A DNA stretch of 64,000 bases, from the NCBI GenBank assembly GCA_964106645.2, contig OZ067052.1. One strand, given 5' to 3'. The position numbers were made by a program, and so were the translations under genes. Shown in pieces: positions 1 to 64,000 of the stretch (position 1 is its first letter; every line of letters begins with the position of its first letter). Below the pieces are notes generated by a model. It did no database searches and was not told the origin of the DNA. It saw nothing but the letters and a program-made list of their open reading frames with translations. This stretch comes from Podarcis pityusensis. Lineage: Eukaryota.

Positions 1-35
1 AAACTTAACCACGGTGTCCGGGAAGTGTGATGCAG
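1..35 (+). CDS. Exon 1 (5'-partial), Cys-repeat
   Basis: [11 protein letters not shown](G); donor gtgagg, phase 1; continues as GWFC in exon 2. Confidence 0.8.
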
Positions 36-3000
36 GTGAGGCTGGAGGAATCTGAGCAGAAACACATCTCTGTCTACCTGACATTTCAAAACTGAAATGG
101 GTCCACCTCCTAACTCTGAAGGAATCGAAGGGAGGGAAGGAACCGAGGGAGAGGAAGGAGATGAAACCAAAGGACATGCATTGAATTCAGTTCAGCTACA
201 CGTACTTTGATTTTGTTTTAGTGGGATAGAAGGGCTTAGTGGGTTGTGATAAAGCAGGAATGTGAAGGTAGCCCTCTGGATATTTGTTTGACTACAACTC
301 CCATCATTCCTGCAGCTGCAGCTGATGGGAGTTGGAGTCCAACAATGTCTGAAAAGTACCAGATTCCCCATCTCTGTGCAAATAAACATAATTAACAGAA
401 AGGGGTGGGTGAGGTGATATTTAAAGGGAGGGTAGGAGGTGGGATCACAAGAAGCTATAGAATCATAGATGTCTGTTTAACATACCGGTACTTTGAGGAT
501 ATTCACTCAAAACACCAACAACCCCCTAAATCATGGGTTGGCCCAATTGCCTTCTATATCCGGCCCGCGGAAGATTCGGGAATCAGTGTGTTTTTACATG
601 ATTAGAATGTGTCCTTTTATTCAAAATGCATCTCTGGGTTATTTGTGGGGCCTGCCTGGTGTTTTTATAGGAGTAGAATGTGTGTGTTTATTTAAAATAC
701 ATCTCTGGGTTATTTGTGGGGCATAGGAATTCGTTCATTTTTTTCCTCTTCAAAATATAGTACGGCCCCCCACAAGGTCTGAGGGACAGTGGACCGGCCC
801 CCTGCTGAAAAAGTTTGCTGACCCCTGCTCTAAATGTTTTCAGGCCCATTTTGTTAGGCGAAAACAGAGATAAAGGCATAGTGCTGACAACACTGTTCTG
901 TCTTACACCACACAGCCCACTGCTGCTGAAGAGAGGCAGTGTGGTGTAGTGGTTCCAACATCCTGCTAAGATGTATGAGACCTAGGCTTAAATCACTACT
1001 AAGCCGCAAAGCTTGCTGGGCAACCATGGGCCAATCACACACTCTTGACCTGTCCTACCTCACGGGGTTGTTGTAATAAATAAATATTAACTCCTCTTGC
1101 TGCTCCTCCAATATATATTTCTTTCTACTTCTCACAAATTCCATTTGTTTGTTTTGCTCTCTTAGGTTGGTTCTGCATTTCAGCTGCCTGGACCCCCCAG
1201 CCCTTTGACCTGGATAACTACACCAATGGCAACTGCCTTTGCCCAGCCACTGCGACAGGAGCAAAGTGTTCCCCTGGGTCCTACTGTCCAGAAGGCAGTC
1301 CTGAGCCCATTCTCTGCCCTCCAGGCTTTTATTGCAATGCACCTGGTAAGGGGAACCCTTTGCCCATTTTGCCTGAATGGTGTCTAAGTAGTGAGAGGGA
1401 AGGTGGCTTGCTGCAGGTGGCTTTCCTGTGTGCGGTTTACTATCCTAAAACAATCAATTCCTTTTGGGTACAGGGACATAGGAAGCTGCCTTATATCAAG
1501 AGGCCATTGGTCCATTTAGCTCAGTGTTGCCTTTAGTGGATATTAATATTGTGCAGCTGGAAGCAACTGGATGCATAAAAACTGACTCTTTTTGGAAAGC
1601 GTGTTCTCCTTCACGGAGAGCACGTGTTGCGGTGGGGGCCGCCAGGACACTCCAAAGTTGGGGGCGGGCTAATTGATCGTTGGCCACTGATGTGATTGGG
1701 GCTTCCCTTGTTGTTGGGAAGAAGTTAATGTTGCCATTTGTTGATTGAAAGCCAGAAATGCTAAAACTCCTTGCACGAGGCTAGGGCTTCCTCTTTTTGC
1801 CCGTGCATCAGATTGCCCATCCCTCCCTCCCTAGAATTAGGGTTGTTTGCTTTGACCTTGCTATGTCTGTCATGGGGTCGTCTGCTTTGGGGCAGGGGCC
1901 CGGTAGAAATTTTGTCCATCTGGCTGATTGGCTGGGGCCATTTGGTTTTTGCCTACTGCGTAGCAAATTGTCACAACTTGTAAGGTTGCAGTTAGGCATT
2001 GGTTTATGGTTTGGTTGGTTGAGGGGCATGGATTGGCTGTGCCTGCCCCTCTAATGCTGCTGCTGCAAGGGATTCCGTTAAAGGAATCAGGGGCTAACTA
2101 TTGCTTGTCCACCCTGTCAAGGGGGCTCGGGCCATAGCAATGAGCTCCTGGTTGCATTTGGGGAGGGCTGAGGGCACGTTCCCTGCTCCTTCGCTACCCC
2201 CAAGTGTATTCCCCTTTTCTGACTTTCCCATCGTGCGGAATGTCAGTCTGTCCCCCTTGGTGGGGGCAGATAGTCGCAACTAATGCCTAAGCAACCACTC
2301 ACATTTTTGTATTTTAATAAAGTTGTGGCCAAAATTATGCCAAAAACCTTAAACAAAAAAATCTGTGTGATGTGTGAGTTATTGGGGTGGCCCTGTGGAC
2401 CTCAACACGCAATGAAAATTGCCTAGACCCATAAATGATTCAAAAACTTTACTTGCAGAACTTTCTTCAAAAGCAGGTACAAAAATAAACAATGATACGT
2501 CCAAATAACTCCATATAATATATTGTGCAAGTCCAGCACATATCCATCTTCTTAGAAATAAAAGATAATTCCAAACATACCTATAAGCAAAAGTGTCTCT
2601 CCTTTCTAGAAAACTGGAAGACTAGGGTTGAAATCCCCACTCGACCATGACATTTCACTGAGTGACCTAGGGCTGTTCATTGCCTCTCAGGCTAACAGGG
2701 TGGACATGAGGATAAAATTGGGAAAGGGGAAAGGATATAAGTGAGTTTGAGCTCCTTTGAAGAAATATAGGGTACATATGTAAATGCTCTTATTAATAAT
2801 AATAATAATAATACAAATAATAAATAACCTTTTACTATTAGCTTCTCTTGAATTATTAGCATATGTTAAAACTGTACCTCTGCTCATGTTCCCATTCTTC
2901 TTTATCAGGTCTGTCTGCTCCAAGTGGGGAATGCGCTGCTGGATTTTATTGTACAGGTGGAGCCTCTTCTCCCAAGCCACTGGATGAAGTTACAGGCAAC

Positions 3001-5011
3001 ATCTGCCCTCAAGGCACCTACTGCCGTGCGTATCTCTTGTCTAGAGACAGAAAATTGGGTGGGAAGCAAAGCAGAACTGAAGTGGTTGGGACCCTGAGCA
3101 GAAAAATAACATGCTGCAATTAAAATATTGCAGCTCTTGTTCATCCAAATAATTCCATACACTAGGGCAATTTGAAAGAAGGGATTGTCATAAATGTAAT
3201 AGATAAATACGTTACCATGTGTTAATTTTTTTTATTTAAAAAATAGCCTGAAAATACAGTGGTACCTCAGGTTAAGAACTTAATTTGTTCTGGAGGTCTG
3301 TTCTTAACCTGAAACAGTTCTTAACCTGAAGCACCACTTTAGCTAATGGGGCCTCCTGCTGCCGCTATGCCACCGCCACACAATTTCTGTTCTCATCCTG
3401 AAGCAATGTTCTTAACCCGAGGTACTATTTCTGGGTTAGTGGAGTCTGTAACCTGAAGCGTCTGTAACCCGAGGTACCACTGTAATGTGAAAATCTGGAA
3501 AGAGGTGCTTGAGATACGGAGAGTGCTTGTGTTAATTGTTTACAGGGCCAATCCTGGCAATTAGGCGGAGTGAGGCAACTACTTCAGGTAGCAGATGCTG
3601 AGTGAGGGGCAGCAAAATGGGGCCCGATGTTCCTCCTGAACTCCCTCCCTACCGCCGCCCCACCATTTCCCTTTGTTTCCACATGGCCTTTCCTGCCCTT
3701 CTCCAAAGTGCCCTGCTGCCTCAGGGATGTGTGTGAAAGGGAGGATGCTATCCCATCACCAGTGTCAAAGTCTGCTTCTGTATTTGGAACAGAAAGGAGG
3801 TGCCATCTTGCCTCTCGTCTCCAATAAGGTTTCTTGGACTGGACCACACTGTGGTCTCTTTTCTTCTCTCGTCTTTGCTCACTCTCTCCCTCTTCCATTG
3901 TTTCTTCTTGCAGCTGTGGGGTCTTCAGCACCCACCCTCTGCCCGACTGGCACCTTCTCCAATCAGCTAGGGCAAAGTATGCTTTCAGAGTGCCAGCTCT
4001 GTCCCTCTGGGTTTTACTGTGAAGGATCTGGACTGAAGGCCCCCACCGGAGAATGCTGGGAAGGTAAAACACAGTGGCCAAAGTGGATCAGGGATGAGCT
4101 GTGATAATAGTGAAGAACTCTTAGAAATCAGCACAGGAGAACCTTCTGGAGCAGTTGTTGTTGAGCTTGAAATGGCTGGGTGGGGAGGCGGAGTCTGGCA
4201 GATAGCTAGGAATGGAAGGAGGTAGTGATTTCCATCTGGAATTGGCATTTCAAAGGAAAGGAAACATCATAAGCAATGCAGAAAATAGTGTGACTGTTTA
4301 TGTGAAGTTCACAGACTTAAAAGAAATAGTGATAGCAACATAACAGCTCTCATTTGCTTGCCTGATCTCTATTCCTGACCTTGGGTGAACATGAGACTTG
4401 TGGCAATTTCTGCTTCCTTTTTCAAGGGAGTTTTCCAACAACCCTATAGCCTATGTGATATAGCTGGCAAAGTTCACCCAGTGAAAACTATGCATGCACA
4501 GCTGGCATACCAAAGCCAGTAAAAATGGTGGGTTGTAACCAACACTGATCCTACTCAGTGTAGGCCCACTGAAAATAATGGACATTATTAACTCGGGTCC
4601 ATTAATTTCAGTAGTTCTGCTTTGAGTAGTTTCATGATGCCATTTAGAGGAAAGGAAATTATGTTGTTTCTAGACTGAATACGAAGAAAAGCAACATGTT
4701 TTCCTTTAGTGCAAGCATCCTAATAAAAAAAAAATGGGGGCCTTTTTCACTAGTAATTGATTTTATGTTCTAATTATTGAATTTTATTACCATCCCATTG
4801 CCCACCTAAGTTCTGTTCCCAAGAATTCAAACGGGGTGCTCACATATTAAAGGACTCTAATTTAAGTTATCATCCCACCATATTTTTTATTTTATTATTT
4901 TTTGGCTGCATAACTTGTCCTATTCAGAGTTGACCCATTGATTTTATTGCAAATGACTTCAATTTACTAATCTTAGTGGTTCTACACTAAGTAGAATTTA
5001 GCTGAACGCAA

Positions 5012-5050
<39 letters not shown>

Positions 5051-8000
5051 CCAATCTTTCCTGTGTATGGGTGTCGGAGAATCCCAACAAAAATGGAAAA
5101 GAAAGCAGAAATTGCTGCAAATCTCATGTTATTTTATGTTCAGGAATTGAAATTTGTCAAGCAAATATAATTAGTATTCATTTCCATTGTTTTTGGGACG
5201 TGTGTGTTAAGTCTACAAACCATAAATGTTGTGGATTTTTTTGCATTGCTTTGATTTTTTATTTTTTGCACTGAAATGAATGTAAGTTACATAACTCATA
5301 TAAAGTCTTACATAAGTTACTTTAAATAGCGGGCAGTGAGACAAATAACCTAGCATTAGGCACAAACTGCATTGCAGCAGAATGGAAACAGTGCTGATTG
5401 TGATTAATACAGGTAGGAAAGGAAATAGCTGCATTCCTACATCCCTACCTGAGAGTCATCCAAAATCTCCATCTCTTACAGAGGAACTGGTATGTGATAT
5501 GCATCTTTATTTCCCCTTTAAGTTAAATCTAATGGCCATACCTTCTCCATTTTCTTCTATAGGCTATTACTGTGACAATCACCAGGGGCCTCTCAGTGAC
5601 TTCACTGTCTACCCTTGTCCACGTGGCTATTACTGCCCACCAGGCACACAGCAATCTACACAGTACAGCTGCCCTTCAGGGACATTTGGACCCAGACAGA
5701 GGCTAAAGAAGATCCAGGAATGTCAAAACTGCCCACCAGGGAAATTTTGCTCATCTGCTGGGCTAGCAGCTCCAACAGGTAAGTCGTATCTCCAGAGTGG
5801 ACCTCCTGACCTAGGGAGAGAAAGAAAAACCACCTCTTTAGTCAACAATGAATTAAGGTAGCAGCTATGAAAAATGTTTTAGGGAGCAAATGCTAAACCA
5901 GAGATGGGGAACTGGTGATGCTTCCAGTGTTGTTGGACTACGACTACCACCAACCCGTCTATTGGCCACGGTAGCTGGGCCTGATGGGAGTTGGAGTCCA
6001 ACAACATTTGGAAGGCAGCACGTTGGCTACCTCTGCTTGGTGTATTTAAATCAGAGGCAAGTCCCATGGTGTTCAAGGGAGCTTAAATCCAGGTTAAGCC
6101 AAAGGATTCTTTGGCCAAAGGATTCTAAGCCAAAGGATTCTTCAAAGGATTGAAGAATGAGAGTTTGATTTGGTTTACTTTTAACATATGAACAAGATAT
6201 TTATTTGAAATGGATTCAACGTAGATTTGGAACAATTTTCCTAGTCATATCAGCAATGCCTTGAAGCATTTTGATTTCTAGTCAGCTGAGGATCATTAAC
6301 AGCTATGAAGCAGATTTGCAGTTGAGCAGAATTGACTTCTGATTCAGCAGGGGCTCAAATTGCTTGTTTGGGAATCTGTACTTTTATCTATTTATAGAAT
6401 TATTGTTCCTTTTTCTTCTTTTTCTTTTCTTATTTTGGGGACATTCTTACCATTCAGAAATATACTTCGTGGTATGCGTATAGACTTTCATTTATTTTCT
6501 ACTGCTTTTTGCGATGGTCTGTTAATATAGTTCATTTATACTATATCTTCCTTTGCTATTTCCATAATATCCTACTTAGTTATTGTGCTAATACCCCTCT
6601 TGCCACTTAACCTACCTGCTAGGCTGCATTCCTCTACAGGGTGATTCAATGTGGGAGCCTGAGGCAAAAGTCAGTTACTTCCCTACCTTGCTTTTTTACT
6701 GAAGTGAGTCATACATTTGAGGGATAGCCCTTTATCTTCCTCTTTGAACATTTGAAGGGTCAAAGGTAGAGCAGAAGGTCCTAGGTTCATTTTTCAGCAT
6801 CTTCATATAGCAGTAGGATCTCCATCCCCCCATCTGAAATCCTGGAGAGCCAATGCCACAGTACTGAACTAGATGGACCAATTGTCTGCCTCTGTATAAG
6901 GCAGCTTCGTGAGAGTTGTGCCCAAGTGTCTTTTTCAGCTGGAACTCACCGGAACTCAGTTCTGGTGCCTCTCAGGTGGATGCCATTGCAATTATAAATG
7001 AGGTGTTCATATTGAGTTCTGGCATCTCCTTCTCTAGAAAAATAACACTGGTTGTGCTCCATGTTGGTCCTACTCAAAGTAGACCCATTAAAATAAATGA
7101 GCATGCCTAAATTACAGACATTAATTTCAGTGGGTCTACTCTGAGGAAGATTTAATTGGATATAAACCTAACTTCCTATCTTGAGCATTGGTTGGGTAGA
7201 TTCTCAGGGAATGCCAACAGCTAATTACAGTCATACCTTGGGTTGCGAACGTGATCCGTGCGGGAGGCACGTTTGCAACCCACAGCGCCGTGTCTGCACA
7301 TGCACGTGACATGATTCTGTACTTCTGCGCATGCACGTGACATCATTTTGTGCTTCTGCACATGCGCGAGTGCTGAAACCCGGAAGTAACCCGTTCCGGT
7401 ACTTCCGGGTTCGGTGTGGTCCGCAACCCGAAAATGTGCAACCTGCAGTGTTCATAACCTGAGGTATGACTGTACTGCACTTCATTTGAGTAACAGCAAA
7501 ACTCTGATTTATACTCATGAAGCACGCACACAAAATAAAAATCTGGGATAGGTTCCCTGTCTTGATGTTGGACTTCAAGCCAGTAAAGAGCATATAATCC
7601 CCTTTCCCTGTTTTAGGCGATTGCTCTGCAGGATTTTGGTGCAAGGAAGGTGCTCGGATTCCGAACCCAACTGACGGAGTGTCTGGACTTCCCTGCCCGC
7701 GTGGACATTACTGCCTCTCAGGTACTAACCGCTTTTGTCATGGTTGTATTCCTTTGTATGCCCCTTAAGAGCCTTCTTGCTGTTTTTGACTCCCTTGTTT
7801 CAGTGCCCAAAGGGGGATTCTCTCATCTGTGTGTCCTTCCAGGAACTCTTGTTCCATCTGCCTGCCCACGTGGAACCTGGTCGGGTGAGGAAGGGAATCA
7901 AAACCTCCAGAGTTGTCAGGCTTGCCCTGGGGGGCATTATTGCAATGGCACAGGCCTCGTGGCCCCTTCGGGACGATGTGCAGTGGGGTATGTACAAAAT

Positions 8001-10702
8001 ACAAGCTCACTTTCCATGAGATTTACTGCAAATATATCAGCAAATTCCAGCTACAAATACAAATTGCACTGCCAGATTCCACCTTCCAATTTGATGTCAG
8101 GATAGTCAATAGACTACAGGTTTCTGATCAGGCATCAACCATGTTTATAGCTCAGTGGTTCCCAAAATTTGACAAACCACCGCCCCCTTGGTTCCAGAAA
8201 CTCATCATCCCCAGTGCCCCTGACCCTATATAAAAAGCATTATTCAGAATAGCAGTTTGCACAAACACTAAGAATGATAATAACACAAAAAAAATTAAAA
8301 ACAGTAATGATTAATTGCACATTTATTTAAAAAACAATTAGTTTAATTAATTCAACTAAAATGATAGCCATTTACACCTCCAGGGCCCCCCTGCTGCCCC
8401 ATGCCTCTAGGTGATCCCATTTCTCCACCTCTCCATCTCTCCCCCCACCCCCACCCCACTCTTTTACTCTCTTGGCCCTCTTTATATACATTCTCTTGCT
8501 CTGCTCTCTTCCAGTTCCAAGTTCTCAATCATTCTTTTGCCCTAGGCCAGGAAAGAGTTTTCCATTCGCCCTGTGCGAGGCTACTGCTGCTGCTGCCGCC
8601 GCCTCCTACCCATCCAAGCCTGGCTCTACCATTAGACAAAGTGAGCTGGCTACTCTAGGCAGCAGACTGAATAAGTTTAGACATTCCTTTTTCTGGTCTC
8701 CACTCCAGATCAGTCATGGATGTTTTGCAAAAGCCAGCCACCACTTGTTGCTGCAGTCAGAGGACAGATTCACCCAGTGGATTGTTTCCTGTGGTCTGGT
8801 TCCTTGCTTTTTTGAACTCTGGCAATGATCTCATCCTTCTTCATTATTAATAAAATGACTTTTCTCTTGCCCATTCTGGTAGGTTTTATTGTGTCACAGG
8901 GTCTATCACACCGACACCCACGGATGGGATCTCAGGTGCTCCCTGTCCCATGGGCCACTTCTGCCCCTTGGGCAGTGAGAGCCCCACACCTTGCCCACCT
9001 GGCTCCTACATGGCTGAAACACATGTGCAAGGATGGTGCCACACCTGCCCAGAGGGGAAGTATTGTCTCCCTGGCCACTTGCCACAGCTGTGTCCCAAAG
9101 GTGAGTCTTTGGCTTCCTCGATGCACAAAGCTGTCCTTGTGTCCTGGAGTTTGTAATCTATTTGTGCTTCCATTTTACAAGTGCATGTTTCTAGTCCCCA
9201 TGGGCATTAGATAATGAATTGTTTCCCCAAATTTCCCTTCCTGGTTTTGCTCTGTCCTGAATTCTGGTTTGATGAGCATTTACTGTCCCCAACCCTCATA
9301 CTGCAGAAAGCCATCTAATTACGGTAGATTTTAATTTGATCCTGACTTGTTTTTAGGAGGTAATTTAATTATTGTTTGATTTTATACCAGTGTATAAATA
9401 TATACATTTTATACCAATATATTTGATGTTAGCCGCCCTGAGCCTGGTTTCGGCTGGGGAGGGCGGGATACAAATAAAAGTATTATTATTATTATTAAAC
9501 TCTAAAATTAACTGGGAAACTAGAGTTTTTGGCCAGGGTCTGCAACTTCAGAGTTCCTCCAGTTCATCTGCATCTCCCTTCCCCTACTTTACTGACTCAC
9601 GTGTCATCAATGGTGAAACACTTAAATAAAAGTAATCTTGATGTGATTCTTCCCCCCCCCCCCAACAGTTTGCTGTTTGTCCTAACAGCTTTCAGTTTAC
9701 ACGGATGTCTCCTTCCCTTCCAGGCTTTTTCTGCCCTGAAGGAACAGGCTTAAACTGGCAGCCGTGCCCCCCAGGGACCTACAGCCCTATCCAAGGGATA
9801 GGTAGTCATACCGACTGCAGAGCATGCGATGGAGGAAAGTTCTGCATGTACCACAATGCAACCGATGTTACAGGACACTGCTGGGAAGGGTATTACTGCA
9901 CCCAGGGTTCAGACCGGCCCAATCCTGAGGTTCAGCTCAATGGTATTGGCTCTTTCATTTGAATCAATGTGATCAGTGTGGAATTGGCATGGTTACAGGT
10001 GCTGCATAATAACCATTCCACATGTGCAAGAAATAAATCTGTTAGTGTGGTAGCACCTACATATTGACACCAGACAGGCACTTTCAGACGAGTCTACCCA
10101 GATGTTTAGCATGATGTTGTTTTTAATCTAATGTTGTTAATCTTTATTTGTTTTTACTAATAATATTGTTATTTTATTCTTTTTGTAAACTGCTGTTTTT
10201 TTAAAAAATAAGCAGTATATAAAATTTTATGGAATAAAATTATTATTATTTGTACTTTTCCAAGCTCTAGTACAGTGGATCAGAGGGTTGGGTTGTTCTG
10301 TTAGTTTAAAATAACCTCACCTTAACGTTCACTTCTTCTTCTTCTTATGTACTCGTATGTTATTGGCACTATTCTTACCACCTAATTTATTTCCCCCTTG
10401 TTGATCACAGATCACAGTGCTGGCCCATGTCCTTCTGGTCACTACTGTCCAAGGGGCACAGCTGTTCCCAAGCAGTGCCCTGTGGGAACATTTGCCGCTA
10501 GCACCAAACTAATATCTGAGGTAAAAGCAAAAATACACTTATAGCTATCCTTTGTAGGAATTGGATATCCTTTGTATATACTGGCTATAAATTCACTGAT
10601 CCTTAACAAACCCCATACAATTAATAGTGGTTAAATGGAGGTTGTGCTCTGAATTATAATCACAAAAGCATTGTTATTCCATTTTAAGAGTCGACACATG
10701 CT

Positions 10703-10733
<31 letters not shown>

Positions 10734-13700
10734 GTATGTGCATGAGTTTGTGTGTGCATGTGTGTGCACGCGTGCACACACCCTTTTATTGTACTTAGTA
10801 GTTAAACAAATTCACTTTGCAGGCATAAGAGAGGAAACCTTTTTCATGGTGGCCCCAGAACATAGAAGTCTCTCCCTTCAGATGCATCCTCAAAGCCACT
10901 GCGGATTATTAAGTGGGCCTTAAAACCCATCTTTCCCTGATGACTGTGTCCTAAGAACTAATGTAGAAAAGATAATCCTCTTAGCAGTTGCAATTCGTAC
11001 CTAGGGGCAGGACATTTCTTTTTTTAAGTTTTAACTAATCTATCTTTTTAAAACAGTTGTTAACACTTCTACTATTGTCAGTTTATGATACTGGTAAGAT
11101 CCCTTTGGTGGGCTATGCCCACAAAAGCAGCCTATAAGTAATTTTTATAAAAACATAGGTAAAGGTAAAGGGACCCCTGACCATTAGGTCCAGTCGTGGC
11201 CGACTCTGGGGTTGCGGCGCTCATCTCGCTTTATTGGCCAAGGAAGCCGGCGTACAGCTTCCGGGTCATGTGGCCAGCATGACAAAGCCGCTTCTGGTGA
11301 ACCAGAACAGCACACGGAAATGCTGTTTACATTCCTGCCAGAGCGGTACCTATTTATCTACTTGCACCCGGGGGTGCTTTCAAACTGCTAGGTTGGCAGG
11401 AGCAGGGACCGAGCAACGGGAGCTCACCCCATCGCGGGGATTTGAACCGCCGACCTTCTGATCGGCAAGTCCTAGGCTCTGTGGTTTAACCCACAGCGCC
11501 ACCCGCGTCCCTTAAAAACATAGACAGTGTTTAAATCAAGATTCATAATGCAGTGAATGCTTGAAAGCAAATTCCTGCTGTAACCATAGCCTGTTCCCTT
11601 CCACCTAAGATTCCATGTAGAGGGCATAGATCAGAGGTCATCAACATGGTGCCCATGGGTGTTAATGTAACCACAAATACCTCCCATATTGCCCGTGAAA
11701 GGCCTTGAAATATCCCCACAATGCAAAAGTGAATGCTTCCTCTTCTTGTTCAGTTCCAGTTTGCACTGGCTTGTAGCACTGAACATGTCCCATCAAACAT
11801 GCACACATTTCATTGAATACCCTAATATGATACCCACCCTCCTTTAGATTCTGAACAAAAGAAAGGTGCAAAGAGTCGCTCTTTCTGAGCAAGTACAGCA
11901 GTGGCAGGTGTAGGTGCCTTTTTTCATTGATGAGATAAATGCCCACCACACCTTTTGTGGCCCTGTCTGTCCCCCTTTCTACTATTTCAGAAGTGACAAC
12001 CATTTTGTGTTAAGCCATATACCCTGTGGCAGCTATTTTATGTAAGGCCACATCCCTAGGACCACTGGTTTGTGAGTCTCACCCACGTTCTCAAAATTCC
12101 AGGTGTGCCCTCAGACCCAATAAGGTAGGTCAGCTATGACTCTTGTATCTGAAAAGTATCTCTGGCCACCTTTATTTCTTGCAGACCGAGTGCTCTCCCT
12201 GCCTGCCAGGCCACTACTGCAACACTCCTGGTCTGACAGCACCGACAGGATTGTGTGAAGAAGGATACTACTGCATTCTGGGCTCCACAGTCCCCAACAT
12301 ACCAGCCATGGATGAGACTGGAGGCCCATGTCCCAGAGGTATTTCCACCACCCCTCCCCAATTCATGAAATTGATCAAACTGCCTGCCGCACTCCACAGA
12401 AAAGGTCCCAGGATTTGTCTTTAACATCTCCCAGTAAAGTTAGGAAATAATCCCTGCTTGAAACCCTGGAGAACTTCTGCCAGTCAGTTTTTAAAATACT
12501 GAGATGGATGGACCAGCAGCCTGATTCAATGTGAAGGAGCTCTCTATCTTCATAGAATCTTAGTACTTTGGAGTTGGAAGGTACCCCATCCCTCTGCATT
12601 GCAGGAATTGCAGCTAGGGGGTTATATATTGGAAGAGAATTCCCAGCATGCTGCTTGGTTCTCTCAGCCACCAAAGCCAGAGGTCTTCCAAAGCTTCAGG
12701 GATTTTGCCATCCTTTCAAACAATTGAACAAACTGATGGCATACAAGGCTATCATTGACTACTAGCCACAATGGCTTTACTCTACCTCCACTGGTGGAGG
12801 CATTCTGCCTCTAAATACATTTGCAGGTGAGCAAAGTGCTATTTTCCTGCTTGCAGTTTCCCACAGGCATCAGGTTGGCCACTGTGAGAACAGGATGCTG
12901 GACAAGATGGGCCATTGGTCTGATCCCAAAGGCCTTTTCTTATGTTCTTATGTGAGCTGTTTTTAGAGTTGCTGTTGATTTTAGGTTGCCTTGCTGTGCT
13001 CCCCCCCCCCCCGGCCTCAAAGGGGCATTCCTGATTTTACACTTTTGCTTCTTTTCCAGGGTATTTTTGCCCTCAGGGCACAGCCAATCCTTTGCCTTGT
13101 CCGGAAGGGTCGTATAATCCTTTACAGAGGCAAGCCACCTGCCTCCCCTGCCCTAGCGGGTAAGAAAGAGACCAATAATCATTCATCACCTGCAAAAACA
13201 GAAACAGTTTTAGCAACAGCAGGGGCCAAGGATGGGGCTAAGGGCAGCAACTGGCTGCAGCTCCAGTGGGCAGTTTAGTGAGAGGGATGCTAAAGCCCTC
13301 TGCCACCACTGAAGCCCATTAAAAGCAGCTGGTTTTTCAAAGTGTGGGGATCTTATCAGGTACCATCTCATCCAGCTGATCCCTTGGTGTACTAAGACTG
13401 AAGTGTTGGCTGCAGAAATTGAACTTCTCTTCCCATCCACCCCTTTTCTTTTCTGGATGCAGGTACTTCTGTCCCAAGAATTCCTCCTCTTTGGATGGGA
13501 ACAAATGTCCAGTTGGCCACTACTGTCCTATAGGCACTGTTTCAGAAACCCAGTTCCCATGTCCCCAAGGGACTTACAATGCAAACACAGGAAGCAGTGA
13601 TCCATCTGTCTGCATAGCATGTGATCCAGGTAGGTATCTCAGCTCAGAACATCCTGTTGTTGGGCCAGGAACCCATTCAATGAACTCCTATGAGAAGGGG

Positions 13701-16700
13701 ATGACAGAGGATGAGATGGTTGGACAGTGTTATAGAAGCGACCAACATGAATTTGAAGAAACTCTGGGAGGCAGTGGAAGACAGGAGTGCCTGGTGTGCT
13801 CTGGTCCATGGGGTCACGAAAAGTCGGACACGACTAATCGACTAAACAATGACCCCCCCCCCTTCTAGGAATAGGACTTATTTAACTCACCTCTGAGTAA
13901 ACGTGCATAGGATTGCATTGTTAGCTCTTAAAATATCTGCTTCCTTTTACTGCAGTAGACATAACCCCTAGCATAGGAGCCAACTCCTAATATTTGAGGG
14001 GGGCAGGCCCCTCCAAAGTTGATGGACATTGCCATTCAAATGGAAGTGTGTGTGTGCCACATCATGTGATCGATTGTGCAAGGCAGGGCTTACTTGCCCC
14101 CACCCCTAATATTTTATTCAAGTTGACACCCCTGTCCCCTAGTTAAATATTAATTAAGCCTATGAAATATGGCTGTTTCCATTAGGTGAGAATGGGGCGT
14201 TATGTTACTGGCACTGGATTAGAATTGGTGTTTATGTCGCTGTAGGTATATTCAAGGTTCTTTTTAAAATCCATGGAAAGGACCTACCCTTTCCAAATTT
14301 CTTCAGAAAAAAAGAGCCCCTGATCAAAACCACAGAATGTGCACTGATTCTGTTGTTAAAGAAAATGAAGAGTCTCCTAGCTTAGACAATGGAAATTTTA
14401 TGAGCTGCTCGTACAAGCCCTTCTTTGCTTTTCAAACAAATAATTAAAAAGTGTATGTCTATTGCCCTTTTGAACCATATCTGGTGAAAAGCATGTAGGC
14501 CAATTTGTGTGAATGGGTTTGCCATTTAAACATACAATCATTGTGGGGGCTTTTCTTTGTGTAAGCATCCAACTTTCCTTAGGATTAAATTACTCGTGTT
14601 TTATTCTGCCAACAACAGTGGATTTCAAAGAACCCTTTGGAATGCTGCATAGCTTGGGGATTCTAATTGTGAAAACATTAAGAGGGAAGTATTCAATGTA
14701 ATTAAAGTAACAATCATGTTCTCACCTGAGAGTAAGTTTGATTGAACTCAGTGGGATTCACTTTTTATTAACATGCAAAGTAGTAGGCATAGCTTCTGAA
14801 TGCTAGTTGCTGGTGATATTCAGCAGGGGAGTCCTATTGCACTCATGTCCTGCTGGTGGGTTTCCCAAAGGCACTGTGAGAAAGAGGATGCTTGGCTAGA
14901 TGGGCCTTTGATTTGATACAGCAGTGGGCTCTTATTTATGTTCTTCTGATGGTGCTGTTATCTACAAAAAGGAATTTAAGATAAAGTGTTGCTTCGTTTT
15001 GGTTCTCAAGTGTGAGTTGGTTTATGTCCAGGGATTGTGTACATGACTTTTGGTGAATCGTGGTGAACGGTTTTGCACCGGTGGTACGTTCTTGCTCAAG
15101 AGAATGCAGAAGCTCAAGAGAATGCAGAAGCAGATTGATGACAAGTTTGATGCATGATAAACAGCAGAATATGTTGGGCAGTGAGTTTCCACTAGCACAA
15201 CAATTGTATTGGATCCCTCTGTTGTGCAAGCACAAGAGCCATTGTGTTATTGGACTAAAAATGTTGGCTATGGCCCTCTGTAACTTTATACTTTAATGCT
15301 ACAATCTTATGCTGAATTTTGACTGAATATTTAAATTTAATTTGAGGCAGAGACTTTGGTTATGTTTTCCACTGAAGTTGTGATGATGGTGTTCTTTTCT
15401 GTTTTCTATTCTTCATATCTATAGATTAATAACAGTGGGTTGCAATCTTTGTTCCAGGCCATTACTGTGCCCTGACGGGTCAGTCTCGTGTCACAGGTCC
15501 TTGCTTGGTGGGGTACTTCTGCACCACTGGGGCTACCACCCCAACACCTACAGATGGTCTGGCTGGAAATGTATGCCCAAAGGGGCATTACTGTCCCAAA
15601 GGATCTGCCTTGCCCCAACCCTGTCCTCATGGTTTCTACAGTAACTCTACAGGAAACACCAAGACTGAAGACTGTCTTCTGTGTCGTGCAGGTACAATGA
15701 GGAGTTTAGGGAATTAGAATCCTAATGCTTCCTATAAGAGCTTCCACCATTGCACTGGGACCCAAAGGATTTTCAGAGCCCCAGTGAGGAGATGGGGCTC
15801 TACACAAATATGAGCTTAGGACCTTTTCTATCCTAGAGCCCTTATGAGATCTGTTTGTTTAAACAGCTTTTCTTCTCTGTCTTCAACCACCAAATGTCTG
15901 GGTAAAGAGTCTTACCCCTACTGGCTGGGCTGATGGAGTCTGCAAGGGAAGGGAAGAGGGGTATTCTTTGTTAGAATTCTCCTTTGGTTCTCCTAAGCTT
16001 GTGCACCTGTCTCAATTCAGTCTCACTTATTCCCTCTGACTTACCAATATTCTAGTAACACTGGAGGTATAGGTTAGGGTTGCCATACATCCGGAATTTC
16101 CTGGACATAGCCGTTGGTTAACAGTGTCTAGGCAGCAATTGCTGACATCTCCAAGAAAATCTGTATGTATGGCAACCCACACTGGAAATGTATATTTTAG
16201 CAAATTTCTTTAAAAATAGCTTTAAAACATTTCCCCCCTAGATTTTTTTTTTGGGGGGGCGGAGGTCAACTTTTTCAAATATGGCAATCCTAGTAGGCAT
16301 GGTACAAAGCCAGATACTTAACTTATATTTAAAAAAGGCATTTACATTTATGTTCTACAAGATAATTATCAAGTTCACAGTCTTGTTACTTTGAAACAGT
16401 ACCATATCTTTAAATGTGTACATACACTGTTAGCTTGTTACAACAACTTATATTCAACCATTTTATGCTAAGACAGCTTGAAGGAAGCAGGTTTCCAGCT
16501 TTAACCCTTTCAATTTCTCCACCTCACTTAAGCCTCGCCAACATGATAACTACAACTGCTGGAAGGCTCTGTCGCCCCCAACCTTTACTGACCTATTAAA
16601 ACATAGATTTGCCTTCATTGCCCTGGAAATCTTCCCTTTGGTACTCCTACCAGTCACCGTAGACCAGCATTCAAACTTGCTTCTCTCTTCTCCCCTCAGT

Positions 16701-19700
16701 GCTGCAGACTGGTTCTTTCCCTTGCCTCCTCAGCCCAAGCCCAGTGATCCAGCTACCCCAGCAGGTATTTGGCCACCAAGCCACTCCATCTGCAACTCAG
16801 GTCTCCCTTCTCTTTACCCATTCCACTTCCTCTACTGCCTTCTGACTCTGCTATCATCTTCTTCTGGCTGCCTCCATGAATCCCAACAACTCAGTCATCT
16901 CCAACCAACTAACTTCTGCTGCCTAGCACCTGCCCTTATATACACTTCATCTGAGCCCTCTAGTCCAGCCCCATCCAATCACACTGCTTAACTGAAGATT
17001 CTAAATCTGCAGCCACCAATCAAAATATTCATACCTCCTTCACTTTTGCATACTGAGAATTCCAACTGACAGTTGGAAAGCCCCAAATGACAGTTAAACT
17101 TTAACCAGAAAGAAAATTTTGTCCATCAAGTACATTACAATGTATATAACAGCACAAAAGTCAGAACACACTTCAAAGAAATGTATTTCAAATAAACAGG
17201 ATTTCTTCAGTCCTCCACAACATCTGGAGCACCACAGATTCTCCCCTTCCCACCGATGATGATATCCATGGTCCACATATCCTGGAAGCTGCTTTATATT
17301 TCTGCTCCATTTCAGGATATTTCTGTGATGGGACAGGGCTTGCCTCCCCTTCTGGTCTCTGTCACGCTGGGTTCTACTGCAGTGGAGGAGCTGTTTCTCC
17401 CAGACCTCAGCTGGTAAGCTATGCTGATGCTGATAATGATAATATTGTAATTGTCAGGAGTAGAAGGAACTTTAAATTAGGAAGCACTGGTGGAAGATTT
17501 TTATGGTTAATGTCAGCTGGTGATGTTTCAACCTTCCTTTCTGTTATATTTGCAAATAAAAATTCTCAAAAGAGAGACTAAGGGAAGAGTGGAGAACTTA
17601 GAATTTACTTATCCCTTCATTCGCCCCCCCCCCTTTCTCTCCATGAAGTTTACTTCAGGAGGTATCAGGTGATCTCATTCCTAGCAGAAGCCAGTTTCTA
17701 TATGCCTCTTTATCATTTGTCTTATGAGAGCACACTCCAAATGACTTGAATTTGACACTTTTTGAATTCAAGCCACATCTGCAAAGGAAGATTCTTTCTT
17801 TGCAGTTACAGCTTGGGAAATACCTGATGTCTTATGATGTGCCTGGTGTCATATTACATGAGGTGATGGACAGGTGGGTAACCCCACCCAGCTGTCAAAG
17901 TGTCATGAGGAAGCTTGGTCATGTTTGCATCCAGCTCTCTAACAAACAGGTTCCCCACTTCTGTTCTGCAGTGATGACACTTATATTTCCAGGTAACAAG
18001 CGGAGGAGGGCAATGCCCACCTGGTCATTACTGTGTCTCAGGGAGTGGACAACCACAGCTATGCCCAGCTGGAAGCTACAGCCCCTTCTGGGGAATGGCC
18101 CAATGTCTGGAGTGCCCAGAAGGTGTTTACTGTGATGTTGGTTCAGCTAATTACACCAACTGCCCAGTCGGTGAGTTTAGCACTACAGGTATCTTTCCAG
18201 CTTCTTCTTTTTCTTTGAACTGCATCAGTCCAATGCTCTGAAGGCCTTCTAGATGCCTGCATCTAGATCTAGATCACTACTGTTGACCTGTTGCTCAGAA
18301 TGTTGCATCATCCTGACCTGTGAAGCTTCACCACATGGCCTACTCTGGTCTATTGCTATGCAGGAAGTATTTGCTGGTGGTCAGGTCTGATTTCCTTATG
18401 ATTCCTTCTCGATCAGAATGTAAGAACATAAGAAGAGCCCTGTTCGATCAGGCCTGTGGCCCATGTAGTCCAAATTCCTGTTCTCACAGTGGCCAACCAG
18501 ATGTCTGAGTGAACTGGCAAACGGGACCCAAGCACAAGAGCTCTCTCCCCTCCTTGTGGCCTCCAGCATTACTGTCACTGACTGCAGAATTTTTCCAGTT
18601 CTTTTTGAAAGCCATCCAAGCTGATGGGCATCACTGCCTCCTGTAGGGGCTAATTCTCTGCATGAAGAAGTCCTTTCTTTTGTCTGTCCCGAACATTACA
18701 CCATTCAGCTTCCTTGGATGTCCATGTGTTCAAGCATTATGAGTAGGGATGGGGAAACTGAACTACAACTCCAGCATTGGTTGTGCTGGCGGTAAGAGGG
18801 AGACTTCTGCATTGGTATGTAAATGGGTCCCTGCTTGTGGCATTACTGATGCCCATATGTAACCTTCACAACATCCGTGTGTGTCTGTGTCTGTGTCTGT
18901 GTTCTTGTGAATTTGATTCCTGGATTGATGCAAATTGCCTTGAGCATTTGCAAAAGTGTCCTTTAACAGTCTGGTATTTACAATTTTGGCAATCGCCTTC
19001 TCTTCTCCAGGGTACTACTGCCCACGTGGTACAAAGTTTGCCACTCAGTTCCCTTGTCCAAGGGGGACCTACAGTGAGATTCTTAACATCAAGACTGTCT
19101 TGGATTGCCAGCTATGCCCTCCTGGAAAGTTTTGCTCCAAGCCGGGCTTGGCAAGCCCAGATGGCATGTGCATGCCCGGATGGTACTGCCCTCCTGGGTC
19201 AACTTCAGGCAAGCCGGTATCCCCAGGAAACAACACTGGTATTGGAGAATACATTTGATTGCATAATGGTGCATTTGGGTGTGGGTGGGAGAAAATGATA
19301 TTTTGTCCTGGCACAATAGCACAGAATATTTATTTATTATTTAGGAATATTTATACCCTGCCAGCTTAGCAAAGTTCTCAAGGTGGTCTACAATATATTT
19401 AATAAACAGACAGTGCTACAGTAGTCACCACAGCAGGGCAAAGGTGTATATAAGTCCTCCCCCCTCGCCTTGTTCTCCAGTGTTCCAACAAATGCCATTC
19501 TGCAGCTGAGTATCATGGCTGTTGAGGCAGCTACATGTTAGGCCCACAGATGGCAGGATGTCCTCACTGGGTGGTGGTGGCTGCTGATGTCTCTCGCAGC
19601 CTAGGCCCTGGTAGCAGATGCAGGAGGTGCCATGGAGAGCAAAGATGTTCCATACCTTCCTCTCAAACATTAGCCCCATCTAGGCCAGGACTTCCTTACT

Positions 19701-22700
19701 GTGCAGCAGCTGATTATGCTTCTGTGGTGCTAGGCTGAGCCAAAAGAGGGACAGAGACATTTTTGTGGCGGCACATTTTTGCACAGAAAAGGTTAACATG
19801 TAAACATCAGTGCAGCCCTACATATTACTGGCAGTAGAATTCCGCTTCCTGGGAAACTCCATTTTTATTGTTGTTTAAAGTTTATATAGATTGTGAAGAT
19901 AAATATATGCTGGTGGAGCAGACGGGCAAAATGCCTGCTTAAATCTGAGAAGCTGGCTTATTATCAGATTTCCAGTGGGTTGGATGGGGTCCTTTTGTGT
20001 CTCTTGACACACACATACCCCAAACTTGCCAAGACAGATGATAATGTGAAATAGACAGTGCAAAATGGCAAAAATAACAGTCCACACAGGATAAATTATG
20101 TGGTTTGAAACCAGTTTTTATATAGATGCATAAATTTTGGGCCTCCTAGATGCTGAATTTTAATTTTTGCTGCACAAAGTATTGCTCATAGTCAGGATGT
20201 ATACTTTTCAGACACTGTCTTTTCCATTCCATGAACAGGATCCACTGTCCAAGCTTTAATTCAAATATGTCCTGCTGGAGCATTCTGTCCGGAGGGATCT
20301 CCTGTTCCCATCCCTTGCACTCCAGGTAGATATACTTCTCACTAACCTTTCAGAGCATACTTTCAAACTTGCCACCCCCAAGTTCCCACAGGTAGTCCAA
20401 GAGATCATAGGCAGCTGTTTTCTGCAGCTGACTTGTTTTTAAGGTGCTTGATCTCCCTGTGGTCTTTAGAGATGGGGGAGGAATTCGAATCCATTCACAT
20501 TTGAAGACGAACCAACCTAATTCGCACTTTAAAAAAAATGAATTAAAAGAATGCATCAACTGAAACAGAGGGAACCTTTGAAATTTGCATGTCTCTTAGC
20601 CAAGAAATGCATATTTTAGGGAGAATTGTGCATAAAATCCAGATATTAATGAAAACAATGCGCAGAAATACATTATATTATGGAGAGTTGCTTTGCAACC
20701 ATGTGTGTATTGTGATAAATTTGCACTAAAACACTGGCAAATTTTCATGAGGACTGTCAAAAAAAGAAATTTGCAAATGGGTGTGGAAATGTAAGATTGA
20801 AAAAGTGAAAAACTGATAGAAACCAAAATTTATTAAATCGCCCACCCCTCACTACAGTTTCCATGTACATTCTATAGCCCATGCTGTTCACTCTGATTGC
20901 TAAAGGCAGCAAGGAGATGGAGTGAGTCAATGCAGTGTGAGAGCTGGCAAGTGTAAGAAAATTTTTTTATTAACCGACCAATCACATCAAATCAAACCAA
21001 ATTACATAAATTCCAAATTACACAGCCGAATTTTAAATTTTTGTTGGGGGTACCCGTATTTCAAGTTCCGAAGGGGATCCAATCAACTTCTTGCTTCTTG
21101 CTGCTGTTTTAATGTCCACAAATCTAACCTTATGATGTTCACAGTACTATCCAGTCCTTTCTTATTGTTTTTTCCACATCTCTTGTTATTTTCATATATT
21201 TTTCCTTTCTCTTTGTGACCTCTGATAGTCTCTACAAGCTGGTTAGAACAGTTTGTAATCCTGCGTGGATATTATTATTTTTTATCCAGTAGCCATATCC
21301 AGACGTTTTCCATATAACATCACTTCCATACGTCAAAACAGTCTTAGCATCATTAATCTTCACCAATCTGCCTCCTTTCTCAAAACCTCTGAGGAGATTC
21401 ACCAGGAATGCAGTCTGACAAGTCTGTTCCTCCACCCGGCTATAAATCCTTTGGCAAGATGGAGACTCCAAATTAATTGCTGTGCCATTCCAAAAGCTCT
21501 TATTGCTTCTCGATCTCCATAAAGCATACTTTTGGTTAAAGTTTATCTCCACACAGACCTTAATCATCCTGCTTGGGTCAGTTCAACCCAGCCTTTGGTG
21601 TATCTTCATCGTAAAATATTCCTGTTTCTCCATCCCATCGTCTTCTTTTGCAGAGGTCACTTAAATTAGCAGACTTCACTCCCCTTCTTCACTTGAAATA
21701 TGTGCATTTGCTTCTTTTGTAATTAATTATTCCAAATTGCTGCAGCTAGTGCGCGATCAGAGACAGCGTCCAAGAGAGCCGAGGTCCACACGGGGGCATT
21801 CTGCCTAGGGCCCGCACCCCCTTCTTTCGAATTAGGGGTGATTTATGGGCAAAGCAGGCAAGGGCAGTGTTCCCCATTTCCTTGGGGCAAGGGCAACAAG
21901 GGAGGCTGCCTACTCCCATAACAGCCTCTTAATTACCCTGTGTGGGTCGGAGAGATGGTATTGTCGGCCATCTTCCAATGCGCCCCTAGTGCCCCCCACC
22001 GAGAGCTGGCAAGTGTAGGAGCAGAAGAGGACAGAAAGAGCTCCATTTCCCCCTGCAGTGCATCTCTTGCACGCTACAGTGTCCAGCTTGGAATGCAGCA
22101 ACCTGCTAACACAACATGCCCTTAGAAAAATATGTTTGATCATGATTGCACTGAGATAAAATGGGTTGCTTCCAGCACTAGCCTTGCTCAGAGTAGACCC
22201 AATGAAATGAATAGGCATGGCTAACTTACATCCATTGCTTTCAGTGGGTCTACTCTGAGTAGATGTTAATTGGCTACAACCCTATGTCTGCAGAATGCTG
22301 TATCTTGGCTTAATAAGGTGAGATCAGAACAAGACTTTTGCCTTGCATGTAGTGCTTTTCTTCCATGAGGAAACGCCCACAAAGTCTTCCAAACCATGGT
22401 TTGCCAGCCTTGGAATGAGTCAGGATATTAAACTGTAATTCAGAGTTGGTTGAATAAGGCTGGTAACCATAGCCACTTGGTTCAGACAAAATTAGAAACT
22501 TTGGTTAATTAGAGACTTCCTGATTTGGCTGCTCACACCACAAAGGGTGGTTTGAAGGGGCTCAATTATTTAACTGTTTATTATGCAAAGATATAATTAT
22601 CCAAACCAGCTGAAATTTGCAGAAAATAGACCACACAGAAATTGACCGTGCAGCTTGCTTGCCTCTCCCTCTCTGTTCAGGGAGCCTCTCACCTCACCCC

Positions 22701-25700
22701 TGGTCCTCTACTCAACTATATCTCATCCAAGCCCTGTAATTCAACATTTCTCCCAAAGCCTTACTTGCAAACAAAGTATATTTACAACCCCAGGGCAGGA
22801 AATCTAGATCTACTGGGGCTTTGCCCTGTTCTAGGCATGCCTTTGAACAGATCATCCTGTTGCTTCTCTAGCCCTAGCTTAGAGGTTAATTCCAATAGTG
22901 CTGGAATACATAGCTACTTAATGGGAGACCCATGGAGGCAAAAATGCTGAATCTGAAAGTGCTCTTCTTCCCTCCTTCTTTAGGTTTTTACTGTGCCTCT
23001 TCAGAATTGGCTGCGCCTTCAGGCCCTTGTGATGCTGGCTTCTACTGCACTGGGGGCTCCACCATCCCAAACCCAACAGATGGGGCAATGGGAGATATTT
23101 GTCCTGGAGGCCATGTCTGCCCACAGGGAAGCTCTTCTCCCATTCCATGCCTTGCAGGTAGGTCCCAAAATAGCTGCTCAGCAAAGCACATGTGCCGTAA
23201 TCAATTCCAGAGATCAGGGGCATTGGCAAGGGCAGGGGCAAACCCCAGGTCTACTCCACCTGGCTGAGGATCTCCTTCCCTCCTTTAAAAAAAAAAAAAA
23301 AAATCTTTGCAGCTGGGCCCACTGCAAAGCCCAATGCCAATGTGACTCCAGCTACCTACCTTGTTAATTTGTGGAGGATACAATCCCCATATTTTATGTT
23401 GGGTACAGAAAATTGGGTTTGCATCCCGTAGCTTAGCCCTGATAGCAAGTATGTGTTTGTTTCCCTCTGAAAGTCAGCCTAAAATTGCATCTATACATCT
23501 GAAATATGCAAATATGGATCATGAGCTTGTACTGCCTACTTGCTTAACTGAAACTCTGAAGTTCTGCTTTATCTATGTACTCTCAGGCTGAGCCTAGGTT
23601 TCGTCATCATTGGCAGCAAATAAACAAGAGTTCTTCTGGGCCAGCAAAGATGGAGATAAGGATTCTCCCAAATCATAATATTTTTATATTGCACCTCCCA
23701 GAAACAGGAATGAATAGAAGAGAGAGCCTATTGGATTCTGATTGTAACTGTTTTCTCACATGCGAGTGGAGAAAAATCCCTCTTCTCTCCCTCCCAGACA
23801 TTCTGTATGGACTGATGCAAAATGCTGTCTTTCCGTTATAGCTATCAAGGGCCAGTTTAACCAAATCAACTGGCATGGTTTTGTTTTGTTTTGTTTTTTA
23901 AATGATGTATTGTGAGCATTAAACTGCATTAGGGATTAGTAGCTGGTCCCCCATGAAAAGTCTCCCCTGTGTAAAGAACTAGGCAGGGCTGGATTAAGCA
24001 TTAAGCAAAATAGGCACATGTTTAGGGCATCCATTTCCAGATTTACCATGGACAACATGGTGTGGCTGAACCAGGTTCCTCAAAAAAGGCTCCCACAATA
24101 AATGGAAAAATTACATACACAAATAAGCAATAATTACAAAATAATAATAACATAGTAATAATAGAGATTAATGATATACATTAATCTTGGGAATCCAACA
24201 AAATTAGAATCTGGTAAAAATTTATTTTATGGTTTATTATTGTTTATATTTTGAAATAGGTATATATGGGGCACCAATTTTTTTTTATTTTAAAAATTAA
24301 GTGTTTAGGGCCTCTAAAGGTCTTAATCCAGCCCTGGAACGATGATGTCAGGGGAATGTCTGCAACCTAGCCTTGTCCCTGCTGTGTTCTGTGTAGCCGA
24401 GACAGATTAGTATGGCAGGTAATATACATAAGCAAACATGTGTTTCCTTTTACAGGCTCCTTTCTAGGTGACCGGGGTGGTGAGTCCCTGCAAGACTGCC
24501 GTCTTTGTGTGGCTGGCTGGTTCTGTTCCCTCCGAGGTCAAACTTCCCCAGAGGGTTTGTGCATGGCAGGCTGGTTCTGCCCAGAAGGATCAGTATCTGC
24601 CCAGAATCCAGGTAGGAAAATGTGATGTGCTCAAGGGCCACCACTTGTGTTGCAGTAGGAATGTGAATAGAAACAAAAGATGGGTTTCTAGAAACTAAGG
24701 AAATACAGTTGTCTTCAAATTTAAAAAACTCCAAGCCATTTGGACGTGAAAGCTTCTGGGATTGCTAGATGCTGTTTTGTGCCTTTTTTGCCACTTCTGT
24801 GCACATTTAGGGCAGGTTTTTTTGCCTTTTTAAAAGTCACTTTTGGGTTTGATGCAATGCATGTTGACACGCGTAAATTGGATGCATGTAAATTGGTCGT
24901 TAGGGACGTGGGTGGCACTGTGGGTTAAACCACAGAGCCTAGGATTTGCCGATCAGAAGGTCGGTGGTTCGAATCCCCGCAACGGGGTGAGCTCCCATTG
25001 CTCGGTCCCTGCTCCTGCCAACCTAGCAGTTCGAAAGCACATCAAAGTGCAAGTAAATAAATAGGTACTGCTCTGGCGGGAAGGTAAACGGCATTTCTGT
25101 GCGCTGCTCTGGTTCGCCAGAAGCGGCTTAGTCATGCTGGCCACATGACTCAGAAGCTGTACCCCGGCTCCCTTGGCCAATAAAGCGAGATGAGCACTGC
25201 AACCCCAGAGTCGGTCACGACTGGGGTCCCTTTACCTTTTTAAAATTGATTGTTGGCTTATATCCAGCCCTTTTTTTCTGGGGGGACGCAGGGGTAAGCA
25301 TATCCTTAAACATTTTGTGAATCTAAGTTTGGCTCCATCAATATGAGTAGGAAAATGAGAGTACCCCTAAACATTTTTTTTTAGAAAAAAAGCACTGCTT
25401 ATATCAAAAGGTGCATGTGAACATTTTTTATCTTTAAACTAGGCTAGCAAGCATCACATGTGTCAAGCCCAGCTTCTGAATTAGAAACGGTGCTAGCAGA
25501 TGATTTATTGATCTTCTTGTAACTTTTTCTAATTATTTTTCTGCAATGCTTGAAGTTCACACTCCTCCTTGCATTATAGCTGCACAGGGTGCCCATTAAA
25601 GTAACACACAATCCAATCCAACACACAGCTGCAACATTTTCTACCCATTTTTCTTTTCCATAGACTACCTCTGTCCTCTTGGTCACTATTGCCCCATGGG

Positions 25701-28700
25701 CAGCCCACAGCCCAAACCATGCCCCCCTGGAAAATACCAGGATGAAACTGGTCAAAGCCTGTGCAAAGTCTGCCCAGCAGGAAAGTAAGTGAAACAGTTT
25801 GTGGGATCCTTCACCTTTTTTTGTTATCTTCTCCTCTGCAGTCTGCATAGCAGTTGCTAGTCTTTAGGTTTCCCAAGACCAGGGAAGGGAGAGAGATTCC
25901 ACTGAGTTCACTTTTAAAGGTGAACATACTAAATTTCCACTTTCCAAAACAATACATGAACTGCAATGCAAGCAAGCTTCCTTTAAAATTTGCACTTTTC
26001 TGAATTTTGTAAGGGAATTCTCTATGCACAAAAATGTAACACTAGAAGAGACATGGTCTGGTTTTTTGGCAGGTTCTGTGATCCTGATTTCCAAGCACAG
26101 GATTCCAAAAACACCTCTCCACGGGGCGTGGTCAGGCCATTGGACTGCCTGCCTGGATACTACTGCCTGTCAGGGACGGAAACTGCCAAGCAATTCCCAT
26201 GCCCCAATGGCACCTTCAGTAACCAGACAGGCCTGAGCAGCTACAAGGAATGCACACCCTGTCCTGGAGGCCAATTCTGTGCAAACCCAGGTAGGTCAAG
26301 GAGACAACAAGCAGATTTCAGTTTGGGCTGCAATCCTAAGCATGCCTACCTGGAAGGCAAACCTGGTGAAAGTGGATTTTCTTTGTTGTTTTTTATATAA
26401 TATTTATTAAACTTTTGAGAAATTACAAAAAATAAGAGAAAAAGGCAAAAAAAAAAGGAAAAAAAGAAACAAAAATGAAGATACAAAGTAAAAACAGTTA
26501 AAAACAAATCAGTCTTTCCATATCTTATCTTTCATTTGCTTGTTTCCCTGACCTCCTCACACCTCCCTTTTTTGTATTCCAGTTCAATTAGTTAATTCAG
26601 CAATTCCTTTCCCTCTTTAGTTTTATCTTAATCTTCCATCTTAATATATTATAACTTTAAATTATCACCTATTAACAATCCATTTTTACATATTCCTTTC
26701 TAACATTGCTACTAAAAACCACTTAACTTCAATCCAACATCATTCTAACATTCATTAATTTTGCAGTGTTTCTGTAAATAGTTTTTAAATTTCTTCCAAT
26801 CTTCTTCCACCGACTCTTCTCCCTGGTCTCGGATTCTGCCAGTCATTTCCGCCAGTTCCATATAGTCCATCACCTTCGTCTGCCATTCTTCCAGAGTGGG
26901 TAAATCTTGTGTCTTCCAGTGTTTTGCGATAAGTATTCTTGCTGCTGTTGTGGCATACATAAAGAAAGTTCTATCCTTCTTTAACACCAATTGGCCAACC
27001 ATGCCCAGGAGAAAGGCCTCTGGTTTCTTCAGAAAGGTATATTTAAGTACCTTTTTCATTTCATTATAGATCATCTCCCAGAAAGCCTTAATCCTTGGAC
27101 ACGTCCACCAAAGGTGAAAGAATGTACCTTGAGTTTGATGATAGATTTTTGCAAGCTTGACTGGTGTCATGTACCACCTGTATATCATTTTCATAATATT
27201 CTCTCTTAAGGCATTACATGCCGTGAACTTCATACCTGTGGTCCATAACTGTTCCCAGTCAGCCATCATAATGTTATGTCCAACATCTTGTGCCCATTTA
27301 ATCATAACAGATTTCACTGTTTCATCTTGAGTATTCCATTTCAACAGCAAGTTATACATTCTTGACAAATTCTTAACTTTAGGATCTAACAGTTCTGTTT
27401 CCAATTTTGATTTTTCCACCTGGAAGCCAATTTTCTTGTCCAGATTGTATGCCTCCATTATTTGATAATAATGAAGCCAGAAGAAGATTGGAAGAAATTT
27501 AAAGACTATCTACAGAAATACTGTAAAATTAATGAATGTTAGAATGATGTTGGAATGAAGCTAAGGGGTTTTTAGTAGTAACGCTACAAGGAGTATGCAA
27601 AAATGGACTGTTAACAGATGAGAATATACAATTATTATATATTAAGACAAAGGTCTAAGATAAAAACAAAGAGAGAAAGGATTTGCTGAATTAATTTGCT
27701 GAATTAAAGAATTTACTGAACTGGAATACAAAAAAGGGGAGGTGTGAGGAGGTCAGGGAAACAAGTGAGTGAAAGACAAGATATGGAAAGATTGATTTGT
27801 TTTTAATTGTTTTTACTTTTTTGTATTTTGTATTTTCTTCTTTCTTTTTTTATTTTTTCTTATTATTACTATTGTAACTCTTTTTTATTTTTGAAACTTT
27901 AATAAATATCTTATAAAAAAAACCTTTGTTTCAATATATGATTACAGCAGTGAGACTTTTATACGCACAAAGGTGGAAAGACTCGTCATTACCAACTATG
28001 AAGGAATGGTTGTTAAAATTAATGGGCTTAGCTGAGATGGTGACATGTTTAATCAGAGAAAAGTCATTGTTAACATTCACTAAAGATTGGAAACCTCTCA
28101 TAGAATTTTTGCATGAAAAAGAAAATAAACCAATGACATTTGGGTTTGAGGATTGAAGATAATGTTGGTTTATAGAAAGTAGTTTTATTGGGTTTTATAT
28201 TGGAGTGGATGAGTTGAATAATGCTTGTATATAGCAGACTGATGAAGAATCGGAAATTTCNNNNNNNNNNNNNNNNNNNNNNNNNNNNNNNNNNNNNNNN
28301 NNNNNNNNNNNNNNNNNNNNNNNNNNNNNNNNNNNNNNNNNNNNNNNNNNNNNNNNNNNNNNNNNNNNNNNNNNNNNNNNNNNNNNNNNNNNNNNATTTC
28401 TTCATCCTCTCTTTCTCTCTGTTTTTTATTTTCTTTCTTTTTCTTTTCGGTTTGTGTTTTTATTTAGATTAAAATTTTAGTTTTGATTAAAAAGATAATA
28501 GGTAGTAATCTTTGTATCCCGTTTCCCAAACTCTCATACAATTTATTCTTTTTATTTAAAAAAGTGCTTTAAAGGTATAGTGTGTATCTAAATCCCCAAA
28601 TGCAATCTCAATGCAATATCCTCACCAGTTATGTGCAATCCAGAGCTTTTGAGCAGTATAATAATGTGAATATAAATAAAGTAAAATAAAGCCTCTCTCT

Positions 28701-29847
28701 TTCTTAGGTCTTGTTACCCCAAGTGGCCCTTGCTTGCCCGGGTATTACTGCACCCTGAAAGCACAAGTACCAAACCCTGTTCACGATGAAAGTGGAGACA
28801 TGTGCCCCGCAGGGCATTTCTGCCCCTTGGGTAGCAGCAACCCAACACCATGCCCAAGTGGGACTTTTCTAACCCAGCCTGGGATGTTGTCCCTCAGTGC
28901 CTGCTTGCCCTGCCCTGGAGGAAGCTTCTGCCAAGGAGAAGGTTTGGCCAGCATTTCTGGTGAGTTCTATAATCACCTTCCAGAGCACGCAGTGTAATTT
29001 GGATGCTGAAACAAGAGAAAGCTCTATAAATATACCACCGCCACCCCGCAAGCTACATTGAGCTAAGTTTGTCTTGCACTAATCAAGCAGCCTCTTTTTT
29101 TTTCTGGCTTCTGACCCAGAAAATAATTATATCTGATATGCAATTTGCAAAGGAGTTTGGGGTGAGTGGGTGGATGATTTAAAGCAACTGACTTAGGTTA
29201 GAAATTACAGTTCATTTTCTGCACAATGGGACATGAGGAAAATCCTTCCTGAGAGTCTGGCAATCTGCAAATTAATAAAGAGAGTGAAGGCTCTGAGCAC
29301 ACACAGAGTTTCTCTCACCATGGACCTACTGGAAACTTACTTCCCCATCCCCATATACAGGTCTGGTTTTAGGCAGCAAGGCATCTGGGAGGTCAAAGAA
29401 AGTGACTTCCCGGTAGCCTTAGGACCCGGCACCTCTTCTGCTAGAAACAGAGCCCCACAGTTGCTTTCTGAGCACAATTCAAAGTGTTGGTGCTGACCAT
29501 TAAAGCCCTAAACTCCCTCAGTCCAGTATACCTGAAGGAGCATCTCCACCCCATCATTCTGCCTGGACACTGAGGTCCAGTGCTGAGGGCCTTCTGGCGG
29601 TTCCCTCGCTGCGAGAAGCCAAGTTACAGGGAACCAGACAGAGGGCCTTCTTGGTAGTGGCATCCGCCCTGAGGAATGCCCTCCCACCAGATGTCAAAGA
29701 GAAAAACAACTTTTAGAAGACATCTGAAGGCAGCCCTGTTTAGGGAAGCTTTTAATGTTTAACAGACTATTGTGTTTTAATATTTTGTTGGAAGCCGCCC
29801 AGAGTGGCTGGGGAAACCCAGTCAGATGGGCAGGGTATAAATCATAA

Positions 29848-29882
<35 letters not shown>

Positions 29883-32800
29883 GGATCACCAGTGATTTGT
29901 GGTGGTTTTTGACACCCTCTCCTTTGCAGGGATATGTCACCGCGGCTACTACTGTGATTCGCTGTCCACGCATCCTGACCAGAAACTGTGCCCCCAAGGA
30001 TTCTACTGCCCCAAAGGCACAGGGACCCCAATTCCATGCCCTGCAGGAAGCATCAATACCCACAGTGGGAAATGGGATCCCACAGACTGCAAGCTCTGTC
30101 CAGCGGGGCATTTCTGCAGTGGTATGTGCATGAATATTTCTTTTCCCCCTTTTGAGGCAAGGGGGTGTCTTGACAGATTCTCAGCTGGCTTCTTCCTTAA
30201 TGGAAAGAAACACAAGCCTTCTTTTTCCTCTCAATGGCTTTAGGGCCAGGAAAGGCTGCCCCAGAAGGGATGTGCATGCCCGGGTACTATTGCCCCCCAG
30301 GACAGACCTCCGCCACACCTGCTTCCCACCGGTGCCCACGTGGATTTTACTGCCTTCAGGGATCTGTGGCTCCAGCAGCTTGCCAGAAAGGAACCTATCA
30401 ACTGGAGGAAGGGAAAGAGTCATGTGATCTCTGCCCAGCTGGGTTCTTCTGTGAATCATCCAACCAAAGTGAGGACATTGGAGGGATGTGCCCATGATGG
30501 TTGCTTGTTATGATTTGTGTGCAAGGGATAGCTTGTTCCATGCATCTGAGCACCTCCAGACTGTCAGTATTTTGCAGGAGGGAATCACGCACATAATTGG
30601 GAAATTTAGGTTGGCACATTTAATATGTATGAAGGTGCTCTGTTGCCCTTGCACAACAAATCTGCTTTGAAAAATAAATAGACTTTTTGGAGTTAGGAAA
30701 GTGATAGTGAAACACATTGAAAAGTGCAGAATCAGCGAAGGATTACCAAGAAGGTGTATAAACACACAACAGGCAAATCTGGATGAATGCAGGAGGAATG
30801 CTCACCATCATATTATCTCCCTGCAAGTAAATAAGAACAGATGCTTGATAAGAACTGGATATAATCTAAGTTCCAGGTATGTTCGCACATGACTTCATTG
30901 TTAGAACAGCTCCACCAGCAACCAGTCTGTTTCTGGGCGCAATTCAAAGTGCTGGTTATGACCTACAAAGCCCTATATGGCTTAAGTCCAGGCTGTCTGA
31001 AGCACCATATTCTCCCATATGAACCTGCCTGGCCTCTGATATCTTTGAGGAGACCCACCTTCTCTTAGTCCTGCCACCCTTTCAGGCACCCTTGGTGGGA
31101 ATGTGGGAGAGGGCTTTCCCAGTTGATTGCTCCCCAACTTTGGAACTCCTTCCTAGAGAAACTAAACTGGCTCCCTAGTTGTTGTCTTTCCACCGGCAGG
31201 TAAAGACTGTGTTATTCCAGCAGGCTTTTGGGAACTGACAGCTTTTAAAATGCCTTTTGATGGTGTTGTGCTGTTTACTATCCACATTTTTAATATATTT
31301 GTTTTTATATTGGTTTTAATTCTAGCATTATTTATCACTTTATTATCTTTTATATGTTTTAGTTTTCAGAGCAGAGTGCTGGAGATTGTACACAATATAA
31401 TAATGTCTTAGAGAAAATGCTAGCAAGAAGTTGCTAAGCTGCTCTTTCTTTCCTAGCTGCTGTTATCCAGGCCCCCAAGCCATGCCCTCTGGGGCATTTT
31501 TGCCCCCCTGGCACCACATCTGGCACAGAACACCCATGCCCCAGAGGCACAAATGGGCCCAAGGCTGGTGCTGCTGAGGAATCTGACTGTCAGCCCTGCC
31601 CAGCAGGTAAGTGAGGGACTGGGGCAAGGAGCATACAGGCCAACCAAGAAAAAAGGTAAGACAATAGCGGGAAGAAGTCTAGCTCTTGGTTGCTCATACA
31701 AATGCTGAGCACACTGGGAAAGGGCCGCAGCTCAGTGGTAGAGCATTTGCTTTGCATGCAGAAGGTCCCAGGTTCAATCCCCTTTGGTGTCTCCAGGTAG
31801 AGAGACCTCCCTGCCTGAAATGCTGGAGAGCTGCTGCCGGTCAGTGCGGACAATGCTGAGCTAGGCAGACCATTGGCCTGACTTGGTAAAAAGCAGCTTC
31901 CTGTGTTCCCTATGTTCACTGCAGATTTCTTTCCATATTTTTTTTTAAAAAAGGAATGTACTGCTCCTCTCCTGGGCTGTCCCAACCGACTGGCCTTTGT
32001 CATCAAGGCTACTATTGCACCAGGGGAGCAGTCAACCCTGCTCCCATGAGACAGAGGGTGAGTGTAAATGGCAAGAAGCAGGATTAATTCATTACTAGGG
32101 GTGTCAAATGTGTTGGGCTAATTTTCACAGCCCGAACCCAGATGCAAATCCCAAAGCAGATATTCTTCAAAATATGTACATCTTCCAATTTCACAATGCA
32201 GTTTCCCAACCCCCAAAAAAGCATGTAAAATTTTGCACATTAGGCATGTTTTTGCATAAATAAAATACTTATATTTGTGAAAATAATGCACAAAAATGCC
32301 TTCTGTCAAGGAAAATGGCTTGCAAAAATGTGCATGTTAGTCAAAACTACTTACAAAATTGTGTTCTGGGGAGAAATTTGCACTAAAATGTTGATGGATT
32401 TTCATGAGAACTTTTTTTAAAAAAGCAAATTGCACAACCTTGGGCAATTTTACCAAGTTAATTACGCCCCTCTGTGGCTCACAGAAGAAGCTTGAGAGAA
32501 AATCAGTAGGCTCTTTGATGTGCAATTACTTGAGAAATGTTATCTGAATCAGCTTGGTACAGTGATATCATCTTATTGGAAGCTCACATTTAAGACTTGG
32601 TTTCATCAAAATTGTTTACCAACCATATTTCTTTCTCACTGATTTTATTTTCCTTAATTTTTTTCAGGTGGATTCTGCCAGCTTCCTCCTAACCGGGAAT
32701 GACATCTGTCCTCCTGGGCATTTCTGCCCCAGTGGGACTGGATATCCCGTTCCTTGCCCACCTGGCTCTTTTTCCGCTTCCCTGGGTCTGAAAGCAGAGA

Positions 32801-35800
32801 GTGAGTGCCAGCCTTGCCCAGCTGGACTCTACTGCAGCCAATCAGGGATGTCTGATCTCTCCCAGATGGCGCCATGTAATGAAGGGTAAGAGGCTGTAAC
32901 AGCTGCTTCCCTTGACTGAATGGCAAGCCAAGACTTGCAGGCAAGCTCACTGTGAAGAAACACAGTAGCCTCTGACCGCATGATATTCTCCATAAATAAA
33001 TAGGGGTTACATGAGTGATGTAGAGAGAGTTGGATAAAAAGAAGCGCGGCTGTCCTGGGTATTTGGGAGAAAGAGTATCATCAGAGATCCAAAAACACAT
33101 TGAACTGATAGTGGCAGAGTGGTAATCTGAATCCAGTCCCGGAGAAACATCAAATCTCCATCGCTCTGCATGAACCCAAAGGAAAACCCTAAATTGAGAG
33201 GTAGTGTTTGAGAAGGGCCTAATAACTATGATTTTTCTTCTCCTCCTATGGGAACATCTTAGGGCTCATTATTAAGATGCAAAGAGCAGGGATGTGGAGA
33301 ATCCCATCACAAATGGAAATGGGAATGGAAATGACCGCTGTTTGCAAGTTCACCTGAGGTCAGGAATGGACATCACATGAACAGAATTTGCTGTCATAGT
33401 GGGTTTTTTGGTCTGCAAACCTTACATAAAAATTATGTCATTTTCTACATTGCTTTTGAAGTTTCCCTTCCATTGAAATGGATTGAAGTTAATTACATAG
33501 TGATTTACATTTGTGAGTTATGTTTTCTAAATCAGCTTGGCACAGTGATATCATTTATTAATTATATAGTCAATAGTGAGACAAATAACATGTGTTTCAG
33601 CTAAAGCCAAACTGTAGCAGTGGTTTTGACAAAAAGAGTACAGGAATACCTCCTTGCATCACTAGCAAAGAAGCACAGCACATTTCTGAGTAATAGACAG
33701 CCAAGGGAAACAGGTGACACCTGAGTTCTGCTGCCTGCATCCCAGCCCTGGGCATAGCTGTCAACTTTTCCCTTTTCTTGTGAGGAATCCTATTCAGAAT
33801 AAGGGAATTTCCCTTTAAAAAAGGGAAACATTGACAGCTATGTCCCTGGGTCTACCATTTTGATGATGAGAATGTTTACTTCTGCTCACCTCTTATTTTG
33901 TGGCATGGGGCCACTGCCTTACAGTAGATTGGTTGCTACTGCCTGATATTTGTGTGGAAAGGGTTATAACTCAGTAGCAGAGCATCTGCTTGGCATGTAG
34001 ATAGTCCAGGCTTGAAACCTGGCAGCATCTCCAGGTAGGTCTGGGTGAGAACCCTGCTTGAAACCCTGAAGAGCTGCTGTCAATCACTGGACACACTACT
34101 GAGCTAGATGGAGCAATGGTCTGACTTGGTATAAAGCAGATTCTTAGATTCAGAAAACCCATCAACCCTTCTGGCTCTGTTGGTGCTGACCTTAAAGCCC
34201 TTAATGGCTATGACACTATATAACCAAAGAAGTGTCTCCACCCCCATCGTTCTGCCTGGACACTGAGATCCAGCTCCGAGGGCCTTCTGGTGGTTCCCTC
34301 ATTGTGAGAAGTGCGGTTACAGGGAACCAGGCAAGGGGCCTTCTCTGTAGCCGCACCTGCCCTGTGGAACGCCCTTCCATCAGATGTCAAGGAAATAAAC
34401 AACGATCTGACTTTTAGAAGACATCTGAAAGCAGTCCTGTATAGGGAAGTTTTTAATGTTTGATGTCTTCTTTCTTGTGTTTTAATTTGTTGGAAACCAT
34501 CCAGAGTGACTGGGGCAACCCAGTCAGATGGGCAGCATGTAAATAAATTGTTGTTGCTGTTGTTGTTGTTAATTTATTTGCTACCCATGATGAATTTAAG
34601 CAGAGGCATTCATGTCTCCTCAGGCAACCATCTGCCAGGTTTTAAGCATGCCTTAAACTGAAACTAGAGGCGGGGATTGGACTCTGTCCTTCCAGTGTAG
34701 GCCAAGGGCCTTGACGAACCTTAGATTAGGGGTAGCAAAGTTGTGCCTTCCAAATCTTCTTGACCTACAGTTTCCATCCTCTTTGACCATTGGCCATGCT
34801 GAATGGGGCTGATGAAAGTGGGAGTTCAACAGCAGCTGGAGAACACCGTGTTGGCTACTCCTGCCTTAGATATTCATATGTAATATTTGTAGGTGTGTTT
34901 GCCTTGAGGGAAATGCTGCTCCCTGCCCCAGCGATGGGATTCATGGGTACAGATGCCCTACAGGATTCCGTTGCCCTGAGGGTGCCATTCTGGAAGTTCC
35001 TTGTGAGCCTGGCATGTTTAGCCCCATGGTCGGGGCCAGCTTCTGCCTCCCTTGCCCAGCGGGTACAGCTTGCCGTTATGCTGCTACTGTGGAGCCACTC
35101 AGCTGCCCCAGAGGTGAGACACTGAGAGATTGCATTTAACTCCACTGATTGGAGGCACACTGTTTGCCGGAGGTAGAAAGCACTCCTTACCCTCTTTCCT
35201 TGACTGTCAGTGTTATCCAGTATGATGAACAAGTCCTTTCCTGAGTTACCATGATAATTCTCCATCCCACACCCCTTCAAGATCCTTTGAATCAAATCCT
35301 TGTGTGCTGCAATTCTCCAAATTACATACACATTCCAGGGACCCAGCATGCATACAAGATCCTTCTCTCAATCTGCACTCTTGATCCACACAGACATAGC
35401 TGGATGACAACAGCTGCCACAGAGGGGACAAAGACATTCTTCCTTCCAGAAGGGCCTCTAGTCATTAGCAACAAATAGTGTGTACTTGGCCAACTATTTT
35501 ACATAACAAAGCCAGAAACTCACACCTTTAGCAAGTACCAATACCTTCCACTACCCCCTTCATGTTTTTAGGGTTGGGTTCTTGTTTTGTTGGGGGAGTT
35601 GCCTTCTCCCTGCACCTCACTCTCTCTGTTTTGTTTGTTTTGGGGTGGATTTATCTTCTTACATTTCCAAATGTGCTCTCCAGCCCCACCCCTGCAAATG
35701 GGGACTCTTATCTAAATCAGTCCTTCAGTTCTCCAGACCCCTGATCTTGCAAACTCAGAATTACCGGTACTGAGCTGAGGGAACCTAGAAATTGCCCAAC

Positions 35801-38051
35801 TCAACCACCAATCCCTTTACACTATAAATATAATGTGTACACACAGCCCCCTAATGCTTTCTTGTTTTGGCAGGTTACTACTGCCCAGCCCAGACAGCCA
35901 TCCCTTTGCCATGTCCTGCTGGGACCCTGAACACCCTGGAGGGGGCGCTCTCCTCCAATGCCTGCAAACCATGTCCAGTTGGGAGGTACTGCAGTGGAAA
36001 TGCTAACTGGGAACCTGATGGTAAGAGGTAGGGTTAGTTATGGCTCTGAGGTGATTCACAAGTCCTAGTAATGTTCAGCCATGGGGTGTCCAGTAACATA
36101 GATGGCTTTATGAGAGAATCAGACACTTTCCTAGAGGAGTTGCCTATGAATGGTTGGTAGTCGTGGAAGCTATTTGGAACCTTCTTCTATTGTATTCCCT
36201 GCTTCCCAATGTTTGGTTTTTAAATTATTGTCAAGTGACTTGTATTTTATAGATGTATAAGATGCTTTGAGACATCTTGCGCAAAGCAATGAATAAATGT
36301 AATAAATGGTGAAGATGTACAAAGGCAGGATGCCACTGATAGCAGTTAGTGGATGCTGTGCACATTGCCCAAGGCCTGTTGGAAATTATTAATAATGACC
36401 AGAGAATCTGCAAAATTCTATCCATATAGGCACATGTTTCAAAGTCTGTTGGAGAATATGTGTATTGACCAGGTAATGTGCACAATTCCCTCGTTGTGGA
36501 AGGGTTATGTGCACATTCTCCATGAGACCTGGTGAATATGCACAGTTCTCAGTTGATATGCACATTAACCTTTCTACTTACATGCCCCTTAACATACATG
36601 CATACATACATACATACACACACAGAGAGAGAGACAGACAGAGAGGAGAGAGAGAGAGAGAGAACTCTTGACATTAAGGGAAAGCTTTCTCCCAGATATG
36701 CAAGGAATATTTTGAACTGAGGAGTTTTCCATTCTGTGCCACTCACCTTTATGTTGAAGTGGTATAGGCTAGACACAGTGAAATCTTGCAAGTACTTCAA
36801 AATGATTCAGAGGCTGCCTTGTTGCAGAAAATAAAAGTTATGGAATGAAGTAGTAGCACACACCTCTGATTTATTAAGAGATTTCTCTTTGCCTCTGTCA
36901 GATTAGTAGTTCATTCATACATAGGCCTGAAAGCGAGATGAGCGCTGCAGCCCCATAGTTGCCTTTGACTGGACTTAACTGTCTGGGGGTCTTTTACCTT
37001 TTACCTTACCTTCATTGATACTAGAGGAATTAGAAATATTGGCTTTCCCCCCACCCCAGAAAGGTGTGGACCCTTAATCTATACATATGTGAACAACGCA
37101 GGAGCAAGGTGTCTGTTCTGAGCTAACCTTTATAGGGGCACTTAACACTGTTTGCACTTCGTCATGTTATGTGTCCACAGCCCCTGAGAGTTCTGTTTTC
37201 CAATTGGCAGGTCTGTGCTCCTCTGGGTATTACTGTTCAGGGGGAGCCTCTGATGCTGTCCCACAAAGCACACCTGAATTTCCTCTTAATGGGCCCTGCC
37301 CATGGGGGCACTATTGTCCAGAAGGCACTTGGTTCCCCGTTCCCTGTCCAGTGGGCACTCTGAATAATGTTACAGGTGAGTACAGCATGGGTACTCCATG
37401 TTCAAATTTCAGCTGCTGCCGCACCTGACTTTCTCTGAACGCAAGGAGCCCAGTTGGTAACCTAGCATGTAAGAAATGTGCCAAATCTTTTTCAGTGGGA
37501 GGAAATTTCTTCTTCAGTGAAGGGGGAAAATGAAGGGGAAGGGTCATAGCTCAGTGGTAGAGCACCTGCTCTTCATGCAGATAGGTCTCTGGCTCAATCC
37601 CAAGCATCTGCAGGTGGAGATGGGAATGTCACCTGTCTGAAACCCCGGAGAGCTGCTGCCAGACAGTGCGGACACTGAGCAAGGTTTGCAAGGTTACATG
37701 CAGCCACAAGCATATTTTAGGGTGGAACTAAATGTTATTTCAGCAAATGCAAGGTCCCACTGCCACATTCTTCAAGATACCCAGAGGGGTTCTGAAGCAG
37801 TGAATCAGTGGAAGGGAGGTGTGCTGAACTGTTCTTGTTTATTCTTACACTCATACTAAAGCTCTTACTTCCCCCACATTCCCCACAAATTAGGTGGGAT
37901 AGCAGAAAATTCAAAGCTGTTTAATTTTGTGTGAGAGAGCTGGCATCTAGAAGAAAGGTTAGTCCCTCATTCCACACATGACCCCACAGCACCCACATCA
38001 GCTTTATGAGGGGTGCATGGATGCCCTCTAGCCTCTTCCAGTGGCCATAGC

Positions 38052-38096
<45 letters not shown>

Positions 38097-41000
38097 CACT
38101 ATTATACCACTTTAACAGTTACTGCTTCCCTCAAAGAATCCTAGGAAATATAGTTTAAGGGCACTGGGAATTGTAGCTCTGTGAGCAACCTCCTTATAAC
38201 TCCCAGCCCCCTGAGTGAACTACAGTTCCCAGAATTCTTTGGGGACAGCCAAGCCTAATCAATTGGTATCAGAGCATTAAAAATGTATGGTCTGGTTGGG
38301 ACCAGCTATTCAGTTTGAACACATGAAGGGGCAAACAGGAACAAAATGAGGAGATCCTTGATGGCGCTGTGCACACCAAACACATTCTCTAGACAATGTC
38401 TTCTTTTATTTTATTCTGAAAGAGGCTGCCTTATTCACAAATAGGATTTCTAATACTGTACAGGGATGGAAATCCTAGTCAATAAGGGTTCCATAATTTT
38501 ACACACAAATATGGCAGACTAAATGTGGTTGTGCATTGCCTGGCACATGCAGCAACCTTTGGAGAGGTGTGGCTTACAGTTCATGTTCCCACTTGCCCCT
38601 TTACAAGTTCATACTGAACACCAACAGAGGGCTCACCTTTCCCTCCTAAAGGCCATCTCCATCTTTAGTCATAGAAGACAGCAACCTAGTCCCAATGTTG
38701 AGCAAGTGCAAGCACTGAAACCCAGTGTTTAAGCTGAAAAGCAAAGTTTGGCAGCTGAATCAACTAAAGACACTAAAGGCTTAGCTCAAGGTGGGCAAAC
38801 TGTGGGGCCTCCAGCTGCTCCTGGCCTTCAACTCCCCTCATCTCTGGGGGATAGCTCAGTCCGAGCATGAGACTCTGAATCTCAGAGTCATGGATTTGAG
38901 CCCCATGTTGGGTAAAGATTTCCTGGAGAGCTGCTGCCAGACAGAGTGGACAATACTGAGCAAGATTTGCAAAGTCCAAAAATTCCTGCATAGCAGGGGG
39001 TTGGACTAGATGACCATCATGGTCCCTTCCAATTCTACAATTCTATTATTCTGCAAACATTTGGAGGGCCACAGGTAGCCTTGCCTGATTAGCCAATTGG
39101 AACTGTTTTGAATTGGCGTGGGCATATTTTAATCAGTGAAGCTGCCTCTTGGGAAATCTTGTTCAGTTTGGGTTTTGATATATAACTTTAATAGAAGCAA
39201 AAATAAATTAAATAAAATTGCATTTTCTTCTACCACATGTAGGCTTTTGTTTATTAAATAGTTGATAGCCTTATCATCTGATATCTCAGAAGTTGTCTCT
39301 TTATTGAGCTGATGATGATATGCAAATGTATTTAAAAATAATTGGCTAGCTAATTCAGTCAATCAGTTAATAGATGTGTCATTCATCAGCTAAAACTTTT
39401 TTCCATTAGAGATAGCAGAAAGCCCACTAACTTTCTAGCCACGTAACGTGAGCCGAAATGACAGCTGCACTTTCATCCTTTCAAAGCTAAAATCTTTAAA
39501 GTAACTTGTATTCTTGGCTTGAACCTCTTGGTTTGATAGAGAAAATCAAACTCTCAAATCACAGGCAAAGCAGACCTGGAAGATCTTCACACAGTACCTT
39601 TTGTATTTTAAAGTTTTAGGCTATGTACACATTACCACTTATTCAGGCTCCAGTGCATTCCCACAACCATCTCATAGGATGGCTGTGCTCTGCAGTTGTT
39701 GCTGACATCTATCTGTCTTGGGAGACATTGGAAGAGTGCACCTTCAGGGATAATTCTCTGTTGGAGAATTACAGCGCCTGCTGTGGTGCCTTATATAAGG
39801 CAGCAACAGTGTAACACAGCTTCCTATGTTCCTCATTCTCCAGATTAAACTGATCTCTGCCAGCTTTTGTGTCCTGTAGGAGGTTCCTCTCCAGACTGCT
39901 GCGTCCCATGCTATCCAGGATTCTTCTGTGCTGGAGTGGGTTTAAGTTCACCTACTGGACCATGTGCTGCTGGTTTCTACTGCCCGGCAAACTTCAGCTC
40001 ATTCAGCCCAACAGCATTTCTGTGCCCTGAGGTCTGGAACATGTGCTCTGTCATTTGCTATCACAATTTATGTGAACCTGATTATCATTGGGTTGCTTTG
40101 TGGGAGGAAACCCTTAGTCTCTCCAGGTGTTGTGTTGGAATGAAATTCCCCCAGACAGCATGTCTAATGGTCAGGGATGGTGACAGCTCAAAGGCCACCA
40201 GTTCCCCAACCCAGCCTTAATACAACTCCTGGGCAGAGCATTGGATTCGACAAAGGAGGTTTGGTAGCTTGGGGTATTCTCCATGGAAGCCAATGTGAAG
40301 ATTGTTGCTTCTTGATACAGAACCAGTCTGGAATGTTCTGAATAGAAAAATGAAATCAGAAAAGTGAGCCATGGGATGTTTCTCCCCCACCCAGCCACAG
40401 ATGCTGTAATTAGATTTGTGTGTAAAAAAAGAAAGAAAAAGTGTTGGCAAGCCTGTTGTCCTCTGGATGGTTTTGGATTCCAACTCCCAGCATCCTCAGT
40501 CAGAATGGCCAATGGGGAGGGACAGTGGGAGTTGTAGTCTATCAACATCTGTAGAGCCACAGGTCCCCCACACCTGGTGAAAATAAATAATAGAAACTAG
40601 TGTTGGGTGAGACTGGGAGAGATGCCCAGAGGCATGCAGTGGGACAGGACAGATGAGCATCCTGGGCGTTGCCACTCTGTGGGGGAGGGGTCTGATTTGG
40701 TGGTCTGTTGCAAGGGTTTAAACCAGAAGTAGCCAACATGGTGCCCTCCAGATGTTCTGGATTAGAGCTTGAATATTCCCTGAATATGCCCATGCCGGCT
40801 GCAGCCTTTCCCTGTGCTCAACCTAGGGCTGGGGCACCATTGTAGAACACCTTACCTGCATGCAGAAAGTCCCAGGTTCAAGCACTGGTGTCTCCAGGTA
40901 GGGCTGAGAGAGACCCTGGCCTGAAAACCTGGAGTGCTGCTGCCAGCCAGTGTAGACAATACTGCATAAGGTGGCCAATGGTCTGATTCAGCTTACCGTG

Positions 41001-44000
41001 TTTTTACAATGTTTATTGGATTCATTTATTATGTTGTTTACAATGTTTATCCAACAATTATTGGCTGGGGGAAATTCTTGTCTGCTGCCAGACAGTGCAG
41101 GCAATGCTGAGGTAAATGGACTTGATTCGGTATTGATCAGCTTCCTATGGTCTTATATCTTAAGAAAAGGGTCATAGTTCAGTGGCAGAGCATCTGCTTT
41201 GCATGAGGGTAGTCCCTGGTTCAACCCAAGGCATCTCCAGGTAGGGTTGGGAATGTCCCCTGCCTGAAACCCTGGAGGGCGGCTGCCAGTCAGTGTAGGC
41301 ATTATGGAGCTAGATGGACCAATGGTTTGGCTTAGCAGAAGACAGCTTGTGTATTTGTGTGTCAGCAGTTAGTTTATTATTTTGTCTCAATTCCCCCCCC
41401 CCCCTCTCTCTCTCTCTGGTTTCCAGGGGCACTTCTGCCGGTCTGGGGCTGCCTATCCAGCCCCTTGCCTCATTGGTGAATACCAACCAAACCGGGGCTC
41501 AGAACACTGCCTCCCCTGCCAAGCAGGCTTCTACTGCCATGAGGCTGCCACAGGGAAGCCAAGACGCTGTCCACCACATTCATATTGTCTTGAAGGTACA
41601 AATAGCAGCACACTAACCAAAGGGCCACAAGCTTTAACTGATTGATGTCACTGACCCATCACCTAAAGTTTCATTCACAAACTCTGAATGCCAGTTGCTA
41701 AGAATCTCAATTGGGGAGAGTTCTGTTGTGTTCAGGTCCTTCTTACGGGCTTCCCATAGACATCTGGCCAGCCACTGTAAGAACAGAATGCTGGACTAGA
41801 TGGGCCTTTGATGTAATCCGGCAGAGCTCTTCTTAAGTTGTTGCATACTTCACTGATCTGTGTTTTTTATATGCCCCCTTTCCTTAGGTACTTTGTTTCC
41901 TTATCCATGTCCCGACGGCACTTTTACTCCTGTGGATATGTCTGGCCTTCAGGAGGAGAGAGGATGTCTTCCCTGTCCTGTGGGTCACTTCTGCAGGTAG
42001 TGGTGAATCCTTTCCACTGCCTCAGCAAATTCCAGTGTGCCATATTGTGCTGCTTTGCTTCTTTCCTCTTTCTTGTTGTTTAGCTTCATTTCATTTTACT
42101 TAATGCATTTGTTTTTATCCTGCCTTTCTTTGCACCCACAAAACAGTCCATCAAAACAGCTATAAAGCCAGGGATGTAAATAAGGTCAAGCATCAGTGAC
42201 ACAATCAGTAAAGGCAAGTGCAGGTAGGAAGAGCAAACAGTCTCTCGTAGATCTTTGGGGGGCATATTTACTGAGACCTTTTGTTGGTGTTATGGAAAGG
42301 GCCAGAGGGCATGTTGGCAACTCCGGTTTTATACTGTAAACTGCTCTGTGAGTTAATTTTGAAAAGTGGCATTGAAAAGGTATAGTTTTAATGAATAATG
42401 CCTCTTTGCCATCTAAATAAATTCCTACCACTTTCTCTGCACTAGGAGAGGACGAGTGGAGGGGAGATGTGCTGCTGGATTCTTTTGCCAAGAAGGGAGC
42501 TCAGATGCCACCCCACAGGGCCATAACTTCACCTGGAGCCCCCTGGCAGACTGTCTCTGGGGTCAGGTGTGTGCAGGACCCTGCCCAGCAGGTAACTAAG
42601 CAGTCTGCCAAGAAGCAAGCATACATTCTTGAAAATTCAGTCCTGCCAGAACACAATGAGAAATGGGGATTTAAAAATCACCAGCTCTGGAGTTTTGATG
42701 CTGGTGTTTATGGATCCAGTCCTAAGCATGTTTACTCAGAAGTAAGCACCACTGGACTCCTTTGGGCTTACTCCCTTCTGAGTGTGCGGTAGGATTTCAG
42801 GCTAAATGTAATTTCATCTTATTTTGGCTTGCACAAAAATAATGTGATATTGGCATCCAGGAATTTAAAATATAGATCCATCCCTGTTTTTTGGTGTGTG
42901 TGTCTGAATATTTGGAGAAATTCACACAAAAGTGTTGATGAAACTTCTTGAGGTTATAAAAAAACGATCAAAAACTAATGTGGAATGTGAAGAACCAAAC
43001 TTAAGAGTGGAAAAAGGAGGAACTGAAATTGATGGCTCTCTTGACCCTAATCTTTACCACAAGGCATTAAACTGTGGGGTGTTTCCTACCTATCACCCAG
43101 GATTCTACTGCCCAGAAGGCTCAGAGGCACCCATTCCTTGTCCAGATGACACTATTGGCTCTGCCCCAGGTGCAAGACAAAGAGAAAACTGCCTCCCCTG
43201 CCCGCCAGGCCGCTGGTGTAAAGCAGGTCAGAATTTATTCCTGGAACCCCCTTCCCAAAACACCTGTGTGAGGCATCCCCTCCCTCCCCCTCTCCTTTCA
43301 GATCTCATGCACACCCAACCAGGGACAACAAACTTGCCTGCCTTTGTGTGTCATTGGATTCCAACTCACATCATTGGCTGTGCTGGCTGAGTCTATTGTG
43401 AGTTGTACTCTGATGACATCTGTAGTCTGCAGGTCCCCCATCCCTACCCTAAGCACTGCAAGTCTATCCCTTTGAACACCTTCATACCTTCTCTCCCCCC
43501 CCCTCTCTTCAGGGGATCCAGTAGCCCACCCATGTCCTTATGGGTATGACTGCCACGCAATGAATCACACCACCCCCGGTGGACCCCGGGCCCTCCCGCA
43601 GTGCCCCAGGCAGGCTTTCCGAACAGAAATGGGGACTGAGAACCCTATTGATTGCCAGCCCTGCTCATCAGACCATCTGTGTGCGGCCACTGGTAAGCCC
43701 CCAACTTGAGGCCCAGCTCTAAACTCAGTCTGCAAAATTCCTGTTCAGCTCAAGCATGATGGAGCAGATTCCCCATCCAGGAGGTGGTTGAAATTTCAGG
43801 TTAAATGACATAAAAGCAGAAATGTTAACAGCAGGAACCTGCAGGAACTTTATTGTTGTTGTTGTTTTATTTAACGCATTTGTACTCTGCTCTTCAGCCA
43901 AAAAAGTTCCCAGAGTGACTTACATGCAATCTGTTAAAACATGAGATAGCTTAGTCAGGAGAGCATGAGACTTATTTTCAGGGTCGTGGGTTCAATCCCT

Positions 44001-47000
44001 GTGTTGGCCAAAAGTTTCCTGCATTGCAGGAGGTTGGACTAGATGGCCCTTGTGGGCTCTTCTAACATTATGATTCCATTACAGTACCTGCCCACAGGCT
44101 TACAATCTTAAAAGTAAAATAAACAACACATAACACACAAGGGGAAGAAGACAGGGAGAGTAGAGGAGGAAATCAAACTCAAGAGCCAATTCTGAAATAA
44201 TTGTTCTTATAACGACCAACTGGCACAGTCCAGGTTCAATCCTTGCCACCTCTATTTAGAAAGGATCAGCTAAGTAGGTGATTCTGTAGGAATTCTGCAC
44301 TGGAGAGCTCCTGCCAGTCTGAGTAGACTGTGCTAAGTAGATAAATAGTCTGCCTTGGTATAAGGCAGTTTCCTATGTTTTCCCTGCAGTTTTTGAGACC
44401 TGGGCCTCGAGAACTGTTAAGCTTGCCCCACAAGCAAACCAGGTTTTTTGAGCAGGGGTGTTAATAGTGAGGTTCTCTCTTCCTGCCCCCTTCCACCTTA
44501 AATTATTTTCCTGTCTTTCATCCAACAGGAGCTGCTACTTTTAGAGACTATCCCTGTGCTCCTGGCCACTGGTGCCCAGGAAGAAGAGAGGCTTTCCTTT
44601 GCCCACCTGGCACCTTTAGGACCCAGCCTGGTGCTACATCTTTGGAGGACTGTAACACCTGCCCTTCTGGGTTTTACTGCCCAGACCCAGCAAAGTCGGG
44701 GGTACCAAACATCCAGGGCATACCTTGCGAACCAGGCTATGAATGCCCACCAGGTGAGATGTGATCATGCATCAACTCTTGAACATCATGGCGCTGACAA
44801 TATGGGTTTCAGTAACTAGTTGGGCATTCTCCCCGTGATACTTTCTGGGTGTTTTGTACTTGCGAAGACCCAGGACATGTAGGCTGAAGCAATACTCTTG
44901 TGTACATGCCATACATTTAAAGCACATAGCTTCCTCCAAAGAATTCTGGGATCTGAAGTTTGTTGAGGGTTGCTGGGAATTGTCGTTCTGTGAGGAGTAA
45001 ACTCAACCCCTCCTCCATGGGAACTCTGGGAGTTGTAGTTCAACGAGGGAACTGGCCATGGTTAAAGCCAATGGATACTTCTTTAAATGCATAGCGCAAG
45101 TGGGACATCTATTGCATTTCCTTTCCTATAGGTTCCCCTAGTCCTCAGATATGCCGGCCTGGCTCTTACTGCGGACCCAGCACGGGGGTTCCTCCCCTGT
45201 GTCCAGTCGGGTATTACTGTCCAGAAGGGTCATCCACATATAACATTCCGGGGCAGCTGTGAGTATATTTCACAGGAGGCAAAGACTCCACACCTCTGGA
45301 AAATTCATGCTTTAAAACCAAACGTATCGTTCTGGGGTTTGTGACCCCCCCTACCCACCCAAAACTTTGTGTATTTCATAACTACTGTAAAGCTGCTTCA
45401 GAGTTGCAAAATCCCACACATGTAATTTGGGTGTCCCATTCAGCATAGCCTTCCTAGGGGGGACCATCTCAGTATGGCTAACAATGTGACCCTGTGCTTG
45501 TTTACTCTGAAATAAGCTTCCCTGTCTTTACTGGACCTTTCTTCAAGGTATATAGGGTTGCAGCATCACCCCCCAAGCTTTATTTAACAGGAGAAGGGGT
45601 GTGTTGTTGTTGTTTTTAAAAACGTACAGTGGTACCTTGGGTTACATACGCTTCAGGTTACATACGCTTCAGGTTACAGACTCCGCTAACCCAGAAATAG
45701 TACCTTGGGTTAAGAACTTTGCTTCAGGTTGAGAACAGAAATCGTGCTCCGGCGGCGTGGCAGCAGCAGGAGGCACCATTAGCTAAAGTGGTGCTTCTGG
45801 TTAAGAACAGTTTCAGGTTAATAACGGACCTCCGGAATGAATTAAGTACTTAACCCAAGGTACCACTGTAATAGAAAGAGGCTTGCTTCACACCCCTGTT
45901 GACATTTTTACTCAAATGTGAGCCACCCTTTCCACGCATGTCTGCCTCTGTTCTCCTCTGAAAATAGCAGGGAAGAACTATATGCCAGTATACCACTTTA
46001 CTCCTGTGATTTTTCCGGGTTAAGGGGTCTGCAAATTGATTTTTTTCTGGAATCAGATAACACAGAAATGAGTACAAAACATGGACTATTTTCCATTACC
46101 TTGAATGAGTGAGTGAAAGAATAAACCCATCGGGGGATACTCTCCATCTGCTGCAGAAATGTGAACTATTCACAGGAAGTCCTATTTGCTCTCTGACCAT
46201 CCTCAGCCCTGCTTCTATTTCTCAGGTGTGTCTATCCCCACTACTGCCCTCTTGGCAGTGCTCATCCACTCCTGTGCCAATCTGGTTACACAGCCCTGAA
46301 CACGACAGGCCTGAGAGACTCCTTTGAGAAGAGCTGCAGGGCATGCGCTGCTGGAACCTATGGTGGCAACCTGGACACCATTCCACCCTGCCAGCCCTGC
46401 CCGCCGGGATTCAGCTGCCCTGAAGGTGATTGTTCCACATGACACCACAGAGAACAGGGAGATGGTCATGGTAGAGAAATTGGTTTCAAGGTTTGCTGGG
46501 GGAGGACACAAGAAGAAAGCATCCTTTGAGCATCTCTTTAAGAAATGCCACATTTAAAATCTGAGCCAGAAGCCAAGGAACATTGGGTTGCATCAGAGTA
46601 GACCCACTGAAATGAATGAACCTCCATTAGTCACCTCCATTAACTTCAGCGGGTCTGTAGGTCAAGCATTGGAGACAACCTATCATTTTTATACCACTGG
46701 TTTGTCTAGGCTGGTGCTGTGTACAGAGTGAGAAATTCCCGTTCTTCCTCTTCCCCCCAGGTACTGCAAGTTACCTCCAGCATCCTTGCCCCCAGGGGTA
46801 TTATTGCCCAGACCTGACCTCTTCCCCCAAGCCGTGTCCTCCTGGTACTTACGGGAACAGCAGCCTAGCCAAGCGGCTGGAGGAATGCCACCCCTGCCCT
46901 GCTGGCTCTTTCAATCACCTCCCAGCTCAAACCGGGTGTTTTCCTTGCGGCAGTTCATCAACATCCAATCCAGGTGAGCCCACCTGTTCCCTCACTTAGT

Positions 47001-50000
47001 TCCTTTCATTAGCATCATTTGGAGCTGCTTGCACAAGGGCCTCGTTTCTGCAGTGTGCAAACATCTGCAGATAAGGAGTGAGTGCATGTGCTGCCATGCT
47101 TTTTCGATGAGTAGTCAACCCCCCTCTGAACCTCAACTTGCCTCTTTAAGGTGCTACCAGCTGTACCTGCCATGGTCTGAATCGGGCTTTCCAGGAGTCT
47201 GATGGCTCTTGCATTTGCCAGGTGGGATACCTTTACTTTGATGAGAGAGGGAAGAAAACACCTGACAGCAACAGCAACCAGGACTGCCAGCCCCAGGTGA
47301 TGCACCATGGCTGTTGATGCATGTGTGATGCTTCCTAGCAGCATCTTTTATAAACATTGTGCCAGTCTGACTTGCCCCTTTTCTTTCCCTTCTGCAGGTG
47401 GAGGAACGCTGCGCTCCTTGGGAGGTCCGCTTAGCATCCACCCGCAAATGTGTGTCCCCTGAGCACTATAACTGCTCTCTGGTCTGTGGTCCAGCAAGTG
47501 GTGAGCTCCACGCTGAACTTGGCATGTAAGCACCATCTTTTCAGGAAAGCATTACTGGGTACCAGAGAGACAAGTTCTTCTCCTTAGCAATCGGGAGTGT
47601 AAATCTCAACCCAACTCTTATGCATTTTTACCATTGCTCGGATTTTTCAAATGGGATTAAGTATGATGTGACAGATGTCAGCATCTGGCCTCCTCCCCCT
47701 TGCCAGCAGCCTCTGCATAGAAGGCAAAACAGAAATAAAAAATGGGAGTCACTTCACACATTGTTTCATTTCCACATTTAGGTTATACATTTACAAATAA
47801 CTTCCCCCGAAAGTACATCTGGAAGCAGGTGCATTTAGACAGATTTATTGTTTTGATTTTTTCAAATTAAATTTATATCCCTCCCTCCCTTCCTTCCTTC
47901 CTTCCTTCCTTCCTTCCTTCCTTCTTTCCAAAGGAGCTGAGGGAGGAAGATGTGTCCCTTAAAGAGCCAGAATTGGCTGCAGATCCCCACACCGTGGCAG
48001 AACCTATGCTTTCTGCCCTAATATGCATGGAATGGACTTCATCTCAGTCTCATAAACTTCATGCCCAGATTCCATGTCTGTTTGCTTGCACATGTTACCA
48101 GATCATTCTTGCAGCCTCACCATGTCAACATCCACCACTGGTACCCCCTCCAGTGTCTGGTCCAAGAGGACAGGGCTTCTCCTGTCTGCGTTCCTTTCAT
48201 CAGGCTTGGTGGCACTTGGAATTCTCATAAGAAGAGGCTTGATGGAGTTTCCCTACTCCCTCACTGATGTCACTGGTAATTCTGGCTATCCAAACTTTCC
48301 CTGGAAGCCATCTTGGCCCAGACCCCGAACGAATTTCTCTAATCCCCTTTCAAAGCCACCCATATAAGTGGCCATAATTACACCTTGTATTAGCAAATCC
48401 CATAGCTTAGCTATACATTATGTGGATAAGTTCTCTGAATCTCCCACCATTCAGCCTCATTGGACGACCCCATTAGCTACTAGTGGAGGAGAATTTCTCT
48501 CTGCTCAACAACATTAATGATTTTTATATACCTCTATAATTATCCTTTTTTTCTAAACTAAAAAGCCCAAACATCATATCCTTTCCTTATAGTGGAGTTG
48601 TTCCAGTCCCTGGATTGTTTTGGAGGCCAATGTGAGGACCTGCATCATTTCTGGATTTTTAAGTTACTTTCAAACTGTTTTTGATATTGTGTTTTAATTG
48701 CAATTTGCTCTGGGACCTTGGGATGAAAGGTGGGTTATTGTTGTCACTGTTGTCACTCCGAGTCCCACCATGAACCAGGTCAGGGGAAGCCAATGGACAG
48801 AGCTTGAGAACCCTTTGTTGGGGAACCTGTGGTCATCCAGGGGTTGTTGAGACTCCAATTCCCAGCAGTACCAGCCAGCATGTTCAATGGCCAACCATCA
48901 ATGGTCAACTCCAATAACATCTCAAGGGTACCAGGTTCCCTAACTCTGCCTTGCTGCCTACATAATTCTTCACCTGTGGCCCCTGCATCTCACAACACAG
49001 AGATCTACATATTTCTTAGTTCTGGCACCAGCAGACACAGCTGACTCCCAGCTTATATGAAAGTAAGCCTTTCAAGCTTATTTCCCTGGAATGGAGATTC
49101 AGACAGAAGCAGCACTGTTTCTCTCTGCTTCCCAGGTGCCACTGTGAGCAGTACATTTCCGCTGAAGAGCTATGTGATCGGCTATGCCTCTTGAGAGCTC
49201 CACAGATTTCCCTGAGATTTGGTCCAGAGAGGGAGCTGCTTCTGAGTGTTGATGGGACTCAAGAAAGAGTGAGTGGAGAATGCCAGGGCTGAAGGGGAAT
49301 GGCTCTCTCTGCATGCAGATGGATGTTTAAGGCCACATTCACACCACACAATTAAACCAGGATCATACCACTTTAAGCTGTCACGGCTTCCCCCAAAGAA
49401 TTCTGGAAGCTGTTGTTTGTTAAAGGTGCTGAGAGTTGTTAGGAGACCCCAATTTCCTGTCACAGAACTACAATTCCTTCTGAAGAGGGATTTGTTGTTA
49501 AACTCTGGGAATGGTTTAAAGTAGTATGGTGCTGTTTTAAATTCATGCTTTGAGTCTGACCTAAGGCTTGGAGTTTCTCTAGGATTACTCTGCTGGGGAC
49601 CATATAGGGAACTCAGAGAATTCCAACAAATAACTTAAGTTAAATAGCAGACTGTAAGACAAACAACACCGTATTGCTTTTCAGGAGCTACCAAATACCT
49701 TGGGACCTGATGAACATGTGCAGAAAAGCCGGCAGGTGCATTTGGCTCTCTTTGGCCCCAGTGGAGTTTTTGGCTTCCTGCTTTCCAGCCCGGACATGCT
49801 GGACACTTTCCTGGCAGGTAAGATGTCTGGCTTGCCACAGCTTAGTGACAGGAGTGCATTGAATTATACATCTGCAGTCTAGGTCTTCCATAAGCACTAT
49901 GCCTGTAATGCCTGATAATAATAAGTGTGAGATGGACCCTTTGCAGGCAACCCACAGACTGTGCAACTCCCCCCCCCCCACTAAAGTCACTTTGGATCTA

Positions 50001-53000
50001 TGATCCAGCTGGTTTACACTTGTTCCTCATCACAACAGTGTTGTATGGTTACGTGCATGTGTGAATGGTCAATCCCAGATCAAACATCACTGAGAGAACC
50101 TTCATATATTTTGAAAAGGGGAAAAGGGATACATTGCAATGGACCCCAATGGCCTGTGAGTCAGAAATGAAGGGAATATAGGCATGTTTTACTGGACATT
50201 GATGGTTTCCTCATCCACAACATCTCTGTAAGAACTTGTGGTCCATTCCTCCCACCTACCCACAGAATAAGCATCTTTCCTTAACTCTTGACTTAGCTCC
50301 TCCCCTTTCCATCAACTTTTCCAATCCAGGAGATTCAGAGCTGCCTCCCCCGCGGCAGAGACATCGGCGGGAGGGGGATGCTGCACAATCTCAACATACT
50401 CTGCTCTTACCCACAATTCCAAACCCTGTTGCATGTCTGGCTGTTGGGGATGCCATCCTTTTCCAGCTCAGTATCAATCCCTATGGTGAGTATATGCAAT
50501 TGCTTCCTGTGATGTAGGGTGAGATCCAATGCAGCATAAGTGGGCTCATAGAACTGGGCTGCTGCTTCTCTTCACTCCACCTCCTCACCCACAAATCTGT
50601 CCCAGATAAGGCTGGGGGTGGGGAGAGGAGGGCTGGGGCGGGAACAAGGTGCAAGAGCACTCTCCCCTTCTGGGGCTTTCAGCAACTGATAATTGCTGCC
50701 TCTACACTGGAGGTAGAAAATAGGCATCTATAGCTATACCCTCTATGAATTTGTCAGCTGTGGTCTTCGGAAGGAAAACTAGATTTGGCTTTGCAATTGC
50801 TACTCTTCACATTTTGTTTCTGCCAGAAAGAGGGGACCTGAATTGATCCTGAGCTCAGTTCTCTTAGGAAGGTTGCACATCTGATCAAAATGCAGATCCA
50901 CAGAGGGCTTGCCATTCAAGAGATAAAGATGTTTGTTTATGCATCCTTAGCCTGGCTTTGTATCCACTCATGAGTGCTTGGATGGTGTTGACTCTGTTCC
51001 CATTCCTTACCAGACCGCCTCGCTAGTCACTACCCTGTCTATCAAAAGCAGCACCTCTATAACAGCAACCCCCACTGGGATTTTGGTGCATTCAGAAGGC
51101 TGGACCACCTCATTCGAGAAACTCAACTCAACATCTCCAGGTATCTTCTGATGCTACCAAAGGAATGCCTTCCCTTCTACCAAGATCCTCAGATGAGGCC
51201 CTGTTCATAGCCCCTTTCTCCTCTGAAGTTAGACCAATGCAGAAGAGAAGCAGAGCCTTCTCCTTGTAAAATTCTCTCCCCAGAGATGTCTGACAGGCTA
51301 GCCAACTCTTTGATCTTTAAGGGGGGAGAGAACTTAAGAAAAATAATAATAGACAGATATGCATGTGAATATTAGCTGTTATTTCTTACTTTTTGTGATA
51401 TTAAAAAAACCCACATTAGTCACCCCAAGTACATTGCCATACAATGTTGTGGGTCACACATTCCAAGAATCCAGTGAATCTTCTGCCAGCGCATTGCCAG
51501 CTGAGGGGGTTGAATTCGGCAGCAAATAAACTGAAGAAAATGATCCTTCCCCTTCTGTTGATGTGGTTGTCATGTTAACCAGTGATGGTGTTGGTCGTTT
51601 GTGGTCTTCCGTTTTGAAGGGAGTCAGGGAAAGTCATTCACTGATTGGATTGTTAATTTAATTGGCTGTGTTAATTGCTTTAAATCTATAGGCTAAAGAA
51701 ATATTGTTCGTATTCCTTAAGCTCCAGAGTGATTCTCAGTCTGCTTTTCTTTATCTATAGCTGAGAACTTCAGGCATTACACAAGATTATCAGTGAGAAC
51801 GCTAGCTTACAGCTCTTCTCCACTGGTTGGTAGGTAGACAGATAGATGTATGTACATACTCACAGATACATGTGGGGTAGCATTCAGTCACACAGTCCAC
51901 ACCAGCAGTCTGAAGCTGTACAGTCCAGTGACAGTTTTGCCATGTTTGTAGAAATCAGGGCTTAATTTTGTTGACATCTCTAATTTACACATGTAAAATA
52001 CTGCATGGATGACATATACTTCATACGTCTTCATCTCTCCAATATGTTCTTTGGAGCTGGCTCACGAGTGATCTCTGATTTTACATCTCTCTTGCCTCCA
52101 TTAACTTTACAGAATCTTTTCTGATGCACTTGACAACCCTCAGAGAATCAATAAGACCTCCACTCAAGGAACTGATAAGAGGCATGAAATGCCTTTTGCA
52201 AGGAAGAAAGCTTGAGGAACAATGTTTCCCATCTTCTTCCTAGGGGAGCTCTGTCATTTTGGAGAATAATCTAGCAATAATCAAAGAAATAATTTGTTGC
52301 AGTCAGTAGACCAGAATCTCCATGGCCTCAGCAACCTTGAGATCATGCTGTGAATAAAACTGAAATTGCTTGAAGGTTTTTCCTCCCCCTTGATACCTTT
52401 AGTTTTGGGGTAATATTAAATATTGACGGAATGCAGTAGAGCAAAAGGGCTTGTTTAAGACAGCACACCTCTCCCTTCCTCAGATTCTCCCACGTGTTCC
52501 TTGAGCCTGGGACGTACGTCTTCCGGGATAATGCCATTGAAGATCGGATGCTGATCGTGGTGGTGAATGAGGAGACTATGAGCTGCAACCCCCTTGCAGC
52601 TCCCTTCCAGCCCTCATCTCCATTCCAGCTTGCTCGGCAGGGGGTCCTGAAGCGCCAGGTGCTCAATGTCGCCCCAGACTGGGCAGCTATTGCAGGTACT
52701 ATGACAATGACTCTGTAGTTTGTCTTTAAAGGAGGGGGGGAACTATGGTGCCCAGAATTCCCTGGGGAAAGTCGTGTGCTTTAAATGTGTGTCAGATGTG
52801 CTTTAAGTCTATAGTGTGGCTCTTGCAAAGTGCTGTGTATGTGCTCCTTAAACTTTTGTGGACTTTGCCCTTTTCAGTCAAAGCAACACGACTAGGCTGC
52901 AATTAGCCAGTTGTCCATCCCATATTGGCCTCTCCGCTCACCTTTATAATATCAGTTGCCCCCCTGGCATATTTTTCCAGAGGTAAGGAGAGTTGACTTC

Positions 53001-56000
53001 TTGCAACATGCATCATGAGAAAGCAGACGCCCTGTGGGAAGGTGACTTGAGGTGACTGATTCATATTAATTATCTGTAGCAGTTAATCTGCTTATACAAG
53101 CAAAGGAACAAGACAGAGTCTCTAGACTTCTGGTCTCCCATCCTCTGCTGCAGCAACTCTCCTCCTCCTGTGTAAGCAATTCTTTGCTGCATAGCAATAG
53201 CAGGTGGAGCTAGCAATGAGGAGCAGCCCAGGTATGCCACACCTTGCCTTAAGAATGCAAGTAATAGGTGGCTTTGCTTTATTCAGTTTGTTACATAAGA
53301 GCAGCAAACATCATGGTTTCCAGCACGCGCTGGTGTCAAAATAAACACACCGTGGAAAAATTGCTTTGGTCTGGATTGCAAAGTAGAGCTAGGCATAGTG
53401 TGATCTCAAGAAGTATTCTCTGTCCAAGAGTTCTAAGGATGACTTGTTTTTCCTTTCTGTGCCTCAAATATGCCAGACACTTAAGCATTGTTTCCAATGC
53501 TCTCGCAACTGAACCACATCCATATTTCTGCATGGAAGGAAAGGCCTTAGTTTGTGGGTCACCTTGTCGCAGCAGACAAAGTGGAGTGAAAGACCCAGAG
53601 TGGAGAGAGACCGTGTGCCTCTGCAGATCTTACTCAACTTATAACTCCCATCTAGCCATAGACAGATCTGTCCCACTCCATAAGAACTGAAGCCAGAGGC
53701 AGTAATTCTTCTGAATACTACTTGCTGGAAACCACAGGAGGGCAGAGTGCTCTTGTGTTCGGGTCATGCCTTTGCAGGTTTCCCACAGGCACCTGGATTA
53801 TTTAATTATTTATTAGATTTATTACATAACACCCTTCATCATAAGATCTCAGGGCAGCTCATGGAATAAAATACGGGATGAAAAGAAGTAAATAATTGAA
53901 ACAAAACAGCAAAGCAATGGATTACCATTATGGGAACAAAATGCAGGAGTAGATGATCTAATCTAGCAGGTTCTTCTTATGAGAGAAGAGAACCTTTGTC
54001 TCTTCTGGTGTCGCTGGGCTGTAATTCCTATACAGTGGTACCTCGGGTTACAGACGCTTCAGGTTACATACTCCGCTAACCCAGAAATAGTACCTTGGGT
54101 TAAGAACTTTGCTTCAGGATGAGAACAGAAATTGTGCGGCGGCGGCACAGTGGCAGCGGGAGGCCACATTAGCTAAAGTGGTGCTTCAGGTTAAGAACAG
54201 TTTCACGTTAAGAACAGACCTCCAGAATGAATTAAGTTCTTAACCAGAGGTACCACTATACAGTATACACCAAATACAATGCACTTTGCAATGCAAATGT
54301 CAGAACACGTTACGCAATGCCTATTAAAAATTAATTCAAATAAATCCACAGCGTCCAAAAGGACCTGGAGGGACACAGGTTCCCCATTTCTGCTGCAAAC
54401 TCTTCCTCTTCAGCCTTAGCCCTGCTGCCTCTGAAGGATGGTCAGTTCAGCCAAAGAAGCTGTGTGGACTAGCACGAGGCACCTGAACCATAGAGAAATG
54501 CCTTCTGGGAGGCTGGGGGGGGGGGAGTTAAGCAGATGGTGGAAGCATGAACAGTGAACCATTAATGGATGCCACCTGGATAAAGTGGAAGAGAACTCAA
54601 GAACTTACCTTAGACCACCATCAGGCCTCTGAGAAGAAATTGTAGTGACCCATTTCCCTTCGTTTCATCACCACTGTGTTCTCCTGCCTTTTCAGCTGTG
54701 CTTTTCATCCTGGGGTTCCTCACTGTGGTGTTGACAGCCTTAGTTGTTCTCCTGAGGCATCCCAGCTCTGCTCCAAGCCCAATGAAGAGCTGGAAGCCGC
54801 GGTGGAGGAGCTTGGGAGAGCCACACATCCCCCCGGAGTATGTGCTCATTAAAGAGAGGTGAGTGACGGAAGCCTAATCACCGATGCCACCTTGGGCATC
54901 AATTCTAGCGTCTCTCAGATTCTAATTTTTTTCAGTCTTCAGTTCTTCACATTTCCACATCAGTTTGTGATTCCCCCCCATGACCACTCCCCACATTAAA
55001 TGGGGGGCGCCCTTTGCCTGGTCATGTGCAGCCGCAGCCCCCCAGACCCTATGCGGCACCATTAGCACAGGCTTGGCTTTGCCTTCCCCAGGTGGGATAC
55101 CTGGAGGTCTCCGTCTACCTCAGCCAGTTGCCCAATCCCGCCTGGGGAGGTATTGCCAAGGTGATCAGGCCAGATAGGGGGGAGGGACCACCCTGCCCAC
55201 ACAATAGGGGGAGGATCTTATCTGGGAATCATCAGTTGGCTCCAGAGCTTCTTCAGAAAGGATGTTGCTGGACTTCCTTGCTCCAAAGGTAGGCCTGGGG
55301 TCTTTGGCTCCACCCCCCCCCCCGGCCACAGGGCCTCAAAGGGATGGTGGGGAGCACTAGATCTCGGGATCCCCTTTTAAAGGGGATCCCCTCCCTTGGG
55401 CAGACCAGGGTGGTGGGTAGCAGCGTGGGGAGCTCTCTGGCTGCGCCCCTGTGCCTCTGGTGGCGGCGTGGGCCATGGGGGGGCAGCACCGCTTCGCGCG
55501 GCCTGCCCCTTCCCCCCGTCAGGCCTGGCAGCCCCGGGGTGTGGCGGGTGGCGTCGGACAGGCTTTTTTCACTAATACGTGCAGCTTTATGCATACTTTG
55601 GTGTTTCCGTGCGCTGATCTGGTTTGCCAGAAGCGGCTTAGTGATGCTGGCCACATGACCCGGAAGCTGTACACCGGCTCCCTTGGCCAATAAAGTGAGA
55701 TGAGCGCCGCAACCCCAGAGTTGGCCACGAATGGACCTAATGGTCAGGGGTCCCTTTACCTTTACCTTTATGCATACTTTACCCCAATCCATACCTTTTT
55801 GTACACATTGCTTGACTTTAAAAGTGCACTGCGAAATTCAGGAAAAGTGCAAATTTCATAGGACAGCTGTATGCATTGGTTCATGCATTGTTCTGAAAAG
55901 TGTGAATTAGGTAGGTTCACCTATCAAAGCAAACTGAATTGAATTTCTCCTCCCATCCTGGCTCAGGGCAACAAACAGAAATTTGGTTCTTAAAACAAAC

Positions 56001-59000
56001 AGGGGCTGCTTGTGCGTTTTTAAAAAAGAAAATTAAAAATCATAAACTGACGTGTGAATGTGAATAAATGAACATAAGAAGAACCTGTTAGGTCAGGCAA
56101 ATGGCCCACCTTAGTCCAGCATCTTGGTCTTACAGTGGGCAGCCAGATACCCATGGGAAATTTTCAAGGAAGACCCAATCACAAGAGGACTACCCCATCC
56201 TGCTTTTTCCAGAAAGTGGTATTCAGAAGCATTACTGCATGGGAGAAAATTCTCTTTGGGGATTCAATACAGAGGCTCAGACCAGATTCCCAATTAGTCA
56301 GACCCTTATATTCAGTCGTGTATTACAGGACAGAGTCCAAAAGAGTCGGTGAGAGCATTCCATTCGCACACACCCTATTTGAGAAATATACATAATCTTG
56401 GCTGTTTGTTCAACCACATTTTGCCACCTTCTGCCACCCCAACACTTCACCCAACTATAGTTCTTAAAAACACTTATTCAACCGATGGTGTTGTTGTTGT
56501 TTTTTGCTGTATATGCAGAGCCCTCCTTGCATCTTATCTGGGATTGTTTTCCACTCTAGTGGACAGTTAGGTTCCTTCAAAATGGATTACTGTCAGTTTT
56601 GTGGCCAGGCTGCACACTTGCATAGCGGCAATGGCCTTCCTGGTCATGGGTTTTGCAGAATTTCTACCTCAGCTGCCTCTAACTGTGGAGGCAAAGCATA
56701 GCCATACAGTAGTACCTCAGGTTACATACGCTTCAGGTTACAGACTCTGCTAACCCAGAAATAGTACCTCGGGTTAAGAACTTTGCTTCAGGATGAGAAC
56801 AGAAATCGTGCTTCGGCGGCACGGCAGCAGCAGGAGGCCCCATTAGCTAAAGTGGTGCTTCAGGTTAAGAACAGTTTCAGGTTAAGAACAGAACTCTGGA
56901 ACGAATTAAGTACTTAACCTGAGGTACCACTGTAATGGCTAGTAGCCATGGATAGCCTTCTCCTCTATGAGTGAGGGGGGAAATAAGAAACTGAGAGTAA
57001 TCCCAATTAACAGATCTGCCCATCCGTAGTCTCAACACGAGAGACAGCCTTTTTAAAAGAGGCACTTTCTCAAGCTCTTGTGTGCATTTCTCCCCCTGTT
57101 CTTGCAGCATCCAGTTCTATGAAGCTCTTGGCTCCCAGGGATCTGGAGAAGAACCTGATGCAGGAGAGGGAACTTTCCCAGGGTTAGGTAAGACTTTGTT
57201 TTGGAAGATTAGGCTCGGTGCTCTCACAAACAGGCAGGTGAATGTTGCATATTCCCCCCTCCCACACAGACACCCAAATGCTGGCAAGCGATTTTGATCA
57301 CCAGTCCTGACATGGGAAATCTCTGACCCAAAACGAGTTTGCCAAAGCAACCACAAAACACTGAAGCAAGGCATGTGCTGTAATTGAAGCTATAATCCAT
57401 CATGGGATGCTTTGGGGATGCCACGCCTCTCAGAGAAGAGAAAATACTGTTCATTTGCACATGCAAGGGCCATTTTAAAACTGAACATCAGTCGCTTGAT
57501 AGCAATGGCACATAAGCTCTGGTGGCTGGTTTCCTGGACTTTTTCAGAATTTGTGGGGTTATTTGATGTGGGTATGGATTAGCACTCCCCACTGGTTCCC
57601 TCTAAACCAACCTACTCCAACCTGGAGCCCTCAAGTTGCTTTGTATTACAACACCCATCATCCCCAGACCAAATTAAACAATTGCTATGCATGATGGGAG
57701 TTGTAGTCTGAAACATTTGCAGGGCACAGGTTTGGCAAAGGTATATTGATCACGCTTGCCTGTTCTCCGGATAACTCACCACGGCGCAGTAACTTTTGTT
57801 TTTGTCAGATGAGAATGTAAGTCTGTGAGATCTCCAAGGCGGAAGCGTTTACTGATAATAGTGCAGGTGGAGCTATGTCCAGCAGATGGCAGTGTTTACA
57901 CTCTTTGGGGGTAGTTCCGCTACAAAAAAATCACTGAAAAAAATCAAGGCAGGGCATTTCAATTGCCACTGTCACCCTGACAGTTCGTTTACTAAATTCT
58001 CTCAGTTAAGTTGTAGACCTAGGATGTTTGATGTGTACACCTGAAAATTAAAAGTGGAGGCAAAATTGTGCTTGCAAATACATGTGTCATGCACATGAAC
58101 TCATTAGGGACCTAGGATCAGGCTTCCAAACAAGTCTGATGTATGAAAAGGCCACCTTGGGAACTTTTGTAATTCACCTAAGAACTACAAATGCCCAAGT
58201 GGTGCCCTCTGTGAATTTGCAGATCTCAGCCAAATAATAATTAAAAGTACGCATTGAAGGATTAGTGATAATGGCCATTGCTGCTTCTGAAATTTGTGTG
58301 CTCCTAGTTCACACAATACCACTCACACTGGTAGACCATTCTTATGAGCATTGTGAACCTATAAAGAGGATTTAAATGAGCACCCAAATATACATATATT
58401 GCACCCTGAAAGGCTTGAATGTCATGCGCACATCATACCAGACTAATAATAGCTGATAATTAACACTTTGGAAGTATCTAGGGCACCTCACTAGGGACGC
58501 TGTGAAAACTGTCAATATTTGCTTCCAACCTTGTGGTTTTCTGGGGACTGATTTCAGGTTTTGACCCACTTAGCCAAAGTTCTGCAGGATCCTCCCCTGT
58601 ATTCCTGAAGTTCAGGCTGTGAATGGCATTGGTTGTGTAGCTACCCAGGCACAAACGAGCAGCATCAAATGTTTAGCAGGGAAAACCTTAAAAGGAGGGG
58701 GTAAACGGAAACCCTAAAACAGCTCTACGGGCATTAAGCTTGTTCCCACTTCTATTCATTCTCATTCAATGATGTGTCACACACTCTCTTTTTCACATGG
58801 CCTTCCCCAACTTGGTGCCTTTCAGATGGTTTTGTACATGCAAAACCATATAGGCCAATGCTTGCTCAGACTGATGGGAGTTGTAGTCAAGCAACATCTG
58901 GAGGACACCAGTTTGGGAAAGGATGTCTGAACACATTTGTGTGCAGTCCCCAACTTCTAGGGTAGATCTTCAAAGGATTCAAAAAGGTCTTCACCTGGGG

Positions 59001-61673
59001 CTGGAATGGAACAAGATTCAGCATCAGGTGAGACAGGCTGGCAAGATCATTTCCCAAGGTCAAGATAAAGTGATCAATGGCTGCTCTGCTTCCACTGCCA
59101 GAGGCAGGAGGCCTCTAAATACCACTGGCTGGGAACCATAAGTGGGAATTCCGGTGGTGTTTGCACCCAGATCCTACTTCTTGTCTTCCTATAGGCATCT
59201 GGGTAGGAGCTGTAAGAACAGGAAGCTGGACTCAATGGGCCTTTGTACAGATCCAACTGAGTTTTCCCTATGTTCTTATCAGGATGGTTTTTCATGGAGT
59301 CTATCCAGTTGTTGTTGTTGTTTCACCACAGAAATCCTGTGCAGTAGTTTAGACTGAGAGATAAGGGGGGGGGGGGGAGAGAGAGATTGTTCCAGTATAT
59401 CCAGCAAGCTATGTGGCTGAGCATGGATTTGAACCTGGATTCTTCTGTCCCAACCATTCATCCCATGCCATTTTTGAAGACGATAAGAAGGGAAAGTTAC
59501 CAGAAGAGCCTCTCTATTTCTGAGCTTCTTTTTCTCCCTTCCCACCACGAAGAAATAAATCAATATAAGGACCGCAAAGCTTTTTTTCCTTTATACCTAA
59601 GGTCTTAGTCAATTAAATGGATAAGCTGCCTTTGTTTCAGGCGACCAGTTTGCAACAAAAGACCTGGAAGATTTCAGCGTCCGCACTTTGTATGACAAGC
59701 TGGAGGACCAGAACCTTCACTTGGCATCGCAGCTAGCAAAACACCGGGCAGATGTCCTGGCCTTCTACCGAGGCATCAGCCAGAAGATCCAGAGTCTTTT
59801 GGTCAGTGCTGTGAGGAGGGAAGCATATGTGTAGAAATATATTTGCTCATTTGCTTTTGACCCCACTTTATTTCCAACGAACTGGAGCACTGCACTCACC
59901 TGAATGGGTTACTAATAGGTATAATGCACCTGCCCATCTATGGACCAGATTAGCTAGATCATGACTCTTGACCAATCACATGGTGGTGGCCATTCTAGAT
60001 GTAGGTACCAAAACTCCACTGGGGCAGAATATAGCAATAAATTTCACACTTCTGTGCAACAAAGAGGTGTTGTCCCTGAGTCTGTCCGCTCAGGCAAGGT
60101 CCTTCAACATTGGCAGGTTTTAGATCCCTGGCCCTCATTAAATGTTTCTGCCCTAGCATACATTAATGCACACCTATGAGCGCCATTGATGTGGCTAAAT
60201 TACAATAAGCTTGAAGCTGAAAGGAGGCGACCCCCTGATGGCTGCATGGGGAATTAGGGGACTGTCAGGCCTGGGGTCTGGCTTGAAACAGGCCACCATG
60301 AAATCTGGGCCCTGGCATGTGGCAATGGGCTTGTGGGCCAGGAACAGGCGGCATAGTCGTGAATGGGCTGGCAGGGGAAAACAGCAGACTGGATTACTGA
60401 GGTGAGGCAGGGTAGGTCTGGTGTGAGGCTTGGTGAGACATACCAAGGGAAAGTCTTGGTTAAGGAGATGAGTGATTCAGATTTCCAGAGCAGCTCACTA
60501 GGAAATGTTTGTAGCAGGGCTGGCGAACCTTTTTCAATCCAAAGGTAGCAGTCTCTTCCAGGCCACTTTCAGTGGCTGGCAGAATCAGAGATAAAGTGGG
60601 TGGAGCAACAAATGAAGCAGGGCCCCTGAGGGGTGTGGCCTATGGAGAGAGGGTGTGGCTGGCTGGGAAGGGGTGTGGTGTGGGGAGAGTCCCAAGGACC
60701 AGATAGAGAGGAGTGGAGGGCCACTTTTGCCAAGCACCCCTGGCAAAAAAAAAAAAAGACTGAAGTTCTTTATCCCTGGTTTACAGGGCCCAGTGCCATT
60801 CTCTCTGCCTCAGACCCTAGAAAGCCCCTGTCACTCAAAAGTTTGATGGGCAATAGTCTGACCTTTCCATAAGGCACCTTCCTATTTTCCTAAGCAATGT
60901 AATGTTCCCCAGTGAAGGCAAAAGCAATTTGACGAGGTCATAAAATCTGAGACATCAGTAAAGCATTAAGGCTGTTGATCTCTGTTTGTAGGATCTGGTA
61001 CAGACACTGGATATGGATGCATTGAAGGGCATGGAAAGGTCCACAGTTGCCAGGGATAGAGCCCAGGTCACCTTCAGTTCAGCCAAGGAGACCCAAGAAA
61101 GTGAGAGCTCCTCCATCAAGCTTTCTGGAGTCTTGCAAGCAATGGGCTACTCAGGTGAGAGAGCTGGGAAAACAGAACACTTCCCTGCATTTTTAAAAAA
61201 AGGGATTTTCTACAAGTGCCAGGCACCCATTAGAATTGACCAAAATGTGAAAGCAAATAATGGTGTGTTTTTCATTTTTAAAATTCTCCTTTGTACCTTT
61301 TAATGGTCTCTTTTCTTATGGATATTTCACTGTGACACTTGTGGTGACCCATGGAGCTTGCTTCTTTGCTCTGAATGTAGCTGTGTTCATGAGCAAATCT
61401 CCAAGAGGCATGAAAACAGCTGCTTACAGGCTGTTAAGGAAGCCTTATTAAGTGATTAATGCCTTGCTGAATTCTTTTAGGTTCTGAGTGGCAGGAGGCA
61501 ACAGAGTTAATGAAAGTCCTGGGGATTTTGCTGCGAAAAATCCATTTTGGGAAGGTGACGGCGAAGCCAGAAGGGGCACAGGGGCATAATGGGGCTGGTG
61601 GATCTGGCCTGGCTATCCAAGAGCAAGCTGGAACTCAGCAAAGATGCCCGGTAAGAATGAAGGTCTCCCTTTG

Positions 61674-61722
<49 letters not shown>

Positions 61723-64000: not shown

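Follow-up and report, generated by a model that had tools for sequence, protein, structure and literature searches.

Two Yxx[L/I] modules at an allowed spacing, encoded by two exons and placed close to the membrane in a tail predicted to be disordered, are what the lizard protein described here shares with CD3, TCRzeta, CD79a/b, FcRgamma and DAP12. The classical ITAM of such subunits is described as having D/E/N-x-x before the first tyrosine (Tyr1), a 7-residue spacer and an exon boundary that splits the first tyrosine module, and real ITAM subunits as showing high conservation all the way from pufferfish to mammals (PMC4536121). As for the host protein itself, its own family is that of the GCC2/GCC3, Ephrin_rec_like (PF07699) repeat proteins around zebrafish si:ch211-286b4.4 and mouse Gm9195, which extends to protists. 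Apicomplexan CRMP / GCC2-GCC3 proteins are described as similarly very large surface proteins with Cys-rich GCC2/GCC3-type repeats; CRMPs are multi-pass, their C-terminus differs from that of the host, and the likeness noted is that of the repeats. A literature search by the gene names si:ch211-286b4.4 and Gm9195 returned mentions in gene lists only, and none on function or motif: the zebrafish orthologue is listed as higher in testis than in ovary (10.1101/650218) and mouse Gm9195 in an NKT signature (10.1101/2022.11.16.516757). For a 64,000-nt window of Podarcis pityusensis (the whole stretch analysed; contig OZ067052.1), an original prediction had proposed that splicing of exons 49 and 50 creates an ITAM-like motif overlapping a PPxY, and that phosphorylation of the shared tyrosine could switch the protein between SH2 signalling and WW-mediated turnover.

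The host gene and its spliced tail

The window gene is 97.9% identical to Podarcis muralis LOC114585457 (P0013; 2883/2945 aligned residues) and is the lacertid orthologue of si:ch211-286b4.4 / Gm9195. In a quick tree it falls in one clade with the shark-to-mammal orthologues, named members included (vertebrate clade SH-aLRT 99), and the traits of the orthologues are all present: Cys repeats, beta-sandwich, PDW-TM, WKP block and TLYDKL coil. The gene extends past both ends of the window, and its protein of ~4,700 aa has a Cys-repeat ectodomain, a single predicted TM and a 647-aa tail. The features are:

2..62836, + strand: host gene, middle part; 55 exon segments corresponding to P0013 residues 1414-4325 of 4668
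50329..52660, + strand: exons 46-48 (limits approximate); extracellular juxtamembrane beta-sandwich, weakly cupredoxin-like in the predicted model
54696..54754, + strand: most of the only TM helix, whose beginning is encoded at the end of exon 48; uncharged
54791..54838, + strand: basic/aromatic 11-residue block through PPE; most constrained element of the tail
54830..54841, + strand: PPxY (PPEY), with the Tyr1 codon at 54839-54841; PPxY in 52/61 non-mammal, non-teleost genera
54839..54850, + strand: ITAM-like first half YVLI, from window sequence and spliced frame
54859..57107, + strand: GT-AG intron of 2249 nt, splitting a Ser codon, the third codon of the six-residue spacer
57108..57187, + strand: exon 50, 80 nt, from spliced contigs and frame
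57118..57129, + strand: YEAL, the second half of the ITAM-like pattern and a YxxΦ; retained in 56/61 genera, the most of any tyrosine motif
59641..59801, + strand: exon 51; start of a conserved predicted coiled coil with the TLYDKL motif, common to protist homologues

The 54858/57108 junction, for which the original prediction had called for RNA-seq, was confirmed. In the window sequence the donor AG|GTGAGT lies after 54858, and a pyrimidine tract with CAG precedes 57108; contigs of 4/4 runs skip 54856>57106, which with the GT..AG at the cut +2 is exactly this joint, and the same contigs also skip the next five introns. These contigs come from 4 of 11 listed runs of one study, presumed to be RNA (none is on record as such), and from a related organism with a few exon differences, and they give no tissue or level; among the joints listed, 181 weaker ones aside, they support 54858/57108 only, and an alternative junction was rejected. 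When joined, exons 52484-52695, 54696-54858, 57108-57187 and 59641-59801 form an open frame of 205 aa that agrees with P0013 at every residue. As anticipated, this frame reads YVLI, six residues and YEAL, that is YxxI-x6-YxxL; 28 residues separate Tyr1 from the end of the TM, and Tyr1 completes PPEY. The exon numbers 49 and 50 hold relative to the window, the true numbers in the gene being higher (55 exon segments mapped, starting at P0013 residue 1414). Moreover, the linker carrying the motif is predicted to be disordered (pLDDT ~40 in a model of the turtle orthologue P0080 built on a 70-sequence alignment), which agrees with the proposal that these tyrosines belong to linear motifs and that the tail is accessible, 28 residues past the single predicted TM; an amphipathic-helix fold of the motif was not seen in the predicted model.

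Other parts of the protein were also characterised. The 647-aa tail has in addition a predicted coiled coil and folded domain, and the motif lies near the start of this tail, not in a short receptor tail. The fold of the C-terminal zincin-like domain, which lies outside the window, resembles Wss1 (Z 8.6, rmsd 3.0, 106 aligned); HExxH, the mark of a zincin metalloprotease, occurs in 0/176 domain copies, and HxxxH in 36. A predicted complex of the P0080 linker and coil (197-320) with its own zincin-like domain (505-645), run without an alignment, scored 0.00 and speaks neither for nor against such docking. The juxtamembrane beta-sandwich model gave plastocyanin-type Foldseek matches (E 0.04-0.1, prob 0.97-1.0), a VIA search with the 843-aa model gave coiled coils only, a PDB sequence search with the alignment gave 5 matches of coiled-coil or TM noise (best E 0.13), and ESM Atlas gave two clusters under 0.9, one being the paralogue si:dkey-103g5.4.

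Conservation across vertebrate genera

We found the strict ITAM in 34/146 vertebrate genera, with 27/35 in sauropsids (11/11 lizards, 5/5 turtles and crocodilians), 0/2 in snakes, 0/18 in amphibians, 0/64 in teleosts and 6/20 in mammals, and also in the shark Chiloscyllium; within the sample the ITAM-like pattern was seen in jawed vertebrates only. PPxY and ITAM combined were present in 27/146 genera, 26 of them sauropsids and none of the 20 mammals. The ITAM and its shared-tyrosine SH2/WW switch did not withstand the comparison of orthologues. What stands of the original interpretation is the junction, together with the motif matches and the linear-motif character. The orthologues in all counts are gene predictions, and the genus counts omit within-genus duplicates, entries without a name, Cavia (anchor failed; no strict match) and predictions in which the site was lacking or apparently mis-spliced (Xenopus, Lerista, Eleutherodactylus, Ophiophagus, Naja, Coturnix, Engystomops, Bos, Cricetulus, Alexandromys, Scotinomys, Galemys, Sagmatias, Prionailurus, Scophthalmus). 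Since the named mis-spliced rows held no strict match, their omission favours the ITAM. Gar is outside the 81- and 61-genus sets.

Among the 61 non-mammal, non-teleost genera, the ten-residue spacing from tyrosine to tyrosine is kept without an indel in all 61, as the original prediction required, but Tyr1, its +3 residue and the second tyrosine (Tyr2) were each lost repeatedly and independently; both tyrosines are kept in 49. Retention in this set is 56 for Y2xxΦ, 52 for PPxY and 28 for the strict ITAM (in mammals, 9/20 for Y2xxΦ and 1/20 for PPxY), and the single-tyrosine YxxΦ and PPxY readings, also put forward originally, fit conservation better than the ITAM. The two halves do not decay jointly: Tyr2 is kept in 26/28 genera with a broken first half vs 31/33 with an intact one, and Tyr1 in 19/22 with a broken second half, although amphibians and chondrosteans make up 20 of the 28 first-half-broken genera, which therefore represent few independent events. 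Amphibians have Thr at +3 in 18/18 genera (Tyr1 kept in 15, Tyr2 in 17), the four sampled rodents have His at Tyr1, and teleosts and most mammals have kept the gene and lost both tyrosine motifs. Mapping of the strict ITAM on the tree requires at least 11 state changes, or 19 losses if it was gained once, 6 of them within sauropsids. Furthermore, Tyr1 and Tyr2 are replaced mostly by C or H and by F once in 12 losses, and three other Tyr columns change to F; this pattern suggests Tyr-specific motif use rather than packing.

In 20,000 shuffles of the 647-aa tail, an ITAM match arose in 0.89% (0.1-0.2% within the first 80 residues), PPxY in 2.2% and YxxΦ in 95%. An ITAM match is thus unlikely in one tail, yet expected many times across a proteome, and only the conservation of YxxΦ, not its presence, counts for an endocytic reading. 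Across 627,604 residues of family proteins the ITAM regex was listed with 11 matches, one being the studied site and ten at other sites, several in extracellular repeats.

Proposed readings: separate tyrosine signals or a single binding element

Since the motif halves were lost independently across vertebrates, we hypothesise, with about even confidence, that each of the two tyrosines works on its own as a trafficking signal, and not the pair as an immune-type switch, and that the ITAM match is accordingly incidental. The junction likely builds part of a conserved, predicted-disordered juxtamembrane docking/sorting cassette. The basic/aromatic 11-residue block could serve as an anchor, either to the inner leaflet or to an old partner; Tyr2-xx-Φ could bind the mu subunit of an AP complex and PPxY at Tyr1 a NEDD4-type WW domain, and YxxΦ and PPxY together would then set the surface residence time of the protein, probably in testis or ciliated cells. 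An older linker skeleton, with a Tyr after prolines and a hydrophobic-acidic-x-Leu step ten residues further, may already have been in place, so that in jawed vertebrates a second Tyr would have completed the ITAM regex, with no selection for tandem-SH2 binding. Deep homologues (P0113, P0116, P0119, P0126) keep KP[RK]YR..EP..[VI]Y and [DE]-x-L-x-x-R-G-x-G, with L/F in place of Tyr2, and the crinoid and Chromosphaera members are without the ITAM. Rates of change point the same way: per column, the 11-residue block through PPE changes 1.81 times, with 8/16 columns invariant in 61 genera, whereas the 14 ITAM-like columns change 6.86 times, much like the ectodomain (6.57), and the remaining linker 13.96 times. 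The four key ITAM positions vary more than 35-64% of the 245 columns in all. At the same time, the fixed spacing counts against separate motifs, since these do not need it.

A different possibility, which we find credible but on the whole doubtful, is that the 34-residue cassette as a whole serves as a single element that binds, or folds on binding, a partner or the inner leaflet. The two tyrosines would then belong to no standard motif, with ITAM, PPxY and YxxΦ as regex by-products. All 61 genera share W, S, L, G, E, the second Pro and the spacer Ser, whereas Tyr1 is kept in 53 and Tyr2 in 57, although for the Ser the cause may be the AG at the end of the exon. PPE is retained in all 8 non-mammal genera without Tyr1, so a constraint different from PPxY maintains the prolines; moreover, the cassette is fixed in length, with no indel, and motif positions 1, 4, 8, 11 and 14 would fall on one helix face. 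The skeleton also predates vertebrates. On the other hand, the P0080 model has no structure there (pLDDT ~40), and the change from Tyr to Phe is rare (1/12 losses), unlike at the packing tyrosines of the same protein.

If the tyrosines are separate trafficking signals, the finding would be a modest one, giving the first candidate signals of this kind in a little-studied ~4,700-aa family from protists to mammals and mapping a much more conserved, nameless motif beside them. It would also show cleanly how an ITAM regex can get through filters for chance and disorder and yet fail a co-conservation test. The host protein, with two ancient paralogues, a cupredoxin-like stalk, a coiled coil and a tail of pseudo-zincin type, is perhaps the more promising lead.

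The ITAM reading and its known counterparts

It is improbable that the segment is a functional non-classical ITAM of sauropsids, perhaps ancestral to jawed vertebrates, in which Src-family phosphorylation recruits Syk/ZAP70 and phospho-Tyr1 displaces a NEDD4 WW domain. Syk ligands are usually polar at +1/+2, where the host has Val/Leu. The sauropsid record (27/35 genera, 26 with PPxY), Chiloscyllium, the 6/20 mammals, the confinement to jawed vertebrates and the 0.9% chance in this tail speak for it, as does predicted disorder 28 residues off the membrane, by which the motif would pass the ITIM shuffle and pLDDT filters described in PMC11460946. Against it stand the 34/146 genera, the repeated losses and the unlinked decay of the halves, where known ITAM subunits are described as highly conserved (PMC4536121). 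The NKT listing of Gm9195 (10.1101/2022.11.16.516757) might also be taken in its favour, but the four sampled rodents have His at Tyr1, and so that listing does not involve an ITAM. In its fullest form, this account would have a giant surface protein, handed down from flagellate eukaryotes, gain, in jawed vertebrates, a convergent ITAM sharing Tyr1 with a NEDD4 PPxY, used by lizards, turtles, crocodilians and many birds as a Syk-coupled signalling-vs-turnover switch, probably non-immune (testis or ciliated cells), and lost by amphibians, snakes, teleosts and most mammals; we regard this as a long shot, which if true would give a giant receptor outside the immune system an ITAM and, at the shared tyrosine, a WW/SH2 switch. 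That the segment is a drifting linker under no motif-level selection, its ITAM match pure chance, is very improbable and already largely refuted: the loss in 64/64 teleost genera, the decay in most mammals and the ten other-site regex matches would suit it, but the 14 columns show half the changes seen elsewhere in the linker (6.86 vs 13.96), with no indel in 61 genera.

Set beside the classical ITAM subunits, the spliced site has the pattern Yxx[L/I]-x6-8-Yxx[L/I] in a membrane-near, unstructured cytoplasmic position (topology and disorder predicted). It differs from them in that D/E/N at -3 of Tyr1 is found in 0/146 genera (Pro in Podarcis), the spacer is 6, not 7, the exon boundary lies in the third codon of the spacer and does not split the first tyrosine module, the TM is uncharged and lacks the acidic residue of ITAM signalling subunits (TSS), the two modules are jointly kept in 34/146 genera with repeated independent loss, and the ectodomain and tail measure 4,000 and 647 aa. 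No Pfam ITAM family matched P0107 or P0080 (E up to 10) or P0002, P0004 and P0007 (E up to 0.1), such short models being easily filtered out. Judged by the hemITAM and ITIM consensus, a hemITAM at Tyr2 was rejected for want of an acidic triad before it, and an ITIM at Tyr1 for its Pro at -2. The precedent for a shared-tyrosine switch is CD3epsilon, where a proline motif, PxxDY, is described as ending on the first ITAM tyrosine, itself the first residue of a YxxI/L internalisation motif as well (PMC2661883); PxxDY binds an SH3 domain, whereas the host motif is PPxY and overlaps in 27/146 genera only. Beta-dystroglycan is likewise a single-pass protein with a large ectodomain and a tail PPxY, whose phosphorylation is reported to recruit SH2 proteins (reference B133 in PMC2661883), though by single and not tandem SH2, and a sequence relation to the host is not expected. 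The YxxΦ consensus, Yxx[LIMVF], is found at Tyr2, conserved near the TM in a predicted disordered tail.

The spliced motif and its introns

The ITAM-like pattern across the junction 54858/57108 is real and correctly spliced. A GT donor follows 54858 and an AG acceptor precedes 57108 in the window sequence, and contigs from 4/4 runs (presumed RNA) of one study on a close relative splice exactly there and also lack the next five introns, which bears out the junction of the original prediction. The four-exon splice product has an open frame identical over 205 aa to P0013, the Podarcis muralis LOC114585457 protein, and it confirms the proposed tail, YVLI, six residues and YEAL, 28 residues past the TM helix, with PPEY ending on the first tyrosine (Tyr1). 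The exon 49/50 numbering holds as a count within the window, where 55 exon segments cover P0013 residues 1414-4325 (identity 2883/2945). When the 647-aa tail was shuffled, 0.89% of the shuffles matched the ITAM pattern, 2.2% contained a PPxY and 95% a YxxΦ.

Several predicted orthologues (skink, frog, sturgeon, bird) diverge directly after the same spacer codon, where teleost indels are also concentrated; the two observations together suggest that the intron position may be common to vertebrates and that acceptor shifts may have broken the motif spacing in fish. Introns also hold repeats:

56705-56934, 230 bp: element bounded by terminal inverted repeats of 25 nt (88% complementary), inside the intron between 54858 and 57108, at very high contig depth; likely a MITE
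about 55620-55770 and 63120-63280, minus strand: related high-copy repeat in two introns, presumably a lizard SINE

The host protein and its family

In homologue searches, the orthologues of the host gene are named si:ch211-286b4.4 in zebrafish and Gm9195 in mouse. P0013 has a hydrophobic N-terminus, one TM and an ectodomain with 10% Cys and 165 CPxG repeats. A profile search with an E cut-off of 0.001 returned 893 proteins, including crinoid, Intoshia, Fabomonas and two Chromosphaera proteins. In a quick tree, vertebrate orthologues formed one clade (support 99), and the fish paralogue si:dkey-103g5.4 grouped with Fabomonas and the second Chromosphaera protein (support 97). Family members P0164, P0158 and P0133 versus P0013 and P0117 represent two paralogue types of ancient origin that differ in their linkers, that of type B carrying YSSKGS and FWDYE motifs; both types occur in fish and in Chromosphaera, and one idea is a putative heterodimer through TM and coil.

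The protein is annotated but unstudied: the papers found on si:ch211-286b4.4 and Gm9195 contain gene-list mentions only, namely higher expression of the zebrafish orthologue in testis than ovary (10.1101/650218), Gm9195 within an NKT signature (10.1101/2022.11.16.516757) and a family member in a hair-cell chromatin table (PMC12528612).

The model of P0080, the turtle orthologue, runs from a confident beta-sandwich through the TM helix, a low-confidence linker bearing the motif (pLDDT about 40) and a coiled coil to a folded domain and more coils:

50329-52660: juxtamembrane extracellular beta-sandwich, weakly cupredoxin-like (Foldseek best E 0.04)
P0080 505-645 (P0013 from about 4342, past the window end): cytoplasmic folded domain, zincin-like

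The tail domain resembles Wss1/minigluzincin zincins in fold (Wss1: Z 8.6, rmsd 3.0, 106 aligned; Foldseek top matches selecase and PprI, E 0.11-0.25). HExxH occurred in 0/176 tail-domain copies, the catalytic Glu never being present, and HxxxH in 36/176; it is likely a pseudo-protease within a surface-protein tail.

Conservation and competing readings

With one predicted protein per genus, strict ITAM was found in 34/146 genera.

Strict ITAM by group (genera)
Lizards: 11/11
Turtles and alligator: 5/5
Birds: 11/17
Mammals: 6/20
Chondrichthyans: 1/5
Snakes: 0/2
Amphibians: 0/18
Lungfish: 0/1
Other ray-fins: 0/3
Teleosts: 0/64

The alignment upheld the predicted spacing (no indel in the motif segment, 61/61 non-mammal, non-teleost genera) and failed the strict motif, amphibians having Thr at +3 in 18/18 while keeping Tyr1 in 15/18 and the second tyrosine (Tyr2) in 17/18. 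Across those 61 genera, Y2xxΦ was retained in 56, PPxY in 52, both tyrosines in 49 and ITAM in 28. Deep homologues have this skeleton too, a Tyr following the proline, with Leu/Phe replacing Tyr2. Placental mammals show more erosion of the entire cassette than other tetrapods do; the homologue matches listed include none from human.

Changes per column were 1.81 in the upstream block (16 protein letters, not shown), 6.86 in the 14 motif columns, 13.96 in the remaining linker and 3.03 at the coil start, so constraint on the motif segment is real but moderate, and its key residues do not stand out. Within the tail start, constraint is strongest on the block at 54791-54838 (14 protein letters, not shown; 8/16 columns invariant, 61 genera), which is traceable to KP[RK]YR.L in homologues from invertebrates and protists; we know of no named motif for it.

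The ITAM pattern is most likely an incidental match inside a conserved trafficking or docking cassette. We give about even chances to a juxtamembrane cassette for docking and sorting in which each tyrosine works on its own; junction, motif and conservation are observed, disorder and coil predicted. By motif consensus, Tyr2 would serve as a YxxΦ site for an AP adaptor and Tyr1 as a PPxY site for a NEDD4-type ligase, with a corresponding effect on traffic, and an older basic/aromatic anchor would adjoin both. Its main rival, somewhat less probable, is one folding-on-binding element without any standard motif: prolines outlast all 8 Tyr1 losses and cassette length is fixed. Against it, Tyr/Phe exchange is frequent at three other Tyr columns and Phe replaced Tyr in 1/12 losses of Tyr1/Tyr2, a rarity that fits motif use, although Cys and His, the usual replacements, are also what a single-base change of Tyr most often yields.

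A working ITAM with the shared-Tyr switch originally proposed is improbable, and we equally doubt that such a switch is real in sauropsids. On an assumed species tree of 81 non-teleost genera, strict ITAM took no fewer than 11 changes with the motif absent at the root and 13 with it present; a single gain required 19 losses, 6 in sauropsids. A tandem-SH2 ligand would be expected to drop its second half after the first dies; unlike this, among the 61 non-mammal, non-teleost genera Tyr2 was kept in 26/28 with the first half broken (20 of the 28 from two lineages) versus 31/33 with it intact. The four sampled rodents have His at Tyr1, so the NKT listing of Gm9195 gives the ITAM no support. Pure drift is least credible of all.

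Comparison with known ITAM and switch systems

Classical ITAMs, according to PMC4536121, read D/E/N-xx-YxxL/I-x7-YxxL/I, have an intron splitting the first module and belong to subunits that carry an acidic residue in the TM and are conserved from pufferfish to mammals. The lizard motif, in contrast, has Pro at -3 (D/E/N in 0/146 genera), a spacer of 6, an intron within the spacer, an uncharged TM and a labile pattern, and for these reasons it lies outside the classical family; no match to the Pfam ITAM model, a very short one, appeared. It could still work like an ITAM by analogy, since the shuffle and pLDDT filters applied to ITIMs in PMC11460946 would let it through, and a shared-Tyr switch exists in CD3epsilon (PMC2661883).
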